Notes under the pieces: model-generated
The model's database searches: none
The model's input: the letters and a program-made list of their open reading frames with translations, nothing else
What the model was told of the DNA's origin: nothing
Assembly: GCA_028872875.1 (NCBI GenBank)
Contig: JAGWOC010000001.1
Location: 49,983 to 113,982, forward strand
DNA from: Chloroflexota bacterium
GTDB taxonomy: Bacteria; Chloroflexota; Dehalococcoidia; DSTF01; JACRBR01
DNA: 64,000 bases
Direction of reading: 5' to 3'
Made by a program: the position numbers and the translations under genes
Part shown: positions 1 to 64,000 of the stretch, in pieces
Position numbering within the stretch: position 1 is the stretch's first letter
Layout of the letters: each line of letters begins with the position of its first letter

Positions 1-600
1 CCCCGACGCGTCGTCCGCTGCCTGCTTGCAGTTGCCGATGCCCGGCTTGTCGATGCGGGCCGGCATGATATTGCCGGCCCCAAGTCCCGCCTTGAGGAAG
101 TCGAATTCAAGTTCGACCTGCTTGCCATAGTCGAACTTGACATGCACGGCCCAGGGGACCGCGCCGCCACCGCCACTCTGCCCCGCGACCGCGCGCGCGC
201 CGACGCTCGGCGATCCGATGTGCAGGACGCCGGCGAAGAACCGGGGCGCCGGCCGCGACAGGACCACCTCGAAGAACCCCGGGTCCCCGGCGTGCGGGCC
301 GCTCTGCGGCGGGTTGTTGACGCTGACGCTGGCCTGATTGACCCCGTTGACGAATCCGTTGCGGCCGGCGTATTCGGTGGCCGCGCTGATCGCCTGCGTG
401 CGGTTGGCGCTCGTGGCATAGCTCTTCGCCGCCGCCAGCGCCGCGAAGTCCGCCGCCGTCTGGCTGGCGGAACGCTGCGTGTACGCCTGGCCGGCATCGA
501 CGGCGAGCGCGAGCAACCCCAGGATCACCGGCACGATGAGCGCGGCAAGGACAAGGACTTGACCGGATTGACGGCTGTGGAGGCGGTAGCAGAGGTTCAA
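1..600 (-). CDS. TadG-like Flp/Tad pilus assembly protein, N-terminal part; gene runs off the window start (C-terminus outside window)
   Basis: Not in the ORF track (no in-window stop, no ATG). Hand translation of the minus strand in the frame with codons 594-592, 591-589... gives LCYRLHSRQSGQVLVLAALIVPVILGLLALAVDAGQAYTQRSASQTAADFAALAAAKSYATSANRTQAISAATEYAGRNGFVNGVNQASVSVNNPPQSGPHAGDPGFFEVVLSRPAPRFFAGVLHIGSPSVGARAVAGQSGGGGAVPWAVHVKFDYGKQVELEFDFLKAGLGAGNIMPARIDKPGIGNCKQAADDASG, open down to position 1. A hydrophobic N-terminal segment followed by an AVD.G motif is typical of TadE/TadG (Tad_N) proteins. A candidate TTG start at 600-598 overlaps the TGA (599-597) of the upstream tadE-like gene. 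Confidence 0.5.
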   Translation of the reverse strand, partial: MNLCYRLHSRQSGQVLVLAALIVPVILGLLALAVDAGQAYTQRSASQTAADFAALAAAKSYATSANRTQAISAATEYAGRNGFVNGVNQASVSVNNPPQSGPHAGDPGFFEVVLSRPAPRFFAGVLHIGSPSVGARAVAGQSGGGGAVPWAVHVKFDYGKQVELEFDFLKAGLGAGNIMPARIDKPGIGNCKQAADDASG

Positions 601-1013
601 TGCACAATCACCATCGTCGAAGATGCGCGGAGCGTCATCGGGCCGATCCCGATCAGACCCCCGAAGAGCGGCCGGTACTGGTACGTCACCTGCACGGCGA
701 CCGGGCTGCCATCGCTGTTTGACCCCTGCGGCCACGTCGGCGTCACGGCGATGTCCGGCGCCGGAAAGCTGCGCGTGAACTGCTCGACGTGCGTCACGAG
801 GTCCGCTTCGTTGACACCCGGCCCGATCGGCGTCGACGACGCGCCGCCGTGCACGATCCCGTAGCGCGCACCCTCGCGCGCGGCATTGGCGATCGTGTTG
901 TAGGCGAACACCGCCCGTGCCCCGTCGATCGTCGCAAGGACGAGCAGCATCAGCAGCGGCGCGATCAGCGCGAACTCAACGAGACTCTGGCCACCATCCC
1001 GCCGCCGGCTCAC
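597..1013 (-). CDS. TadE/TadG-family Flp pilus assembly protein
   Basis: 138-aa ORF with N-terminal SLVEFALIAPLLMLLVLATIDGARAVFAYNTIANAAREGARYG, the TadE-like signature. Its start overlaps the stop of the upstream paralog (ATGA at 1010-1013). Confidence 0.8.
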   Translation of the reverse strand: MSRRRDGGQSLVEFALIAPLLMLLVLATIDGARAVFAYNTIANAAREGARYGIVHGGASSTPIGPGVNEADLVTHVEQFTRSFPAPDIAVTPTWPQGSNSDGSPVAVQVTYQYRPLFGGLIGIGPMTLRASSTMVIVH

Positions 1014-1462
1014 TGGAGCACCTTCGATGCCGCCCTGCTGTGGAGCTGGAACGTCGTAGGCAGCAGCGGCCAGCGGACCAGTGTGCTGTACTGCTGCTGC
1101 ACGTCAACCTGCACCTCGTCACCGCCCGACTGGTCGGCGGCCTGCACCACCGTCACGGTGGCGCCGGAGGCCGCGAGGTCGCTCCCGGCGAACGCCGCGT
1201 CCTCCATCTGCTGCTGGTAATTGCCGCTCTGCTGCACGTTCTGGTTCGAATTCGGCGGGTTGATGGAGGCGTACGCGGCGCCGTTGCGGGCGGCCTGGCT
1301 CACCTGCACCGCCCGGTAGTACACGCGCCCGTAGTCGACCGCGCCGAGGACGAGCAGCAGCAGGATCGGCGCCGTCAGCGCGAACTCGACGAGCGCCTGG
1401 CCGCGCTCGCCCGGCGCCGGGCCCCTGCCGCGCCGAAGCCTGTGCATCTGCCAACGCGTCAT
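1010..1462 (-). CDS. TadE-like pilus assembly protein (second paralog)
   Basis: The reading frame lies inside the longer track ORF 1010..2116. The likely start is ATG 1462 (MTRWQMHRLRRGRG...GQALVEFALTAPILLLLVLGAVDYGRVYYRAVQVSQAARNGAAYAS), and the TadE signature is clear. The upstream part of the track ORF is Arg-rich junk. Confidence 0.75.
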   Translation of the reverse strand: MTRWQMHRLRRGRGPAPGERGQALVEFALTAPILLLLVLGAVDYGRVYYRAVQVSQAARNGAAYASINPPNSNQNVQQSGNYQQQMEDAAFAGSDLAASGATVTVVQAADQSGGDEVQVDVQQQYSTLVRWPLLPTTFQLHSRAASKVLQ

Positions 1463-1615
1463 CGTTCGTCCACCTGCTGGAGATATCGGTATAGATTGGT
1501 GATTCTGAAGACACGGCGCCCGGCGCTTGCCCCGGCGCCGGCTCCCGGCGCACACTGGCCCTACGGCTCCCGCACCCCTCCCGGGGCGCGGCCGCACGAC
1601 GAACTGAGGCAGACC

Positions 1616-2236
1616 ATGGACGAAGAGGGCAAGGACCACCGCTGGTTCGCCGCGTTCTACGCGCTCGAATCGCGCGTCACCGAGCGCGGCAAGATGGCCG
1701 CGACGCGCCGCCGCCTGCTCGAAGGCCTCTCGGGCGACGTGATCGAGCTGGGCGCCGGCACCGGCGCGAACTTCGAGCACTACCCGCCCGAGGCCCGCGT
1801 CATCGCCATCGAGCCCGACCGCCACATGCTCAAGCGCGCGCAGGCGAAGCTGGCGGCGCTCGGCGCAGCCAATATCGACGTCCGCCGCGCGCCCGCGGAG
1901 CACCTGCCGTTCCCGGACCACTCCTTCGATGCCGCCGTCGTCACGCTCGTCCTCTGCACGGTGTCCGACGTGCCGCAGTCCCTCGCCGAGCTGCGCCGCG
2001 TGCTGCGCCCCGGCGGCGAGCTGCGCTTCATGGAGCACGTGCGCGGCGAGGGCGCGCTCGGGCGCATCCAGGGATTCGTACAGCCCGCCTGGGGCTGGTG
2101 CAGCGCCGGCTGCCACCTCGACCGCCGCACAGAAGACGCCCTCCGCGCCGCCGGCTTCGAGCTGACCTCCGTCAAGCGCTCGAAGCTGATGCCCTGGCTG
2201 CCCATGGTCCGCGGCGTCGCCAGGGCCCCCGCGTGA
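1616..2236 (+). CDS. class I SAM-dependent methyltransferase (Methyltransf_11-like)
   Basis: MDEEGKDHRW... contains VIELGAGTGANFEHY (SAM-binding motif I) and LRPGGELRFMEH. The start ATG 1616 lies in-frame inside track ORF 917..2236, whose N-terminal part is GC-frame junk. Confidence 0.8.
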   Translation: MDEEGKDHRWFAAFYALESRVTERGKMAATRRRLLEGLSGDVIELGAGTGANFEHYPPEARVIAIEPDRHMLKRAQAKLAALGAANIDVRRAPAEHLPFPDHSFDAAVVTLVLCTVSDVPQSLAELRRVLRPGGELRFMEHVRGEGALGRIQGFVQPAWGWCSAGCHLDRRTEDALRAAGFELTSVKRSKLMPWLPMVRGVARAPA

Positions 2237-2682
2237 GCCGCCAGGCCCATCTGGGCATCGACGTCGTGGTCGCGCGCACCCCCGCCCAGCGCGCCGACGC
2301 CCTCCGCGTCCGCATCGCCGTCTTCTGCGACGAGCAGGGCATCGCCCGGGAGGACGAGCTGGACGCGCTCGACGCCGACGCCGTGCACGTCGCCGGCTAC
2401 CTCGGCCCCGCGCCCGTCGCCGCCGGCCGGCTCGTGCTCGCCGAAGGCCGCGCGAAGGTCGGCCGCATGGCGGTGCTGCGCGAGCATCGCGGCCGCGGCT
2501 ACGGCGCCGCGATCCTCGCCGCGCTCGAGCGCGAGGCAGCAGCGCGCGGCATCCGCGACATCAGCCTGAGCGCGCAGCTCCACGCCGCCGGCTTTTACGA
2601 GCGCGCCGGCTACCGCCGCATCGGCGACGTCTACGACGAGGTCGGCATCCCCCACGTCGCGATGGAGAAGCGGCTGGGGTAA
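2233..2682 (+). CDS. GNAT family N-acetyltransferase
   Basis: The likely GTG start at 2233 overlaps the methyltransferase TGA (GTGA). AGRLVLAEGRAKVGRMAVLREHRGRGYGAAILAALEREAAARG is a GNAT acetyl-CoA binding motif (R/Q-x-x-G-x-G/A). Confidence 0.8.
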   Translation: MSRQAHLGIDVVVARTPAQRADALRVRIAVFCDEQGIAREDELDALDADAVHVAGYLGPAPVAAGRLVLAEGRAKVGRMAVLREHRGRGYGAAILAALEREAAARGIRDISLSAQLHAAGFYERAGYRRIGDVYDEVGIPHVAMEKRLG

Positions 2683-2782
2683 GCGTACTGGCGCGGCAGC
2701 TCTCTCGACCACGCCTTCAACCGATCGCGCCGCCGCTATATACTCACGCCACATTTCAAGCATCACGGAGCCAGACGCGGAG

Positions 2783-4087
2783 GTGCACGTGGGGACCGAT
2801 GGACACCCGGGGCCGCTGGCGGGCGTGCGCGTGCTCGAGTTCTCGGAGATCATCGCCGCGCCGTTCGCCGGCACCCTCCTCTCGGACATGGGCGCCGACA
2901 TCATCAAGGTCGAGCCGCCCGCCGGCGACCCCTGGCGCGGCTTCCAGCCGCTCGGCCTGCGCGAGGGACGCGGCTACATCTCCCTCAACCGCGGCAAGCG
3001 CGGCATCACCCTCGACCTCAACGCGCCGGAGGGGCGCGAGATCATCCACCGGCTCGTGCCGGACATGGACGCCGTCATCGTCAACTATCGCCCGGACGTC
3101 GCCGCCAAGCTCGGCATCGACTACGCCACGCTGTCGGCGATGAACCCGCGCCTGATCTACTGCGACAACACCGCCTTCGGTCGCAAGGGGCCGTACGCGC
3201 ACCGCCCCGGCTACGACCTGATCGCGCAGGCCGTCACCGGCCTGATGTCCGTCGAGGGCCGCCAGGAAAACGGCGTGCCGCTGGTCAACGCGCTCCCCTC
3301 CGCCGACATCTCGACCGGCGTCGCCATCGCCTGGGGCATCTGCGCGGCGCTCTACGCGCGCGAGCGGCGCGGCCACGGCCAGCGCATCGACACGACGCTG
3401 ATGGCGAGCGCGCTGGCGATCCAGGGCACGCGCTTCATGTCGATCGAAGCCGTCGACGCGGAGCAGCGCGAGGAGGCGCTCGCGAAGATCGACGAGCTGC
3501 GGCACAACGGCGGCTCGTACAAGGACCAGCTCGACACCATGCTCGCCGTGCGCCCGGCCATCGGTAACATCTACTATCGCTGCTACAAGACGGCCGATGG
3601 CTTCATCGCCGTCGGCTGCCTGAGCACGCCGCTCCGCGTCAAGCTGCTCGCCGCGATCGGGCTCGAAGACTGGCGCATCGGCAAGCACCCGGACGAGATC
3701 GACCCGGCCGACCCCAACGTCCAGCAGTACGGCAAGCACCTCGTGGCGCAGGCCGAGGCGATCTTCGCCGCGAAGGCCACCGAAGAGTGGCTGGGCATCC
3801 TCGACGCCGCCGGCGTGCCGGCCGGCCCGCTGCGCTTCACCGAGGAGCTGCTGGACGACGAGCAGGTGGTCGAGAACGGCTACGTCGTCAGCGTCGACCA
3901 CCCGCTGATGGGGCCCGTGCGCATGGCGGGGCCGATGATCCAGATGAGCGAGACGCCGCTCGCCGTGCACGGACCGTCGCCGACGCTCGGCCAGCACACC
4001 GACGAGGTGCTGCGGGAGCTGGGCTACGACGACGCACGCATCGAGGACCTGCGAGCGCGGGGCATCGTCGGCTCCCCGCCGGCATAA
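2783..4087 (+). CDS. CoA transferase family III (CaiB/BaiF-type)
   Basis: 434 aa with N-terminal GVRVLEFSEIIAAPFAGTLLSDMGADIIKVEPPAGDPWR, typical of family III CoA-transferases. GTG start. Confidence 0.85.
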   Translation: MHVGTDGHPGPLAGVRVLEFSEIIAAPFAGTLLSDMGADIIKVEPPAGDPWRGFQPLGLREGRGYISLNRGKRGITLDLNAPEGREIIHRLVPDMDAVIVNYRPDVAAKLGIDYATLSAMNPRLIYCDNTAFGRKGPYAHRPGYDLIAQAVTGLMSVEGRQENGVPLVNALPSADISTGVAIAWGICAALYARERRGHGQRIDTTLMASALAIQGTRFMSIEAVDAEQREEALAKIDELRHNGGSYKDQLDTMLAVRPAIGNIYYRCYKTADGFIAVGCLSTPLRVKLLAAIGLEDWRIGKHPDEIDPADPNVQQYGKHLVAQAEAIFAAKATEEWLGILDAAGVPAGPLRFTEELLDDEQVVENGYVVSVDHPLMGPVRMAGPMIQMSETPLAVHGPSPTLGQHTDEVLRELGYDDARIEDLRARGIVGSPPA

Positions 4088-4321
4088 GCGCCGGTGCGTG
4101 CTGACCGCCCCACCGCCGTAGCGAAGGAGCTTCAGCTCCGCTCTCCGGTGTGCCACACCGCCTGTACTCCGCCCGCGCAGGCGAACGCCGTCCGAGCCTG
4201 GACCGCCACGGCCCGCTCCCCATGACCGCCCGGACCCGCAACCCTGACCCAGGCGGCCCTTGCACGCGGCGCGGCCGAGGCGGGATGATACGGAAGAGCC
4301 GCGCGGGGTGGAGGTGTGACC

Positions 4322-4555
4322 ATGCCCGAAGACCCGAAAGACAGGCAGCCAGAGCGGATCGCGCTGGCCTACGAGGCGCTGAAGGGCGAGTGCCCCGCCT
4401 GCCGCGCCCAGATCGGGCCGGACTGGCAGTTCTGCGCGCACTGCGCGACGCGCCTCGCCACCCGCTGCCCGGGCTGCGGCGTCCCGCTGCCGCCGGCCGG
4501 CTCAAGCCGCTGCGGCCACTGCGGCATCGAGCTACCGGCAGCGCAAGCCCCGTAG
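4322..4555 (+). CDS. zinc-ribbon domain small protein (double Cys-x2-Cys pairs)
   Basis: GGAGG at 4307-4311 lies 10 nt before ATG 4322. The 77-aa product has CPACRAQIGPDWQFCAHCATRLATRCPGCGVPLPPAGSSRCGHCG, which is four CxxC pairs. Confidence 0.55.
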   Translation: MPEDPKDRQPERIALAYEALKGECPACRAQIGPDWQFCAHCATRLATRCPGCGVPLPPAGSSRCGHCGIELPAAQAP

Positions 4556-4581
4556 GGCAGCCTTCGCCGCGCGCGCGCCCG

Positions 4582-5934
4582 TTACCCCACGTCGACCAGC
4601 CGCTCGCGCAGCGCGTCCACGAGGCCGGCGACCGGCACCCGCACCTGCGCCATGCTGTCGCGCTCGCGGATCGTCACGGCCTGATCCTCTTCGACGGTCT
4701 GGAAGTCCACCGTCACGCAGAGCGGCGTGCCGATCTCGTCCTGCCGCCGGTAGCGCCGGCCGATGCTCTGCGCGTCGTCGTACTGCGTCATCCATTGTTG
4801 CCGCACGCGCGCGTAGACGTCGCGCGCCGTCGGCGTGAGCTTTTCGTTGCGGCTCAGCGGCAGCACCGCCACCTTGACCGGCGCGATCGCCGGGTGCAGG
4901 CGCAGCACCACGCGCTTCTCGCCCTTCTCGTCGACCTCCTCGTCGTACGCGTCCGCCAGGAACGCCAGCAGGCAGCGGTCGACGCCCAGCGACGGCTCGA
5001 TGACGTGCGGCACGATGTGCTCCTTGCGCTCGTCGTCGTAGTAGTTCAGGTCCTTGCCGCTGAACTTCGCGTGCTGCATCAGGTCGAAGTCGCCGCGATT
5101 GGCGATGCCCTCGAGCTCGGCCCAGCCGATGGGAAACAGGTACTCGACATCGGACGTCGCGCTGGAGTAGTGCGACAGCTCGTCGGGCGTGTGCGCGCGC
5201 AGCCGCAGCCGGTCCGCCTTCATGCCGAAGCGCGCGTACCACGCCATGCGGTCGCGCATCCACTGCTCGTGCAGGCGCGCCGCGTCCTCCGGGTGGCAGA
5301 AGTACTCGATCTCCATCTGCTCGAACTCGCGCGTGCGGAAGATGAAATTGCGCGGCGTGATCTCGTTGCGGAACGACTTGCCAACCTGCGCGACGCCGAA
5401 GGGGAGCTTGCGGCGCGTCGTCGTCAGCACATTCTCGAAGTTGACGAAGATGCCCGCCGCCGTCTCCGGCCGCAGGTAGACGGTCGCCGCGTCGTCCTGC
5501 ACCGGCCCGACGAAGGTCCGCAGCATCAGGTTGAACATGCGCGGCTCGGTGAAGGTGCCGCGCTGCCCGCACGACGGACAGACATCCGAGTCCAGCTCGT
5601 CGGCGCGGAAGCGCGACTTGCAGGCGCGGCAGTCCACCATCGGGTCGGTGAACGTATCGAGGTGGCCGCTGGCGCGCCAGACCTCCGGGTGCATGAGGAT
5701 GGCCGCATCGAGCCCGACCATGTCGTCGCGCTCCTGCACGTTGGCGCGCCACCACGCCCGCTTGACGTTGTTCTTCATCTCGACGCCGAGCGGGCCGTAG
5801 TCCCAGGCGCCCGCCAGGCCGCCGTAGATCTCGCTGCTCTGGAAGATGAAGCCGCGCCGCTTGCAGAGGGAGACGAGCGTCTCCATGTCGACGCGCGCGT
5901 CGACGGCGGCGTCGCCGCCCTTCGCATCCGTCAC
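4582..5934 (-). CDS. glyQS: glycine--tRNA ligase (dimeric alpha2 type)
   Basis: 450 aa with METLVSLCKRRGFIFQSSEIYGGLAGAWDYGPLGVEMKNNVKRAWW and class II aaRS motifs. GTG start at 5934 is preceded by GGGAGG (5 nt spacer). Confidence 0.95.
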   Translation of the reverse strand: MTDAKGGDAAVDARVDMETLVSLCKRRGFIFQSSEIYGGLAGAWDYGPLGVEMKNNVKRAWWRANVQERDDMVGLDAAILMHPEVWRASGHLDTFTDPMVDCRACKSRFRADELDSDVCPSCGQRGTFTEPRMFNLMLRTFVGPVQDDAATVYLRPETAAGIFVNFENVLTTTRRKLPFGVAQVGKSFRNEITPRNFIFRTREFEQMEIEYFCHPEDAARLHEQWMRDRMAWYARFGMKADRLRLRAHTPDELSHYSSATSDVEYLFPIGWAELEGIANRGDFDLMQHAKFSGKDLNYYDDERKEHIVPHVIEPSLGVDRCLLAFLADAYDEEVDEKGEKRVVLRLHPAIAPVKVAVLPLSRNEKLTPTARDVYARVRQQWMTQYDDAQSIGRRYRRQDEIGTPLCVTVDFQTVEEDQAVTIRERDSMAQVRVPVAGLVDALRERLVDVG

Positions 5935-6137
5935 GTGAACCTCCCGCCCTGGGTGGGCGATGACTCAGCCGCGACGCACCCCGGGCCGGCCGTCTGGCCG
6001 CCGTCGCCGACTTGTAGCGCAGGGTAACAGACGGCGCACGCCGTCAGTAGGCAGCGCCCCATCCCGCCAACAACAGCGACCGGCGACCGGTTTGACACCC
6101 CTTCGGGCTCGGCCATACGATGCCCGGAGCAGCGCGC

Positions 6138-6497
6138 ATGCAGGGAGGTGCCGTGCAGGAGGGACAGCTCAAGCTCGTCGTCATCATCACGTCGGACGCC
6201 GACGCCGAGAAGCTCACGCGGAAGCTCGTCGAGCAGGGCTACCCGGCGACGAAGATCAGCAGCACCGGCGGCTTCATGCGCAAGGGCAACGCCACGATCC
6301 TGTCCGGCGTCGAGGCGAACGAGGTGGACCAGATCGTCGCCATGGTGCACCTCGAGTGCTCGGCGCGCACCGAGTACGTGCCCGTGCAGACGCTGCCGTT
6401 CTTCGGCGAAGGCTCCGTGCTGCAGGAGCCGATCGAGGTGCGCACCGGCGGCGCCATCCTCTTCGTGCTGGACGTCGAGCGGTTCGAGAAGACGTAG
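6138..6497 (+). CDS. darA: DarA/PstA-type cyclic-di-AMP receptor (PII-like, DUF970)
   Basis: LKLVVIITSDADAEKLTRKLVEQGYPATKISSTGGFMRKGNATILSGVEANEVDQIV...GGAILFVLDVERF aligns along its length with the B. subtilis DarA pattern KLIVAVVQDQD...[23 protein letters not shown]...GGATVFVLPVDEF. The start is uncertain (ATG 6120, ATG 6138 or GTG 6153; GGGAGG at 6143-6148). Confidence 0.7.
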   Translation: MQGGAVQEGQLKLVVIITSDADAEKLTRKLVEQGYPATKISSTGGFMRKGNATILSGVEANEVDQIVAMVHLECSARTEYVPVQTLPFFGEGSVLQEPIEVRTGGAILFVLDVERFEKT

Positions 6498-6508
6498 AAG
6501 TTGTCAGT

Positions 6509-6536
6509 TCATAGTGCATAGTCCATAGTTCATAGT
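6509..6536. repeat. tandem heptad repeat (N-CATAGT)x4, AT-rich, 12 nt after the TAG stop of the darA-like gene
   Basis: The sequence tCATAGTgCATAGTcCATAGTtCATAGTcc was read directly. The same CATAGT motif recurs on the opposite strand at 63543-63561. Confidence 0.8.
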
Positions 6537-6591
6537 CCGGCCACGCACTGTTCACTCTCAACCGTTCGCCGATCGCTCAAGTCAGTCACGC

Positions 6592-7353
6592 ATGCACGCG
6601 AACGCCTCCCTCGACGACATCACTGCGTTTCTCGACGAGCTGCTCGGCGTGCGTGCGTACGCCGTCCCCGAGCCCGGCGCCAACGGCCTGCTCTACCGCG
6701 CTGGCCCCGGCGTCACGAAGGTCGCCGTCGCCGTCAACACCTCGATCACGACGATCGTCGGCGCGGCGAAGGCGGGCGCGCAACTGCTCGTCGTCCATCA
6801 CCCGCCGTGGGAGGACACCGACCGCCACCTGCGGCACGAGAAGCTCCTCGCGCTCGAGGCCGCCGGCATCTCGCTCTACGCCGCGCACGCCTCGCTCGAC
6901 TGCGCGCCGAAGGTCGGCAACGGCTGGGTGCTGGCGGATCTGCTCGGGGTGCCGGTCGAGGCGACGTTCGGTGAGTACCACGGTGGTCACGCCGGCGTCA
7001 TCGGCACGGCGGACGGCACGTTCGCGGAGCTGATCCAGCGCGCCTCGGCGCGGCTCGGCGTGCAGGTCGAGGCGTACCAGCACGCGCCGTCGTTCGGGCG
7101 CATCGCCATCGTCACGGGCGCCGGGGGCAACACCGGCGACATGGACGAGGCGCGGCGCCTCGGCTGTGACACCTACCTGACGGGCGAGGGCAGCATGTTC
7201 ACGCGGCTCTTCGCCAAAGAGACGGAGATGAACCTGATCTTCGGCACCCACCAGGCGACCGAGGCCCCTGGCATCCGGGCCCTCGGCCAGCGCATCGCCG
7301 ACGAAGCCCAGATCCCGTGGGAGTTCATCGCCGAATCCAGCGACGTCTTCTGA
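6592..7353 (+). CDS. Nif3-like dinuclear metal centre protein (GTP cyclohydrolase 1 type 2 homolog, YqfO/YbgI family)
   Basis: 253 aa carrying LLVVHHPPW, AAHASLD and ERLFAKETEMNLIFGTHQATE, the His/Glu-rich metal-binding motifs typical of NIF3. Confidence 0.8.
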   Translation: MHANASLDDITAFLDELLGVRAYAVPEPGANGLLYRAGPGVTKVAVAVNTSITTIVGAAKAGAQLLVVHHPPWEDTDRHLRHEKLLALEAAGISLYAAHASLDCAPKVGNGWVLADLLGVPVEATFGEYHGGHAGVIGTADGTFAELIQRASARLGVQVEAYQHAPSFGRIAIVTGAGGNTGDMDEARRLGCDTYLTGEGSMFTRLFAKETEMNLIFGTHQATEAPGIRALGQRIADEAQIPWEFIAESSDVF

Positions 7354-7381
7354 CCAAGGCGGCGAACCGGCGACCAGCCGC

Positions 7382-8896
7382 TCAGCGCCCGGCGATCACC
7401 TGCTCCGCCCCGATCGGGCGCAGGCCCTCCGGCGTCCAGCGCAGGTACAGGGCGTTACGCCCCGGCGGCTGCTGTCCCTCCGCGTACGCCTGCGCCGTCA
7501 GGTCGAACGCCACGGCGTCGCCGTAGAGCGCGCGCGCGACGCCCGGCACCCACGTGTACTGCTCCATCGGGTTCGTCCACAGCCCGTCGACGATGTAGAT
7601 CGTCGTGCCGGGCGGCACGGTCGGATAGTTCGCGCGCAGCTCGTCCACCAGGAGGCGCCAGCGCGCGGTCTCGCGCCCCGACTGCGTGTCGCGCGCGTAC
7701 GTCTGCCAGCCGTAGAGCGCGGCCACGGCCGCCACGAACACCAGCGCGAGCACGTTCACCGGCAGACGCGCCCAGCGATGCACGCCACGCAACCGCTCGT
7801 ACACGGCGTACGCGGCGATGGCGGCAAGCGGCGCGAAGAACGCCACCGCCGAGTAGGTGTAGCGCGACGCCGTCCAGATCTTCACCGGCACGAACGGCAG
7901 CAGCGCCAGCGCGATCCCCGGCACCGCGACGAGCGCGATCTTCGGGCCGCGCGCGGCGACCGCCAGCGACGCCACGATGACGGCGCCCGCGATCACCCAG
8001 CGCAGCGTGTCCGGGTCGTGCGGGATCGCCTTCGCCGGGTAGGCCATGAACGACAGGTACACCGCGTAGTTCGAGAACACGTGCGGTCCCCAGGTGTAGC
8101 CGTCGAACTTCAGTTGCGGGCAGGTGCACGTCTCGTAGAACCCCGTCCATCCCGCCGCCAGCGCCGTGAACGGCGCCGCGTGCAGCAACAGCCGCTGCGG
8201 CGCCCGCCACCAGCGCCGCGAGTACACCATGTACGCCACCACAACGACCGGCGCGAAGACGAACGAGCCCTCGTTGGCCAGGAAGCCGAGCGCGAACAGC
8301 ACGAACGAGAGCGCGAACGCCCGCGGGTCGCGCTCACCGTCGTCCGCGTAGGCCACCATGGCGAGCAGCGAGCCGAGCACGAAGAACATCGCCAGCACGT
8401 GCGGCAGCGCCGTAATGTACGTCACCGTGTCGAAGTGCGAGCCGGAGATGCCGAAGATCAGCGCCGAGACCGCGCCGATCGCCGGCCGCTTCGTCACCCG
8501 CGCGACGAGCGCGTACAGCAGCACCATCGATGACAGGTGGACGATGAGGTTGACGATCCGCCAGGGCATGGCGTTCAGGCCGAACGCACGCCATTCGACC
8601 ACGTACACGAGGCCCATCAACGGCCGCCAGTTCGGCACGAGATCCTGCATGCGGACCGTGTCGATGAGGTACTGGAGGTTCCCGCGCATCTGGATGTCGC
8701 CGAGCACGACGAAGTCGTCGCCTCCGAAGAAATAACGGAGCGTCGGCGCGTGGACGGCGATCGTGATGAGGAGCGCGGTGAGCAGTCCCCAGTGCCGGCG
8801 CGCGAACCGCAGGGCGTCGCTGGCGATGAGCGACGCGGCGGCCCGCGGCCGACGGAGGGCGAACCCATCCGCGGTCACGGTGATCGGGTACTTCAT
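7382..8896 (-). CDS. polytopic membrane glycosyltransferase (GT-C fold, PMT/ArnT/GT39-like)
   Basis: 504 aa with more than 10 predicted TM helices. The N-terminal loop carries GGDDFVVLGD after the first TM helix. Assignment is by pattern only. Confidence 0.45.
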   Translation of the reverse strand: MKYPITVTADGFALRRPRAAASLIASDALRFARRHWGLLTALLITIAVHAPTLRYFFGGDDFVVLGDIQMRGNLQYLIDTVRMQDLVPNWRPLMGLVYVVEWRAFGLNAMPWRIVNLIVHLSSMVLLYALVARVTKRPAIGAVSALIFGISGSHFDTVTYITALPHVLAMFFVLGSLLAMVAYADDGERDPRAFALSFVLFALGFLANEGSFVFAPVVVVAYMVYSRRWWRAPQRLLLHAAPFTALAAGWTGFYETCTCPQLKFDGYTWGPHVFSNYAVYLSFMAYPAKAIPHDPDTLRWVIAGAVIVASLAVAARGPKIALVAVPGIALALLPFVPVKIWTASRYTYSAVAFFAPLAAIAAYAVYERLRGVHRWARLPVNVLALVFVAAVAALYGWQTYARDTQSGRETARWRLLVDELRANYPTVPPGTTIYIVDGLWTNPMEQYTWVPGVARALYGDAVAFDLTAQAYAEGQQPPGRNALYLRWTPEGLRPIGAEQVIAGR

Positions 8897-9167
8897 CTCT
8901 TCAGTTGTTGCTCACGAACGGTGGCGGCAGGGGATGCCACACCAGGACGAGCGCTATTGTACGGAGGCGCGTCACTTGACGAAACGGCATAACCGTCGAG
9001 TGCCGGGTGTTATTTTCCCACCATCTTGACGGCCCACGGTGGGAATCCCGGCGTCACCGACTCGCCGGATCCGGCCCCGAAGCGGCGCGCTCGCACACGC
9101 TGAGACCGCGCGATCGATGGAGCGGGTACGAGCGAGTCCGAATCCGCCGAACGCCAGTGGCGCGCGG

Positions 9168-10502
9168 CTACGACGCGGCGAGCGCCCCCTCCAGCGAGGC
9201 CGCACCGTCGCGTTCCACGGCGTCCGCCGCCTCGAGCGCTGACTTCAAGCAGATCTCCGTCAGGTTGCCTTCGATGTCGCGCGCGTCGCCGGCGAAGTAG
9301 AGGTTCGCCGCCGTCTGCGAGCGCAGCGGCACGCGCATCGCCCGCTGCGGCGGCGTCTGCCGAAGCGCCGAAACGCGCACGTTGGGCAGCGACCGATCGA
9401 CCACAACGGCCTCGCGCCACCCCGCGAACCAGCGGTCGAGCCCGGCTTCGAGCGCCGCGCGGCGCCCGGCCAGCAGACCCTCATCGTCCGCCTCGTCGGG
9501 CGCGAGGTACGCCATCGCGTGCAGCAACTGCGCGCCCGGCGGCGCCAGGTCCGGCGTCACCTCGGAGTGCAGGCTGTAGTACAGGTCGCGCTCAATATCA
9601 AAGACGTACGCCAGATCCGTGCGCAGGCGCCGGCTGAACCCCAGATCCACGCACAGCGCCCGCACATCTTCGACGCCCGACCATCGCCCAAGCTCATCCG
9701 CCAGCGGCGAGCCATCCTCGGCGATCGACGGGGCATCCTGCGGCGGCAGGGTGCAGATGAACGCTGCGGCCTCGTGCCGCGCATCCTGCGTGACTGCCGC
9801 GATGACGCGTCCGCCGCCGGACTCAAGCCGCCGTACGTGCGCGCCGGTCACCAGCGCGCCGCCGTTCGCGCGCAGCACGCCGATGAAGGCATCGTACATC
9901 GTGCGCCAGCCGCCGCTCATGTAGCCGACGTAGTCTTTCGCGAAGAGGTTGCGCTGCAGGTGGCCCAGGAGGAATCGGGCGCTCAGCGCACGTGATGGGC
10001 GCGTGTAGGTGTTGACCGTGCCCAGCGCGACGGCGAATCGCCGCAGCCGCGCGTCGGAGACGTGCGCGTCGACCCAGTCGCCGTAGGTCTGGTCGCCGAG
10101 CGTCTCGGGCTTCGCGAAACGGATCGCCGCCATCAGCAGCGGCAGGCGCAGGCGGCTCGCGAGCGGGAAGAGCGGCGTGCGAAGCGCCTCGTGCGGGCGC
10201 GCGCCCACGGCGCCGAAGCGGTCGCCATCGGCCCAGTAGCTGCGAGTCGGCTGCACGTAACCATGCGGAATGTCCGGCACGCCAAGGCGGCGCAGGATCT
10301 CGCCGAGCACGCCGCTCTGCGGGCGATAGACCGCGTGCGGGCCGTAGTTGAGGGTGAAGCCCCGATCCTCGTACGTGTAGGCGCGCCCGCCCGGCTGATT
10401 GCCCTGTTCGAGCACCTTCACGCTGCAACCGGCCTTCGCGAGCAGCGCCCCGGTCGCCAGACCCGACACACCGCCGCCGATGATCACGACATCGCGGTTC
10501 AT
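9168..10502 (-). CDS. FAD/NAD(P)-binding oxidoreductase of the phytoene-desaturase (CrtI/CrtD) / amine-oxidase family
   Basis: ATG 10502 gives MNRDVVIIGGGVSGLATGALLAKAGCSVKVLEQGNQPGGRAYTYEDRGFTLNYGPHAV, a Rossmann GxGxxG plus CrtI-like GGRA motif. The start overlaps the anti-sigma stop (ATGA). The upstream 58 codons of the track ORF are junk. Confidence 0.8.
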   Translation of the reverse strand: MNRDVVIIGGGVSGLATGALLAKAGCSVKVLEQGNQPGGRAYTYEDRGFTLNYGPHAVYRPQSGVLGEILRRLGVPDIPHGYVQPTRSYWADGDRFGAVGARPHEALRTPLFPLASRLRLPLLMAAIRFAKPETLGDQTYGDWVDAHVSDARLRRFAVALGTVNTYTRPSRALSARFLLGHLQRNLFAKDYVGYMSGGWRTMYDAFIGVLRANGGALVTGAHVRRLESGGGRVIAAVTQDARHEAAAFICTLPPQDAPSIAEDGSPLADELGRWSGVEDVRALCVDLGFSRRLRTDLAYVFDIERDLYYSLHSEVTPDLAPPGAQLLHAMAYLAPDEADDEGLLAGRRAALEAGLDRWFAGWREAVVVDRSLPNVRVSALRQTPPQRAMRVPLRSQTAANLYFAGDARDIEGNLTEICLKSALEAADAVERDGAASLEGALAAS

Positions 10503-10804
10503 GGCGCCTCCTCTTCCTCCACTGTGGCCGTCAGGGCCTCGATCACGACCTCGATCGGCGAGCGGCCGTACGTTTCGTCGACGATCGCGCGGGTGAACTC
10601 CATGTACGCGGCGCCGGGCGTGCCGGGCTCGATGTGCGTTGCGGCATTGCCGCGCACGAAGCGCACGGTGCGGCACAGCGCGCGGTATGCGGCAGCGCAG
10701 CCGGCGCAGCCCGCGCGGTGCATCTCGACCGCCGCGCGCGCGTCACCGGACAGGTCGCCGTCGAGCAGGTCAGACAGCAGGGGCTCGATGTCACAGCAGG
10801 TCAT
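10499..10804 (-). CDS. zf-HC2-type anti-sigma factor
   Basis: 101 aa, MTCCDIEPLLSDLLDGDLSGDARAAVEMHRAGCAGCAAAYRAL, with an H-x3-C-x2-C zinc motif and an acidic tail. Its ATG (10804) overlaps the sigma-factor stop and its TGA overlaps the oxidoreductase ATG. Confidence 0.75.
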   Translation of the reverse strand: MTCCDIEPLLSDLLDGDLSGDARAAVEMHRAGCAGCAAAYRALCRTVRFVRGNAATHIEPGTPGAAYMEFTRAIVDETYGRSPIEVVIEALTATVEEEEAP

Positions 10805-11484
10805 CGCACCTCCTCGTGGCCTCGCTTCGCCACCTGCTCCCGCGCCCGCTTGATATGCCCCATCGTCGTGCAGGCGTTGCACTCGTTCTTCTGGTCGACG
10901 AGGGCACAGCGGTGCTCGAAGACCTCCGTCATCGCCTTGCGGCCGCGGTGCAGCTCCGTCTTGACGGACGCGAGCGAGGCTCCGATCGCGTGCGCCGCCT
11001 CTTCGCGCGAGAGCCCGAGCTGGTCGCACAGCACGATGGCCGCGCGCTGCTTCGCGGGAAGCGACATGGTGATGCAGTTGATGCAGGTGGCCGCGACCTC
11101 CCTGACCTCGGCCGCGCGCTCGGGCGTCAGGTAGAGGCTCTGTTCGATGTTGCGCGCCAGCTCGGAGTTCTCTTCGAACCACTGCCAGCGTCTGTCGAGG
11201 TCCCACGGCTTGCGGGCGCGCTGGTGGTCCAGGCAGGCATTCGTAGCAATCCGGTACAGCCACGTGCCGACCGACGATCGCAACTCGAACGTGCCGAACT
11301 TCGCGTACGCCTTGAGCAGCGTCTCCTGGACGAGGTCTTCGGCATCTTCGGGCGAACCGGTCATCTTCTCGCACAGGCGCAGGAGCGCGCCGCGGTGCTC
11401 CTCGGCGATCTCGCCGAAGGCCTCCTTGTCGCCCGCCAGCGCGCGCTCGAGGAGCGAGACTCCGTGCGGCTCAGGTGCACCCAC
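10801..11484 (-). CDS. ECF (sigma-70 family group 4) RNA polymerase sigma factor with a Cys-rich C-terminal extension
   Basis: Sigma2 region LVQETLLKAYAKFGTFELRSSVGTWLYRIATNACLDHQR and sigma4 region LPAKQRAAIVLCDQLGLSREEAAHAIGASLASVKTELHRGRKAM, followed by an extra roughly 38 aa (FEHRCALVDQKNECNACTTMGHIKRAREQVAKRGHEEVR). The likely start is GTG 11484 (VVGAPEPHGV), with AAGGGGGA 6 nt upstream. Confidence 0.8.
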   Translation of the reverse strand: MGAPEPHGVSLLERALAGDKEAFGEIAEEHRGALLRLCEKMTGSPEDAEDLVQETLLKAYAKFGTFELRSSVGTWLYRIATNACLDHQRARKPWDLDRRWQWFEENSELARNIEQSLYLTPERAAEVREVAATCINCITMSLPAKQRAAIVLCDQLGLSREEAAHAIGASLASVKTELHRGRKAMTEVFEHRCALVDQKNECNACTTMGHIKRAREQVAKRGHEEVR

Positions 11485-11605
11485 AACCCTGTCCCCCTTT
11501 CTGATTGGTTGGACGCGCCCGTGCACAAAAAGGTTACATCGCGCTGGCCGCGTGCGAGGTGCCCCGAGCGTCCGCGTGCTTCGCCGCGCGGCTACGGCAC
11601 GAAGA

Positions 11606-11797
11606 TCAGGCTACGGGCTCCGGCGGCAGCAGCGGTTCGAGCGAAGCGAGCAACCGGGGCGCATGCTCGGCCGCCGCGCGCCACAGGCGATCGCCCACGA
11701 TCTCGTCGTAGTCATGCACCAGTACGTCTCGCATTCCGGCGACAGCGCGCCACGGGATCTCCGTGCTTCCAAACTCAGGGTCATGCCGCCACTTACC
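11606..11797 (-). pseudogene. HepT-like (DUF86) toxin, C-terminal remnant only
   Basis: GKWRHDPEFGSTEIPWRAVAGMRDVLVHDYDEIVGDRLWRAAAEHAPRLLASLEPLL contains the R-x4-H-x-Y catalytic motif of HepT/DUF86 RNases. No in-frame start and no N-terminal half: the upstream in-frame codons are Arg-rich and overlap the end of the neighbouring gene. No MntA-like nucleotidyltransferase partner is visible. Confidence 0.5.
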
Positions 11798-11834
11798 CCG
11801 CCGTGCCGCGCTCCTGTCGCCGACGCGGCGCGCC

Positions 11835-12806
11835 TCACACCGCCTTCGGCTGGAAGATCGGCCGCACCTCGCCGTCCACGACGGTAACGACAAGCGCCAG
11901 CTTCGCGTACAGCCCCGGGTCGAGCGACCTGACGAAGGCGCCGATGTTCTCGTGCTCGGCATACTCGTAGATGGCGATCAGCGCGACGCCCCGCACGTCG
12001 GCCGCGACGGCGTCGAGGGCGGCGCTCGCGTCCTTTAGCCGCCTGCGCACGAGGCGGCGCAACAGCGTCCCGTCCGTCGGGTCGACGCGCGGCGGCGCCT
12101 GCGCGATGGCGAAGCCCGTGACGCCGAGCGGTTCGGCCGGGAGCCGCTGCACCGTCCACGCCTCGTCCGTCTCGAACTCGACGGCAGCCCCTGTCCCGAG
12201 CGCCTGCGACACCTGGGCGATCCGGTCGAACAGCACGTCGCGCGCCGCCGCGGACTGCGGCGCCCGCCGCATGCGGTTCGCGTTCACGTAGAAGGTGCCA
12301 TCGACGCGCTCGGTGATCTGCGTCCACCAGCGGCTCAGCCCTCCCGTCACCGAGGCGTAGCCCCCCTCATCGCGGAGCTTCGCGACCTGCACCTGCACCG
12401 GCAACGCCACCTCGCCCCGGCCGCCGGGCGAGAGCGGCGCCGCCGCCTGCTGGACGCGCTGCACGAAGTCCGACGCGTCCGGCTCCGCCGCCGGCACCGA
12501 CGCGCGCGGCGGCACCCAGAGCAGATGCGGCCCGCGCACGAGGCCGCCCGAGAGCCGCTCCTCCATCATCGCCCGCGCGTCCTCGGCCGCCGGATCCCCC
12601 TGCGGCTCCCAGAGCGGCGCGACGGCGAGCGCCAGCGTCCCCTGCGGCCCCTCGGCCACGAACACCGGCGGCTCACCGCCGGATGCCGAAGCCAGCGCGT
12701 AGGCGCGCCCGCTGCGGCCGGCGAACCACTCGATGACCAGCGCCGCCGCGTATGCGGACAACCGCTCCACTCCCGCATCAGCGGCGCCCGGCGGCTCACC
12801 GGCCAT
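11835..12806 (-). CDS. hypothetical protein (323 aa), function unknown
   Basis: The real frame begins at ATG 12806 (MAGEPPGAADAGVERLSAYAAALVIEWFAGRSG...). The first 90 codons of track ORF 11835..13076 are an alternative frame of the GT4 gene. The product has ordinary amino-acid composition, ends IAIYEYAEHENIGAFVRSLDPGLYAKLALVVTVVDGEVRPIFQPKAV, and overlaps the GT4 3' end by 11 nt. Confidence 0.5.
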   Translation of the reverse strand: MAGEPPGAADAGVERLSAYAAALVIEWFAGRSGRAYALASASGGEPPVFVAEGPQGTLALAVAPLWEPQGDPAAEDARAMMEERLSGGLVRGPHLLWVPPRASVPAAEPDASDFVQRVQQAAAPLSPGGRGEVALPVQVQVAKLRDEGGYASVTGGLSRWWTQITERVDGTFYVNANRMRRAPQSAAARDVLFDRIAQVSQALGTGAAVEFETDEAWTVQRLPAEPLGVTGFAIAQAPPRVDPTDGTLLRRLVRRRLKDASAALDAVAADVRGVALIAIYEYAEHENIGAFVRSLDPGLYAKLALVVTVVDGEVRPIFQPKAV

Positions 12807-14055
12807 GCAGCACCTCCTCGTAGACCCCCAGCGTCTCGCGCGCCGTGCGCTGCCATGTGAAATGGGCGCGGATGTGCTCCGCCGCGGCGGCACCCATGCG
12901 CGCGCATCGTGCGGGGTCGCTGAGCAGCGACTTGATCGCCGCGGCGAGCGCGTCCGGGTCGCCCGGCGCGACGAGCAGGCCGGTGCGGCCGTCGTCGATG
13001 AACTCGGGGAAGGCGCCGGCCGTCGTCGCGACGACCGGCGTGCCGCACGCCATCGCCTCGGCCGCCGGCAGGCCAAAGCCCTCGTACAGCGACGGCGAGA
13101 CGACGATCTGCGCGCTGTTGTAGAGCCGCACCAGCTCGTCCGTCGAGAGGCGCGGGATGTACTCCACGAAGCGCTTCAGCCCGTGCTTCCAGACGAGCGG
13201 CGGCACGACCTTCATGTCCTGCTCCTTCTTGTCCTTAAAGAGCAGCGTGAAATCCATCTCGTGCTGGAGCCGCGCGCAGGCTTCGATGAGGAAGCGCGCG
13301 CCCTTGTTGCGGTCCTCCGAGTCGCCCACGAACAGGATCGTGCCCGGCACGCGCTGCGCATCGGGCAGCGGGCGCATCACCTCGTGGTCGACGCCGTACG
13401 GCGTCTGGCGGATGTGCGCGAGCGGGATGTCCATCGAGCGGCTGACGGACTCCGCGGAGTTGCGCGAGCCGGTCAGCACGAGGTCGATGCCGTTGGCGAC
13501 GATCGACTGCATGCGCCAGGGGAACCACAGCTCCTTGACCACGCGCGCCGGGAGCGACTTCGCCTCGCGCAGGTTGTTCGCCTTGTCGATCGCCAGTGGG
13601 TGGTGAAGGCTCGCGACGACGCGCTTCCCCATCAGCCGCTTCATCGCCAGGATGCCGTAGCCAAGCGTCTGATTGTCGTGGACAAGGTCGAACGGCCCCG
13701 TCGCGGCCTCGATCTCGGCGAGCTCGCGGTAGGCGCGCACGCTGAACGTGAAGAAGAGCGACGCCAGCGAGGCGCGCGTCGACGCGAACTCGTAGAAGTT
13801 CCACGGGTGGAAGAACGCCAGCGGGTTGTGTTCGTGGTCGTAGGCGTGCTCGTCGCGGCCGTTCAGGAACGCCCAGAAGCTGTACGTGTGCAGCCGGTGG
13901 TGCACGACCCCCTCGGCGAGGCGCGGATACGGCCGGCCGGAGATCACGTGCACCTCGTGCCCGAGCTTCACCAGCTCGCGCGTCATGTAGTGCAGGTAGA
14001 CGCCCTGCCCGCCCGAGTACATGTTGCCCTGGTACATGATGAAGCAGATCTTCAT
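12796..14055 (-). CDS. glycosyltransferase family 4 (GT-B, Glycos_transf_1)
   Basis: MKICFIMYQGNMYSGGQGVYLHYMTRELVKLGHEVHVISG at the N-terminus and the C-terminal EGFGLPAAEAMACGTPVVATTAGAFPEFIDDGRTGLLV (the E-x7-E GT4 motif). Start ATG 14055. Confidence 0.85.
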   Translation of the reverse strand: MKICFIMYQGNMYSGGQGVYLHYMTRELVKLGHEVHVISGRPYPRLAEGVVHHRLHTYSFWAFLNGRDEHAYDHEHNPLAFFHPWNFYEFASTRASLASLFFTFSVRAYRELAEIEAATGPFDLVHDNQTLGYGILAMKRLMGKRVVASLHHPLAIDKANNLREAKSLPARVVKELWFPWRMQSIVANGIDLVLTGSRNSAESVSRSMDIPLAHIRQTPYGVDHEVMRPLPDAQRVPGTILFVGDSEDRNKGARFLIEACARLQHEMDFTLLFKDKKEQDMKVVPPLVWKHGLKRFVEYIPRLSTDELVRLYNSAQIVVSPSLYEGFGLPAAEAMACGTPVVATTAGAFPEFIDDGRTGLLVAPGDPDALAAAIKSLLSDPARCARMGAAAAEHIRAHFTWQRTARETLGVYEEVLHGR

Positions 14056-14211
14056 GCTGCCACGGGGCGATGGCCACGGGTACATGCAGGACGTGCGCCA
14101 GGGCGCGGTGCCGGTAGACAGCAGGCAACGGACGACAGACGACCGCCGCGCGCCCGCCGGGCGAGCCAGCCGCTCGACGCGACGGCACCGAAGCCGCGCC
14201 CGCGGCGACGG

Positions 14212-14769
14212 CTAATCGACATCCGACCACTCGTCCGGCGTCAGGTCGAGCGGCGGACGCGGCGGCGCCGGCGCTTCCTCGCGGGGCGGCTCGGCCGGCG
14301 GCGGGCGCTCGGGCCACGATGGCGGTGCGGCCCACGCCTGCGCGTCGGCCGGCGGCGCCGGCTCCGGCGCCCGCGGCGCCTCGACGAGCTGGATGCTGAG
14401 GCCGTGCGTCGCCGCCATCGTCACGAAGGCGGTACGGACGCCGGGCGCCGCCTCGACGGGCTCACTGACGCGCACGCCCCGCCCGGCCAGCTCCGCCACC
14501 GCCGCGTCCAGGTCATCGACTTCGAGCCCGAGCGTGTAGAAGCCCTCGCCGCGGCGCTCGATGTAGCGCATTACCGGATTGTCGACGTCGGCCGGCGCGA
14601 CGAGCTCCAGCGTGTCCTCGCCGAGCGCGACATCCGCCGAGCGGACGCCGAACGCGTCGACCGCGCCGACCGGCCCGGCGCCGGCGCCGAGGAGCGCGGC
14701 GAATGCCGCGCGCGCGGCCTCGAGGTCGCGCACGGCGGCCGTGACGTGGTGGATGCGGAGGACCTTCAT
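14212..14769 (-). CDS. VOC family protein (glyoxalase/bleomycin-resistance/dioxygenase fold) with a Pro-rich acidic C-terminal tail
   Basis: MKVLRIHHVTAAVRDLEAARAAFAALLG...GEGFYTLGLEVDDLDAAVAELAGRGVRV matches VOC/methylmalonyl-CoA-epimerase-like domains. A roughly 55-aa tail, PRAPEPAPPADAQAWAAPPSWPERPPPAEPPREEAPAPPRPPLDLTPDEWSDVD, follows. An alternative start lies at 14796. Confidence 0.7.
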   Translation of the reverse strand: MKVLRIHHVTAAVRDLEAARAAFAALLGAGAGPVGAVDAFGVRSADVALGEDTLELVAPADVDNPVMRYIERRGEGFYTLGLEVDDLDAAVAELAGRGVRVSEPVEAAPGVRTAFVTMAATHGLSIQLVEAPRAPEPAPPADAQAWAAPPSWPERPPPAEPPREEAPAPPRPPLDLTPDEWSDVD

Positions 14770-14796
14770 CGCCCCGATCCTAACCCACCCCGGCAC

Positions 14797-15313
14797 GCGA
14801 AAGAACAGCGGCCGGCACGGCGCGGGCCAGCGTCCAGCCGCTCACCCTGAACGAGCGGGCCGAAAGGCGTTCTCACAGATCACGCGTCACGCGCTGCAAG
14901 CTCCCCTTCCCCGCAGGGAAGGGGCCAGGGTTCGGTCCCGACGGCACGCAAGCCCGCGCGGGCTGAAGGCCCGCGCTCCCGAGCGCGCGGCGAAAGAACA
15001 GCGGCCGGCACGGCGGCCGCCCGCCTCGAACAGGCCCGCTCGCGCGCCGGACACTGGAAGGAGGAATGCCGGCGGTGGAATGCGTGGCCCGACGCCATCG
15101 CCGCGTCACGCGCGCGGGCTGCCGTATGGCCCGGATGGGAAAGCCCGCGCTACTGCAGCCGCGTATCGGGCGCTGGCCCGCAACCCCGCGCCGGCTGAAG
15201 CCCCGCGCTCCGCGTGCAGCGGTGCTGGTTCATCCGCTCGGGTGGCAACCCCGCGCGCCACGAAGAGGCCGTATCGGCCCATCGGCGTGCAACCCCGCCG
15301 CCCGGCGGGCGCC
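14797..15313. repeat. repeat-dense non-coding region (500 bp) between the beta-helix gene stop and the VOC gene start
   Basis: A 26-bp direct repeat GCGAAAGAACAGCGGCCGGCACGGCG occurs at 14797-14822 and 14990-15015. GGCTGAAG(G/C)CCCGCGCTCC occurs at about 14951-14969 and 15193-15211. CAACCCCGCG occurs three times (about 15180-15300). A 12-bp palindrome GCCCGCGCGGGC lies at about 14951. The palindromic element at 14901-14940 is listed separately. Confidence 0.75.
14901..14940. repeat. conserved palindromic element, copy A: CTCCCCTTCCCC-gca-GGGAAGGGGCCAGGGTTCGGTCCCG
   Basis: A 9-bp inverted repeat CCCCTTCCC / GGGAAGGGG (14903-14911 and 14916-14924) followed by GGCCAGGGTTCGGTC. A near-identical copy lies at 33479-33518. 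Both copies lie about 130-190 nt upstream of a minus-strand gene start (the VOC gene and katG). Confidence 0.8.
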
Positions 15314-16594
15314 TCAGGGCGTCGTCTCGCGGCAGACGCCGGGCGTGTTGTCGACGTTGCCGTAGATCGTGTTGCCGCTCGGTATGACCGCGCCGGCGCG
15401 GTAGATGCAGATCGCCGAGCCGCGGTTATCGTAGATGCTGTTCCCCGTGATGTGCCCGAGCGACGTGTTCACGAACGAGACGCCGATGCCGCGGTTGTCG
15501 TGGATGCGCGAGTTCGTCACATCGAGGTTCGCGCCCTGCGCCAGCACGCCGCCGCCGAGCCGGCCCGTCTCCGCGAGCACCACGCTGTCGTGGATGTCGT
15601 TGTTGTTGATGAGGCCGACCGCGCGCACCGGGAAGTACGGGCCGACGACGCCGTACTTCAGCGGGTCCGGGTAAGCGCGGAACTCGATCGCGTGCTCCTC
15701 GTTGCCGCTGTACTCGTCGCCGTCGGACGACATGTTCGCGCCCCAGACGAAGAGCCCCGTGAGCTTGTTGCGCCAGATGTGGTTGTTGCGCATCACCCCG
15801 CGCGTGCCCGGGAACATCACGATGCCCGTGCTCCCGCTCGCCTGGATCACGTTGCTGTCGAGGATGATGTTCGCGTCGCCGACGAACGCCGGCAGGTCCG
15901 CGAGGTAGCAGACCGGCACGTCGACGAGGCCCGGCGGCAGGAGCGAGCACGGCGTCTGGCCGGCGAAGACGCCCGGGCCCTGGTTGTCGGAGATCACGTT
16001 CTGCACGATCGCCGTCGTCGCCGCTTCGCCGACCGTCGAGACGCCGACGCCGCCGTTCTGCACGATCCAGTTGCGCTGCACCACAAGGTTCGAGCGGCGC
16101 CGCACGAGCACCGCGTCCCCCGCCATCGCGTAGATGATCGAGTCGGTGATGCGGCCCACGCTGCCCACGTCGTAGTGGATGCCGATGCCACCGCCGCCCA
16201 CATCCATCTGCTGGAAGACGATGTTCTGGCTCTGCCAGACGTAGGCGTTCGAGGGGTGTCCGTAGAACAGCATGAAGTTCTCGAACGTCAGGTCCTGGCT
16301 GCTGAAGATCAGCATGCTGTCCTTCGTGCCGCCGGCGACGATCGTCTCGTGCCGCCCGGCGCCGCGCAGCGTGATGCCGGCCTTGTTCTGGAAGAGCAGC
16401 GGCGGGTAGACGCCGGGGGCCATGCAGATCACATCGCCCGGCCGCGCGGCGTTGATCGCCGCCTGGATGTCCGCCGGCCCGGCGTTGCGGGTGCACGCCG
16501 CGGCCGCGATGCGGTGCGCCGGCGGTGCGCCGAGCGCCGCCAGCGCGGCGACAGCAACCAGTGAGACAAGCAGGCACAGCCGCGTCCGCGTCAT
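15314..16594 (-). CDS. secreted right-handed parallel beta-helix repeat protein (pectate-lyase/NosD-like fold)
   Basis: ATG 16594 with GGGAGG upstream. Signal peptide MTRTRLCLLVSLVAVAALAALGAPPA. Many repeats of the type I.NN.I..N...G........I.GN are present. The first 34 codons of the track ORF are upstream junk. The alternative overlapping ORF 15426..16655 was rejected. Confidence 0.75.
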   Translation of the reverse strand: MTRTRLCLLVSLVAVAALAALGAPPAHRIAAAACTRNAGPADIQAAINAARPGDVICMAPGVYPPLLFQNKAGITLRGAGRHETIVAGGTKDSMLIFSSQDLTFENFMLFYGHPSNAYVWQSQNIVFQQMDVGGGGIGIHYDVGSVGRITDSIIYAMAGDAVLVRRRSNLVVQRNWIVQNGGVGVSTVGEAATTAIVQNVISDNQGPGVFAGQTPCSLLPPGLVDVPVCYLADLPAFVGDANIILDSNVIQASGSTGIVMFPGTRGVMRNNHIWRNKLTGLFVWGANMSSDGDEYSGNEEHAIEFRAYPDPLKYGVVGPYFPVRAVGLINNNDIHDSVVLAETGRLGGGVLAQGANLDVTNSRIHDNRGIGVSFVNTSLGHITGNSIYDNRGSAICIYRAGAVIPSGNTIYGNVDNTPGVCRETTP

Positions 16595-16749
16595 CCTGAC
16601 CTCCCGAACCTCGCGACGACGTGGCGTCGCCGGCAGCCCTGCCGCACCGGAGCATCCTACCCGATGCGCCGCGCTGATGTCAGACCGTGGGAACATTCAC
16701 AGTTCGCACCCGCGAGTGCGAACGAAGCGGGCGGGGCAGGGGCGCGGGG

Positions 16750-17106
16750 ACGCTATACTACCTGCTGGCCGACCACCTGGGCGGCACGGTGGGCGTGATG
16801 GACACCAGCGGCAACGTCGTGGCGAAGCAGCAGTACTGTCCCTACGGCGCCGCGCGCACCGACGCGATCTCGACGGCGGCCCAGACCGATCGGCTCTTCA
16901 CCGGCCAGCGGCAGGAGCCCGGCGACGGGCGATGCGCTGGGGCTGTACGACTACCACGCGCGGTTCTACAGCACGGCGCTCGGCGCTTCGTGAGCGCGGA
17001 CACGGCACCGGCACAGCTAGTCCGTCCCCGCGCCCCGTCGCACGAGGAGTCGGCGTTCACGACGTCTGTTTCGGGGAGAGGAGTATTCTTGACGACGGGA
17101 GGCTGA
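16750..17106 (+). pseudogene. RHS repeat-associated core domain remnant (frameshifted, no upstream YD repeats)
   Basis: LYYLLADHLGGTVGVMDTSGNVVAKQQYCPYGAARTDAISTAAQTDRLFTGQRQEPGDG matches the RHS core consensus Y..DHLGS.....D.SG......Y.P.G...........FTGQ..D...GLY.Y.AR.YDP.LGRF.S.DP. The expected continuation LGLYDYHARFYSTALG is in the +1 frame (around 16925-16980) and RFVSADTAP in another frame (from about 16985), so at least two frameshifts have occurred. It ends 1 nt before the S9 peptidase ATG. Confidence 0.6.
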
Positions 17107-17107
17107 C

Positions 17108-18862
17108 ATGACGGCGGCCTGGCGTCGGCGATTCCTTGCCCCGAGCGTGTCAACGCCGCTGTGGGCGCTGGACGCTCCCGACAGACTGATGTATCGGTCG
17201 AACGCGAGCGGGAAGTGGGAGTTGCATACGTGGGACCGCACGACGGGCGTGCGCACGCAGGCCACGGAGCGGCCGGAGGGTACGCTCCAGGGTGCCATCG
17301 ACCGGACCGGCAAGTGGGTCTGGTGGTTCGACGATGAGCGAGGTAACGAGCTCGGGCGCTGGATGATCCAGCCCTTTGCGGGCGGCGAGGCGCGCGTCGC
17401 CGCGCCGGACGTGCCGCAAGCCTACACAACCGGGCTCACGCCCTGCCGTTCGTTCGCCGTGATGGGCCTCTCTCTGATGGAATCGGGCACCCGCGTGTAC
17501 ATCGTGCAGCTCGGCGCGCGTTCGAGACTCATCTACCAGCATCGACAATGGGCGGGGGAACCCGACGTGTCACGGGATGAGTCTCTGATTTGCCTGACGC
17601 ACGCGGAGCGCGGAGATATGCTTCACCCCGCGCTTCGCGTATTCACACCCACGGGCCGGACGGTAGCCGACCTCGACGACGGACCGGAGTGTGGACTCAC
17701 ATCGTTGGGCTGGTCGCCTGTGGCCGGCGACAATCGGCTGCTGGTGTTACACGAGCGGCGCGACGCGCCCGCCCTTCTCGTTTGGTCGGCCCAAAGCGGT
17801 GACCTACGCGAGTTGCCCATCGATCTGCAGGGCGACGTGGAAGGCGCCGACTGGTATCCAGACGCGTCCGAAATCCTCGTGCGGCGGACCTATCGCGGCC
17901 GATCCGAGCTGTACCGATACAACCTCTCTTCCGAGAGCTTGCGGCGTATTCCTACAGGGCCAGGGACTGTCCGGGTCGCGCGAGTGCGCCCCAACGGTGA
18001 AGTTTGGTATGGATGGTCGAGTTCCTCCGCGCCTCCGGAAGTCCGCGCCGGCGACGGCGTTCTGTTTCGGCCGCCGGGCGACCCTGCGCCGGCTGGCGTC
18101 GCTTACTCGGACCACGACGTGGCGGGCGTCCATTTCTTCATAGCGGAGCCCGAACGTCCGCGACCCCACCCAACGATCTTCATGGTCCACGGCGGCCCAA
18201 CCGCAGCCGATCTCGATATCTACCATCCCGCCGTTCAGGCGTGGGTTGACCACGGGTTTGCCGTGCTGCTCGTTAACTACCGAGGAAGCACCGGCTACGG
18301 GCGAGCATGGCGCGACGCCCTGCAGGGTGACCCGGGTTTTCCAGAGCTCAAGGACATCGCCGCTGCGCACGACTGGGTGCACGCATCCGGCATCGCTGAT
18401 CCCGCGCGGGTCATCCTGTCCGGCGAATCGTGGGGAGGGTACCTGACGCTGCTCGGGCTCGGCGTACAGCCGGAACGCTGGTCTCTGGGCATCGCGGCTA
18501 TCCCGATGGCCGACTGCGCCATGGCGTATGAAGATGTCGCAGAACCGCTCCAGGCCTACTTCCGCGCACTCTTCGGCGGCCCCCCCAGCGAGGTACAGGC
18601 GCTTTACGCCGAGCGTTCACCGCTCACGCATGCGGGGCGCATACGTGTCCCGGTGATGATCCTTGCGGGCGAGAACGACCCGCGCTGCCCGATCCGTCAG
18701 ATAGAGCACTACACCGCCCGCCTCGAAGAGCTTGGCAAGCCGTACGAGTTGTACCGCTTTAACCTCGGCCATGGCTCAGCGGTCGTCCAGGAAACGGTGC
18801 GGCAGGTGGAAGCTCAGATCGCCTTCGCGGCGCGGTGCCTCGGCACGCCCGCGCCCGAATGA
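17108..18862 (+). CDS. S9 family serine peptidase (prolyl oligopeptidase / acylaminoacyl-peptidase type; beta-propeller plus alpha/beta hydrolase)
   Basis: 584 aa. The C-terminal domain has IFMVHGGP, the nucleophile elbow GESWGGY, and D/H in GENDPRCP...LGHG. GGGAGG lies 7 nt upstream of ATG 17108. Confidence 0.85.
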   Translation: MTAAWRRRFLAPSVSTPLWALDAPDRLMYRSNASGKWELHTWDRTTGVRTQATERPEGTLQGAIDRTGKWVWWFDDERGNELGRWMIQPFAGGEARVAAPDVPQAYTTGLTPCRSFAVMGLSLMESGTRVYIVQLGARSRLIYQHRQWAGEPDVSRDESLICLTHAERGDMLHPALRVFTPTGRTVADLDDGPECGLTSLGWSPVAGDNRLLVLHERRDAPALLVWSAQSGDLRELPIDLQGDVEGADWYPDASEILVRRTYRGRSELYRYNLSSESLRRIPTGPGTVRVARVRPNGEVWYGWSSSSAPPEVRAGDGVLFRPPGDPAPAGVAYSDHDVAGVHFFIAEPERPRPHPTIFMVHGGPTAADLDIYHPAVQAWVDHGFAVLLVNYRGSTGYGRAWRDALQGDPGFPELKDIAAAHDWVHASGIADPARVILSGESWGGYLTLLGLGVQPERWSLGIAAIPMADCAMAYEDVAEPLQAYFRALFGGPPSEVQALYAERSPLTHAGRIRVPVMILAGENDPRCPIRQIEHYTARLEELGKPYELYRFNLGHGSAVVQETVRQVEAQIAFAARCLGTPAPE

Positions 18863-19094
18863 CTGCGCTCCGACAGGTCGGTTTCGACAATAGGCGACCG
18901 GTGGAGGCGATTCATGGCAATTTATCGCGCCGTGGGCATCTGCGGCACACGACGTTTCACTCAACCTTACACGTGCCGTCAAACACACGCGTTTCGTCCC
19001 GGCAGGCACGAACGTGGCGTTGACCCCGTCAGCGGATGAGCCTTAACCTCACCTCGTCAGACAGCTCGAAGCTAAACTAAGCGCTGTTCTATTC

Positions 19095-19487
19095 TTGCTC
19101 GGCGCGATAGTCAACCGGAACGGCTTCCTCTTGCTTTCGGCCCTGATCGGGGTATTCGCCTCGTGGAGGGTGGTTCATCCTGTAATTCGGAGCCATCAAG
19201 CGGAGGCCGCCGCGTCGCGGCGCGTCGCCGTCGCTATGCTCATTCTTGTCGCAATCGTGCTTGCCGGCGCGTTTACACTCGGATGGGTTCGTCTCGGTCT
19301 CGTTGTTGCCCTAGCTAGTCGTACTTGGCAGTGCGTTTATGGTGTGGAGCCGCCGCCAAGGCTGAGCGCTGCTCGCGGCGGGCGACCTCGCCGGAGAACC
19401 CGGACGGCCCGGATGGGGTTCAGGCGGCCGCCCCTCCGTCCTCCGTCCCCCGCCCCGCCTACCCCAGGCGCTCCGAGAGGAAGCTGA
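19095..19487 (+). CDS. hypothetical small membrane protein in a low-GC islet (doubtful)
   Basis: TTG-start ORF with two hydrophobic segments (FLLLSALIGVFASW and VAVAMLILVAIVLAGAFTLGWVRLGLVVALA). Codon usage is atypical for the window (ATA, GTA, ATT, CTT, TTT), local GC is clearly lower, and the 3' end overlaps the GH15 gene and turns Pro/Arg-rich. Confidence 0.25.
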   Translation: MLGAIVNRNGFLLLSALIGVFASWRVVHPVIRSHQAEAAASRRVAVAMLILVAIVLAGAFTLGWVRLGLVVALASRTWQCVYGVEPPPRLSAARGGRPRRRTRTARMGFRRPPLRPPSPAPPTPGAPRGS

Positions 19488-21486
19488 CCCGCTCCGGCTC
19501 GTGCTTCGGGCGGCCGCACGCGGGGCAGAGGTCGAAGCCCGCGCGCTTGCGGGTGAACTCGAGCACGGTGCGAACGAGCTCGGCGTGGCTCCACGTCAGC
19601 GGCGACACGGAAAGCGGCGCATCGCTGTACGGGTCCACCTGCTCGGCGAGCACGCCGCTCGGCAACGCGCGATCCGCCACCCACTGCATCAGCTCGGCGG
19701 CGGGCTGCAGCTCGGCCTCTGAGGTCGCGCGCGCGATCCGCCACTGCGCGAGCCAGAGCGTGCAGATGAACCACGGGTTGCCGGGGACATCGCCGGCATC
19801 GGGCGCACGCTGGTACTGATCGCGCTCGTAGCGCGCCAGGCCGCCGACCGGCGTCTTCACCCAGAGGCGCTCTCGCACGTCCTCCATCGTGCTGACGATG
19901 CGCGGGTCGGAGGCGTCGAACATGCCGAGCTGGAACAGGCCGCCGACGCTCGCATCGACGGTCATGTCGGGTGTGTAACCGCCATCGTCGTCGGGCGTCA
20001 GCGTCCGCACGAAGCGCCGCTCGCCTTCGTGCCAGAAGTGCTCGATCGTCGCCTGCTTCATCCGTTCCGCGGCCCCCGCCATGTGCTCCGCGTCGTCGCG
20101 GTCGCCGAAGGTGGCGAAGAAGTGGGACGCCGCCATCAGCCCGGCCCAGGTCGCCGCCACCGTCCAAGCGTGGACGCCCCAGCGCTCCTCCCAGAGATCG
20201 TACGAGGGCTTCGGCAGCCCCTCCGCGTCGACGTAGCGCAGCAGGAACTCGGCCGCCGGGCGGATCATCCCCTTGTAGAACGGCGTGATGAACTCGACGT
20301 CATGATGCCGGTCGAAGTGCCGCCAGAGCGCCCAGAGCGGCAGGCCCGTCTCGTCTTCCTGGATCGGCAACTGACGCCTGCCGTCGCGCACCCACGGGTG
20401 CCACGAGCTGGCGAGCGTGCCGTCGGTGTTGAACTTGTGCATCCAGTAGCCTTCCGGGTTCTGCACCTTCGCCAGGAAGTCGAAGGCCGGCCGCGTCGTG
20501 CCCTCGTAGCCGGCGTCGTCGAGCGCCGAGGCGACGAGCGCGCTGTCGCGCGGCCAGACGTACGCGTAGGTGTCGCGCGCGTAGGTGGCGATGTCGTAGT
20601 CGCTCGCCGCGACGATGCCGCCGTGGTGGTCGATCTGCGTGCTGATCGTCAGCAGGCTGCGCTTGAAGAGCCGGGCGACCGCGTCCGGCACGCCCTCGAG
20701 GTCGTTCTCCTCGGCGTTCGCCCAGACCTTCCAGTAGGCCTTCGTGCGCGCCTGCAAGCGCGCCGGCGACTTGTCGACGATCACCGCGTTCACGGTGGCG
20801 ACATCCTGGTACGAGGTCCCGCAGCCGATCCAGTACCACGCCGTCTCCGAGCCGTTCTCGCCGAGGACGAGCTGGAGCGCGCCGACGGAGTCGACGGCCC
20901 CCTGCACGACGGTGCTGCCGCTCAGCACGCCGTCCTCGGCGTCGCGCCAGGTGCCCTCCTTGCCGTCGCTCTCCTTTTTGCCGACGGCCCACTGGTCCAG
21001 CCCGGGGGGCCGGTTGCCCGTCTGGCCGCTCATCAGGAACCAGCGGCCGCCCTTGTAGTGGATCAGCGCCCGCTGCGACAGGTCGTAGTACGCCGTGTCG
21101 CCGATCTCCGTGCCGCCGATGTGGAAGTCGTTGTGGAAGAAGAGGCGCACCTCGCGCTGCTGCGCGCGCAGGTTGGTGACGACGAGCCGGCGCACCAGCG
21201 CGTACTCGTGGAAGTCCACCACGTCGGTACAGGCGATGCGCAGGCCGGCGGCGTCGTTCGTCAGGACGACGTCCGTCGCGAGCGTCTCCTCGACGTAGCG
21301 CTGCTCGACCTGCCAGGAGTCGTGCACCCAGCTAAAGCTGCCGTCGGCCCAGACGCCGAGCCCGAAGCGATGCCCGGCCGTGTGGTTGCGCCCGCCGATG
21401 TGCGGGAAGTAGATATCGCGCAGGTGGTAGCGGTCGTCGAAGTTGACCAGCAGACGGCCGTTGCCGATGGGGATGTCTCGCGGCAT
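19459..21486 (-). CDS. glycoside hydrolase family 15 (glucoamylase/glucodextranase/trehalase-type)
   Basis: 675 aa with an N-terminal beta-sandwich region and a C-terminal (alpha/alpha)6-type region carrying YAYVWPRDSALVASAL and WEERWGVHAWT, a GH15-like catalytic region. Confidence 0.8.
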   Translation of the reverse strand: MPRDIPIGNGRLLVNFDDRYHLRDIYFPHIGGRNHTAGHRFGLGVWADGSFSWVHDSWQVEQRYVEETLATDVVLTNDAAGLRIACTDVVDFHEYALVRRLVVTNLRAQQREVRLFFHNDFHIGGTEIGDTAYYDLSQRALIHYKGGRWFLMSGQTGNRPPGLDQWAVGKKESDGKEGTWRDAEDGVLSGSTVVQGAVDSVGALQLVLGENGSETAWYWIGCGTSYQDVATVNAVIVDKSPARLQARTKAYWKVWANAEENDLEGVPDAVARLFKRSLLTISTQIDHHGGIVAASDYDIATYARDTYAYVWPRDSALVASALDDAGYEGTTRPAFDFLAKVQNPEGYWMHKFNTDGTLASSWHPWVRDGRRQLPIQEDETGLPLWALWRHFDRHHDVEFITPFYKGMIRPAAEFLLRYVDAEGLPKPSYDLWEERWGVHAWTVAATWAGLMAASHFFATFGDRDDAEHMAGAAERMKQATIEHFWHEGERRFVRTLTPDDDGGYTPDMTVDASVGGLFQLGMFDASDPRIVSTMEDVRERLWVKTPVGGLARYERDQYQRAPDAGDVPGNPWFICTLWLAQWRIARATSEAELQPAAELMQWVADRALPSGVLAEQVDPYSDAPLSVSPLTWSHAELVRTVLEFTRKRAGFDLCPACGRPKHEPERVSFLSERLG

Positions 21487-21522
21487 GAAGCGCCTCCTGC
21501 GTCACGGCCCGGCCGGCGGCGC

Positions 21523-23232
21523 TTACGTCGCGCCGCCCCCGAGCATCGCACGCGCCTCCCGTGCCGCCTCCGCCAGCGGCACGACGCGCGCGTCCTTCTC
21601 CGTCCGCCGCTTCAGCTCGGCTCCGCCCGCCTCGATGCTGCGCGGGCTGACGGTGATCCGGAGCGGCATGCCCAGCAGGTCGGCATCGTTGAACTTCACG
21701 CCGGCCGAGAGGTCCTCGCGGTCGTCGTACAGCACCGCGAGCCCGGCGTCCTGGAGCTGCTGATACACCTGCTCCGCGCTCTCGCGGACGCCGGGCTTGT
21801 CGAAGCCGAGCGCCGTCAGGTGCACGTCGTACGGCGCGATCTGAGGCGGCCAGGTGATGCCGCGCTCGTCGTGGTTCGCCTCGATCGCCCCGGCGAAGAC
21901 GCGGCCGACGCCGATGCCGTAGCAGCCCATCACCGCCGGCCTCAGCTCGCCGGCCTCGTCCGAGAACTGCGCCTGCAGGCGCTCCGTGTAGACGGTGCCC
22001 AGCTTGAAGACGTGCCCCATCTCCATGCCGCGCTTCGTCTCGAGCGTGCCGCCGCAGCGCGGGCAGCGGTCGCCGGCGCGGGCGAGCGAGATATCGGCGA
22101 CGACGTCGGCGGTCCAGTCGCGGCCATAATTGACGTTGCGGTAGTGTACGTCGGGCTTGTTGGCGCCGGCGATGAGGTTGGACGAGCGAAGCGCGGAGTC
22201 GTCGGCGACGACCTTCACGCCCTTCAGCCCGACCGGCGACGCCGACCCCGCGATGAGCCCGTGCTTGCGCACGCCCGCGTCGTCGAGCAGCGCCAGGCCG
22301 GTCGCCTTCAGCGCGTTGCGCAGCTTCGCCTCGTTGACCTCCAGGTCGCCGCGGATGGCGACGAAGACGGGCGCGCCGTGCGCCTCGTAGAACACCGCCT
22401 TCAGCGTCTTCTCGTGCGGCACGCCGAGGAACGCGACGAGGTCGTCGATCGTCTTCTGCCCCGGCGTCGCGACCTCTTCGAGCGGCAGCGGTTCTTCCGA
22501 AGGCAGCTCGCGCTTCTTGTGGTCGGCCTTCTCCTCGTTCGCCGCGTAACCGCAGGTGCCGCAGAGCAGGATCATGTCCTCGCCGACCTCGGTGAGGTAC
22601 ATGAACTCCTCGCTGTCCTTGCCGCCGATCGCGCCGGAGTCGGCGAGCACGGGGACCGTCGGCACGCCGCAGCGGTCGAAGATGCGCGTGTAGGCGGCGC
22701 GCGCCGCCTGGTAGTTGGCGTCGAGCGCGTCCCAGTCGGTGTCGAAGCTGTAGGCGTCCTTCATCGTGAACTCGCGGGTGCGCATGAGGCCGCCGCGAGG
22801 GCGCGCCTCGTCCCGGAACTTCGTCTGGATCTGGTAGACGAGCAACGGCATGTCGCGGTAGCTCTGCACCTGCCGCTTGAACAGGTCGACGACGACCTCC
22901 TCGTGCGTCGGGCCGAGCACGAAGTCGCGCTCGCGGCGGTCCTGGAACTTCACGAGCACGTCGCCCATCGTGTCGAGCCGGCCGGATTCGGCCCACAGCT
23001 CCGCCGGCTGGATCGCCGGCATCATCACCTCTTGCCCGCCCGCGCGGTCCATCTCCTCGCGGATGATCTGCTCGATCTTGCGCATCACCCGCCAGCCGAT
23101 GGGCAGGTAGCTGTAGACGCCGGCGGCGAGCTGCTGCGCCAGCCCCGCGCGCAGCATCAACTGGTGGTTCGGGGTGTCCGCCTCGGCCGGCGCGTGCCGC
23201 AGCGTCTTGGCGAACAGGTGGGACATACGCAT
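21523..23232 (-). CDS. proS: proline--tRNA ligase (bacterial type with editing domain)
   Basis: ATG 23232 gives MRMSHLFAKTLRHAPAEADTPNHQLMLRAGLAQQLAAGVYSYLPIGWRV, the class II aaRS ProS signature. The upstream 27 codons of the track ORF are junk. Confidence 0.95.
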   Translation of the reverse strand: MRMSHLFAKTLRHAPAEADTPNHQLMLRAGLAQQLAAGVYSYLPIGWRVMRKIEQIIREEMDRAGGQEVMMPAIQPAELWAESGRLDTMGDVLVKFQDRRERDFVLGPTHEEVVVDLFKRQVQSYRDMPLLVYQIQTKFRDEARPRGGLMRTREFTMKDAYSFDTDWDALDANYQAARAAYTRIFDRCGVPTVPVLADSGAIGGKDSEEFMYLTEVGEDMILLCGTCGYAANEEKADHKKRELPSEEPLPLEEVATPGQKTIDDLVAFLGVPHEKTLKAVFYEAHGAPVFVAIRGDLEVNEAKLRNALKATGLALLDDAGVRKHGLIAGSASPVGLKGVKVVADDSALRSSNLIAGANKPDVHYRNVNYGRDWTADVVADISLARAGDRCPRCGGTLETKRGMEMGHVFKLGTVYTERLQAQFSDEAGELRPAVMGCYGIGVGRVFAGAIEANHDERGITWPPQIAPYDVHLTALGFDKPGVRESAEQVYQQLQDAGLAVLYDDREDLSAGVKFNDADLLGMPLRITVSPRSIEAGGAELKRRTEKDARVVPLAEAAREARAMLGGGAT

Positions 23233-23368
23233 CGGGTGACCCTCGGCCGCCGGCGTCCCGCGCCGGTGTCGGCTGTCGTGCGGAAGCTTATCGGACGCGC
23301 GGGGTGAGCTCACCCCACCTGCGTGCGCGGCCCCTCGGCGGCAGGCCCGCCTCGCCCACTGGCGCGCG

Positions 23369-23908
23369 TCAGGGTGTGGCGAGGAGCTTGCGGACGATCG
23401 GCGGCATCAGCGCGGCGAACGGCGACGGCGGCTCGGAGACGTCGTTGATCTCGAACCCGCGCGGCGTCGTGCGGTAGGTGCGGAAGCCGTCGACGCTCAC
23501 GTGCGCCCGGCGGCAGATGCGCTTCGCCTGCGCGCCGTAGCCGACGGGCACGTAGAGGTAGAACGCCACGCCCTTGACCGCCCCGTAGCGCGCCCACGCG
23601 CGCTTCGCCTCCGCCTCCGTGACCTGCTCGACCGTGGCGACCGCCACCGTCATCACCAGGTCGGTCTCGCCCGTGCTGCGCTTGGAGACGACGACGATGT
23701 CCGGGGCGATCTCGGCGTCGCCGACCTTCACGCCCATCGTCACCTCTGGCACGTTGATGTGCGTCCGGTAGGAGGGGTGCTCGGGCGTCGGAAACTGGAA
23801 GCGCCGGTCGGCGATCTCGTGGATCGCCTTCAGGTGCTTCTCGTCGACGGTGCGCGTCGTCCGTTCGAGCAGCTCGTCGACGTCTTCCCAGCGCGTATCA
23901 AGGGTCAT
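23369..23908 (-). CDS. hypothetical protein (179 aa)
   Basis: Ordinary amino-acid composition. The segment APDIVVVSKRSTGETDLVMTVAVATVEQVTEAEAKRAWARYGAVKGVAFYLYVP loosely recalls PD-(D/E)xK / Uma2-type nuclease cores. This is very tentative. Confidence 0.5.
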   Translation of the reverse strand: MTLDTRWEDVDELLERTTRTVDEKHLKAIHEIADRRFQFPTPEHPSYRTHINVPEVTMGVKVGDAEIAPDIVVVSKRSTGETDLVMTVAVATVEQVTEAEAKRAWARYGAVKGVAFYLYVPVGYGAQAKRICRRAHVSVDGFRTYRTTPRGFEINDVSEPPSPFAALMPPIVRKLLATP

Positions 23909-24081
23909 GGTTCCAGCTCCGGTGCGGCGTACGTTGGTTCGGGGGATGATAGTGCGAGACGCCGCCCACGCTCAAGGCCGCCGGATCCGGCCACCAGGAC
24001 TGCCCGCGTTTGACCCCCCGCTCCCTTGCCCCTCCCCCGCCCCCGGTGCTACGTTCGCATTCCGAGCACCGGAGGTGGCGC

Positions 24082-25185
24082 ATGAAGTTCGGCATCTTCT
24101 ACGAGCTGTCCGTGCCCCGGCCCTGGGGGCCGGAGTCCGAGCGCACCGTCTACCTGAACGCGCTCGAACAGGTGCGCCTCGCCGACGAGCTGGGCTTCGA
24201 CCAGGTCTGGTGCGTCGAGCACCACTTCCTCGAGGAGTACTCACACTCGTCGGCGCCCGAGCTCTTCCTCACCGCCTGCGCCATGCAGACGCAGCGCATC
24301 CGCATCGGCCACGGCATCGTCGTCTGCGTGCCGCAGTTCAACCACCCGGTGCGCATCGCCGAGCGCACGGCCGTGCTCGATATCCTCTCCGGCGGCCGGC
24401 TCGAGGTGGGCACCGGCCGCTCCGCGACGTGGACGGAGCTGGCCGGCTTCCAGGCCGACCCCGACGAGACGAAGAAGACCTGGGACGAGATCGTCCGCTG
24501 CCTGCCGAAGATGTGGACGCAGGAGCGCTTCAGCCACCAGGGCCGCGCCTTCTCGATGCCCTCCCGCGCCATCCTGCCGAAGCCGTACCAGAAGCCGCAC
24601 CCGCCGCTGTGGGTCGCCGTCACCAGCCCCGGCACCGAGCTCGACGCCGCCGACCGCGGCCTCGGCAGCCTCGGCCTGACCTTCGGCGGCATCGCCGAGC
24701 AGGAGACGAAGATCGCCGAGTACCGGCGGCGCATCCGCGTGTGCGACCCGGTCGGCGACTTCGTGAACGAGCAGGTGAACACCGTCAACTTCCTCTACTG
24801 CCACGAGGACGCGGCGACGGGCATCAAGACTGGCCAGCGGCTCGCGGGCACCTTCAACTACCTCGCGGCGCAGCTCCTCGCCGCGCGCGAGGCCTACCCC
24901 ACCCGCTCGTACCCCTCGCTCGGCCTGCTGCCGCAGCTCCGGCAGGAGGCCGCCGGCCCCGGCGACGGCGCCCGCGTGCCCGAGGGGCTGTGCATCGGCG
25001 ACCCGCAGCGGGTCATCGAGGTGGTGAAGCGCTGGGAATCGGTGGGCGTCGACCGCATCAACTTCCTGCTGAACGCGATGGAGACGGTGCCGCAGGAGCA
25101 GGTGCTCGAAAGCCTGCGCCTCTTCGCCAGCGAAGTAATGCCGGCATTCGCGACGGAAGCGGCGGCACCGGCCGCGGCGGGGTAG
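24082..25185 (+). CDS. LLM-class flavin (FMN/F420)-dependent oxidoreductase (luciferase-like monooxygenase)
   Basis: GGAGGTGG lies upstream of ATG 24082. MKFGIFYELSVPRPWGPESERTVYLNALEQVRLADELGFDQVWCVEHHF is the canonical LLM TIM-barrel N-terminus. Confidence 0.85.
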   Translation: MKFGIFYELSVPRPWGPESERTVYLNALEQVRLADELGFDQVWCVEHHFLEEYSHSSAPELFLTACAMQTQRIRIGHGIVVCVPQFNHPVRIAERTAVLDILSGGRLEVGTGRSATWTELAGFQADPDETKKTWDEIVRCLPKMWTQERFSHQGRAFSMPSRAILPKPYQKPHPPLWVAVTSPGTELDAADRGLGSLGLTFGGIAEQETKIAEYRRRIRVCDPVGDFVNEQVNTVNFLYCHEDAATGIKTGQRLAGTFNYLAAQLLAAREAYPTRSYPSLGLLPQLRQEAAGPGDGARVPEGLCIGDPQRVIEVVKRWESVGVDRINFLLNAMETVPQEQVLESLRLFASEVMPAFATEAAAPAAAG

Positions 25186-25216
25186 CAGCGAGCGCGCGGA
25201 GCACGAGGAGAGCGCC

Positions 25217-25432
25217 ATGTGGTGGCAAGACGTGCTATGGGGCCTCTGGAACGGGCTCAGCGCCTGGGTGGTCCTTATCGCCCACGCGTTCGGCGCCTGG
25301 GAGCGCTTCCCGTTCTACAACGTCGCGAGGAGCGGCAACTGGTACGACCTGGGATTCCTGATCGGCGCGGGCTCTCCGTTGCTCGGCGCCGCCGGCGGCC
25401 GCGGCCAAAGCCGGCATCGGACGCGCGGTTGA
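25217..25432 (+). CDS. hypothetical small hydrophobic protein (71 aa)
   Basis: GAGGAGAG lies 5 nt before ATG 25217. MWWQDVLWGLWNGLSAWVVLIAHAFGAWERFPFYNVARSGNWYDLGFLIGAGS is Trp-rich with one likely TM segment. Confidence 0.45.
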   Translation: MWWQDVLWGLWNGLSAWVVLIAHAFGAWERFPFYNVARSGNWYDLGFLIGAGSPLLGAAGGRGQSRHRTRG

Positions 25433-25499
25433 ACGCGAGCCCTCAGCGCGCCTCGGTAGCGATGAGATGCGCTGCGCCGAGAGGCCCCCACGGAGGACG

Positions 25500-26333
25500 A
25501 TGAAGTACGGCTTCGTGCTCCCCTTCGGCGACGCGCGCACCGCCGCGGACCTCGCGCACGAGGCGGAGGCGGCCGGATGGGACGGCTTCTTCGTCTGGGA
25601 GCCGGTGTGGGGCGTCGATGCCTGGGTGTCGCTTGCGGCGGCGGCGATGCGCACCGAGCGCATCCGTCTCGGGACGATGATCACCCCGCTCTCGCGCATG
25701 CGCCCGTGGAAGCTGGCGAGTGAGGCCGCCACGCTCGACAACCTCTCCGGCGGGCGCGTCATGCTCTCCGTCGGCCTCGGCGCCGTCGATACGGGGTTCG
25801 CCGAGTTCGGCGAAGTCACCGGCCGCCGGACGCGAGCCGAGCTGCTGGATGAAGCGCTCGACATCGTGACCGGGCTCTGGCACGGCCAGCCGTTCAGCTA
25901 CGACGGCAAGCACTACACTGTGCGCCCGACGACGTTCGCGCCGCCGCCGCCGCCCGTGCAGCAACCGCGCATCCCCATCTGGGTCGTCGGCGCCTGGCCG
26001 CACCCGCGGTCGATGCGCCGCGCGCTGCGCTACGATGGTCTCCTGCCGAGCGCACGCGGCGAGGACGGTGCGATGCGGCAGGCGACACCGGACGAGTTGC
26101 GCGACATCGCGTCGCACGTCAGCGCGCGCCGCGCAGGCGCGGTGCCGTTCGACATCGTCGTCGAGGGCACGACCCCGGCCCAGGATGCGGATCGCGCGGC
26201 GGCGAAGGTGCGGGCCTGGGCGGACGCCGGCGCGACGTGGTGGCTGGAAGCGCGCTGGGACGCTGAGCAGCAGCCGGGCGCGCTGGATGGCCTGCGCCGG
26301 CGCATCGCCGCGGGACCGCCCGGCGGCGGCTGA
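25500..26333 (+). CDS. LLM-class F420/flavin-dependent oxidoreductase
   Basis: GGAGGA lies upstream of ATG 25500. MKYGFVLPFGDARTAADLAHEAEAAGWDGFFVWEP...LSGGRVMLSVGLG matches the luciferase-like family. Confidence 0.8.
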   Translation: MKYGFVLPFGDARTAADLAHEAEAAGWDGFFVWEPVWGVDAWVSLAAAAMRTERIRLGTMITPLSRMRPWKLASEAATLDNLSGGRVMLSVGLGAVDTGFAEFGEVTGRRTRAELLDEALDIVTGLWHGQPFSYDGKHYTVRPTTFAPPPPPVQQPRIPIWVVGAWPHPRSMRRALRYDGLLPSARGEDGAMRQATPDELRDIASHVSARRAGAVPFDIVVEGTTPAQDADRAAAKVRAWADAGATWWLEARWDAEQQPGALDGLRRRIAAGPPGGG

Positions 26334-26352
26334 AGCAGACACGGAGGGACAC

Positions 26353-27102
26353 ATGCCGCTCTCAGGTACGCTCGACATCCGAACGCTCGCCGGGGACGCG
26401 CCGCGCCTAGCGTCGCTGCACCCCGACCCTTGGGAGCTCGAGGACGCGCAGGTGCTCCAGCTCATGTACGAGATCGACGACGCGCACATCCTCGGACTCT
26501 TGCCGCCCGCGCTGCACCCGACGATCCCGCCCGTCGTGACGTTCACCGTCGCGCGCTTCACGGAGAGCCCCGTCGGACCGTTCACGCTGGCGCAGGCGCG
26601 GCTCGGCTGCCGGGCCGGCGTGCGGCCGCGCGGCTTCCTGCTGCGCGCGTACTGCGACGCCGCGGCCGCGCGGGACGCGCTCGCCTCGGGCTGGGGCTAC
26701 GACTGCCGGGACGGCGAGATCTCGCTGCACCGCTACCACGACAGCATCACGACGACCGTGCACGCCGACGGCGCCGACGTGCTACGGGCCTCGCTCGTCG
26801 ACCCGGAGCCGATCTCCGGCGGCGACATCCAGTACACCGCGAACATGAACCTCGCCCGCGTCGACGAGGGCGGCGGCGAGCAGGCGCTGCTCGTGCAGGT
26901 CGACCCCGAATACCGCTTCCACCACGCCGAGCGCGGCCGGCCCCGCATCGACGTCTTCGCGCGCGAGGCGTGGGCGGCGCGCGGCGTCGAGCCGGTCTAC
27001 CCGGTGGCGGCGACGTTCGCGCGCTGCGATACCGGCCTCCCGCGCATCCGCTACGTCTGCGACCCGAACAAGCCCGCGCTCGTCGGCACCCGCGAGGTGT
27101 GA
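26353..27102 (+). CDS. acetoacetate-decarboxylase-like (ADC superfamily) protein, function unknown
   Basis: GGAGGGA lies upstream of ATG 26353. FTVARFTESPVGPFTLAQARL resembles the ADC-family Y.dSPvGPY.E core. Tentative. Confidence 0.45.
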   Translation: MPLSGTLDIRTLAGDAPRLASLHPDPWELEDAQVLQLMYEIDDAHILGLLPPALHPTIPPVVTFTVARFTESPVGPFTLAQARLGCRAGVRPRGFLLRAYCDAAAARDALASGWGYDCRDGEISLHRYHDSITTTVHADGADVLRASLVDPEPISGGDIQYTANMNLARVDEGGGEQALLVQVDPEYRFHHAERGRPRIDVFAREAWAARGVEPVYPVAATFARCDTGLPRIRYVCDPNKPALVGTREV

Positions 27103-27178
27103 ACGCAGCTCTCGACGTACTACACTGACAGCCACCGGGCCAGGCCTTTGCGGCCACCCGTCATAGCAGGTGCCGACC

Positions 27179-28450
27179 ATGACCACGACCGCATCCGAAA
27201 TCGAGCAGAAGGCGCGAGAGGCGAAGGCCGCAGCGCGCAGGCTGGCCACGCTTTCGACCGAAGTCAAGAACGCCGCGCTCAACGCACTGGCCGACGCCCT
27301 CGGCGCGCGCGCCGCCGAGGTCCTCGCCGCCAACGCCGCCGACCTCGAACGCGGCCGCGCCGACGGCCTCTCGGCCTCCGTCCTCGACCGGCTGACGCTG
27401 ACGGAGGCGCGCCTGCGGGGCATCGCGGACGACGTCCGGAACGTCGCGCGCCTGCCCGACCCGGTCGGCGAGATGCTGGAGATGCGCACGCTGCCGAACG
27501 GGCTGCTGGTGGGAAAGATGCGCGTGCCCTTCGGCGTCATCGGCGCGATCTACGAGAACCGCCCGAACGTCACCGTCGATATCGCCTCGCTCTGCCTGAA
27601 GGCGGGCAGCGCCACGATCCTGCGCGGCGGCAAGGAGGCGCTCCAGTCCAACATCGTCCTCGGCCGCATCATCACGGAGGCGCTGCGCGCCGCCGGGGCG
27701 CCCGCGGGCGCCGTGCAGGTCATCGAGTCCAGCGACCGCGCCATCGTCAGCGAGATGCTGGCGATGAAGCAATACATCGACCTCATCGTCCCGCGCGGCG
27801 GCGAGGAGCTGATCCGCTTCGTCGAGCAGCACGCGTCGATGCCGGTGCTGATCGGCGGCATCGGCGTCTGCCACACGTACATCGACCGCGCAGCCGATCT
27901 CGACAAGGCCCGCGATATCGTCGTCAACGCCAAGACGCGCCGCTACAGCATCTGCAACGCGCTCGACACGCTCGTCGTCCACGCCGATGTCGCGCCGCGC
28001 TTCCTGCCGATGGTCGCGGCCGCGCTCGCCGAGAAGGGCGTGGAGTTGCGCTGCGACGAGCGCGCGTTCGCCCTGCTCGAAGGCAGCGAGCGCGTCGTGC
28101 GCGCGACGGACGCCGACTTCGGCAAGGAGTTCCTCGCGCTCGTCGCGTCCGTCAAGGTCGTCGATTCCTACGAGACTGCCCTGGACTTCCTCTACCGCTA
28201 CAGCAGCGGCCACTCCGACGCCATCGTCACCGAGGACTACACGACGGCGATGCGCTTCCTGCGCGAGATGGACACCGCTGTCTGCTACGTGAACGCCAGC
28301 ACGCAGTTCACCGACGGTGCCCAGTTCGGCCTCGGGGCGGAGATCATCGATGCCACGCAGAAGTCGCACGCACGCGGCCCCGTCGGCCTGCGCGAGATCT
28401 GCACCTACAAGTGGGTCGTCTTCGGCGACGGCCAGGTCAGGCCGGCATAG
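27179..28450 (+). CDS. proA: glutamate-5-semialdehyde dehydrogenase (gamma-glutamyl phosphate reductase)
   Basis: Collinear with E. coli ProA: VPFGVIGAIYENRPNVTVDIASLCLKAGSATILRGGKEA, the nucleophile C in VCHTYIDRAAD...NAKTRRYSICNALDTLVVH, and C-terminal STQKSHARGPVGLREICTYKWVVFGDGQVR. An alternative GTG start lies at 27170. Confidence 0.9.
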   Translation: MTTTASEIEQKAREAKAAARRLATLSTEVKNAALNALADALGARAAEVLAANAADLERGRADGLSASVLDRLTLTEARLRGIADDVRNVARLPDPVGEMLEMRTLPNGLLVGKMRVPFGVIGAIYENRPNVTVDIASLCLKAGSATILRGGKEALQSNIVLGRIITEALRAAGAPAGAVQVIESSDRAIVSEMLAMKQYIDLIVPRGGEELIRFVEQHASMPVLIGGIGVCHTYIDRAADLDKARDIVVNAKTRRYSICNALDTLVVHADVAPRFLPMVAAALAEKGVELRCDERAFALLEGSERVVRATDADFGKEFLALVASVKVVDSYETALDFLYRYSSGHSDAIVTEDYTTAMRFLREMDTAVCYVNASTQFTDGAQFGLGAEIIDATQKSHARGPVGLREICTYKWVVFGDGQVRPA

Positions 28451-29198
28451 CGTTGCGGCGCCGGTCGCGCGTCCGCAACACGAGCGTGTCACCGTCGCGA
28501 TAGAGCATCGGCACGGACTCGAAGACGTCGAGCTGCGACGCGAACCAGAGGTCCTGCTCGAAGCCCAGGCCGAGCAGCGCGCGGCCGTGCGCCGACTGAC
28601 GGAGCGCGCGCATCGCGTCGCCGCGGTACCAGCGCCAGAGGTGGTACGCCGCCCACGCCTCGTCGGTCATGGCGACCGTCTCGTCGGCATCGCGCACGGC
28701 CTCGACGATCGCTCCGGCCGCCACGCTGTCTTCGAGGCTGAACGCCGTGCCGCGCTCGCTGCCGGCGCAGACCAGCGCCAGGTCGAGCTTGCGGCGCGCG
28801 GCCTCGTCGAGCAGACACCGCGCGGCCGCCCGGCGGTTCACCAGCGCGGCCACGGCGACGACCGGCGCCGCCGCGGCGGCCGCAACAGCGCGCGTGCCGT
28901 TGGTGGTGAACACCACCGCCGACTTCCCCTTGAGCGAGAGGCCCGCTAACTCGGCCGGCGAGTTGCCGTAGTCGAAGCCCGGCACCGGCGCCGACTTCAC
29001 CTCCCCGCAGAGCAGCGAGAAGTTGCGCAGCGCGAGCTGCCGCGCGTCGCGCAGCGTGCCCGCGACGATGGCGCGCAGCAGCCCGCGCTCGAACATCGTG
29101 ACGAGCGATGACGACGCGCGCAGCACGTCCACCACCCCGACCGCGTGGCCGTCAGGCGCACGCAGCAGCGCGGGCGTCAGTGCGACGGTGATCCGCAT
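28437..29198 (-). CDS. 2-phosphosulfolactate phosphatase (ComB) family protein
   Basis: 253 aa. MRITVALTPALL...VGVVDVLRASSSLVTMFERG resembles the ComB N-terminus (VIDVLRATTT). By pattern only. Confidence 0.5.
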   Translation of the reverse strand: MRITVALTPALLRAPDGHAVGVVDVLRASSSLVTMFERGLLRAIVAGTLRDARQLALRNFSLLCGEVKSAPVPGFDYGNSPAELAGLSLKGKSAVVFTTNGTRAVAAAAAAPVVAVAALVNRRAAARCLLDEAARRKLDLALVCAGSERGTAFSLEDSVAAGAIVEAVRDADETVAMTDEAWAAYHLWRWYRGDAMRALRQSAHGRALLGLGFEQDLWFASQLDVFESVPMLYRDGDTLVLRTRDRRRNAMPA

Positions 29199-29372
29199 GA
29201 CCCGAGCCTACGCCGCGACGGCCCGTCCGTCGAGGCGCCGCGTCAAGCACGGCAAGCGCCGACACGAAGATGATGCGCGCCCGCGTCAAGTTGACAGTCC
29301 GTTGGCAGCAGTGCCCTCCCCACACAGAGCAGGGCTCCCGGTGTCCGGCCAGCGATCGCATATGATGCGAGC

Positions 29373-29795
29373 ATGCGCTTCCTCATCGGTTCCGACGCGG
29401 CGGGCGAGGCGCCTGACGCTATCGCGCAGGCTCTGCGCGACCGCGGGCACGAAGTGACGCGCTGCGGGGCGCTCGCGGGCGCCGCTGCCGGCTGGGCGGA
29501 CATCGCCCGCGACGTCGCGTCGCGGGTCGCCCGCGGCGAAGCCGACCAGGGGGTGCTGTTCTGCTGGACGGGCACCGGCGTCTCGATCGCCGCCAACAAG
29601 GTGCCGGGGATCCGGGCCGCGCTCTGCTCCGACGCCGAGACGGCTCGCGGCGCCCGCGCCTGGAACGACGCCAACATCCTCTGCCTGAGCCTGCGCACGG
29701 CGACGCCCGCGCTGGCGCGCGAGATCATCTCCGCCTGGCTCGCCGCCACGCCCGACGGCACGGAGGCGGAGCAGATCGCCCGCATCGAGCGCTGA
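29373..29795 (+). CDS. rpiB: ribose-5-phosphate isomerase B (RpiB/LacA/LacB family)
   Basis: MRFLIGSDAAGEAP...GVLFCWTGTGVSIAANKVPGIRAALCSDAETARGARAWNDANILCL is the RpiB signature with the catalytic Cys in CWTGTG. Confidence 0.85.
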   Translation: MRFLIGSDAAGEAPDAIAQALRDRGHEVTRCGALAGAAAGWADIARDVASRVARGEADQGVLFCWTGTGVSIAANKVPGIRAALCSDAETARGARAWNDANILCLSLRTATPALAREIISAWLAATPDGTEAEQIARIER

Positions 29796-29908
29796 CCCGC
29801 CTTCGCCTCCCACGCCAACGTCTGACCTAGCGTTGATCGGCCCCGCAGCACCCTCCCGCGTGCCCGCGCCTACTGGCCCGACGCGATCGGCCCCGCTACG
29901 CTGCCCGC

Positions 29909-30547
29909 ATGGAGATCACCTGGCTTGGACACGCCTGCTTCCGCATCCGCGCGAAGGAAGCGACCGTCATCACCGACCCCTGCGACAGGTCGACGGGCTA
30001 CAGCCTCGGCCGCCCGTCCGCGGACATCGTCACCGTCAGCATCCACGACCGCGCGCATGACTACGCCGAGGGCGTCGCCGGCTCCCCGCGCGTGATCGAC
30101 GGCCCCGGCGAGTTCGAGATCGCGCACGCGTCGATCGTCGGCATCACCACGTACCGCGGCAAGGGACGGCAGGTCGAGTCCGGGCGCAACGTGGCGTACG
30201 TCATCGAGCTCGAGGACGTGCGCATCGGCCATCTCGGGGGCATCGGCCACGTGCCGACGTCGGACCAGCTCGAGGAGATGAGCAACGTCGATGTGCTGCT
30301 CGTGCCGGTGGGCGGCGGCGAGTCGCTCGACGCCCCGCCCGCGGCCGAGACGGTCAGCCTGATCGAGCCGAAGCTCGTGATCCCGATGCACTACAAGACG
30401 GACGTCGAGAAGACGAAGCTCGACCCTGTCGACCGCTTCCTGAAGGAGATGGGCGCCGCGGCGACCCAGCCCCAGGCCAAACTCTCCGTCACCCGCAGCT
30501 CGCTGCCCGGCGAGACGCAGGTGCTGGTGCTCGAGGTCAAGCGCTAG
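29909..30547 (+). CDS. MBL-fold metallo-hydrolase (UPF0173-type)
   Basis: MEITWLGHACFRIRAKEATVITDP...IHDRAHDYAEG...LLVPVGGGESLD is the UPF0173 metal-dependent hydrolase pattern. Confidence 0.7.
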   Translation: MEITWLGHACFRIRAKEATVITDPCDRSTGYSLGRPSADIVTVSIHDRAHDYAEGVAGSPRVIDGPGEFEIAHASIVGITTYRGKGRQVESGRNVAYVIELEDVRIGHLGGIGHVPTSDQLEEMSNVDVLLVPVGGGESLDAPPAAETVSLIEPKLVIPMHYKTDVEKTKLDPVDRFLKEMGAAATQPQAKLSVTRSSLPGETQVLVLEVKR

Positions 30548-30607
30548 GCGGGCGGCCCAGACGCGCCCGCCTCAGCGGGCCCACCACCGCAGACGCCGAC
30601 CCGCGGT

Positions 30608-31111
30608 TCAGTGCCCAACACCGCCGGCGCCCGCCGCCGGCGCCTGCCGGCCGCCCGGTTGCACAGCCTGCCCCGAGGCGGGCTCCATGCGCTGGCTCGC
30701 GGAGGATCCTGCGCAGCGGGGGCATACGCCGTAGAAGTCGAGCCGTTGCCCCATGACCTGAAAGCCGCTCGCCCTGGTCAACGTCTCTCGCAGGCTGGCG
30801 ACGGCCCCATCCTCGTCGATCCTGGCATCCGTGATACTGCTGCACTTGACGCAGATGAGGTTAGCGTGCAGCAGAGGGTTTGCGTCGTAGCGGGTACCGA
30901 GGCGAAAGTGGAGTGGCTGTACCAAACCCTTTTCGGACAGGACGTTCAGCGTGTTGTACACGGTCGCTCGCGTGATGTGCGGTACGTGCTGCCTGACACG
31001 CTCATACACGTCTTGAGCGGATGGATGATCGGTTGAGTTGGCAAGCACTTCTGCTACAGCCAGCCGCTGTGCGGTCACCCTGATACCCCGCTGCCTCAAC
31101 GTTGCAATCAT
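30608..31111 (-). CDS. Fur family transcriptional regulator (PerR/FurA-like; sits downstream of katG)
   Basis: TAQRLAVAEVLANSTDHPSAQDVYERVRQHVPHITRATVYNTLNVLSEKGLV is a winged-helix region. CVKCSS...CPRC are the two CxxC structural-Zn pairs. Confidence 0.85.
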   Translation of the reverse strand: MIATLRQRGIRVTAQRLAVAEVLANSTDHPSAQDVYERVRQHVPHITRATVYNTLNVLSEKGLVQPLHFRLGTRYDANPLLHANLICVKCSSITDARIDEDGAVASLRETLTRASGFQVMGQRLDFYGVCPRCAGSSASQRMEPASGQAVQPGGRQAPAAGAGGVGH

Positions 31112-31189
31112 GATCCCTCACCTGCACGCAGCGCACCGCCCGCGGCCGCCCTGCGGCGCGGTACGACCGTTACGAGCGCCCCGCGCAGA

Positions 31190-33355
<2,166 letters not shown>

Positions 33356-33478
33356 TTACCATGTGCGTGCCGACAGCCGCTTCTCAGTCCCACCGACCCT
33401 CTAGCGCTCCGCCAACTTGATGGCCATTGAACTCGCTGATGGCGAAAGCTGCGCGATGTCGGACTCGGCCTCCGCGCC

Positions 33479-33518
33479 GAACTCCCCTTCCCCCGGAGGG
33501 AAGGGGCCGGGGGTTAGG
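33479..33518. repeat. conserved palindromic element, copy B: CTCCCCTTCCCCC-gga-GGGAAGGGGCCGGGGGTTAGGTCGGCG
   Basis: Inverted repeat CCCCTTCCC (33481-33489) / GGGAAGGGG (33495-33503). Same architecture as 14901-14940. It lies in the katG 5' region, between the PerR box and the katG start. Confidence 0.8.
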
Positions 33519-33549
33519 TCGGCGGGGCCCGCTTGCCGGCTGGCCTTGT

Positions 33550-33564
33550 TTAGAATCATTATAA
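33550..33564. promoter_or_regulatory. PerR/Fur-box-like operator TTAGAATCATTATAA upstream of katG
   Basis: 14 of 15 positions match the B. subtilis PerR-box consensus TTATAATNATTATAA. It sits in an AT-rich patch of the divergent katG / giant-surface-protein intergenic region. Confidence 0.6.
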
Positions 33565-33740
33565 AGGACTGCCATCGCTTGTCAAGCTGTGTGTGCCGGG
33601 ACACCATCGCATGCGTTACGTAATCTTTTCAGCGCGTCAACGGTTGCTGGCCTACAACCATTGCATTAGTCCGCTCAAAGAGTAGGATCGTCCCACCATC
33701 GTCGGAATGCTCTCACGGCATGGGGCCGAAACGAGGCGGC

Positions 33741-36700
33741 ATGTTCTCAGCACGCGCGTGTGCGGGGGCCCTTGCCCTCCTGGCCATCGGCGTCATCGTG
33801 GCGGGTGGCTCGCCCGGGCCCCTGCAGGGCGCCCGGCTGCCGGCCGCTGTTGCGGTAGCGCCGGCGGCGACGCCCGCCATACCCATGGTGGCTGTCGGCG
33901 GCCGGCACACCTGTGCGCTCAACAGCAACGGCGCCGTGCGCTGCTGGGGCCGCAACGCCGACGGCGAGCTCGGCGACGGCACGACGATCAGCCGGCAGCG
34001 CCCGGCCCTCGTCGCCGGCCTGAGCAGCGGCGTCACGGCGATCGCCGCGGGCTTCTCGCACACCTGTGCGCTGACCACCGGCGGCGGCGTCAAGTGCTGG
34101 GGCAGCAACGCCGACGGCGAGCTGGGCGACTTCACGCAGGTGAACCGATCGATGCCGGTCGACGTGATCAACCTAACGACCGGCGTCGTCGCCATCTCCG
34201 CCGGCGACCGCCACACGTGCGCGCTGCTGGCGGCCGGCGGCATGCGCTGCTGGGGCTACAACGTCTACGGCGAGGTCGGCAACGGCACCAGCGGCAACCT
34301 CTGGCTCGGCGCCGTCGACGTCTGCACGAGCGGCTCCGGCATTGGCTGCGCCGGCGGCGCGCCGCTCACCGGCATCGCATCGATGTCGGCCGGCGGCATC
34401 AACACCTGCGCCGTGACGACGGCCGGCGCCCTGAAGTGCTGGGGCGGCAACTACAGCGGCCAGTTGGGCCTCGGCATCCTGTCGGACAGCCCGCTGCCGC
34501 CCGGGGGCGTCTGTCCTACGTCCCCGGACGCCAACGCCACGTGCATCTCCCTTCCGACCGACGTCCCGAGCCTGCAGAGCGGGGTCGCGGCGGTCAACGC
34601 GGGCCAGACCGCGTGCGCGCTGACCACGGCCGGCGGCGTGATGTGCTGGGGGCTCAACAATGTGGGGGAGACCGGCAGTGGCATCGTGTCGCCCTGCAAC
34701 CCGAAGGTGCCGCCGCAGCCATACGTGGCGTGCGATCGCCCGCAGCCCGACCCGGCCGCTGTGAGCGGCCTGAGCAGCGGCGTCGCCGCGATCTCGGGCG
34801 GCTGCGCACTGCTGTTGACCGGCGGGGTGAAATGCTGGGGAGAAAACCTGTTCGGCCAGATCGGCGACGGCACGACAACCGTCCGGACGACGCCGGTGGG
34901 CGTGTTGGGCCTGGGGTCCGGCGTCGCATCGATCGGTCCGGGCCAAGACGCCGTGCACCACTGCGTCACGATGGCCGCGGGCGGCCTGAAGTGCTGGGGG
35001 TCGAACAGTTGGGGCCAGTTGGGCGCGACATCTGCCGACACTTGCTTTCTCGGCTTTGCCTGCAGCCTCGTGCCGATCGACGTGCAGCAGTGCACGATCT
35101 GCGTGCTCGACATGTCTTTCGAGCACCAGGTCTATCCCGACGAGGCCAACTGGGCGCCGGTCGCCGCGCAAGGGACGGTCGATGGCAACCAGGTGCGCGT
35201 CAAGGCGACGCTCCGGAACCAGGCGGGCACCGATCAGCCGGTCACGGTCGAGTTCCGTGACGCGGACACGGGTACGCTCCTGCCCGGCGGCTCGATCGAT
35301 GGCACGGTACCGGCGTCGGGCGAGTTACCCGTCACCTACGTCTGGAATACAGACGGTTTTGCCTGGGACGGCGGCGCCGCGCGCAGCCCCCGGCACGTCC
35401 GCGTCACCGTCCTGCAGGGCGCGACGACGCAGGACACCGACATCCGCGGCATCAAGATCGTCCCGAAGCCGGTCGTGCTGGTGCACGGCTGGAACAGCAA
35501 TTTCGGCACCTGGGCGTCATACCAGGGGTTCCTGACGTCGGTCAGCCCGGACTGGAAGGCGTTTGCTGTCGGCGACGGCCAGGCGCCCGGCGTCATGAAC
35601 ACGGGCTCGATGTCCCATCCCTTCACGCTGACCAACACCATCGACCAGAACGCCATCGAGATGTCGCAGTACGTGCACGGCGTCCGCCAACAGATGAACG
35701 CATGGCACGTCGATGTGGTCGCGCACTCCATGGGCGGGCTGATCTCGCGGGACTACATCCAGTACTGGATGCCGCCGGACGCGTATGCGCGTCCCGTCAT
35801 CGACCATCTCGTGATGCTCGGCACGCCGAACCAGGGCACCTCGTGCGCCGACCTCGGGGCGGCCATCCTTGGGCCGCTGGGAGCCGGCGCCTTCCTGTTT
35901 CCGGCGACCCTGCAACTCACCAAGACCTACCTCGCGATCTTCAACCAGCAGGTGACGAACCGCCGCGGCGTGAAGTTCTCGATTTCCGCAGGCGACCCGA
36001 TCCCGATCACTTGCCTCGAAGGTGCGGGCGACGAGATCGTGCCGTACCGAAGCGCCCTCATGCTCGACCCGCTGCCCGGGACGCCGATCACCGACTCGGA
36101 GTCGCGCTCGATCCTGCACCACCACATGCCGGGCGATCCGGGCCAGTTCAACCAGTTCGTCAAGCCGCGGCTCACCGGCGTCCTGCCAGCGCCCGCGGCA
36201 GCGTCGGCCGCTGGTGCGCACGCGCCCGTACGAGCTGTCGCCGCCGTTGCACCGCCGCCGGTCGTCGCGCCGCAGATCCTGGCGGGAGTCGGTGTCGAGG
36301 TCGCGGCCGGGGGGATGGCGGACGTGCCCTTCACGGTGACCGATGGCACGCGCATCGGTGTGACGCTGATCGCCGCGTCCTCGGTGACGACAGAGCTGCA
36401 CAATCCAGTGGGTACGGTCGCGGCCTCGGCCGCGGCGGGCAGCGACGCCGCGCAGGCGGGCCTGCGCACGCTCACGGTCGATACCCCCAGCGCCGGCGTC
36501 TGGACGCTGCACCTCGTGAACACGGATGGCGCCGCGCCGGCAGACGTCGCCGGGTCGGCGTGGGTCGACGGCAGCGCGGTGCAGCTCGTCCTCGCGCCGC
36601 CCACACCGGCTCCGGACGGCTCAGTCCCGCTCACCGCCACGCTCACCAACGGGGGCAGCGCGCTGGCGGGCGCCACCATCACGGCCATGCTCACGGGCGC

Positions 36701-39700
36701 CGACGGCCTGCACGGCCCGGCGACTCTGCTCGATGACGGGCTGCACGGCGACGGCGCGGCCGGCGACGGGATCTACGGCGGCACGACGGCCGCGCTAGCC
36801 CCCGGGCTTTACAGCGTCGCGGTACAGGCCACCGCCCCCGGCGTCTCGCGATTCACAACCGGCGCGGTCGAGATCGCGACCGCGGCCGCCACGCCCACAC
36901 CGACGGCCAGCGCGACCGCCAGCAGCACGCCGACAAGCGCCGCCACCGCCACACCCACGCCGACGGACACGCCCACCGCTGTGCCGACCGCGACCGACAC
37001 GCCGGCCGTCACCAGCACCGCGACGGCGACGCCAACGGCGACCGCGACGCCCTCGCTCGTGTACAACGTGAACAGCACCGCCGACGTCGTCGATGCGCAC
37101 CCCGGCGACGGCGTCTGCGCCACCGGGGCCGGCGAGTGCACGCTCCGTGCCGCGGTCATGGAGGCCAACGTCCAGTCGATCCGCGCCGGCATGCCGACGA
37201 TCAACCTCCCGGCGGGCGTCTACACGCTGACTCGCGGCCCGGCCGACGACATCCGCTTCGGGTCGGACTTCGTTGATTCGTCGGGCGACCTGGATCAGCG
37301 GAGCATGGCCATCCACGGCGCCGGTCCCTCCGCCACGATCATCGACGGCGGCCGCATCGACCGGATCTTCGAGGTGTTCGGTGACCACGTCACGATCAGC
37401 GGCGTCACGCTCCGCAACGGCGATGCGAAGCTTGCGGACGGGACGCAGACGGTCGGCGACGCGATCTTCGTCTACGGCCCCGGGAGTGCGAAGCTGTCGC
37501 TCAGCGACGCCGTCATCAGCGGCAACGGCGCCGGCGATGCCGCGATCGCGGTCAACGGCGCGCTCACGATCACCGACAGCACCATCGAGGGGAACGCCGG
37601 CGGCGGCATCCGCGTCGGGAACGGTTCGCTCTCCCTGCTGCGCAGCAGCGTCAAGGGCAACGCCGGCGCCGGCATCCGCACCGAGAATCAGTACGGCTTC
37701 GGGACCGCGACCGTCACGGACAGCACGATCAGCGGCAACCACCTCGGTGGTGACGGCGCGGGCGTCTGGAACAGCGGCGCGCTGACGCTCCTCCGCAGCA
37801 CCGTCAGCGGCAACACCGCCGGTGGCCGCGGCGGCGGCATCGCGAACTTTGGCACGGCGACGATCACCGACAGCACGATCAGCAGCAACGCCGCCGAGGT
37901 GGACGGTGGCGGCATCTTCAACGACTTCCCGCGCGCCGCGCACCTGACGCTCACGAACGTCACCGTCGCGCACAACCTCGCGGATAGCGACCAGACGGGC
38001 TCGGGCGACGGCGGCGGCGTCTACAATGGCGGCATCGGCACCGTTACGCTCACCAACACGCTCCTCGCCGCGAACACCGATGCGGGCGGAGAGGCGCCGG
38101 ACTGCGGCGGCTCGCTCGTGTCCGGCGGGCACAACCTCCTCCAGTCCTCAGCCAGCTGCGCGCTCTCGCCGCAGGCCGGCGACCGCATCGGCGTCACGGC
38201 CGCGCTCGGCCCGCTCGCCGACAACGGCGGCCCGACGTTCACCCACGCCCTCCTCGCGGGCAGCCCGGCGATCGACGCCGCCGACCCGCTGATGTGTGGC
38301 GCGACGGACCAGCGCAGCCGAGTCCGCCCCGTCGATGGCAACGCCGACGGCACCCCCGTGTGCGACATCGGCGCCGTCGAGTTCGACCCTGCGGACGGGC
38401 CGCCGGCGTCGCTGGCGCCGCCCCCGCCCGCACCGGCGCCGCTCGTCGCGTTCACCGTCGACAGCTTCGCCGACGGCGTCGACGCCGCGCCCGGCAACGG
38501 CGTCTGCGCGACGGCCGGCGGCGCCTGCACGTTGCGCGCCGCCGTCATGGAGGCGAACAAGCTCTCCGGCACGAACGTCATCAGGCTCGGCGCCGGCACC
38601 TACCAGCTCTCGATCCCGACGCTGGAGGTCTACGCCCCGGACGCCTCGCGGGGCGACCTTGACGTGTCCGAAGGGCTCGTCATCGAAGGCACGGGCGCGG
38701 CGGCGACCGTCATCGACGGTGGAGGGCTCGACGGCGTCATCAACAGCGGCGGGGTGCTGGAGCTCAAGGGACTGACGATCCGCAACGGCGCGCCGTCGCA
38801 CACCCCGGGCGGCGCCAGCGTCGGCGGCGGCGGCGTGGGCGCGCTCGTCCTGCTGCTCCAGGATGTGGACGCGACGGGGAACCAGGGCACCGCGGTCGGC
38901 GGCGGCTGGATCGTCGCACGCCGCATCCACGTCACTTCGAATAGCATCGGATCCGCGGTATCTACAGGGTACGGCTCGCTGTTCCTGGCCGACAGCATCG
39001 TCAGCGGCACGGCCTTCGGCGGCGGCATCACGACGAGCGTCCCGGCCGTGGTCCTCCGCTCCACCGTCACGGGAAACGCCCGGAGCGGCATCGACATCCA
39101 GGACGCGTCGGCCGACATCATCGACAGCACGATCAGCGGCAACCACGCCGACACGAGTGGTGGCGGCGTCGAGATTGGGTACGGCGACGTGCGCATCAGC
39201 GGCACGACCATCGACGGCAACAGCAGCACCGGCAGCGGCGGCGGCATCGACAACAACGGCACCCTCGTGCTCACCAACAGCACGATCAGCGGCAACAGCG
39301 CCAGCCAGTGGGGCGGCGGCCTGATCAACAACAATCTTGGCACGGCGACACTGCGCAACGTGACGATCACCGCCAACACGGCGCAAAGCGGCGGCAGCGC
39401 CTTCGGCGATGGCGGAGGCATCTACCAGAGCAGCATCCACGCGATCACCCTCGAAAACACGATCATTGCCGGCAACACCGACGCCGGCGGCCAGGCGCCC
39501 GACTGCTCGGGCACGCTCCCGTCGCCGTCCTACAACCTGATCGGCGACATGAGCGGCTGCACGATCGTCGGCACCAGCACGGCGAACATCCTCGGTCGGG
39601 CCGCCCGCCTCGGCCCGCTGCAGGACAACGGCGGGCCGACGCTGACGCACGCGCTGCTCGCCGGCAGCCCCGCCATCGACCAGGGCGGCGACGCCCTGTG

Positions 39701-40448
39701 CGCGCCGACGGACCAGCGCGGCGTCCGCCGCCCGATCGACGGCGACGGCGACGGCGTGGCGGCGTGCGACATCGGCGCCTTCGAGGCCCCAGCCGTCGCC
39801 GGCGCACCGACGGCAACACCCACGAGCACGCCAACCGCCACGCCAACCGCCACGGCGACGGACACGCCGGTGGCTACCAGCACGCCCACGTCCACCCTGA
39901 CGCCGCCCGCGACCAGCACCAGCACGCCGCCCGCCTCCGCAACCAGCACCGCGACGGATACACCGGTGCCGACCACGACCGCGGCACCCACGGCGACCGC
40001 CACAACCACGGCCGTGCACACCGCGACGGCCACAGCTACCTCCATCGCGACGAGCACGCCCACGCCGCCCGCCACCGCGACGGCCGTGCCCCCGGCGAAG
40101 GCGACAGCAAGCAGCACGTCCACCGTGACGGCGACGGCGACGCCCACGCCGGCGGGCTCGGCGGCACCGATCTACTCTGTCGCCACGGCGACCCCGTCAT
40201 CCGCTCCGGCGCCGAGCCCGTCGCCATCCGGCGCCACGCCCCGGGCGACCCCTACGCTGGTCAGTAGCGCGCTCGCCGCCACGGCACAACGCGGCGGCTC
40301 GGCGCCGGTTGCCGGTCTACCCAACACCGGCGCAGCACCGCCCAGGGCGTCCGCCGGGCCGCGCACATGGCTTATGGCGGCTGGCGTGCTCGCCCTCATC
40401 GCGCTCGCGGCCGCACACGCCGCGTCACGCGGGCGGCGCCGCCGCTAG
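33741..40448 (+). CDS. giant LPXTG-anchored multidomain surface protein: signal peptide, RCC1 propeller, beta-sandwich, LipA-type lipase domain, 2x CSLREA/beta-helix/choice-of-anchor-Q-like modules, T/P-rich linkers, LPNTG sorting signal
   Basis: Single ORF 33720..40448. ATG 33741 is preferred (GAGG 5 nt upstream; signal peptide MFSARACAGALALLAIGVIVAGG). RCC1-type repeats with recurring HTCAL...CWG.N..GELG. Lipase-like block PKPVVLVHGW...VDVVAHSMGGLISRDY (AHSMGG at 35721-35738). Two modules begin GDGVCAT..C.LRAAVMEAN (37138-37170 and 38526-38558) and end GGPT.THALLAGSPAID...TDQR...RP.DG..DG...CDIGA(V/F)E (38361-38384 and 39766-39789). C-terminus LPNTG (40317-40331) + AAGVLALIALAAAHAA + RGRRRR. 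Confidence 0.85.
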   Translation: MFSARACAGALALLAIGVIVAGGSPGPLQGARLPAAVAVAPAATPAIPMVAVGGRHTCALNSNGAVRCWGRNADGELGDGTTISRQRPALVAGLSSGVTAIAAGFSHTCALTTGGGVKCWGSNADGELGDFTQVNRSMPVDVINLTTGVVAISAGDRHTCALLAAGGMRCWGYNVYGEVGNGTSGNLWLGAVDVCTSGSGIGCAGGAPLTGIASMSAGGINTCAVTTAGALKCWGGNYSGQLGLGILSDSPLPPGGVCPTSPDANATCISLPTDVPSLQSGVAAVNAGQTACALTTAGGVMCWGLNNVGETGSGIVSPCNPKVPPQPYVACDRPQPDPAAVSGLSSGVAAISGGCALLLTGGVKCWGENLFGQIGDGTTTVRTTPVGVLGLGSGVASIGPGQDAVHHCVTMAAGGLKCWGSNSWGQLGATSADTCFLGFACSLVPIDVQQCTICVLDMSFEHQVYPDEANWAPVAAQGTVDGNQVRVKATLRNQAGTDQPVTVEFRDADTGTLLPGGSIDGTVPASGELPVTYVWNTDGFAWDGGAARSPRHVRVTVLQGATTQDTDIRGIKIVPKPVVLVHGWNSNFGTWASYQGFLTSVSPDWKAFAVGDGQAPGVMNTGSMSHPFTLTNTIDQNAIEMSQYVHGVRQQMNAWHVDVVAHSMGGLISRDYIQYWMPPDAYARPVIDHLVMLGTPNQGTSCADLGAAILGPLGAGAFLFPATLQLTKTYLAIFNQQVTNRRGVKFSISAGDPIPITCLEGAGDEIVPYRSALMLDPLPGTPITDSESRSILHHHMPGDPGQFNQFVKPRLTGVLPAPAAASAAGAHAPVRAVAAVAPPPVVAPQILAGVGVEVAAGGMADVPFTVTDGTRIGVTLIAASSVTTELHNPVGTVAASAAAGSDAAQAGLRTLTVDTPSAGVWTLHLVNTDGAAPADVAGSAWVDGSAVQLVLAPPTPAPDGSVPLTATLTNGGSALAGATITAMLTGADGLHGPATLLDDGLHGDGAAGDGIYGGTTAALAPGLYSVAVQATAPGVSRFTTGAVEIATAAATPTPTASATASSTPTSAATATPTPTDTPTAVPTATDTPAVTSTATATPTATATPSLVYNVNSTADVVDAHPGDGVCATGAGECTLRAAVMEANVQSIRAGMPTINLPAGVYTLTRGPADDIRFGSDFVDSSGDLDQRSMAIHGAGPSATIIDGGRIDRIFEVFGDHVTISGVTLRNGDAKLADGTQTVGDAIFVYGPGSAKLSLSDAVISGNGAGDAAIAVNGALTITDSTIEGNAGGGIRVGNGSLSLLRSSVKGNAGAGIRTENQYGFGTATVTDSTISGNHLGGDGAGVWNSGALTLLRSTVSGNTAGGRGGGIANFGTATITDSTISSNAAEVDGGGIFNDFPRAAHLTLTNVTVAHNLADSDQTGSGDGGGVYNGGIGTVTLTNTLLAANTDAGGEAPDCGGSLVSGGHNLLQSSASCALSPQAGDRIGVTAALGPLADNGGPTFTHALLAGSPAIDAADPLMCGATDQRSRVRPVDGNADGTPVCDIGAVEFDPADGPPASLAPPPPAPAPLVAFTVDSFADGVDAAPGNGVCATAGGACTLRAAVMEANKLSGTNVIRLGAGTYQLSIPTLEVYAPDASRGDLDVSEGLVIEGTGAAATVIDGGGLDGVINSGGVLELKGLTIRNGAPSHTPGGASVGGGGVGALVLLLQDVDATGNQGTAVGGGWIVARRIHVTSNSIGSAVSTGYGSLFLADSIVSGTAFGGGITTSVPAVVLRSTVTGNARSGIDIQDASADIIDSTISGNHADTSGGGVEIGYGDVRISGTTIDGNSSTGSGGGIDNNGTLVLTNSTISGNSASQWGGGLINNNLGTATLRNVTITANTAQSGGSAFGDGGGIYQSSIHAITLENTIIAGNTDAGGQAPDCSGTLPSPSYNLIGDMSGCTIVGTSTANILGRAARLGPLQDNGGPTLTHALLAGSPAIDQGGDALCAPTDQRGVRRPIDGDGDGVAACDIGAFEAPAVAGAPTATPTSTPTATPTATATDTPVATSTPTSTLTPPATSTSTPPASATSTATDTPVPTTTAAPTATATTTAVHTATATATSIATSTPTPPATATAVPPAKATASSTSTVTATATPTPAGSAAPIYSVATATPSSAPAPSPSPSGATPRATPTLVSSALAATAQRGGSAPVAGLPNTGAAPPRASAGPRTWLMAAGVLALIALAAAHAASRGRRRR

Positions 40449-40481
40449 GGCTGAGCGCCTGGTGCAGGGCGCAGACGGAGA

Positions 40482-41675
40482 TTACGGCAGATAGTCGAGC
40501 GGGTTCTCGCGCACGCCGTTGTCGATCACTTCGAAGTGCAGGTGGCGGCCCGTCGAGTAGCCGGTCGAGCCGATAATCCCCAGCTCCGCGCCCTGCGCCA
40601 CCTGCTGTCCCTGCGTCACCGCGATTGAGCTGAGGTGCGCGTACACCGTCTCGATGCCGGCCGCGCTCTTTACGATCACATACAGCCCGTACGAGCAGCA
40701 GGCGTTGCCGCCGGCGAATACCACAGTGCCGCTCGTCGCCGCCGCGACCGGCGCGCCTGGCAGGTTGAAGCCATCGATGTCGATGCCGAGCGGGTGCGAT
40801 GGACCGTAGTAGCTCGAGATCGGTCCGACGACCGGCCAGATCAGCCCGTGCGACGACTTCGGCCCGCCCCGTACCGCCGCGCCGCCGCCCGACGGGCTCG
40901 TGCTGCCCCCGCCCGATGGCGCAGGCGTCGGCTGCGGCTCCGGTGCCGGTGACGCTGCACCCGCCGGCCCGGCAACAGGGCCCGGTGCCGGTACCTTCCC
41001 GCCTGGCACGAAGAGCAGTTGCGTTTCTTTGATGTTGTCCGCCGCCGCGATGTGGTTCGGCGCAAACGATGTGATGGCAGACACCTCCACGCCGAAGCGC
41101 GTCGCAATGTCGCTGAGCGTCTCGCCATACCGCACCTCGTGCAGGATGCCGTTGCCCGCCGGTACGATGATCGACTGGCCGAGCTTCAGGAAGTTCGAGT
41201 CCTGGATCTCGATGTTGTTGGCGGTAATGTACTGCGGCTCGATCCCGAAGCGCGCGGCGATCGCGGTCACCGTGTCGCCCGCCTGAACCTGGTAGACCTG
41301 GTACGGCGGCAGGTCGGGCGGTGGCGCCACGCTGGCCGCACGGACCGCCGCGCCCTCATCGGGCAGCGGCGCCGGCGGCGGCGACGGTGCTGGCGTCGGC
41401 GATGCGCTGAGGGACGCCAGTTGCTCAGCCACCTGCTGCGCCTGCGCGGGCGGCGCCTGTGCGGCGCGTAGTGTCCGGGTGAGCGCGCTTGCCCGCACCA
41501 CGGTGTCCTGCGCGGGGGGGACGCTCGAGCCAACGCCCGGTAGCGACAGGCCTGTGACGGGCGCGGCGAACGCCTGCGATCGGCCCGGTGCACGCGGACC
41601 GAACATCATGGCGTAGCCAGCAGCGAGCAGGATCAACGCCAAGACCAGGCCGTGCACATACGGCCGCCGCTGCAC
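40482..41675 (-). CDS. M23 family metallopeptidase with two LysM domains and an N-terminal TM anchor
   Basis: GTG start. Two LysM blocks (YQVQAGDTVTAIAARFGIEPQYITANN...LGQSIIVP and HEVRYGETLSDIATRFGVEVSAIT). A C-terminal M23 domain carries HGLIWPVVGPISSYYG...GIDIDG...GYSTGRHLHFEV. Confidence 0.85.
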   Translation of the reverse strand: MQRRPYVHGLVLALILLAAGYAMMFGPRAPGRSQAFAAPVTGLSLPGVGSSVPPAQDTVVRASALTRTLRAAQAPPAQAQQVAEQLASLSASPTPAPSPPPAPLPDEGAAVRAASVAPPPDLPPYQVYQVQAGDTVTAIAARFGIEPQYITANNIEIQDSNFLKLGQSIIVPAGNGILHEVRYGETLSDIATRFGVEVSAITSFAPNHIAAADNIKETQLLFVPGGKVPAPGPVAGPAGAASPAPEPQPTPAPSGGGSTSPSGGGAAVRGGPKSSHGLIWPVVGPISSYYGPSHPLGIDIDGFNLPGAPVAAATSGTVVFAGGNACCSYGLYVIVKSAAGIETVYAHLSSIAVTQGQQVAQGAELGIIGSTGYSTGRHLHFEVIDNGVRENPLDYLP

Positions 41676-42054
41676 GCGACCACCACGCGCCCGCGAGTGT
41701 CGTCTTGCCCTGCTGGCATCGAGTCGCGCCCGTTGATCACGGAACGAGCGCGGGCTGAGCGTGCCTCTGATGCTCCCCCACTCCTACTTCAAGCGCCTGC
41801 TCGCGTGCTGCCGCACAGTGTAACCGCTGTAGCACACACCCCTGGGCCCGGCACCACACTCACCTGACGAACGCGGGCCAGCGTGCCCGGGGCCCGCACA
41901 CGGCCTGCATTCTAACCCACCCTGAGCAAATGCCAAGACAGCCATCTGGCTCATTTTGGTGGTGAAGCTGCGTCTCAACAGCCTGATCCCCGATTCTGGA
42001 TCCACCGAACCCACCGTTCCAAACCCCCTATAATGAAGGTGATCTTCGAGAGAG

Positions 42055-43335
42055 GTGCGGCTTGTCTACGTGATCGATCGAGCAGATGTCCACCTGACAG
42101 CGGGGGACGGTGGCCACGGGCTCATCAGCTTCCACCGCGAGAAGTTCGTGCCCCGGGGCGGTCCAGACGGCGGCGACGGCGGCCGCGGCGGCAATGTAGT
42201 GCTGGCCGTTGATCCGGCTGTACACGGTCTCGGTGGGTTCCGTTACCGACGCCAGTACCGCGCGGCCCGCGGCGGTAACGGGGCAAAGAACAAGAAGCAT
42301 GGGAGTAACGGAGAGGATCTGACGCTGCGCGTGCCGCCCGGCACAACGGTACGGATGGCAGGCACAGGAGAGGTGATCGGCGATTTGCTGCACGAAGGCG
42401 ATCGGCTCATCGTGGCGCGGGGAGGACGAGGCGGACGCGGCAACGTGCACTTTGCTACGCCGACGCATCAGGCGCCGTATATCTCCGAAACCGGGCAGCG
42501 TGGTGAAGACGTGCGGGTCGAGCTTGAACTCAAGCTGCTGGCGGACGTCGGTCTCGTGGGGCTCCCGAATGCCGGAAAGTCCACACTGCTTCGCGCGGTG
42601 TCTCGTGCCACGCCCAAAGTCGCCGACTATCCGTTCACGACCGTTGAGCCGTACCTCGGTGTGGTCGAGGTCGGCTACGATTCATACGTCATGGCGGACA
42701 TCCCGGGCCTGATCGAAGGAGCGCACGAGGGCGCCGGCCTCGGGCTGGAGTTCCTGCGGCACATCGAACGTACCCGGCTCCTGATCCACGTCGTCGATGC
42801 CGCGGCCGAGGATCCGTTGCGGGCCATCGACGTGATCGATGCTGAGCTGGCGGCGTACGCACCGGAGTTGGGACGCCGGCGCCAGATCCTGGCATTCAAC
42901 AAGATGGACGTGCCGCAGGCAGCCGCCCGGCGGGATACCCTCGCGGAGGCGGCAAGGCGGCTCGGGCGCACACCGGCGTTCATCTCCGCGGCCGCGCGCC
43001 AGGGGACCGCCGAACTGGCGCAGCTCGCCTTCCAGGAGCTGGCACGCGCGCGCGAAGAGGAGCCTCAACCGGAGCTCGCGGACGCGCCCCCGGTCCTGCG
43101 CCCGCGGCCGCGCGGCCCGCAGTTCCGCATCGAGCGCGAGGACGGGGCGTTTCGCGTGGTCGGCGAGCGGCCCGTCGTGCTCGTCGAGATGCTCGCGCTC
43201 CAGTCCGACGATTCTCGTGCCGAGGCCATGCGCCGGCTGGGCCGGATGGGCGTCGTCGCGGCGCTCAAGCGGGCTGGTGCGCGCGCCGGCGACCCGGTGC
43301 GGTTCGGCGACATCGAGCTGCGGTGGGAATCATGA
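42055..43335 (+). CDS. obg: GTPase Obg/CgtA
   Basis: Obg fold with Gly-rich N-terminus (AGDGGHG...GGPDGGDGGRGGNVV), G-domain GLVGLPNAGKSTLL...DIPGLIEGA...NKMD, and C-terminal OCT/TGS-like domain. The exact start is uncertain (GTG 42055). Confidence 0.93.
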   Translation: MRLVYVIDRADVHLTAGDGGHGLISFHREKFVPRGGPDGGDGGRGGNVVLAVDPAVHGLGGFRYRRQYRAARGGNGAKNKKHGSNGEDLTLRVPPGTTVRMAGTGEVIGDLLHEGDRLIVARGGRGGRGNVHFATPTHQAPYISETGQRGEDVRVELELKLLADVGLVGLPNAGKSTLLRAVSRATPKVADYPFTTVEPYLGVVEVGYDSYVMADIPGLIEGAHEGAGLGLEFLRHIERTRLLIHVVDAAAEDPLRAIDVIDAELAAYAPELGRRRQILAFNKMDVPQAAARRDTLAEAARRLGRTPAFISAAARQGTAELAQLAFQELARAREEEPQPELADAPPVLRPRPRGPQFRIEREDGAFRVVGERPVVLVEMLALQSDDSRAEAMRRLGRMGVVAALKRAGARAGDPVRFGDIELRWES

Positions 43336-43934
43336 GGGTCGGCATCCTCGGCGGCACCTTCGACCCCGTGCACATCGGCCATCTGGTGCTGGCGGAGCAG
43401 GCGCGCACGGCGCTTGCGCTCGACTGCGTGCTGTTCGTGCCTGCGGGCGACCCGTGGCGGAAGGGCCGCCCGCTCATGACGCCCGGGGCGGTGCGGCTCG
43501 ATATGCTGCGCCTCGCGACAGCCGGCAACGAGGGCTTTGGGATCGCGGACATCGAGCTGCGGCGCCCCGGGCCGACGTACACCGCCGACACGCTCGAGAC
43601 GCTGGCGGCGGAGCGCCTCGACGACGAGTTCTGGTTCATCGTCGGCGCCGATGCGCTGGCCGACCTGCCGAACTGGCACGAGCCTGAGCGTATCGTGCGC
43701 CACGCGACGCTCGCCGTGGCTCCGCGCGACGCGTCCTCGCCGCTGGCCCCGGCCTTGCCAGGCATCGAGGCGCGCATCGAGCGCGTTCCCATGCCGCGGA
43801 TCGACGTTGCATCGAGCGACATCCGGGCGCGCATCGCTGCCGGCCGCAGCATCCGGTATCTCGTGCCCGACGCGGTGCGGGAGCACATCGAGCGCCACGG
43901 TCTGTACCGCGCCGGGGCGCCGGCGAAGGCCTGA
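43332..43934 (+). CDS. nadD: nicotinate-nucleotide adenylyltransferase
   Basis: MRVGILGGTFDPVHIGHLVLAEQA is the (H/T)xGH nucleotidyltransferase motif. The ATG overlaps the obg TGA (ATGA at 43332-43335). Confidence 0.9.
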   Translation: MRVGILGGTFDPVHIGHLVLAEQARTALALDCVLFVPAGDPWRKGRPLMTPGAVRLDMLRLATAGNEGFGIADIELRRPGPTYTADTLETLAAERLDDEFWFIVGADALADLPNWHEPERIVRHATLAVAPRDASSPLAPALPGIEARIERVPMPRIDVASSDIRARIAAGRSIRYLVPDAVREHIERHGLYRAGAPAKA

Positions 43935-43944
43935 CGGACGGCGA

Positions 43945-44646
43945 TCAGCCTGGGGCGATGAGATTGCGGCCCTCGATCCGCCAGCCAGGGGGCAGCGTTG
44001 CGGCGATGAATGACACGCGCGGCACCGGCGGCCAGAAAAACGGGCGCAGGTTCGCCTCGCGCGTGTAGTCGAAGCCGCTGCGCTCGGCGAGCCCCATCAG
44101 GCTCTGCTGCGTAGCGTGGCGGCCGGGGTAGCGGCGCAGCCAGAGGCGCTGCCACCAAGCGAAGCGGCCTGCCGGCGGGGCAAGATCCCACGCCAGCATC
44201 AGTGCCCCCGGCCGCAGCACGCGTGCGGCCTCGCGCAGTACCGCTTGGGCGCCGCGGACGTCGAGGAAGCGCAGCAGGTCGTCGCAGTACACGACGTCGA
44301 ACGCACCGTCCCGAAACGGCAGCGCGTCCGGCCCCGCGAGCACCGCCGTTGCCGGCCGCCCGTTGTCGAGAAAGGCGCGCTCGGCCCGCCGGGCGAGCTT
44401 CGGCGAAGGCTCGACGCCGGCCGCGGAGACGCCCTGGAAGCGGAGCTTCTGGTCGAAGAGCAGGATCCGGCTGCCCGCGCCGCAGCCGATCTCCAGCATG
44501 CGGGTGTCCGCCTGCATCAGCATCTCGCGAGGCAGCGAGTACGCGGGCGGGTTGGAGAACATCTGCCCGGGGACGGACTGCAGGAAGCGCCGCCACCACG
44601 AGCCCGCGAGCTGCCGCTCGCGCTCGGCGATCTGGTCGGGAGTCAT
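43945..44646 (-). CDS. class I SAM-dependent methyltransferase
   Basis: [15 protein letters not shown] (motif I) ... [13 protein letters not shown] ... LRPGALML. Confidence 0.75.
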
Positions 44647-44829
44647 CGGGGGAAGGGTAGGGGATCGGTGGGAAGCGGCAACCCGGCGCGGCGCACCTCG
44701 GAGGTGTGGATATGGATACCAGTGCGCGATCGGGTCATATCACGGCGTCAATACGGTCCGCATGACCGACTTCATCTCCCTGCTCACTGCGGGCTGACGC
44801 CGACCGCGCGAAGAGGCGCGGGTTATACA

Positions 44830-45888
44830 ATGCGCGCGATGGCAAAGAAGGAATCCCAGCCAGAGCGCGTCGTCGCCGGCGAGCCGCAGGACGGTGACCT
44901 CCTGGTCGATACGTCGCTGCGGCCGAAGCGCCTCGGCGAATACATCAACCAGCAGAAGGTCAAGGACAACATCGCCATCAGCATCGAGGCGGCGCGCCAG
45001 CGCGGCGAGCCGCTCGACCATGTGCTGCTCTACGGGCCGCCCGGGCTCGGCAAGACGACGCTCGCCTACATCATCGCCGCCGAGATGCAGGTCAGCATCC
45101 GCGTTACGTCGGGCCCGGCGATCGAGCGCATCGGCGACCTTGCCGCGGTCCTCACCAGCCTGCAGCCCGGCGACGTGCTCTTCATCGACGAGATCCACCG
45201 CCTGTCCCGCGTCGTCGAGGAGTTCCTCTACCCCGCGCTCGAGGAGTCGGCGATCGACTGGGTCACCGGCAAGGGGCCCGGCGCGCGCTCGATCCGCCTC
45301 GCGATCAAGCCGTTCACGCTGATCGGCGCGACGACGCGCTACGCGATGATGTCGCCGCCGCTCCGCGACCGCTTCGGCGGCGTCTACCGGCTCGACTTCC
45401 ACGACGTGGATGCGCTCTCCCAGATCATCCGGCGCTCCGCGTCCATCCTCGGTGTGCCGGTCGATGCCGCCGGCACGACGGCGATCGCGCAGCGCGCGCG
45501 GGGGACGCCGCGCGTCGCCAATCGGCTCCTGCGCCGCGTCCGCGACTACGCCCAGGTGAAGGCCGACGGCGCCATCACTGCGGCCGTCGCCGCGGAGGCG
45601 CTCGCCCGGCTCGAGATCGACGAGCTGGGCCTCGACAGCGTGGACGAGCGCGTCCTGCGCACGATCATCGAGAAGTTCGAGGGTGGGCCCGTCGGGCTGG
45701 AGACGATCGCGGCATCGATCTCCGAGGACGCCGACACGATTATGGACGTGTACGAGCCGTATCTCCTGCAGCTCGGCTTCATCCAGCGCACGCCGCGCGG
45801 CCGCCAGGCGACCCGCCGCGCCTACGAACACCTCGGGATCGCGCCCCGGGCCGGCGCCCCCGCCCCGCAGCGAGCGCTCTGGGAGTAG
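44830..45888 (+). CDS. ruvB: Holliday junction branch-migration helicase RuvB
   Basis: ATG 44830 (MRAMAKKES...). Walker [15 protein letters not shown], Walker [11 protein letters not shown], sensor region, and a C-terminal winged helix. The upstream part of track ORF 44116..45888 is antisense junk. No ruvA is adjacent. Confidence 0.95.
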
Positions 45889-45923
45889 CGCCACGGGCGC
45901 GGCCACGACGGGAGGGACCAGCG

Positions 45924-46142
45924 ATGGCGCACGACGTGACGTTCCGGATCCCCGAGCGCCGGGTGGGCAACAGCGACATCGAGATCGCGGTGCGCGAGGA
46001 CGGCGACCTGCTCGGCACACTCGGGATCAGCAAGGGCGCGCTGCTGTGGATGCCCGCGAACAAGCGGCGCGGCTTCGTGCTCGAGTGGGCGGCCTTCGAC
46101 CGCCTCGCGCGCGAGCACGGCCGCCGCGCGCAGGCACGATGA
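45924..46142 (+). CDS. hypothetical small protein (72 aa)
   Basis: GGGAGGGA lies 8 nt before ATG 45924. MAHDVTFRIPERRVGNSDIEIAVREDGDLLGTLGISKGALLWMPANKRRGFVLEWAAFDRLAREHG has ordinary composition. Confidence 0.45.
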   Translation: MAHDVTFRIPERRVGNSDIEIAVREDGDLLGTLGISKGALLWMPANKRRGFVLEWAAFDRLAREHGRRAQAR

Positions 46143-46194
46143 GCTGGTGCGTGCGGGCGAGGCTGCGGCGAGCGAGTGAGCTTGACCATAGTTC

Positions 46195-46204
46195 ACCTAT
46201 AGGT
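46195..46204. promoter_or_regulatory. perfect 10-bp palindrome ACCTATAGGT in an AT-rich promoter region immediately upstream of the XRE regulator gene; TTGACC -35-like hexamer at 46182-46187
   Basis: Read directly from the sequence. No Shine-Dalgarno precedes ATG 46211 (ttaacaaATG), suggesting a leaderless or weakly initiated mRNA. Confidence 0.5.
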
Positions 46205-46210
46205 TAACAA

Positions 46211-46657
46211 ATGACAACCCGCGCGAGTGTCGTACAACGGCCACCAAGCAACGTTGAGAAGGACCGAGCGATCCGTGATGGACGCAGTAGAACCCGCGAG
46301 TTCGAGCTCGAATGGCTGCTGCTCGACCTCGAAGAGCAGATCTGCGCTGCGATGCAGGCAACAAGCATCGCCCGCAGCGAGTTGGCCGAGCGGCTGGGCA
46401 CTTCCCGTGCGTTCGTCACCAAGCTCCTCAGCGGTCACGCAAACCTTACGCTGCGCACCCTCGTGCGCGTGGCGAACGCACTCGATGTGGATATTGACCT
46501 CCGGTTGAGGCCGCGCAGAGTCGACGGCAGGCGCCAGGCGACGGTTCGGCCCGCGATGCGGGCGCCAGTGAAGCCAAGGGCCCCGGTATCGAAATCAGCG
46601 GGTCGCAAGGCGGCGTCCGCCGCGGCGCGAAGCCGCAAGGAGCGCACGACGCGGTGA
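46211..46657 (+). CDS. XRE-family helix-turn-helix transcriptional regulator with a long basic C-terminal tail
   Basis: LEEQICAAMQATSIARSELAERLGTSRAFVTKLLSGHANLTLRTLVRVANALDVDIDLRL is an HTH_3 (Cro/C1-type) domain. The tail RPRRVDGRRQATVRPAMRAPVKPRAPVSKSAGRKAASAAARSRKERTTR is basic. Its TGA overlaps the pyrE GTG. Confidence 0.75.
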   Translation: MTTRASVVQRPPSNVEKDRAIRDGRSRTREFELEWLLLDLEEQICAAMQATSIARSELAERLGTSRAFVTKLLSGHANLTLRTLVRVANALDVDIDLRLRPRRVDGRRQATVRPAMRAPVKPRAPVSKSAGRKAASAAARSRKERTTR

Positions 46658-47265
46658 CCCTGCACGACGACCTCCGGCAGCTCAAGTCCGCCGTCGAGCG
46701 CTACGCTATCGCCGTCCAGCCGCGGCCGGTGCAGCTCGCGTCCGGCGGCTGGAGCACGTACTACGCCGACGTGCGCGTGCTGACGCTGCACCCGCTGTAC
46801 GCCAGGCTCATCGGCCAGTTCATGGCGCCCGCCGTCATCGACTCTGGCGCCGAGGCGGTCGGCGGCATGGCGATGGGCTGCATCGCGCTGGCGAGCGCCG
46901 TCGCCGCGGCCGCGCTCGAACAGGGCCGCACGCTGCCGACGTTCTTCGTGCGCCCGCAGCCAAAAGACCACGGGCCGCAGGCCAAGTCCGCGATCTCGCA
47001 GTCGATCGCTGAAGACGAGGGGCCGCTCGTGCGGCCGGGCCGCCGGGTCGCGGTTGTCGAGGATACGGTGACGCAGGGCGGGTCGGCGATGAAGGCAGTT
47101 GAGGCGATCGAGGCGGAGGGCTGCGAGGTCGTGCTGGTGATGGCCGTCGTCGAGCGCCACGAGGGCGGCGGCGCGCGCTTCCGCGAGCGCGGCATCCCCT
47201 TCCGGCGCCTCTTCTACACCGACGAGCGGGGCACGCTCTACGCCGACGAAGAGCTTGAGCGGTAG
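46654..47265 (+). CDS. pyrE: orotate phosphoribosyltransferase (short Thermus-type form)
   Basis: QLASGGWSTYYADVRVLTLHPLYARLIGQFM parallels the Thermus PyrE segment LLRSGMHSPFFLQSAALLQHPLYAEAVGEAL. RVAVVEDTVTQGGSAMKAVEAIEAEG is the PRPP-binding motif. FVRPQPKDHG is like RKEAKDHG. The GTG start overlaps the upstream TGA. Confidence 0.75.
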   Translation: MTLHDDLRQLKSAVERYAIAVQPRPVQLASGGWSTYYADVRVLTLHPLYARLIGQFMAPAVIDSGAEAVGGMAMGCIALASAVAAAALEQGRTLPTFFVRPQPKDHGPQAKSAISQSIAEDEGPLVRPGRRVAVVEDTVTQGGSAMKAVEAIEAEGCEVVLVMAVVERHEGGGARFRERGIPFRRLFYTDERGTLYADEELER

Positions 47266-47301
47266 ATCACCACGAACGCGTCACCGGGGCGCTGAGGCAC
47301 C

Positions 47302-47694
47302 CTACGCCGCCCCCGCACGCGCGGCTTCGATGGTCCGTAGCGCCGCCGCCGGGTCGGGCACCTCGATGATCAGCCGGCTGTAGCGCTGGCCCTCGAGCTC
47401 GACCACGATGACGCGCTCCAGGTGGCCGTACCAGACGTCCCAGAAGACCCGCTCCCCCTGCCCGTAGTACGAGCCCGCGCGCACGATGCCCGGGACGCTC
47501 GTGCCGGGAAGGCGCCAGCCCCGCGGCCGGCGTGCCGCCTCGGCATCCTGGCGCACACCCGTGATGCTGTGGGCGGGCACGTCGATGCGGCTCTTGAACG
47601 CCCAGAACTTGTCGAGCCCGATGACCTCGAACCGCACCTGGCCGCCGGCGACGCTGACTTCGACCATCACCCGCACTCCTGCCGCGCTCATCAT
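47302..47694 (-). CDS. hypothetical protein (130 aa), possibly bacterial PH-domain-like
   Basis: Only the C-terminal 130 codons of the long antisense track ORF 47302..49239 look protein-like: MMSAAGVRVMVEVSVAGGQVRFEVIGLDKFWAFKSRIDVPAHSITGV...GSYYGQGERVFWDVWYGHLERVIVVELEGQRYSRLIIEV. The rest is antisense to the GH1 gene. Confidence 0.45.
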   Translation of the reverse strand: MMSAAGVRVMVEVSVAGGQVRFEVIGLDKFWAFKSRIDVPAHSITGVRQDAEAARRPRGWRLPGTSVPGIVRAGSYYGQGERVFWDVWYGHLERVIVVELEGQRYSRLIIEVPDPAAALRTIEAARAGAA

Positions 47695-47820
47695 AGCGCG
47701 CAGGCCCGGGCGCTTCCGCGTGCTGCCGCGCCCGCATACACTCGCGATGCCCGCGGGCGATGACGGCGGGCGGGAGGAAGCCCGCTGCCGGTGGTCCCGC
47801 CCAGACGGAAGGTGGCTGCG

Positions 47821-49182
47821 ATGAAGACGGTGAAGTTCCCGGCAGGTTTCGAGTGGGGCACGGCGACCGCGTCGTACCAGGTCGAAGGCGCCGTCAGGGA
47901 GGACGGGCGCGGCGAGTCGATCTGGGATCGCTTCAGCCACACCGAGGGCCGCGTCCTCAACGGCGACACGGGCGACATCGCGTCCGACCAGTACCACCGC
48001 TACAAGGAAGACGTCGCGCTGATGAAGGAGCTGGCGCAGACCGGCTACCGGTTCAGCATCGCCTGGCCGCGCATCTTTCCCGATGGCGCAGGGAAGCTCA
48101 ATCAGGCCGGCCTTGACTACTACAACCGCCTGGTCGACGAGTTGCTCGAGAACGGCATCCGCCCGTTTCCGACGCTGTACCACTGGGACCTGCCGCAGGC
48201 GCTCCAGGACGCCGGCGGCTGGACGAACCGCGACATCATCGAGCGGTTCACGACGTACGCGCGCACCTGCATCGACGCGCTGGGCGACCGCGTCAAGCAC
48301 TGGATGATCTTCAACGAGCCGTGGGTGTTCGTGTTCATGGGCTATCTGTACGGCAACCACGCACCGGCCATCCGCGACGCCTCGCAGGCGATGCGGGCGT
48401 CGCACATCGTCAACCTCGCGCACGCCTCCGCCGCGCGGGCGATGCGCGCCGCCGGCACCGCGGACGCCATCGGCTCCGCGTTCAGCATGGGCGCGACCTA
48501 CCCCGCATCGGACAGCGCGGCGGACATCGCGGCGGCCGAGCGCCAGCACGCGTTCGCCAACGACTGGTTTCTGCGGCCGATCATGAAGGGCGAGTACCCG
48601 CAGGCCTACGTCGACCAGGAGAAGGCCCTGGCGCGGATGGACATCCGCCCCGGCGACCTGGAGGCGCTGCCTGAGCCGCTCGACTTCGTCGGCATCAACC
48701 TCTACACCCGCAGCATCGTCGCCGCGGCGCCGGGCGAACCGAACCTTGGTCTTCGGCAGATGCAAGGCCCGGGGCCGCGCACCGAGTTCCATTGGGAGAT
48801 CTGGCCCGCGGCGATCTACCGGATGATCATGCGGGTCTCGAAGGACTACGGCCGGCCGCCGATTTACATCACCGAGAATGGCTGCTCCTTCGGCGACCGC
48901 CCGGGGCCCGATGGCCGCGTACACGACGACCGCCGCATCGACTTCTACAGGGGCTACATCGGTCAGGTCGCGCGCGCGCTCGACGAGGGTGCCGACGTGC
49001 GCGGCTATTACACGTGGACGCTCATCGACAACTTCGAGTGGGCGATGGGCTTCAGTCAGCGATTCGGGATCATCGACGTCGCCTTCGAGGACGGCCAGAA
49101 GCGCACCATCAAGGACAGCGGCTACTGGTACCGCGACCTGATCCGCGCCGGCGAAATCGCCTACGACGAGACGCTGGTCTGA
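47821..49182 (+). CDS. GH1 beta-glucosidase
   Basis: GAAGGTGG lies upstream of ATG 47821. FPAGFEWGTATASYQVEGA, the acid/base in MIFNEPW, the nucleophile in YITENG, and WTLIDNFEW are the canonical GH1 motifs. Confidence 0.92.
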   Translation: MKTVKFPAGFEWGTATASYQVEGAVREDGRGESIWDRFSHTEGRVLNGDTGDIASDQYHRYKEDVALMKELAQTGYRFSIAWPRIFPDGAGKLNQAGLDYYNRLVDELLENGIRPFPTLYHWDLPQALQDAGGWTNRDIIERFTTYARTCIDALGDRVKHWMIFNEPWVFVFMGYLYGNHAPAIRDASQAMRASHIVNLAHASAARAMRAAGTADAIGSAFSMGATYPASDSAADIAAAERQHAFANDWFLRPIMKGEYPQAYVDQEKALARMDIRPGDLEALPEPLDFVGINLYTRSIVAAAPGEPNLGLRQMQGPGPRTEFHWEIWPAAIYRMIMRVSKDYGRPPIYITENGCSFGDRPGPDGRVHDDRRIDFYRGYIGQVARALDEGADVRGYYTWTLIDNFEWAMGFSQRFGIIDVAFEDGQKRTIKDSGYWYRDLIRAGEIAYDETLV

Positions 49183-49288
49183 GGTCGCATGCACGGCCGG
49201 GGCGCCGGTGCCGGTGCCCTGCGGAGCGCGGGGCTTCATCAGCCCGCGCGGGGTTCCGCGTCGACCGTCCGGGCGCGCATCCTCCGGC

Positions 49289-50185
49289 CTACTCCTCGTC
49301 GACCAGCCCCGCCGTGTCGAAGGCGAACGCGATCACGGTGATCCCCGCCGCCGCCAGCGCGCGGCGCAGCCCGGCCGCGCCTTCCGCGCTCGACGCGTAG
49401 AAGACGAGCGCGCCGCCGCCGCCCGCGCCGCACGCCTTGCCCGCCGTCGCTCCGTTCGCCGCTGCCAGCTCGAAGATCGCATCCACCGTTTCGTTCGTGA
49501 CGGTGGGGTGCAGCCGCTTCTGCTGCGTCCAGTTCTCGTTGATCACGTGTCGCACGCCGCCGAAGTCGCTCGCGAGGAGCGCGTCGCGCATCGCCTGCGC
49601 GTACTGCTTGAGCGCCAGCAGGGCCCCGGTGACGTCGTCGTCGTGGCGCGCGTACGCCGACCAGACGTGGGCGTGGATTTCGCCGGACAGGCGCGAGACA
49701 CCGCTATCGGCCAGCACGAGCCGCTGTTCGAGCGCGCGTAGCGCGGCCTCCGGCAGCGCCAGCCGCTCGATGCGCACGGGAAGGACATCGGCGTGCGTTC
49801 GGGCGCGATCGAGCCTTCGCTGCTCGGCCGAGGGGAACGTCATCGAGTTCAGCCCGCCGTAGCAGGCGGCGTACTGGTCTTGCCGCCCGCCGACGACGCC
49901 TTCGGCCGATTCCGCGGCGAACGCCGCCTCGGCGATCTCGTCGAGGTCCGCCTCCGGATGGCGCAGCGCCGCCGTCAGCACGTGCTCGCACGCGGACGCT
50001 CCCAGCCCGCCCGCGGCGACGTCGCGCGTGTGCGCGATCGCCCCCGCCCGGTCCACCGTGGCGCGCACGTATTTGTCGATGGTGACGTTGACGACGGCCC
50101 CGCCCTCCGCGTCGGCGAAGATCGGCACGTCCGTCCAGCCGCCGGCGAGGTCGATGCGCAGCGGTGCGCGCGCGGATCGCGTCAT
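49289..50185 (-). CDS. GHMP-family sugar kinase (heptose-7-phosphate kinase / fucokinase-like)
   Basis: PLRIDLAGGWTDVP (RISFAGGGTD-like), GGLGASACEHVLTAAL (motif 2) and KACGAGGGGALVFY (motif 3). Confidence 0.7.
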   Translation of the reverse strand: MTRSARAPLRIDLAGGWTDVPIFADAEGGAVVNVTIDKYVRATVDRAGAIAHTRDVAAGGLGASACEHVLTAALRHPEADLDEIAEAAFAAESAEGVVGGRQDQYAACYGGLNSMTFPSAEQRRLDRARTHADVLPVRIERLALPEAALRALEQRLVLADSGVSRLSGEIHAHVWSAYARHDDDVTGALLALKQYAQAMRDALLASDFGGVRHVINENWTQQKRLHPTVTNETVDAIFELAAANGATAGKACGAGGGGALVFYASSAEGAAGLRRALAAAGITVIAFAFDTAGLVDEE

Positions 50186-50333
50186 GGTCTGATTGTCGCC
50201 GCTGTGAACGCGATTGGAAACACCGCCTGAACGCCGATGTCAACTCGACAAGTTTGCCGAGCGTTTACGTGCCCTTCACGGGCCACCAATGCAGTCCCGA
50301 TGCGCGTCGCCGATGATGTGCGCGGAGGACGTG

Positions 50334-51866
50334 ATGCCCGAGTCCCGTGCGGCCCGCGTGCGTATCACCCGCAGGCGCTTCCTCGGCGGCGCGGCGGCGA
50401 CGGCCGCCGTGCTCACCGCCGGCGGCGCGTCTGCCGTCGTCCTGCGCGATCGCGGCGGGGGCAGCGCGCAGCGTACGGCGATCAAGCCCGGCGCGCTGCC
50501 GCGGACGACGCCGGGCACGCCGTCGAACCCCCTGGCCACGGCCGATCTGCGCCTCCGTCACCTGCTACGGCGCACGACGTTCGCCGCACTCCCTGCTGAC
50601 ATCCAGCGCTTCTCGGGTCAGCCGCTCGACCACGTCGTCGACCAGTTGCTCGACACGGCCGCCGTCGATGACAGCGCCGCCGAGGCGAAGCTGGCCTCGT
50701 TCGCGCTGGACCTCACGAAGCCGCAGGACATCATCTCCTGGTGGCTCGCGCGCATGACGCTCACCCGGCGGCCGATGCTCGAGCGGATGACGCTGTTCTG
50801 GCACGGCCTGCTGACCAGCGGCCTGGCGAAGACCGGCGCAAAGGGCGCGCCGCTGCTGCTGAACCAGAACAACCTCTTCCGCGCGCACGCGTTCGACAAG
50901 CTCGACGTGCTGCTCAAGGCCGTCGTGCGCGACCCCGCGATGATGCTCTGGCTCGACATCGAGACGAGCCGCAAGGGCCACCCCAACGAGAACTATCCGC
51001 GCGAGCTCATGGAGCTGTTCACCCTGGGCGTGGGAAACTACACCGAGCAAGATGTGCGCGAGTCGGCGCGCGCGCACACCGGCTACTCGCTGAACCGCGC
51101 CGACTACACGTTCGTGTTCCGCCCGGCGCTGCACGATAACGGCCAGAAGACGTTCCTGGGCCAGACAGGCAACTGGGACGCGGACAGCATCGTGGACATC
51201 ATCCTCAAACAGCCCGCCGCCGGCGACCACTTCGCCCGCAAGCTGTTCGAGTTCTTCGCCTATCCGGCGCCGGACGCGGCGACGCTCAAGCCGATCGCCG
51301 GCGTGGCGCGCAGCAGCGGCTTCGACACGAGGGCCGTCGTGCGTGCGGTGCTGACGTCGGACGCGTTCTACGCGCCACAGGCCTATCGGGCGATCGTCAA
51401 GAGCCCGACGGACTACGTCGTCGGCGCGGCACGGCTGCTCGGCGTGGAGAGCAACGGGCGCGCGCTGGCGGGTGCGAGCAGGCTGATGGGGCAGGTGCTC
51501 TTCAACCCGCCGAACGTCGCCGGCTGGCCGGGCGGGCGTACCTGGATCGGCACCAGCACGTGGTTCGCGCGCGTGAACTTCGCCGCGGCGCTGATCAACG
51601 CCAGCGCCGCGAAGCGCGGGACGCAGACGCAGGCCGCCGGGGCCGCGCCGCTCTTCGCCGCGCCGCCGGCCTCGGCCGACGACGCGATCGTGCAGGCCGC
51701 GACGCTCACCGTCGACGGGCGCATCAGCGACGCCGTGCGGTCGACCCTGAAGGACTACCTCGAGACGGGCGGCGGCTTCGCGACACTCCCGCCCGCCCAG
51801 CGGGACGAGCGCCTGCGCGGCCTGGGTGCCTTGCTGCTCGCGTCCCCGGAGTACCAGCTCGCCTGA
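50334..51866 (+). CDS. DUF1800 family protein with Tat signal
   Basis: GGAGGA lies 4 nt before ATG 50334. MPESRAARVRITRRRFLGGAAATAAVLTAGGA is a twin-arginine signal. WWLARMTLTRRPMLERMTLFWHGLLTS is the DUF1800-like core. It is paired with a downstream DUF1501 gene, as is typical. Confidence 0.6.
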   Translation: MPESRAARVRITRRRFLGGAAATAAVLTAGGASAVVLRDRGGGSAQRTAIKPGALPRTTPGTPSNPLATADLRLRHLLRRTTFAALPADIQRFSGQPLDHVVDQLLDTAAVDDSAAEAKLASFALDLTKPQDIISWWLARMTLTRRPMLERMTLFWHGLLTSGLAKTGAKGAPLLLNQNNLFRAHAFDKLDVLLKAVVRDPAMMLWLDIETSRKGHPNENYPRELMELFTLGVGNYTEQDVRESARAHTGYSLNRADYTFVFRPALHDNGQKTFLGQTGNWDADSIVDIILKQPAAGDHFARKLFEFFAYPAPDAATLKPIAGVARSSGFDTRAVVRAVLTSDAFYAPQAYRAIVKSPTDYVVGAARLLGVESNGRALAGASRLMGQVLFNPPNVAGWPGGRTWIGTSTWFARVNFAAALINASAAKRGTQTQAAGAAPLFAAPPASADDAIVQAATLTVDGRISDAVRSTLKDYLETGGGFATLPPAQRDERLRGLGALLLASPEYQLA

Positions 51867-51877
51867 GGAGGCGCACG

Positions 51878-53125
51878 ATGATCACGAGGCGCGATTTCGT
51901 GAAGAAGGGCGTGGCGCTGGTCACGCTGGGAAGCATGCACGCGATGCTGCCGCCGGTGTTCAAGGGCGCGTTCGCGATCCGCGCGTCGGACGCCGAAGCG
52001 GACACGCTGCCGGCGCGCACGCTCGTCATCCTGCAGTTCGCGGGCGGCAACGACGGGTTGAACACCGTCGTGCCCTATCGCGACCCCGCCTACGCGAAGG
52101 CGCGACCGTCGATCGGCGTCAAGGCGGACGCCGTGTTGGCGCTCGATGACCATGTCGGCCTGCACCCGAAGCTCGCGGGCCTGAAGAAGCTGTGGGACAG
52201 CAAGAAGCTCGCGGTGGTGCAGGGTGTCGGCTACCCGGACCCGAACCTCTCGCACTTCCAGTCCATGCTGATCTGGGAGAACGCCGGCCGGCAGGCGGCA
52301 AACGGCGAAGGGTGGCTCGCGGGCTACCTCGACCGCCTCGAGGCGGAGGAGCACGACCCGCTGCACGGTTTCAACGTCGGGCAGTTCGTGGCGCCGGAGC
52401 TGTACGCGGCCAACGCGCCCACTGTCGCCGCCCCGAGCGCAAACGCGTACGGCTTCCAGCGCCTGGCCCCGGACGAGGCGGAGGCGCGCCGGCGCCAGAC
52501 CGCGCTGCTGAAGATGTACGAGCAGTTCCCGAAGGACACGCCGTACGCCGCGCTGCTCGAAAGCACGGCCGGCGACGCCGTCTCCAGCTCGCAGGCGGTC
52601 GACGCGGCCGCGACCGCGCACACCCCCACCGTGGCATACCCGGAGACCTCGCTCGCGAGCGGGCTCAAGCTCGTGTCGCAGGTGATCGCCAGCGGGGCGA
52701 AGCTGCGCGTCGCGCACGTGACGCTCGGCGGCTTCGACACGCACTCCGGCCAGCAGCCGGAGCAGGAGAAGCTGCTCGGCGACGTCGGCGACGCGCTCGC
52801 CGCCTTCTATGCGGACCTCGCGTCGTACGGCAAGGACGGCGACGTGCTGACGATGACCTGGTCCGAGTTCGGCCGCCGCGTGCAGGAGAACGCGAGCCAG
52901 GGCACCGATCACGGCACCGCCGCGCCGATGTTCCTCGTCGGCGGCAGCGTCAAGGGCGGGCTGTACGGCGAGGCGCCGTCGCTGACGAGCCTCGATAACG
53001 GCAACCTGAAGTTCACGACGGACTTCCGTTCGGTGTACGCCACGCTGCTCGAACAGTGGTGCGGCGCCCCCGCCGATGCCATCCTCGGCGCCCACTACCC
53101 GCAGATCGGCGGGCTCGTGGCGTAG
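51878..53125 (+). CDS. DUF1501 family protein with Tat signal (sulfatase-like fold)
   Basis: GAGGAGG lies 6 nt before ATG 51878. MITRRDFVKKGVALVTLGS is a Tat signal. LVILQFAGGNDGLNTVVPY...GGFDTHSGQ...QGTDHGTAAPMFLVGG are DUF1501 signatures. Confidence 0.65.
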   Translation: MITRRDFVKKGVALVTLGSMHAMLPPVFKGAFAIRASDAEADTLPARTLVILQFAGGNDGLNTVVPYRDPAYAKARPSIGVKADAVLALDDHVGLHPKLAGLKKLWDSKKLAVVQGVGYPDPNLSHFQSMLIWENAGRQAANGEGWLAGYLDRLEAEEHDPLHGFNVGQFVAPELYAANAPTVAAPSANAYGFQRLAPDEAEARRRQTALLKMYEQFPKDTPYAALLESTAGDAVSSSQAVDAAATAHTPTVAYPETSLASGLKLVSQVIASGAKLRVAHVTLGGFDTHSGQQPEQEKLLGDVGDALAAFYADLASYGKDGDVLTMTWSEFGRRVQENASQGTDHGTAAPMFLVGGSVKGGLYGEAPSLTSLDNGNLKFTTDFRSVYATLLEQWCGAPADAILGAHYPQIGGLVA

Positions 53126-53257
53126 GGGCGCAGCTTGCCGCGCCCCGGTCCGGCCCCCGGCCGCTGTGTGCCGTGCCCGACCCATTGGTGTGGCTGTTAC
53201 GGCCGCCTCGCGTAGGGGCGCTGCTTGCCGCGCCCCGGTCCGCCGCCCGGCCGCTGT
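53121..53257. repeat. two copies of a 47-bp direct repeat (53121-53167 and 53211-53257; 44 of 47 identical), each containing a GC hairpin GGGGCGC-agcttgc-CGCGCCCC and starting with CGTAG
   Basis: Read directly. The first copy starts at the TAG stop of the DUF1501 gene. No U-tract follows either hairpin. Confidence 0.8.
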
Positions 53258-53297
53258 TCGCGGCCCCCTCCGCGGTCCGCACCAGCGGCGATCGGCT

Positions 53298-54575
53298 ATG
53301 CTGTCGCCGATGCCGCGCGAAGCTGCGAAGTATCGGATCACCGGTGGCCACCGGCTGCACGGCCGTGTGCACATCAGCGGCTCCAAGAACGGCGCCGACT
53401 ACGCGATGGCGGCCGCGCTCCTCACCGCCTCCGACGTCGTGCTGCACAACGTGCCCGAGATCGGCGACGTGCGCCAGATGGAGGAGATCCTCGCGCACCT
53501 CGGGGCCACGGTGGAGCACCCGGCGCCGCACACGCTCCGGATCAACGCGGCGGACCTGTCGCGCTTCGAGGTGCCGGCGCGCCTCGCGGCGCAGCTCCGC
53601 GCCAGCTTCCTCGTGATGGGGCCGCTCCTAGCGCGCATGGGCCGCGCGTCCTGCCCGCCGCCGGGCGGCGACGCCATCGGCATCCGCCCGCTCGACGTAC
53701 ACCTCGCCGGCTTCCGCATGCTCGGCGCCACCGTCGAAGAGGACGGCCAGGCCTTCGACGTGCGCCTCGACGGCCCCCTGCGCGCCGGCCGCGTGCTGCT
53801 CGACTACCCGAGCGTCATGGGCACGCTCAACGTCATGCTCGCCGCGACGCTCGCCGATGGTGCCACGACGATCATCAACGCGGCGAGCGAGCCCGAGATC
53901 GCCAGCCTGGCACAGATGCTGAACGCGATGGGCGCGAACATCACCGGCGCCGGCTCCAACGTCGTGCGCATCGAGGGCGCCCGCGCGCTCGGCGGTGTCG
54001 AGCACCGCGTCATCCCGGACCGGCTCGAAGCCGGGACCTTCGCGCTGGCGGCGGCGATCACGCGGGGCGAGGTGTTGCTCGAGGACGCGGTCCCGGAGCA
54101 CCTGGATGCGCTGCTCTGGAAGATGGAGGAGGCAGGGGCCGCCGTGCGCGCCACCGAGGCCGGACTGCACGTCGCCGGCGCCGTGCGCTACCGCGCCGTG
54201 AGCGCGCAGGCGCTGCCGTATCCGGGCCTCGCCTCCGACCTGCAGCCGCAGCTCGCGGCCTTCCTCACCCAGGCCGAGGGCGCCAGCACGATCCACGAGC
54301 GCGTCTTCGACAACCGGCTGCTGTACATCAGTGAGCTGCGCAAGATGGGCGCGGACGTCATGGCGACGGGCACCACGGCCATCATCACGGGGCCGACCCA
54401 GCTTCGCGCCGCACCTGTCACCGCGCTCGACGTGCGCGCCGGCAGCGCCTGCGTCCTCGCCGCGCTCGTCGCCGAGGGGACGACCGAGATCAGCGATGTC
54501 TACCACATCGACCGCGCGCACGAGGACCTTCATGGTAAACTGCGCGCGCTCGGCGCCTCGATCGAGCGCGCCTGA
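53298..54575 (+). CDS. murA: UDP-N-acetylglucosamine 1-carboxyvinyltransferase
   Basis: ATG 53298 (MLSPMPREAAKYRITGGHRLHGRVHISGSKNGA...). Catalytic Cys in GRASCPPPGGDAIGIRPLD. Full-length EPSP-synthase fold. The upstream part of the track ORF is translation of the repeat region. Confidence 0.93.
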   Translation: MLSPMPREAAKYRITGGHRLHGRVHISGSKNGADYAMAAALLTASDVVLHNVPEIGDVRQMEEILAHLGATVEHPAPHTLRINAADLSRFEVPARLAAQLRASFLVMGPLLARMGRASCPPPGGDAIGIRPLDVHLAGFRMLGATVEEDGQAFDVRLDGPLRAGRVLLDYPSVMGTLNVMLAATLADGATTIINAASEPEIASLAQMLNAMGANITGAGSNVVRIEGARALGGVEHRVIPDRLEAGTFALAAAITRGEVLLEDAVPEHLDALLWKMEEAGAAVRATEAGLHVAGAVRYRAVSAQALPYPGLASDLQPQLAAFLTQAEGASTIHERVFDNRLLYISELRKMGADVMATGTTAIITGPTQLRAAPVTALDVRAGSACVLAALVAEGTTEISDVYHIDRAHEDLHGKLRALGASIERA

Positions 54576-54690
54576 GCCGGAAGAGCCCGTCGTCTCGCAC
54601 GCGCGCGCCGGTCCCGCTGCCATCGCAGCAGCACGTTGTCCTGTCCGCGTCTCCGGCGTGAGGCGCTGACCCGGGAGGGGAGAAGGATCG

Positions 54691-55722
54691 ATGTTACCCA
54701 AGAGGATTGGAGTCGACCTGGGCACGGCGAACGTGCTGGTCTACGTCAAGGGCCGCGGCATCGTCATCAACGAGCCGTCCGTCGTCGCCCTCGCCAACCG
54801 CGATAACACCGTCGTCGCCGTCGGGCGAGAGGCGCAGGAGATGATGGGCCGCGTCCCCGGCAGCATCAGCGTCATCCGGCCGATGCGCGACGGCGTCATC
54901 GCCGACTACCTGATCACCGAGGCGATGCTCCGCTACTTCATCCAGAAGGTGATCGGCCGGTTGAACCTGATCAAGCCGGAGGTGATGGTCTGCATCCCCG
55001 CCGGCGTCACGAGCGTCGAGCAGCGCGCCGTGCGCGACGCGGCGGAGCAGGCCGGCGGGCGGCGCCCCGTGCACCTGGTGCCGGAGCCGCTCGCCGCAGC
55101 GATCGGCGCGCGCATCCCTGTCAACTCGCCCAGCGGCAACATGGTCGTGGACATCGGCGGCGGCCGCACGGAAGCCGCCGTGATCTCGATGTACGGCATC
55201 GTTGTCAGCGAGAGCGTCCGCGTCGCCGGCGACCGGCTCGACGATGCGATCGTGGCCTACGTCAAGCGCCGCTATAACCTGCTGATCGGCGACCGCACCG
55301 CGGAGGAGATGAAGGTCACGATCGGCGCCGCGGTCCCCCTCGAGCAGGAGCTGAAGATGGACGTGCGCGGCCGCGACCAGATCAGCGGCCTGCCGAAGAC
55401 CGTCACCGTCTCGACGAGCGACGTCACGGCGGCGATCCAGGACGCGCTCGCGACCATCGTCTCCGTCGTGCGGACCGTGCTGGAGCGCACGCCGCCCGAG
55501 CTCGCGTCCGACGTCATCGACCGCGGCATCGTGCTCACGGGCGGTACGGCGCTGCTGCGCCACCTCGACATCCTGCTGACGCAGGAGACCGGCATCCCCT
55601 GCCAGGTCGCCGAGAACCCGATCGACTGCGTCGCCATCGGCGCCGGCGTCGCCCTCGAGTACCTCGACGTCATCAAGCGCAGCCTGCCGACCGAAGAGGA
55701 GACGCTCGTCGCGAGCTACTAG
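54691..55722 (+). CDS. mreB: rod-shape-determining actin homolog MreB
   Basis: [28 protein letters not shown]...[13 protein letters not shown]...[11 protein letters not shown] are the actin-fold phosphate 1/2 and adenosine motifs. No mreC/mreD follow. Confidence 0.95.
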
Positions 55723-55907
55723 CGGCGCGCCCTGGCGCCTCCACGTTCCCGTGGCTGACCCGTGAGCGAGGGCTCTTCCGGCACCGCATTGCGGATTCCT
55801 CACTCCCCGGCGGCTGATTCCGGTCTCCGCGATCTGTTACCGTGGATGAACGCGCCCTTCGCCCGCCGTGTGGCGCCCCGCGGACGGAAGCAGACCAGGA
55901 GGCCCCG

Positions 55908-56654
55908 TTGTCGACGCTCGCCAGCCCGTCCCCCCAACCCGCGCCCACCCCCGCCGCCCCCGACCTCATCATCGATGCCCGCGACGTCGTCAAGACCTAC
56001 CACTCCGACAAGGTGGTCGTCCACGCCCTGCGCGGCGTCTCCCTGAGCGTCCCGCGCGGCGAGATGATGGCCATCATGGGCCCGTCCGGCTGCGGCAAGA
56101 CGACGCTGCTCAACTGCATGAGCGGCCTCGACGTCATCGACGAAGGGCTCATCCTGATCAACGGCGGCGACATCAACAAGATGTCCGACAACCGCCGCAC
56201 GGAGTTCCGGGCGAAGCAGATGGGCTTCGTCTTCCAGTTCTACAACCTGCTCCCCGTCCTCAGCGCCATCGAGAACGTCGAGCTGCCCCTTCTCGTGTCC
56301 GGCACGAAGGCCAGCGTGGCCCGGAAGAAGGCCGAGGCCGCGCTCGACCTCGTGCACCTCGCCGAGTGGGCGCGCCACCGCCCCGCGCAGCTCTCCGGCG
56401 GCCAGCGCCAGCGCGTCACGATCGCCCGTGCGCTCGTCAACAACCCGGCCATCGTCTGGGGCGACGAACCGACGGGCGACCTCGACACGGAGAACGCCGA
56501 CGAGGTGATGGACCTGATCGCCGACCTCAACCGGCGCGAGGGCCAGACCTTCGTCATCGTCACCCACGCGCCCGAAGTCGCCGCGCGCTGCCACCGCATC
56601 ATCCGCATGCGCGATGGCAAGGTGGTCAGCGAGGAGGCAGGCGGCAGCACGTGA
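55908..56654 (+). CDS. ABC transporter ATP-binding protein (MacB/LolD-type)
   Basis: AGGAGG lies 5 nt before TTG 55908. Walker [10 protein letters not shown], signature [15 protein letters not shown], Walker [13 protein letters not shown]. The first 22 codons of the track ORF are upstream junk. Confidence 0.88.
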
Positions 56655-59600
56655 CCAGCCTCTTCGGCATCCCGATGAACGATGTGATGATCGCGCTGCT
56701 GATCCTGCTGGGGATCGCGGTGGCGACCGTCGGCTGGGTCGTGCTGCGCAACCGCGTCATGTTCCTCATCGGTGTGCGCAACATCCCGCGCCGCCGCGCC
56801 CAGACCACGCTGATCATCGTCGGCCTGATGCTGAGCACGCTGATCATCGCCGCCGCCTTCAGCATCGGCGACACCGTCAACTACAGCATCACGAACCAGG
56901 GGTTCGAGGAGCTGCACAGCATCGACGAGACCGTGCAGGCGCAGGCGAGCAGCTCGGACGGGGGCGGCCTGGGCTCGGTCGTCTCGCCGCTGCCCATCCC
57001 GCAGGCACAGGCCGACAGCTTCGCGCAGGCGTTCCGGGCCATCCCCGGCATCGATGGCGCCGTCCCCGTCCTCCGCGGCAGCGTGCCCGTCACCGACCAG
57101 CGCAGCGGCCTCGCCGAGCGGAGCGCGGTCGTCGCCGGCGCCGACCCGGCGCGGATGGCCGGCTTCCCCGACATTGAGAGCACGAGCGGCGCCCTCCTGT
57201 CGCTCGCCGCGCTCGGGCCGGACGAGGTCTACGTCAACAGCTCGCTCGCCAGCAAGCTCGACGCAAAGCCCGGCGACCGCGTCACCTTGTACGTGGGCGG
57301 GCAGCCAACCACGTTCACCGTGAAGGACATCGTCAAGGACCGCGTGCTCACGGGCAGTGTGTTCGGCCAGCCGCAGGGCATGGCGATGAGCCTGGCGCGC
57401 GCGCAGGAGCTGTTCAAGCGCCCCGGCGAGGTGGACTTCATCGCTGTCTCGAACAACGGCGGCGTGCACAGCGGCATCAACAACTCGACCGCCATCACTG
57501 CCGCGCTGAACCAGAAGCTGGCGGCGCTCGGGGGCACGAAGTGGAAGGCCGACGCCACCAAGCAGCACCTGGTGAACCAGGCGGAAAAGGCGGCGAGCGG
57601 GCTGACCGCCTTCTTCGTCGTGCTCGGCCTCTTCTCCATCGCCTCCGGCATGCTGCTGATCTTCCTCATCTTCGTCATGCTCGCCGCCGAGCGGAAGATG
57701 GAGATGGGGATGACGCGCGCCATCGGCACCAAGCGGCGTCACCTGATGCAGATGTTCCTCTCCGAGGGCATGGCGTACAACCTGATGGCCGCGGCCGTGG
57801 GCTGCGCGCTCGGCGTCGCGGTCTCGCTGGTGATGGTGCGGGTAATGGCCGCGCTCTTCAGCCAGTTCAACCTCTCCATCGTCTTTCACGTGACCGCGCG
57901 CAGCCTGGTCGTGTCGTACGCGCTCGGCGTCGTGCTGACGTTCCTCACGGTGACCTTTTCGTCGTGGCGCATCAGCAGCCTCAACATCGTCAGCGCCATC
58001 CGCGACATCTCCGATGCCAGCGGCAAGCGGCCGGGACGCTGGTCGGCCGCCTTCGGCTTGCTCTTCGCCGTCGCCGGCCCGCTGCTGCTCTGGCTTGGCG
58101 TCGCGTCGCTGCAGGCGTTCCCGTACATGCTCGGGATCACGGTGCTGGCGATCGGCGTGGCGCTGCTCGCGCGGTTCGTCGGCCTGCCATCGCGGCCGGT
58201 GTTCACGGTGGCCGGCCTCTTCCTCGTCGGCGTCTGGCTGGTCGGCGCCGGCAACCACCTGCCGCCGAGCGGCATGCACGGCGGCATCGAGATGTTCTTC
58301 CTCAGCGGCATCGCGATGGTCACGGCGTCGACCTTCGTGCTGGTGTACAACGCCGACCTGCTGCTGCTCCTGCTCTCGCCCTCCGGCGGCGCCTTCTCGA
58401 AGCTCACCCCTTCGATCCGCACCGCGGTCGCCTACCCGCTCGCGAACAAGTTCCGCACCGGCATGACGATCGCCATGATCTCGCTCGTGGTCTTTGCCCT
58501 GGTGATGATGTCGACGATGAACGCGAACTTCAGCCGCATCTTCCTGAGCAAGGAGGCGCAGGGCGGCTACGACGTGCAGGTGACGCAGAACCCGAACAAC
58601 CCCATCCCCGACCTGAAGGCGGAGCTGGCAAAGAACGGATTCGATACAACAGCGATCAAGAACGTGAGCCCCGTGCTGGTCGCGAACGCGCGCGCTGCCA
58701 ACGTGCGGATGGCGCCGCCGGCCGGTGCGAGCCCGAGCATCAGCACGCCGCCGTACGACTTCGCTCCCTACCGCACGCTCGGCATGTCTGCCTCCTTCAT
58801 CGAGCACAACGCCGTGACCTTCCAGTCGCGCGCGAACGGCTTCGCCAGCGACGCCGCAGTCTGGCGCGCGCTCGCCGAGAACCCCGGGTACGCGGTCATC
58901 GACGCGTCGTCGCTCGGCGGCGCCGGCTTCAGCTTCGGCGGCGGCTCGCGGTTCCGGCTGCGGGGCGTGCATTCGACGGACACCACCTTCGCTCCGATCG
59001 CCGTGCAGGTGCGCGATGCGGCGACGGGCGCCACTCGCAGCGTCAAGATCATCGGCATCATCACGCTGCAGGCGAGCGAGACGTTCTCCGGCCTCTTCCT
59101 GACGCAGCAGACGTTCGACGCGCTGTTCACGCGCCCGGAGACGACCATCGACTTCGTGAAGCTGGCGCCCGGCACCGACGCGCGGACCGCCGCCAAGGGC
59201 ATCGAGAAGGCGCTGCTCCTCGACGGCGTCCAGGCCGATGCGCTGCGCGCGCTGATCGACCAGCGCCAGGCGCTCAGCCAGGGGTTCCTCTACCTCATCC
59301 AGGGCTTCATGGGGCTCGGCCTCTTCGTCGGCATCGCCGCCGTCGGCGTCATCGCCTTCCGGACGGTGGTGGAGCGGCGGCAGCAGATCGGCATGTTGCG
59401 CGCGATCGGCTACACGAAGGCGGCGGTCGCGCTGAGCTTCGTCATGGAGTCGTCATTCATCGCGCTGCTCGGGGTGCTGAGCGGGATCGGCCTCGGGCTG
59501 CTGCTCGCGCACCAGTTGATCACCGGCGCGGACTTCGCGCCGAATGCCATCTCGGGCTTCTACATCCCGTGGCTGCAGGTCGCCGGCATCGGTCTCTTCG

Positions 59601-59686
59601 CGTTCCTTGCCTCGCTCGTCATGACGATCATTCCTTCACGGCAGGCGTCGTCGATCCCGATCGCCGAGGCGCTCCGCTACGAATAG
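56651..59686 (+). CDS. ABC transporter permease with duplicated FtsX-type domains (MacB-like; 1011 aa)
   Basis: GTG 56651 overlaps the ATPase TGA (GTGA). Two repeats of (TM - large extracytoplasmic domain - 3 TM with FtsX-like [15 protein letters not shown] / [13 protein letters not shown]). The upstream part of track ORF 55868..59686 is another frame of the ATPase gene. Confidence 0.85.
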
Positions 59687-59741
59687 CGCGCCGCCTGCTC
59701 GCTGCCGTAGTCTGAAGCGCCGCGACAGGCGCACGGTCGCC

Positions 59742-59981
59742 GTGAGGCGCGGAAGCGAACAGGACGCCGCCGTGAAGACAGAGATCTGGGAATCCGACCC
59801 GTTCACGCCGAAGAAGGGCCAGCTCCTGGCGACGCTGGACAGCGAGTATCGCTTCCAGAAGGGTGACGAGGTCTACTTCGATGACGCCCCCACGCGCCTC
59901 AAGGTGCGCATCATCGACGTCCGTGTGCACATCAAGGGCGACGGTGCGGTGCACCGCGAGATCCTCGCCTTGAAGCTGTAG
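59742..59981 (+). CDS. hypothetical small protein (about 70-79 aa)
   Basis: VKTEIWESDPFTPKKGQLLATLDSEYRFQKGDEVYFDDAPTRLKVRIIDVRVHIKGDGAVHREILALKL has ordinary composition. The start is uncertain (GTG 59742 or GTG at VKTEI). No clear SD. Confidence 0.4.
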   Translation: MRRGSEQDAAVKTEIWESDPFTPKKGQLLATLDSEYRFQKGDEVYFDDAPTRLKVRIIDVRVHIKGDGAVHREILALKL

Positions 59982-60114
59982 CCCCGCCAGCCGCCCCCGA
60001 CTGCGGCGATGAAGGTGGGCGCCCCTCGCCCGCGCCCCGGGGAGCGCGCCGCATCCGCCCGGTGTCACTCGCAAGCGCGCTGCTTCGTTGACCCACAGGT
60101 GACTCGATGCTACA

Positions 60115-60132
60115 TTGCGCAAAATTGCGCAA
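60115..60132. promoter_or_regulatory. Rex-operator-like 18-mer TTGCGCAAAATTGCGCAA (two copies of the self-complementary octamer TTGCGCAA) overlapping the -10 of a TTGACC-17-TACATT promoter upstream of rex
   Basis: -35 TTGACC at 60088-60093, a 17-nt spacer, and -10 TACATT at 60111-60116. The 18-mer is palindromic except for its 2 central nt. The Rex consensus TTGTGAAnnnnTTCACAA shares the outer TTG...CAA and the 18-bp geometry. Confidence 0.55.
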
Positions 60133-60174
60133 TCGCCCGGCTTCTCCCGCCCCCGCCGCCGCGCAGGAGCCTCC

Positions 60175-60816
60175 ATGCCCATCGAGATCCCTGACGTCGT
60201 GATCGACCGCCTTCCCGTGTATGCCCGGGCGCTCGCGCTGCTCGACCGCAACGGCCGCGCAGTCGTGAGCTCCCAGGAGCTCGGCGCCCAGCTTGGCGTC
60301 ACGCCCGCCCAGATCCGTAAGGATCTCAGTTACTTCGGCCGCTTCGGCAAGCAGGGGCGCGGCTACAGCGTCCCCCGGCTGCTCGAGGAGCTGCGCCAGA
60401 TCCTCGGCCTCGACCGCGAGTGGACGATGGTGCTCGTCGGCGTTGGCCAGCTCGGCCGCGCCATTCTCGCCTACGGTGGGTTCGCGCCGCAGGGCTTCCG
60501 CATCATCGGCGCCTTCGATGCCGAGCCCGCCACCATCGGCCAGCAGGTCAACGGTGCGCGTGTGCAGCCGGCTTCCGAGCTCGAGGCATCGCTGCGCACG
60601 CGACCGGCCGACATCGGCATCGTCGCCACGCCGGCCGCGCAGGCGCAGCAGGTCATCGACCGGCTCGTCGGCTGCGGCGTCAAGGCGATCCTGAACTACG
60701 CGCCGATCGCCGCCCACGTGCCGCCGCACGTGCACATCAAGGACATCGACCCCGTGCTGTCGCTGCAATCGATGACCTTCTACCTCAAGAGCCAGCTCAC
60801 GGCGCCCGTGAAGTAG
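60175..60816 (+). CDS. rex: redox-sensing transcriptional repressor Rex
   Basis: AGGAG lies upstream of ATG 60175. RLPVYARALALLDRNGRAVVSSQELGAQLGVTPAQIRKDLSYFGRFGKQGRGYSV is the wHTH. VLVGVGQLGRAILAY is the Rossmann NADH-binding GxGxxG. Confidence 0.9.
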   Translation: MPIEIPDVVIDRLPVYARALALLDRNGRAVVSSQELGAQLGVTPAQIRKDLSYFGRFGKQGRGYSVPRLLEELRQILGLDREWTMVLVGVGQLGRAILAYGGFAPQGFRIIGAFDAEPATIGQQVNGARVQPASELEASLRTRPADIGIVATPAAQAQQVIDRLVGCGVKAILNYAPIAAHVPPHVHIKDIDPVLSLQSMTFYLKSQLTAPVK

Positions 60817-60848
60817 CGCGACGCGCGGCGCCGCCGCATTCCCGCCGC

Positions 60849-61769
60849 TCAGCGCCGCAGCCCGTTCCGCAGGAAGAACCAGAGGTTCGCTGGCCGCTCG
60901 GCGAGCCGCCGCATCAGGTACGGATACCAGTGCGTCCCGTACGGCACGTAGATGCGGACGCCGTAACCCCGCGCCCTGAGCGAGCGCTGGAGCTCCGGAC
61001 GGATGCCGTAGAGCATCTGGAACTCGTATCGATCGGGGGCGACCCCGTGCCGCCGGGCGGAGCGCAGCGCCGCCCGCACCATGCGCCCGTCGTGCGTCGC
61101 CACGGCGAGGCGTCCGCCCGGCGCCATCGCCGCGAAGTATGCGTCGGCGAGCCGCGTGAAGCTCTCGTCCACCTCGCGCTTCGACGCGAACGCCATGGTC
61201 TCCGCCTCGCGATACGCGCCCTTGACCAGCCGCACCGGCGCCCCCTCGCGCGCGAGCGCGTCGATGTCCGCGGCGCTCCGCCGCAGGTACGCCTGGATGA
61301 CGACGCCGACGCCCGTGTGCCGCTCCCGCGCCCGGCGGAAGATGTCGAGCGTTGCCTCGGTGTAGCGCGCGTCCTCCATGTCGATGCGCACGAAGGTGCC
61401 GGCCGCGGCTGCGGCGCGCAGCACCTCGTCCAGCGACCGCTCTGCCAGCGGGCGGTCGAACGCCAGCCCCAGTTCGGTCAGCTTGATCGAGATGCTGCTG
61501 CGCAGGCCGCGCGCCTGCGCCGCCGCCGCGAACGACGTGGACTCGGCAACCGCGGCGCGCACCTCGCGCTCGCTGGTCACCGCTTCGCCCAGGTACGAGA
61601 CGGTAGCATCGAATCCCCCGGCGTTGAGCCGCGCCACGGCGGCGAGCGCATCCGCCTGGCGCTGGCCCGCGACGAAGCGCCGCGAGAAGCCGCGGAAGCC
61701 CGGCACGGAGGTCGCGATGCGTTCGGCGGTGCCGCTGCGCGAGAGGGCGAAGATCAGCGCGCTGAGCAT
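60849..61769 (-). CDS. proline dehydrogenase (monofunctional PutA-like PRODH)
   Basis: ATG 61769 (MLSALIFALSRS...). RIDMEDARYTEATLDIF...GVGVVIQAYLRRS...VRLVKGAY...YEFQMLYG are the PRODH TIM-barrel motifs. The upstream 26 codons of the track ORF are junk. Confidence 0.8.
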   Translation of the reverse strand: MLSALIFALSRSGTAERIATSVPGFRGFSRRFVAGQRQADALAAVARLNAGGFDATVSYLGEAVTSEREVRAAVAESTSFAAAAQARGLRSSISIKLTELGLAFDRPLAERSLDEVLRAAAAAGTFVRIDMEDARYTEATLDIFRRARERHTGVGVVIQAYLRRSAADIDALAREGAPVRLVKGAYREAETMAFASKREVDESFTRLADAYFAAMAPGGRLAVATHDGRMVRAALRSARRHGVAPDRYEFQMLYGIRPELQRSLRARGYGVRIYVPYGTHWYPYLMRRLAERPANLWFFLRNGLRR

Positions 61770-61922
61770 GCAGGCAGCGTACGCGGCCAGGCGCCCGCCC
61801 GCACGGTGTCCGCGGCGCGCCGTGCCGGGCCGACTCGCCGCCCCCACGCGGTTGGCCGTATCTGCCGCGATCGGCTAGATTGGGCTGCCTGCTCCGGCCC
61901 CGCGATCTCCCGAGGTAGCCCG

Positions 61923-63488
61923 ATGAACACCGCCGAGTTCCTGCAGATCAGTTCCATGGTGGTACCCGACCGCACGGCCCTCGTGTGCGGCGACAAGCGC
62001 GTCACCTTTGCGGAGATGGCGGATCACGTCAACCGGCTGGCGAACTGGCTGCAGGGCGCCGGCGCCGGGCCCGAGCGGCCCGTCGGCGTCATCTCGGTGA
62101 ACGGCATCGAGTACATCGAGACGTACTATGCAGCCGCCAAGATCGGGGCCACGTTCGTGCCGCTCAACTATCGCGCGAAGCACGAAGAGCTGACCTACAT
62201 GATCAACACGTCGGACATCCACGTGCTCTTCGCCGGCCAGCGCTACCTCGAGCTCGTCGCGAAGCTGCGGCCCGAGACCGCGCACGTCGAGCGCTTCGCC
62301 TGCTACGACGTCCGCGCCGAGGGCATGGGCTACTATCCGGACATCATCGCGCAGTCGAGCCCGGACGAGCCCTTCGTCGAAGTCGACGAGAGCCGCCCGA
62401 GCGCGCTCATCTACACCTCCGGCACGACGGCGCTGCCGAAGGGGGTCGCGCTGAGCTACCTGAACCTGTCCGTGTACGTGACGAACACGATGAGCCCCGC
62501 CGACCCCGGCGTCGAGCCCGACGTGACGCTGCTCTCGGTGCCGATCTTCCACGTCGCCGGCGTGACGCCGATCATGTCGTCGGTCTGGGGCGGCCGCACG
62601 CTCGTCATCCTGCCGCAGTTCGACCCGAAGCTCTGGCTCGAAGCCGTGCAACATGAGCGCGTGACGCACAGCTTCGTCGTGCCGACGATGCTCAAGCGCA
62701 TCATGGAGCACCCGGACTTCGACACGTACGACCTCAGCTCGCTCAAGCTCATCACCTACGGCGCCGCGCCGATGCCGTACGAAGTCGTGAGCCGCGCCGT
62801 CGACGTCTTCGACTGCGGGCTGATGAATGCCTACGGCCAGACCGAGAGCACGTCCACCATGACCTACCTCGGCCCGGAGGACCACCAGATCCCGAAAGAG
62901 CCCGGTCCCGAGCGCGAGAAGAGGCTGCACCGCCTGCGTTCCGTCGGCCGCGCGATGGACGACATCGCCATCGCCATCATGGACGACCAGGGGAAGGTGC
63001 TCGGCGCGGGCGACGAAGGCGAGATCTGCGTCCAGGGCGCGCGCATCATGAGCGAGTACTACAAGCAGGCCGAGGCCACCGCCGCCGCCATCCACGACGG
63101 CTGGCTGCACACCGGCGACCTCGGCTACATGGACGACGAGGGCTACCTCTTCATCACCGGTCGCAAGAAGGACCTGATCATCCGCGGCGGCGAGAACATC
63201 TCCTCCGGCGAGATCGAGGCGACGCTCGACGAGCACCCGAAGGTCGAGGAGTCGGCCGTGATCGGCGTGCCCGACCCCGACTGGGGCGAGGTGATCAAGG
63301 CCGTCGTCGTGCCGAAGCCGGGCCAGAGCATCGAGCCGCAGGAGCTCATCGAATACACGAAGGCGCGCCTGGCGAGCTACAAGGCGCCGACGTACTTCGC
63401 CTTCGTCGGCGAGCTTCCCCGCAACCCCATGGGCAAGGTGCTCAAGACCGAGCTGCGCAAGCTCTACGGCAAGCCGGTGAATGAATAG
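61923..63488 (+). CDS. AMP-dependent synthetase/ligase (acyl-CoA synthetase family)
   Basis: ATG 61923 (MNTAEFLQISSMVVPDRTALV...). AMP-binding box LIYTSGTTALPKGV, then YGQTE and the C-terminal GWLHTGDLGYMDDEGYLFITGRKKDLIIRGGENI. Confidence 0.9.
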   Translation: MNTAEFLQISSMVVPDRTALVCGDKRVTFAEMADHVNRLANWLQGAGAGPERPVGVISVNGIEYIETYYAAAKIGATFVPLNYRAKHEELTYMINTSDIHVLFAGQRYLELVAKLRPETAHVERFACYDVRAEGMGYYPDIIAQSSPDEPFVEVDESRPSALIYTSGTTALPKGVALSYLNLSVYVTNTMSPADPGVEPDVTLLSVPIFHVAGVTPIMSSVWGGRTLVILPQFDPKLWLEAVQHERVTHSFVVPTMLKRIMEHPDFDTYDLSSLKLITYGAAPMPYEVVSRAVDVFDCGLMNAYGQTESTSTMTYLGPEDHQIPKEPGPEREKRLHRLRSVGRAMDDIAIAIMDDQGKVLGAGDEGEICVQGARIMSEYYKQAEATAAAIHDGWLHTGDLGYMDDEGYLFITGRKKDLIIRGGENISSGEIEATLDEHPKVEESAVIGVPDPDWGEVIKAVVVPKPGQSIEPQELIEYTKARLASYKAPTYFAFVGELPRNPMGKVLKTELRKLYGKPVNE

Positions 63489-63552
63489 TTCAGAGTGAGT
63501 TCATCGTGAATAGTGGACAGTGGATGGCGGGAGCCACACACAAACTATGGAA

Positions 63553-64000
63553 CTATGAACTCGCGCGGTACTCGCGCGCGCCCCGCACGTCGCGCCCTGC
63601 CTCCACGTCATCGATAAAATCAAAGACCGCCTGCTTCCAGAGCTGCGGCTGGTAGTCCGGCGTCGCGTGCGCCGCCCCGCGCACCGTCGCCATGCGCGCG
63701 TGCGGGATGAGCGATGCATCGCGCAGCGCGCAGGGATAGAACAGGTCCCACTCCCCGCACGAGACCAGCGCCGGCGCCGCGATCGACGGCAGGCGTGGCA
63801 CCAGGTCCGGCCGCGCGATCAGCGCCCGCGCGACGTGCACGTAGCCCGCCGCCGTCATGTCGGCGACCTTGCGGGCGTTCTCGGCGTCCTGCTCCTCCAT
63901 CGACGCGCGCCGCGTGCGTGCGTAGAGGTCCTGCTCGCGCCGGTAGCGGTTCTCGCGCTCGACCAGCTCCGCGAGCCCGTACTTCTCCGCGACGAGCGCC
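63553..64000 (-). CDS. alpha/beta-hydrolase-fold protein, C-terminal part (gene continues past the window end)
   Basis: The track ORF 63553..63900 remains open upstream to 64000 in the same frame (...LVAEKYGLAELVERENRYRREQDLYARTRRASMEEQD...). The C-terminal block CGEWDLFYP...GAAHATPDYQP is typical of the catalytic Asp/His region of alpha/beta hydrolases. Confidence 0.5.
   Translation of the reverse strand, partial: ALVAEKYGLAELVERENRYRREQDLYARTRRASMEEQDAENARKVADMTAAGYVHVARALIARPDLVPRLPSIAAPALVSCGEWDLFYPCALRDASLIPHARMATVRGAAHATPDYQPQLWKQAVFDFIDDVEAGRDVRGAREYRASS

Follow-up and report, generated by a model that had tools for sequence, protein, structure and literature searches.

A predicted surface protein from a Dehalococcoidia-class Chloroflexota bacterium joins an RCC1-like propeller, a probable lipase/esterase and two beta-helix modules

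The analysed stretch of DNA, a window of 64 kb, carries on its forward strand a single unbroken open reading frame (ORF; 33741-40448, stop codon at 40446-40448), which encodes a protein of 2,235 aa. A second in-frame ATG lies further upstream, at 33720; the spacing of a GAGG motif (33733-33736), 4 nt 5' of the ATG at 33741, favours the latter as the start. The gene and its product are divided as follows.

33661..33740, + strand: conserved block directly 5' of the giant gene, with the GAGG (59/80 = 74% identity to the ortholog locus L001)
33741..33833, + strand: predicted N-terminal signal peptide, MFSAR + hydrophobic ACAGALALLAIGVIVAGG + SPGPLQGA (from the translation)
33879..35120, + strand: seven-bladed RCC1-like beta-propeller, aa 47-460 (Pfam models and DNA repeats)
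35121..35456, + strand: beta-sandwich N-terminal to the hydrolase, cassette domain 1, aa 461-572 (AF2 model)
35457..36188, + strand: alpha/beta-hydrolase (lipase/esterase) domain, aa 573-816 (profiles, family alignment, fold matches)
36189..36269, + strand: flexible linker rich in Ala and Pro, connecting the hydrolase to the later beta-sandwiches, aa 817-843 (pLDDT, composition)
36270..36884, + strand: two beta-sandwich domains, aa 844-1048, matching BlEst2 domains II-III
36882..37091, + strand: Thr/Ala/Pro linker 1, aa 1048-1117 (composition, tandem and direct repeats)
37092..38384, + strand: beta-helix module 1, aa 1118-1548 (TIGR04214, NF041518, PF13229, rung repeats)
38385..38456, + strand: short Pro/Ala linker joining modules 1 and 2, aa 1549-1572 (composition)
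38457..39788, + strand: beta-helix module 2, aa 1573-2016
39789..40316, + strand: long Thr/Ala/Pro/Ser linker 2, aa 2017-2192, 176 aa (composition)
40317..40448, + strand: sorting-signal-like tail and stop, LPNTG (40317-40331), 13-residue spacer, hydrophobic LMAAGVLALIALAAAHAA, SRGRRRR (from the translation)

Beyond the conserved block, upstream identity to L001 falls to about 50%. The signal peptide region is also found in the ortholog P0002, and orthologs with the same head are encoded by independent assemblies, so the gene is no assembly or frameshift artefact. The same orthologs rule against sequencing errors splitting the frame into several genes, a concern raised with the original prediction; the uninterrupted ORF with a signal peptide that it described was found as expected, and the motif positions it gave are all correct to within one to three bases at most. 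What is encoded is a real protein of an uncultured bacterium, predicted to be secreted, in which a propeller, a probable lipase/esterase unit and two beta-helix modules are carried on a cell-wall-type anchor.

The propeller is recognized by three Pfam profiles, all above their cut-offs (WD40_RLD, 173.4 bits, cut-off 150; RCC1_2, 136.2, cut-off 22; RCC1, 83.8, cut-off 21.7). Seven RCC1 repeat copies, spaced 153-207 nt apart, are present on the DNA level (repeat family D3), in agreement with the at least seven repeats proposed earlier. One blade loop (aa 301-360) differs between orthologs.

The propeller is followed by a cassette of four domains, namely a beta-sandwich, the alpha/beta hydrolase and two further beta-sandwiches, the last of which harbors a choice-of-anchor X motif (NF041940, a 37-residue motif, at aa 995-1030; 43.5 and 48.6 bits, cut-off 25). 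In the AF2 model of the cassette (pLDDT 85, pTM 0.85), the beta-sandwich segment previously noticed ahead of the hydrolase is modelled confidently (strands E25-E112, pLDDT mostly above 88), and this domain is conserved throughout the cassette family. The Ala/Pro linker shows pLDDT below 50 (residues 358-381 of the modelled core) and is variable in the family consensus. The hydrolase displays PKPVVLVHGW (35463-35492) and AHSMGG (35721-35738), the latter forming the elbow H662-S663-M664-G665-G666 (A-H-S-M-G, aa 661-665), with the codons for Ser663 at 35727-35729, for Asp764 at 36030-36032 and for His793 at 36117-36119. In a family alignment of 38 sequences, H-S-M-G-G, D764 and H793 are invariant; Cys702 and Cys758 are near-invariant, as would be expected for an extracellular enzyme. 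AHSMGG is present in 187 of 248 cassette proteins, and the elbow Ala (AxSxG) in 201 of the 235 family members having a recognizable elbow.

Judged by profile comparison, the hydrolase is best assigned to DUF7379 (PF24096; 45.4 bits for the whole protein and 49.6 for the isolated domain, cut-off 33), the match spanning profile positions 40-119 of 191 only. The score of Lipase_2 (PF01674) is marginal (21.0 bits for the whole protein, 26.3 for the domain, cut-off 20.3), and this match is confined to profile positions 2-95 of 219, i.e. the N-terminal half. These scores and fold matches to lipases bear out the proposed alpha/beta hydrolase with AHSMGG; true lipases outscore phospholipases in the fold comparison, and the domain is probably an active lipase/esterase. 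The 630-residue cassette aligns as a whole (33-48% identity over 75-97% of the length) to proteins of 700-1,000 aa from Acidobacteriota, Actinomycetota, Sphingomonas and Roseiflexaceae. It is widespread, with 291 cluster representatives at E<=1e-30, and is found both stand-alone and within other giant proteins, where its partners are M36 peptidase, PKD, cadherin-like and DUF11 domains. Among the known systems, most proteins listed as DUF7379, 'esterase/lipase family protein' or 'choice-of-anchor X domain-containing protein' are likewise stand-alone or joined to other partners. No literature on DUF7379 or the cassette family was found, and a search on choice-of-anchor domains returned irrelevant texts only (PMC13269358 deals with choice-of-anchor D).

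The closest solved structure to the cassette is the propeptide form of BlEst2, a lipase of Bacillus licheniformis (PDB 6wpx; mature form, 6wpy), in which a catalytic domain is followed by two beta-sandwiches in the same overall arrangement. Identity between the two amounts to 16-17% only, and sequence likeness is detected in the catalytic domain only; features of the window cassette not shared with BlEst2 are a further beta-sandwich at its N-terminus, the choice-of-anchor X motif and its placement inside a protein of 2,235 aa. LipA/EstA of Bacillus subtilis (family I.4; PDB 1i6w and others) and Lip_vut1 (6nkc) are also among the closest known systems. The family profile compared with the PDB yields LipA at E 3e-11, aligned over residues 5-106 only, and BlEst2 at E 2.8e-8. 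LipA is a lid-less single domain of 181 residues, and minimal enzymes of family I.4 measure about 180 residues (19-20 kDa) and have no accessory domains, whereas the hydrolase described here comprises ~245 residues and always occurs with flanking beta-sandwiches. The suggested relationship to Bacillus LipA and family I.4 therefore stands for the AxSxG signature and for the likeness in the N-terminal half and elbow, but the domain is no minimal LipA enzyme, and the closest fold is that of three-domain BlEst2 in its propeptide form, not the LipA-like one proposed for the lipase region.

C-terminal to the cassette, linker 1 leads into two beta-helix modules. Each begins with a CSLREA-type N-cap (37104-37169 in module 1, 38493-38558 in module 2), whose motif is spelled C-T-L-R-A-A here, and finishes with a choice-of-anchor Q C-cap, which ends in CDIGAVE in module 1 (38361-38381) and has CDIGAFE in module 2 (39765-39785). 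CSLREA_Nterm (TIGR04214) matches two stretches with 45.8 bits in total and module 2 alone with 29.8 (cut-off 25), and choice_anch_Q (NF041518, roughly 58 residues) matches two stretches with 77.8 and 86.4 bits separately and 144.2 in total (cut-off 25). Module 1 scores 65.2 bits with the Beta_helix profile PF13229 and has the features of a right-handed parallel beta-helix, with rungs of about 25 aa and DNA repeats 75-78 nt apart (families D2/D4). The two CSLREA/beta-helix/choice-of-anchor-Q modules of the original prediction are thus substantiated by NCBIfam and Pfam profile scores, and its long Thr/Pro linkers by composition. An assembly duplication as the origin of the two modules was rejected, since their mutual identity is only 42%.

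Sequence homologues of the modules are Rhombotarget A of Acinetobacter baumannii (RbtA, PDB 9cdu) and the CSLREA/choice-of-anchor Q family. RbtA is type II secreted and is a rhombosortase target with a GlyGly-CTERM signal. It consists of a single module and comes from a Gram-negative organism, whereas here two tandem modules form part of a larger polypeptide whose tail is of the LPXTG type; the literature yielded no report on what RbtA does. LPXTG-anchored adhesins with beta-helix binding regions are known from Gram-positive bacteria in PfbA (S. pneumoniae, 3zpp) and SRRP (L. reuteri, 5nxk). Both lack an enzyme and an RCC1 domain, and LPXTG models recognize their sorting signals, in contrast to the tail of the window protein.

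Every part of the protein falls into an already named family; the combination is rare, and the protein is a new assembly of known parts. RCC1 is found in 8 of the 248 cassette proteins and RCC1 plus a beta-helix module in five. RCC1, cassette and beta-helix occur together in five proteins and one genomic locus, with all named sources being Chloroflexota/Dehalococcoidia MAGs, and one such relative is already labelled 'CSLREA domain-containing protein'. The combination, which had not been recognized when it was first noticed, is accordingly rare but not unique. The closest loci among GTDB species representatives are 83% and 67% identical. The syntenic ortholog shares the same head and anchor and has a different middle. 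Identity to P0002 collapses from linker 1 onward and is back at 75-80% from about aa 2076, within linker 2. For the middle of another mosaic relative, P0031, a metalloprotease identity suggested by an HEFGH motif was rejected, since no Pfam, NCBIfam or PDB match was obtained.

The neighbouring genes are housekeeping genes (katG, a PerR-like gene, LysM-M23, Obg and RuvB). The neighbourhood is syntenic at the ortholog locus, but katG and the PerR-like gene are absent there, and conservation of the spacer is limited to the 80 bp adjoining the start of the giant gene. A strong promoter and a PerR-type box in the intergenic spacer face katG. A regulatory region shared with katG, as originally supposed, was rejected on these grounds; because the syntenic ortholog lacks katG, the adjacency appears to be incidental.

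We consider it more likely than not that the protein is a Sec-exported, C-terminally tethered mosaic surface lipase/esterase with binding modules, made by a peptidoglycan-containing Chloroflexota bacterium of the Dehalococcoidia class. All domain calls are confirmed, and the evidence supports the original view of a lipolytic hydrolase or adhesin tethered to the surface. The LPNTG-type tail would fasten the protein to the envelope, with sortase-mediated wall linkage as the likeliest means, and the 176-residue Thr/Pro-rich spacer would provide passage through and past the wall. The two RbtA-type right-handed beta-helix modules may then serve as a rigid stalk and/or as putative glycan- or surface-binding elements, presenting a distal head composed of the seven-bladed RCC1 propeller (putative ligand binding) and the four-domain lipase/esterase cassette. 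The latter is predicted to be a Ser-Asp-His hydrolase capable of catalysis and belonging to the LipA/BlEst2 lineage. Its substrates would be lipid carboxyl esters or other hydrophobic esters in the vicinity of the cell, and the producer could capture the products of their cleavage. The protein seems to have been built by shuffling of cassettes, with low-complexity linkers as the points of exchange; its near relatives retain head and anchor but have other middle modules or other anchors.

One rival view concerns the mode of attachment. The tail has the layout of an LPXTG pentapeptide, a hydrophobic segment and a positive C-terminus, and the LPNTG, hydrophobic stretch and RGRRRR described earlier are all present; the label of a 'textbook' sortase signal does not hold, given that no LPXTG anchor model (NCBIfam, Pfam) matches the C-terminal 86 residues at E<=1, LPXTG_double being the sole hit with 13.5 bits (cut-off 48), and that 13 residues precede the hydrophobic stretch. 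A plain membrane tether, in which a hydrophobic helix with an Arg-rich stop-transfer segment retains the protein and LPNTG stays unprocessed by sortase, would account for the missing model match and for this unusually long Pro- and Arg-rich spacer. It is also in keeping with the search for sortases: the T[LIV]x[TS]C motif, looked for in six frames of the 64-kb window and in the loci L001-L012, was found in spurious ORFs only, in accordance with the original statement that the window has no sortase gene, and literature on Chloroflexi sortases consisted of general or speculative texts only. Sortase genes, however, mostly do not lie next to those of their substrates. Moreover, LP[NS]TG at the same place before a hydrophobic stretch and an Arg-rich tail recurs in three relatives (LPSTG in P0002, LPNTG in L005), other cassette proteins have LPVTG or LPRTG tails, and the organism makes peptidoglycan, as follows from two genes of the window, murA (486 bits, cut-off 392.7) and one for a LysM-M23 peptidase. 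An attachment by the membrane alone is hence regarded as rather unlikely.

The remaining alternatives concern the enzyme. As a refinement compatible with the main reading, the protein might be a tethered zymogen, in which the two beta-sandwiches after the hydrolase cover the active site as in BlEst2 and the enzyme is switched on when a protease cuts the Ala/Pro linker (aa 817-843). Since the anchor is C-terminal, such a cut would also free the RCC1-lipase head from the cell. For BlEst2, autoinhibition by the C-terminal domains and activation through proteolysis are reported, as cited in a 2024 paper; if inhibition of this kind applied here, the intact protein would lack activity while tethered. 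The pTM of 0.85 of the four-domain model suggests a fixed interdomain packing, and the linker between hydrolase and C-terminal sandwiches is variable and of low pLDDT. Against this, the likeness to BlEst2 in sequence is restricted to the catalytic domain, neither a protease nor a cleavage motif came to light, and in another esterase a C-terminal beta-sandwich does not inhibit the enzyme but aids the binding of long acyl chains (PMC10816834); the refinement is given a fairly low probability. Contact-dependent antagonism or predation, with a phospholipase head attacking neighbour membranes while propeller and helices provide target contact, is quite improbable: the better scores of true lipases speak against it, no immunity-like gene is adjacent to the gene, whose housekeeping neighbours are syntenic in the ortholog, and the enzyme is internal, in contrast to its C-terminal place in typical polymorphic toxins. 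Most of the mass does consist of the propeller, beta-sandwiches, beta-helices and linkers, parts of a repeat or binding type, as would suit a structural adhesin or envelope protein with the hydrolase as a non-catalytic relic. Yet a family from several phyla shows no or almost no variation in the elbow, the Asp, the His and the PVVLVHG oxyanion region, which makes a dead enzyme highly improbable, and this reading was rejected on account of the triad invariant in the 38 sequences.

Besides the favoured reading of a tethered surface lipase/esterase, a broader and more speculative model, which we hold to be unlikely, may be put forward. A Chloroflexota lineage would possess a conserved display scaffold, consisting of RCC1 head, RbtA-type stalk, Thr/Pro spacer and LPXTG or dockerin-like anchor, into which enzyme cassettes are swapped through recombination at low-complexity linkers; in the present protein, a BlEst2-like lipase would be displayed as a wall-tethered zymogen, and a cut in the Ala/Pro linker would release it together with the propeller. 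If true, Chloroflexota would have a so far undescribed surface enzyme system that is modular and triggered by a protease. These bacteria are abundant and mostly uncultured, and the surface exposure of their enzymes is little understood. Current ideas are not overturned by the present findings, whose worth lies in annotation and in the choice of constructs for biochemistry. They single out a cassette (DUF7379 plus choice-of-anchor X) that is widespread and lacks a literature that could be found, with a clear triad and a plausible BlEst2-like regulation, and provide a candidate substrate of the LPXTG type from a phylum with a debated envelope biology. They also offer natural evidence that cassette, propeller head, RbtA-type modules and anchors are swapped as units among close relatives.

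The giant protein is encoded on the plus strand by a single open frame running from 33720/33741 to a stop codon at 40446-40448. As the original prediction held, translation from the ATG at 33741 proceeds without a break, giving 2,235 residues. GAGG lies four bases 5' of this ATG, and the N-terminus of P0002, the ortholog protein at locus L001, begins to align in the N-terminal region of the giant protein, so that a start at 33741 is reasonable. The GC content is ~70% throughout the window, with the composition unbroken at the giant gene. The motifs were recovered at the predicted coordinates, each exactly or within one to three bases:

35463-35492, plus strand, PKPVVLVHGW (translation)
35721-35738, plus strand, AHSMGG (translation)
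ends at 37169 and 38558, plus strand, two C-T-L-R-A-A-V-M-E-A-N motifs (translation)
38361-38381, plus strand, CDIGAVE (translation)
39765-39785, plus strand, CDIGAFE (translation)
40317-40331, plus strand, LPNTG (translation)

The N-terminal part is an RCC1 propeller: RCC1-type Pfam models match aa 47-460 well over threshold, and the blade core occurs in exactly seven DNA copies (spacing 153-207 nt), in line with the at least seven repeats expected. A propeller loop (aa 301-360; window 34641-34820) shares ~35% identity with P0002, compared with 85-95% elsewhere in the head (propeller plus hydrolase cassette). By alignment it is a local hypervariable patch, which could act as a ligand-contact surface.

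The propeller is followed by the hydrolase cassette. The isolated hydrolase segment is best matched by DUF7379 (49.6 bits, cut-off 33), and Palm_thioest (28.9 bits vs 26.8) and Lipase_2 (26.3 bits vs 20.3) also exceed their cut-offs; PGAP1, DUF676 and LCAT stay under theirs on this segment. In a homology search with aa 460-1090, the hydrolase was never found alone, and the 630-residue stretch forms a single unit ordered as beta-sandwich, hydrolase, variable linker, and two beta-sandwiches, with the choice-of-anchor X motif last. An exhaustive HMMER search of 1.84 billion cluster representatives yielded 616 matches at E<=1e-10, 291 of them at E<=1e-30. Identities of 33-48% were found with hundreds of proteins from Acidobacteriota, Actinomycetota, Sphingomonas, and Roseiflexaceae, named in their sources 'esterase/lipase family protein', 'alpha/beta fold hydrolase', or 'choice-of-anchor X domain-containing protein'. 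Across 38 aligned sequences, H-S-M-G-G is invariant, as are single Asp and His residues, and two Cys are near-invariant (Ser663, Asp764, His793, Cys702, and Cys758 in the window protein). Since the AHSMGG elbow is present in 187 of 248 fetched cassette proteins, the AxSxG nucleophile signature was read correctly and is a trait of the whole cassette family.

AlphaFold2 models the cassette with confidence (pLDDT 85, pTM 0.85); confidence is low for the post-hydrolase Ala/Pro linker, for a short loop (core residues 255-259), and for the Thr/Pro tail. In a Foldseek comparison with the PDB, the propeptide form of the Bacillus licheniformis lipase BlEst2 is the top match (E 2.7e-18 over 526 columns; TM 0.57 when normalised to BlEst2), followed by Streptomyces MAS1, metagenomic LipC12, Janibacter MAJ1, and Pseudomonas/Burkholderia lipases. 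By sequence, the family profile finds both B. subtilis LipA (E 3e-11, LipA residues 5-106) and BlEst2 (E 2.8e-8). The proposed LipA/family I.4 affiliation thus holds for the N-terminal half and the nucleophile elbow, whereas the multi-domain lipase as a whole unit resembles BlEst2 and is no minimal I.4 enzyme. BlEst2 is reported to be autoinhibited and activated by proteolysis; in a different esterase, by contrast, a C-terminal beta-sandwich aids the handling of long acyl chains (PMC10816834), and the beta-sandwiches here may have either role. The segment with the choice-of-anchor X motif (NCBIfam; aa 995-1030, 36723-36830) gives a weak, non-significant match (E 0.013) to TIGR00868, the model for the calcium-activated chloride channel regulator CLCA, and a preprint sets the inhibitory domains of CLCA1 against BlEst2 domains II-III; a distant kinship among these regulatory-type beta-sandwiches is conceivable.

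Both predicted CSLREA/beta-helix/choice-of-anchor-Q modules were confirmed. NCBIfam models detect two CSLREA N-terminal motifs, and the choice-of-anchor Q domain is likewise found twice (144 bits combined). In scans of the single modules, module 1 additionally matches Pfam Beta_helix (65 bits), and module 2 matches the NCBIfam caps only; the AlphaFold2 model of module 2 (36 sequences; pLDDT 84.7, pTM 0.88) is a right-handed beta-helix with ~25-residue rungs. The modules share 42% identity over ~450 residues, which is consistent with duplication long ago or with two independent acquisitions and not with an assembly artefact. The module-family profile matches Rhombotarget A (RbtA, PDB 9cdu; E 2.1e-13), including the CSLREA cap and the C..DQRG..CDLGAIE end, making RbtA the sole solved member of the family. 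RbtA is described as an Acinetobacter baumannii cell-surface protein (PMC12643943), and the substrates of type II secretion in Acinetobacter include a 'CSLREA domain-containing protein' (PMC9245377); no reported function of RbtA was found in the literature. From the fold, we infer possible module roles in binding, as a stalk, or in glycan processing.

P0002 (2,075 aa; assembly GCA_040960095.1 and independent ENA and Logan assemblies) is the syntenic ortholog. Its locus encodes, in order, 2-phosphosulpholactate phosphatase, RpiB, a metallo-beta-lactamase-fold protein, the giant protein, LysM-M23, Obg, and, further on, RuvB; the window has the same neighbors, with katG and a Fur-family gene added between the metallo-beta-lactamase-fold gene and the giant gene. 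The RuvB frame in the window (44116-45888, plus strand) spans 590 aa with RuvB domains from residue 268, and RuvB at the ortholog locus has 352 aa; translation probably begins at an internal start. At L001, a MazE/PIN toxin-antitoxin pair lies directly upstream of ruvB.

Apart from the propeller loop, aa 1-1080 are ~85-95% identical to P0002. Identity collapses from the first Thr/Pro linker and returns (75-80%) in the last 160 residues, including the LPSTG tail of P0002. In between, P0002 harbors one beta-helix module without a CSLREA match, then an unrelated repeat region. These repeats (aa 1560-1880; L001 ~14680-15640), in place of module 2, have propeller-like units, '..ASGD..PLRT..G..T.L..P..', and gave no match in Pfam or NCBIfam scans. 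Other relatives vary likewise. The protein of locus L005 (Dehalococcoidia MAG, 67% identity) joins this head to a single CSLREA/beta-helix/Q module and has an LPNTG tail; P0008 and P0009 carry the head, one module, and C-terminal dockerin-like DxNxDGRVD repeats; in P0086, Ig-type domains follow the head. P0031 (another Dehalococcoidia MAG; partial, 1,268 aa) combines the same propeller (87% identity) with a module sharing 67.5% identity with the first part of module 1, and an unrelated ~600-residue stretch with an HEFGH motif (aa 450-1040) replaces the lipase cassette; this region has no Pfam, NCBIfam, or PDB match and may be an uncharacterised metalloprotease cassette. Further giant proteins join the cassette to M36 peptidase, PKD, cadherin-like, or DUF11 domains; LPVTG or LPRTG tails occur in some of them. 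These differences in modules and anchors mark the window protein as one outcome of a continuing shuffling of cassettes at linkers of low complexity. Among the 248 cassette proteins, eight carry RCC1, eight a beta-helix module, and five both; the combination, unrecognised at first, is rare but not unique, its named sources being only Chloroflexota/Dehalococcoidia MAGs. The window protein is the only two-module case among the combinations seen.

Thr/Ala/Pro-rich linkers of 70 and 176 residues are present, and a 24-residue Pro/Ala stretch separates the modules. The tail consists of LPNTG, 13 residues, an 18-residue hydrophobic stretch, and SRGRRRR, and LP[NS]TG with a hydrophobic stretch and Arg-rich tail recurs in three relatives. 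The layout is that of a sortase signal, but not the supposed textbook one: the spacer is long, LPXTG anchor models do not match the tail, and no sortase is encoded in the 64-kb window, as predicted, or in the fetched flanks of homologous loci. A wall to attach to is indicated by murA (53076-54575, plus strand; score over the equivalog cut-off) and a LysM-M23 peptidoglycan endopeptidase gene adjoining the giant gene (40482-41675, minus strand), from which it follows that this Dehalococcoidia-class organism makes peptidoglycan, unlike the wall-less Dehalococcoides. Sortase-mediated wall linkage would be the likeliest interpretation, the alternative being a plain C-terminal membrane anchor.

On its other side, the giant gene is separated from katG by 415 bp:

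29909-30547, metallo-beta-lactamase-fold gene
30608-31111, minus strand, Fur/PerR-like gene downstream of katG
31190-33325, minus strand, katG
33550-33564, palindrome TTAGAATCATTATAA overlapping the promoter -10 element (0.02 matches expected by chance)
33585 to 33558, minus strand, sigma-70 promoter with perfect consensus (TTGACA-16-TATAAT) pointing towards katG

The predicted promoter and palindrome serve katG. The palindrome differs by a single mismatch from the PerR box of B. subtilis, TTATAATNATTATAA, and probably acts as a katG operator responsive to peroxide; PerR is the best-scoring model for the Fur-family protein, yet under the NCBIfam cut-off (104 bits vs 180). The katG/PerR-like pair is missing from the otherwise syntenic L001 of the closest sequenced relative, so that the pair was either inserted or deleted between the giant gene and the metallo-beta-lactamase-fold gene. 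A regulatory region shared with katG was not borne out, as katG-less L001 conserves only the 80 bp by the giant start (74% vs ~50% further upstream). The divergent layout is an indel accident and does not argue for co-regulation.

Each part of the giant protein falls into a named family, and in Chloroflexota mosaic surface proteins of giant size are common. A BlEst2-like zymogen mechanism, drawn by analogy, would be an attractive though rather unlikely refinement. The reading favored with moderate confidence is that a Ser-Asp-His lipase/esterase would be displayed on the cell surface by a propeller-plus-beta-helix scaffold, tethered through an LPXTG-type tail and built by cassette exchange, which makes the earlier guess of a surface-anchored lipolytic adhesin or hydrolase a reasonable one.

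Follow-up and report, generated by a model that had tools for sequence, protein, structure and literature searches.

A Rex-operator-like palindrome on the rex promoter of an uncultured Dehalococcoidia bacterium as a candidate site of autorepression

Repression of rex by its own product is well known from other bacteria. It has been shown experimentally for the rex-hem operon of Streptomyces, including that of S. avermitilis (PMC5355995), and for Streptococcus agalactiae (structure 3KET), whose rex is monocistronic with a promoter that Rex shifts in EMSA (PMC8376106). In Streptomyces coelicolor and S. avermitilis, the promoter of the rex-hemACD unit contains its operator (ROP), an inverted repeat of 18 bp, at -39 to -17 over the -35 element; Rex represses its own transcription, NADH relieves its binding, and its footprints span 23-29 nt (PMC5355995). 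Validated Rex operator sites usually carry no more than three mismatches to the consensus TTGTGAANNNNTTCACAA.

The bases read by Rex are known from two complexes. In that of S. agalactiae, Arg50 and Arg51 hydrogen-bond with both guanines of TTGTGAA, an arginine of the wing enters the minor groove to read the outer A/T, and the thymine between the guanines (T4) is touched via water only (PMC8376106). In the complex from Thermotoga maritima, Arg48 contacts G3, Lys49 contacts G5 and touches the A6:T pair, and Arg60 and Gly61 read T1/T2 (PMC8836258). The T. maritima operator that was crystallised, TM0201 (ternary complex 7WB3), carries A rather than T at position 4 of one half-site (TTGAGAA), and a base other than T is thus tolerated at this position (PMC8836258). 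Furthermore, the clostridial variant TTGTTAANNNNTTAACAA (Ravcheev et al. 2012, cited through PMC5367854) shows that a lineage can alter the consensus symmetrically while keeping the 7-N4-7 geometry.

The locus described here lies in a 64-kb stretch of DNA, referred to below in its entirety as the window, from an uncultured member of the Chloroflexota (class Dehalococcoidia; GC ~70%) whose nearest relative in the collections is the metagenome-assembled genome WY5.bin150. An 18-bp palindrome precedes its rex gene and, judged from sequence comparison, is quite likely to be the operator by which a Rex dimer represses its own monocistronic gene. This reading is supported because the box is conserved and enriched upstream of rex, because the bases read by Rex are kept, and because the protein is a full Rex.

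As in Streptomyces, the promoter of the rex unit holds an 18-bp inverted repeat, for which the same autorepression with relief by NADH is proposed. However, the box covers the -10 element and +1 rather than the -35, the gene is monocistronic instead of being co-transcribed with heme genes, and positions 4/15 and 6/13 are C/G in both halves; the C at position 6 is shared with the S. avermitilis operator TTGTGCACGCGTTCACAA (PMC5355995). The window rex resembles that of S. agalactiae in being monocistronic, and the contact bases of the streptococcal complex, namely the two guanines and the outer A/T, are all present in the box (PMC8376106). Yet streptococcal operators are AT-rich and have the canonical form TTGTGAAN4TTCACAA, whereas the window box is GC-rich, and the streptococcal protein has RR in its recognition helix and Arg62 in its wing where the window Rex has RK and Gln. 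With T. maritima Rex, the window protein shares Arg48 and Lys49, but the wing Arg60 is Gln in the window lineage, and the TM0201 operator is AT-rich and asymmetric in contrast to the GC-rich box with its symmetric arms. Finally, the clostridial variant, as quoted in PMC5367854, alters positions 5/14 (G to T) throughout a regulon, while the window box alters 4/15 and 6/13, keeps G5, and has been seen in its GC-rich form at the rex promoter only.

The rex gene and the palindrome on its promoter

The gene at 60175-60816 is a bona fide rex. Its product contains Pfam domains PF06971 (N-terminal winged helix) and PF02629 (Rossmann NAD(H) domain), scores above the cut-offs of the NCBIfam Rex models, matches T. 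maritima Rex (5ZZ5) at 3e-47, and aligns over its full length with the Rex structures of T. maritima, T. thermophilus, B. subtilis and S. agalactiae. Residue roles were assigned by ungapped alignment to T. maritima Rex, following PMC8836258. The DNA-contact residues Arg12, Ser33, Gln46, Arg48, Lys49, Ser52, Gly58, Gly61 and Tyr64 are retained, as are the NAD(H)-binding residues G89xG91xxG94, Ala96, Tyr100 and Asp115, so that the GxGxxG motif, Tyr100, Asp115 and the recognition pair Arg48/Lys49 that mark the family accompany both of its domains. Three contact residues are changed relative to T. maritima: Glu34Gln, Lys43Thr and, in the wing, Arg60Gln, with an arginine at position 62 instead. Wing residues 58-64 (window 60346-60366) read GKQGRGY in 81 of 81 Dehalococcoidia proteins and GKRGVGY in T. 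maritima; the arginine that contacts the outer thymine through the minor groove in T. maritima Rex has thus become Gln, and an arginine stands two residues further on.

The features of the locus are as follows.

59742..59981, + strand: small ORF of 79 aa counted from the first GTG, with conservation beginning near residue 10
60088..60093, + strand: -35 hexamer TTGACC of the rex promoter, from a promoter scan
60108..60116, + strand: extended -10, TGcTACATT, with TG at 60108-60109 and the hexamer TACATT at 60111-60116
60115..60132, no strand assigned: 18-bp Rex-operator-like box TTGCGCAAAATTGCGCAA (TTGCGCA-AAAT-TGCGCAA), from sequence, conservation and enrichment
60122..60124, + strand: candidate transcription start, an A 6-8 nt past the -10 at the box centre, placed by promoter geometry
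60165..60169, + strand: ribosome-binding site AGGAG, 5 nt 5' of the ATG; its GGAG is kept in the close-clade alignment
60175..60816, + strand: rex, 213 aa, monocistronic, from domain and structure-based matches
60849-61847, convergent with rex: proline dehydrogenase, the next gene downstream

The original prediction had proposed a promoter made up of TTGACC, a 17-nt spacer and TACATT, overlapped by an 18-bp near-perfect palindrome with two copies of an octamer, in front of a rex gene with an AGGAG ribosome-binding site. Each of these elements was recovered exactly as described, and the TG upstream of TACATT adds an extended -10. In a promoter consensus scan this is the sole sigma70-like site in 59600-61000, where 0.1 would be expected from shuffles. 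The last two T of TACATT double as the first two bases of the box, whose half-sites occupy 60115-60121 and 60126-60132, and 42 nt separate the box from the ATG at 60175. The box shares bases with the -10 of the rex promoter and spans its probable start site. Self-complementarity extends to 16 of its 18 positions, the symmetry being broken by the central AA alone, and A60114 and T60133 widen it to a 20-bp palindrome ATTG...CAAT (60114-60133; 18/20 symmetric). The octamer TTGCGCAA occurs twice in the window, both times inside the box.

The box has the 18-bp inverted repeat, the 7-N4-7 geometry and the outer TTG...CAA of a Rex operator, and it lies within a promoter of a genome that encodes Rex. 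Against TTGTGAANNNNTTCACAA it shows four mismatches, at positions 4, 6, 13 and 15, and nowhere in the 64-kb window does a sequence come within three mismatches of the canonical Rex consensus. The mismatch count weakens its claim to be a canonical ROP, although this does not lower the functional reading. The likeness to the Rex consensus had been among the arguments for the site, and its length and outer TTG...CAA do bear this out; the match of 10/14, on the other hand, is at chance level when taken alone, with ~2.5 such matches per shuffled window. What lies beyond chance is the perfect symmetry of the box, its place on the rex promoter and its conservation in relatives. The exact pattern of 16 specified bases is expected only ~4-7e-6 times per window under base composition or a first-order Markov model.

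If the box is the operator, each winged-helix domain of the Rex dimer would read one half-site (TTGCGCA / TGCGCAA) of an element reaching from the last two -10 bases to about +10. Loaded with NAD+, or when the NADH/NAD+ ratio is low, Rex would remain bound, cover the -10 along with the start site, and thereby shut out RNA polymerase or prevent open-complex formation; that bound Rex would cover both follows from the position of the box together with the 23-29-nt footprints. Rising NADH would then bind the Rossmann domain and part the recognition helices, upon which Rex would leave the DNA and rex would be transcribed. The predicted outcome is NADH/NAD+-responsive negative autoregulation that resets the level of Rex. 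The anatomy of the locus, the identity of the protein and the conservation described below are shown by sequence, whereas Rex binding to the box and the start site are inferred, and the NADH response is predicted by analogy with the described systems.

The small ORF upstream bounds the 193-nt intergenic region that holds the rex promoter; with this distance between its end and rex, it is probably transcribed as a unit of its own. It has no match to a Pfam or NCBIfam family. By tblastn the ORF is present in 15 relatives: in 13 close-clade loci it immediately precedes rex, and in L006 and L025 it has another place within the locus. Further upstream, at 53076-55722 and just 5' of an ABC transporter-rex cluster, lie murA (EPSP_synthase family) and mreB; both genes also adjoin rex in the sister-clade locus L053, which suggests that murA/mreB-rex is a conserved neighbourhood.

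Conservation of the box in front of rex

The comparison set consisted of 80 rex loci from related Dehalococcoidia, one genome per species, with 62-94% protein identity, or 81 loci with the window. Across these 81 loci, an 18-bp box with TTG.G/C.CAA arms is ~500 times commoner upstream of rex than elsewhere. The core TTGNGN8CNCAA has 32 matches in the 250 nt upstream of rex (81 loci, 20 kb) and four in the other 1.25 Mb. The literature consensus TTGTGAAN4TTCACAA served as an independent yardstick: of the 200-nt regions upstream of rex, 74% match it at 10/14 or better, as opposed to 1.2% of the control windows taken within these loci. The enrichment loci are phylogenetically related, and P-values for these comparisons accordingly overstate the number of independent observations.

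While the sequence flanking the box is fully diverged among the compared loci, the box itself is kept. When the 19 closest promoters are aligned, conservation is limited to the -35, a G-TG-TACA segment, the box with a flanking TC, and the ribosome-binding site. The -35 is invariant or nearly so in 18 of these 19 and the G-TG-TACA columns are invariant, yet the most invariant part of the alignment is the right half-site, despite its location in transcribed DNA without a promoter role.

The same promoter and box are present throughout the closest clade, with single-base variants of the box that include TTGCGAAAAATTGCGCAA, TTGCGCCAAATTGCGCAA, TTGTGCCGAATTGCGCAA and TTGTGCGGAAATTCGCAA. More distant clades carry increasingly canonical boxes in the same place, for example TTGTGCCGAAATGCGCAA, TTGTGCTTGATAGCACAA, TTGTGACCAAAATCGCAA, TTGTTACGGATTTCACAA and TTGTGAAGTAGTTCTCAA, and in one group of loci the box, TTGTAATTGTGAGCACAA, instead lies just 5' of the -35. 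Arranged by spelling, TTGTGAAGTAGTTCTCAA, TTGTTACGGATTTCACAA, TTGTGCCGAAATGCGCAA, TTGCGAAAAATTGCGCAA and TTGCGCAAAATTGCGCAA form a graded series at one promoter position, which passes from the near-canonical form (TTGTGAAGTAGTTCTCAA, TTGTTACGGATTTCACAA) via TTGTGC..GCGCAA to the GC-rich form.

The two half-sites drift independently of each other and without compensatory changes. Of the 36 distinct boxes, 18 have T·A at positions 4/15, nine have T·G, seven C·G, and one each T·T and C·A, and positions 6/13 are complementary in only 18. Such drift would be the behaviour of an operator bound by a dimer and not that of a hairpin. Together, the footprint in relatives, the enrichment upstream of rex and the retained contact bases uphold the proposal that the site is a Rex operator and a candidate for autorepression.

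Base recognition and alternative readings

In both halves of the window box T1, T2, G3 and G5 are retained, and all changes are confined to positions 4/15 and 6/13. Of the two altered pairs, C6 has a precedent in the footprinted rex operator of S. avermitilis, TTGTGCACGCGTTCACAA. The S. avermitilis sequence TTGCGAAAGTTGTCGCAA, which has the same C4/G15 change as the window box and one further mismatch, is listed in the putative-target table that supplied the EMSA probes and is absent from the probes reported as bound (PMC5355995); canonical Rex may therefore tolerate C4/G15 poorly. The helix-turn-helix and wing of Rex (23 residues) are identical in 81 of 81 proteins, whichever type of box they accompany, and across these 81 proteins there is no co-variation of operator type with the Rex reading head. 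Since the reading head is the same in all of them, no specificity switch can be deduced.

Because the directly read bases are kept and the reading head is identical in 81 genomes, the simplest reading of these sequences is that the GC-rich core (C4/G15, C6/G13) represents clade-specific drift of one operator in a 70% GC genome at positions to which Rex makes no direct hydrogen bonds, and that one unchanged Rex would accept both the canonical and the GC-rich spellings. Given the Arg60Gln change in the wing, a genuine change of specificity is nevertheless conceivable: the Rex of this clade might have a shifted or relaxed recognition code, with the altered wing (FGKQGRGY for FGKRGVGY) fitting GC-rich boxes, although we consider this unlikely. 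The suggestion that the box is a lineage-specific, GC-rich operator variant thus holds for the rex promoter within the clade, but it does not extend to a demonstrated change in specificity, given that the reading head is invariant across clades and that the clade itself has canonical-type boxes at a second promoter.

The geometry of the Rex box coincides with that of a CRP-type box (TTGTGA-N6-TCACAA), which raises the question as to whether the palindrome could instead serve another dimeric regulator of rex, such as a CRP/FNR-type or a different winged-helix protein with the same 18-bp geometry. CRP/FNR sites have the form TGTGA-N6-TCACA or TTGAT-N4-ATCAA, and for activation are typically centred near -41.5 or -61.5. 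Here, the half-sites read TGCGC/GCGCA and are centred at about +1, and a location over the -10 and +1 suits a repressor rather than a class I or class II activator. That the GC-rich core differs from the Rex consensus in four of 14 positions, and that the similar C4/G15 site is absent from those bound by Streptomyces Rex (PMC5355995), does lend this alternative some weight. However, rex is the only gene that constantly accompanies the box across more than 60 diverged loci, the series of boxes grades into canonical Rex boxes, and no candidate regulator is conserved beside it, the neighbours being the familyless 79-aa protein and the convergent proline dehydrogenase. A regulator other than Rex is accordingly improbable.

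Still less probable is an element of the promoter or transcript itself, whether a GC-rich discriminator or initial transcribed region that affects open-complex stability, or a hairpin in the 5' UTR. The left half-site does stand at the discriminator position, where its GCGC is GC-rich, and a hairpin with a 7-bp stem could in principle arise from the 18-mer. Yet if transcription starts ~7 nt past the -10, the left arm would not be transcribed; moreover, the predicted 5' UTR folds no better than shuffled sequences (z = +0.49), and no Rfam family reaches its gathering score in that region. The uncompensated changes in single arms, with half of the distinct boxes mispaired at positions 6/13, likewise oppose a hairpin, and the strongest conservation falls on the symmetric right half (about +3 to +10), where a promoter element has no role.

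That the palindrome is a functionless product of chance can be dismissed: even though 10/14 matches to the Rex consensus are expected in shuffled windows and copies of the exact pattern are common in unrelated metagenome contigs (at least 120), the pattern itself is expected only at the low frequency given above, and box and promoter have been kept in 18 other genomes despite diverged flanks.

Two further interpretations were tried and rejected. The two TTGCGCAA units, 10 bp apart, could be taken for a direct repeat in the style of response regulators, but relatives keep the TTG.G...C.CAA inversion and not the repeat. The literature match for TTGCGCAA is a eukaryotic C/EBP site only and is irrelevant.

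Further sites and the reach of the Rex box

Neither the 64-kb window nor the ~320 kb of close-clade flanks yielded a second site in a position weight matrix (PWM) search at 14 bits or more, and a regulon with the GC-rich spelling is therefore not demonstrated. When PWMs were run over the window, 18 close-clade loci and the full set of 80 rex loci, 13 matches fell outside rex promoters versus 11.4 expected, and there is thus no general enrichment. Two groups of matches recur at the same promoter in related loci, namely those at the atp and ABC-ATPase promoters.

In three sister-clade loci (L045, L067 and L065), a Rex-like box covers the -10 of the atpZ-atpB promoter: TTGTGAACTATAGCACCA at L045:20346-20363, TTGTGAACTGTAGCACCA at L067:20361-20378, and a related box of the TTGAGAACCCTAGCACAG type at ~20430-20450 in L065. 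These boxes overlap a TATAGT-like -10, are followed by a small AtpZ-like gene and then F0 subunit a, and lie ~10 kb from rex. In S. avermitilis, Rex is proven to target the atp operon (PMC5355995), which by sequence is probably a target in Dehalococcoidia as well. The atp boxes support a working Rex regulon in the class, and not the GC-rich spelling specifically.

The second group consists of canonical-type boxes within the close clade, at the promoter of a MacB-type ABC transporter ATPase that is located upstream of rex in some genomes; they comprise TTGTGATACATTTCACGA at L016:1526-1543, TCGTGATAGGATTCACGA at ~2100 in L003, and another at L010:5451-5468. The equivalent position in the window (~55830-55860) reads CTGTTACCGTGGATGAAC and contains no credible box.

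Elsewhere in the window, a weak Rex-like match, TTGCATTAGTCCGCTCAA at 33661-33678, scores 12.4 bits, which is at chance level, and is without G5. It sits between a divergent catalase-peroxidase gene (31190-33325, - strand) and a gene at 33720-40448 (+ strand) whose 2242-aa product has RCC1 repeats and a lipase/thioesterase-like domain.

A scan of metagenomes for the exact pattern with TTGCGCAANNTTGCGCAA accounted for the unrelated copies noted above, in contigs with a GC of 0.32-0.71, and among the matches listed no contig encodes Rex nearby; these copies have no bearing on a regulon. Three metagenome contigs unrelated to the window (L123:304-340, L124:4413-4460 and L174:200-240) carry short tandem arrays with a 10-bp period, the units of which contain TTGCGCAA, for example TTGCGCAATTTTGCGCAATTTTGCGCAAT.

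The finding leaves the understanding of the Rex mechanism unchanged. It would instead extend Rex autoregulation to uncultured, high-GC soil and groundwater Chloroflexota (Dehalococcoidia) that are known from metagenome-assembled genomes alone, and it indicates how far a functional-looking Rex box can drift in GC-rich genomes, with four symmetric departures from the consensus and every directly read base intact. A cut-off of three mismatches to the Rex consensus would overlook the window box. If the recognition code of the clade had indeed shifted, searches with a TTGTGAAN4TTCACAA matrix would miss the Rex regulons of abundant uncultured soil bacteria. A position matrix fitted to this lineage can be drawn from the boxes assembled here and used to predict redox-controlled genes in its genomes.
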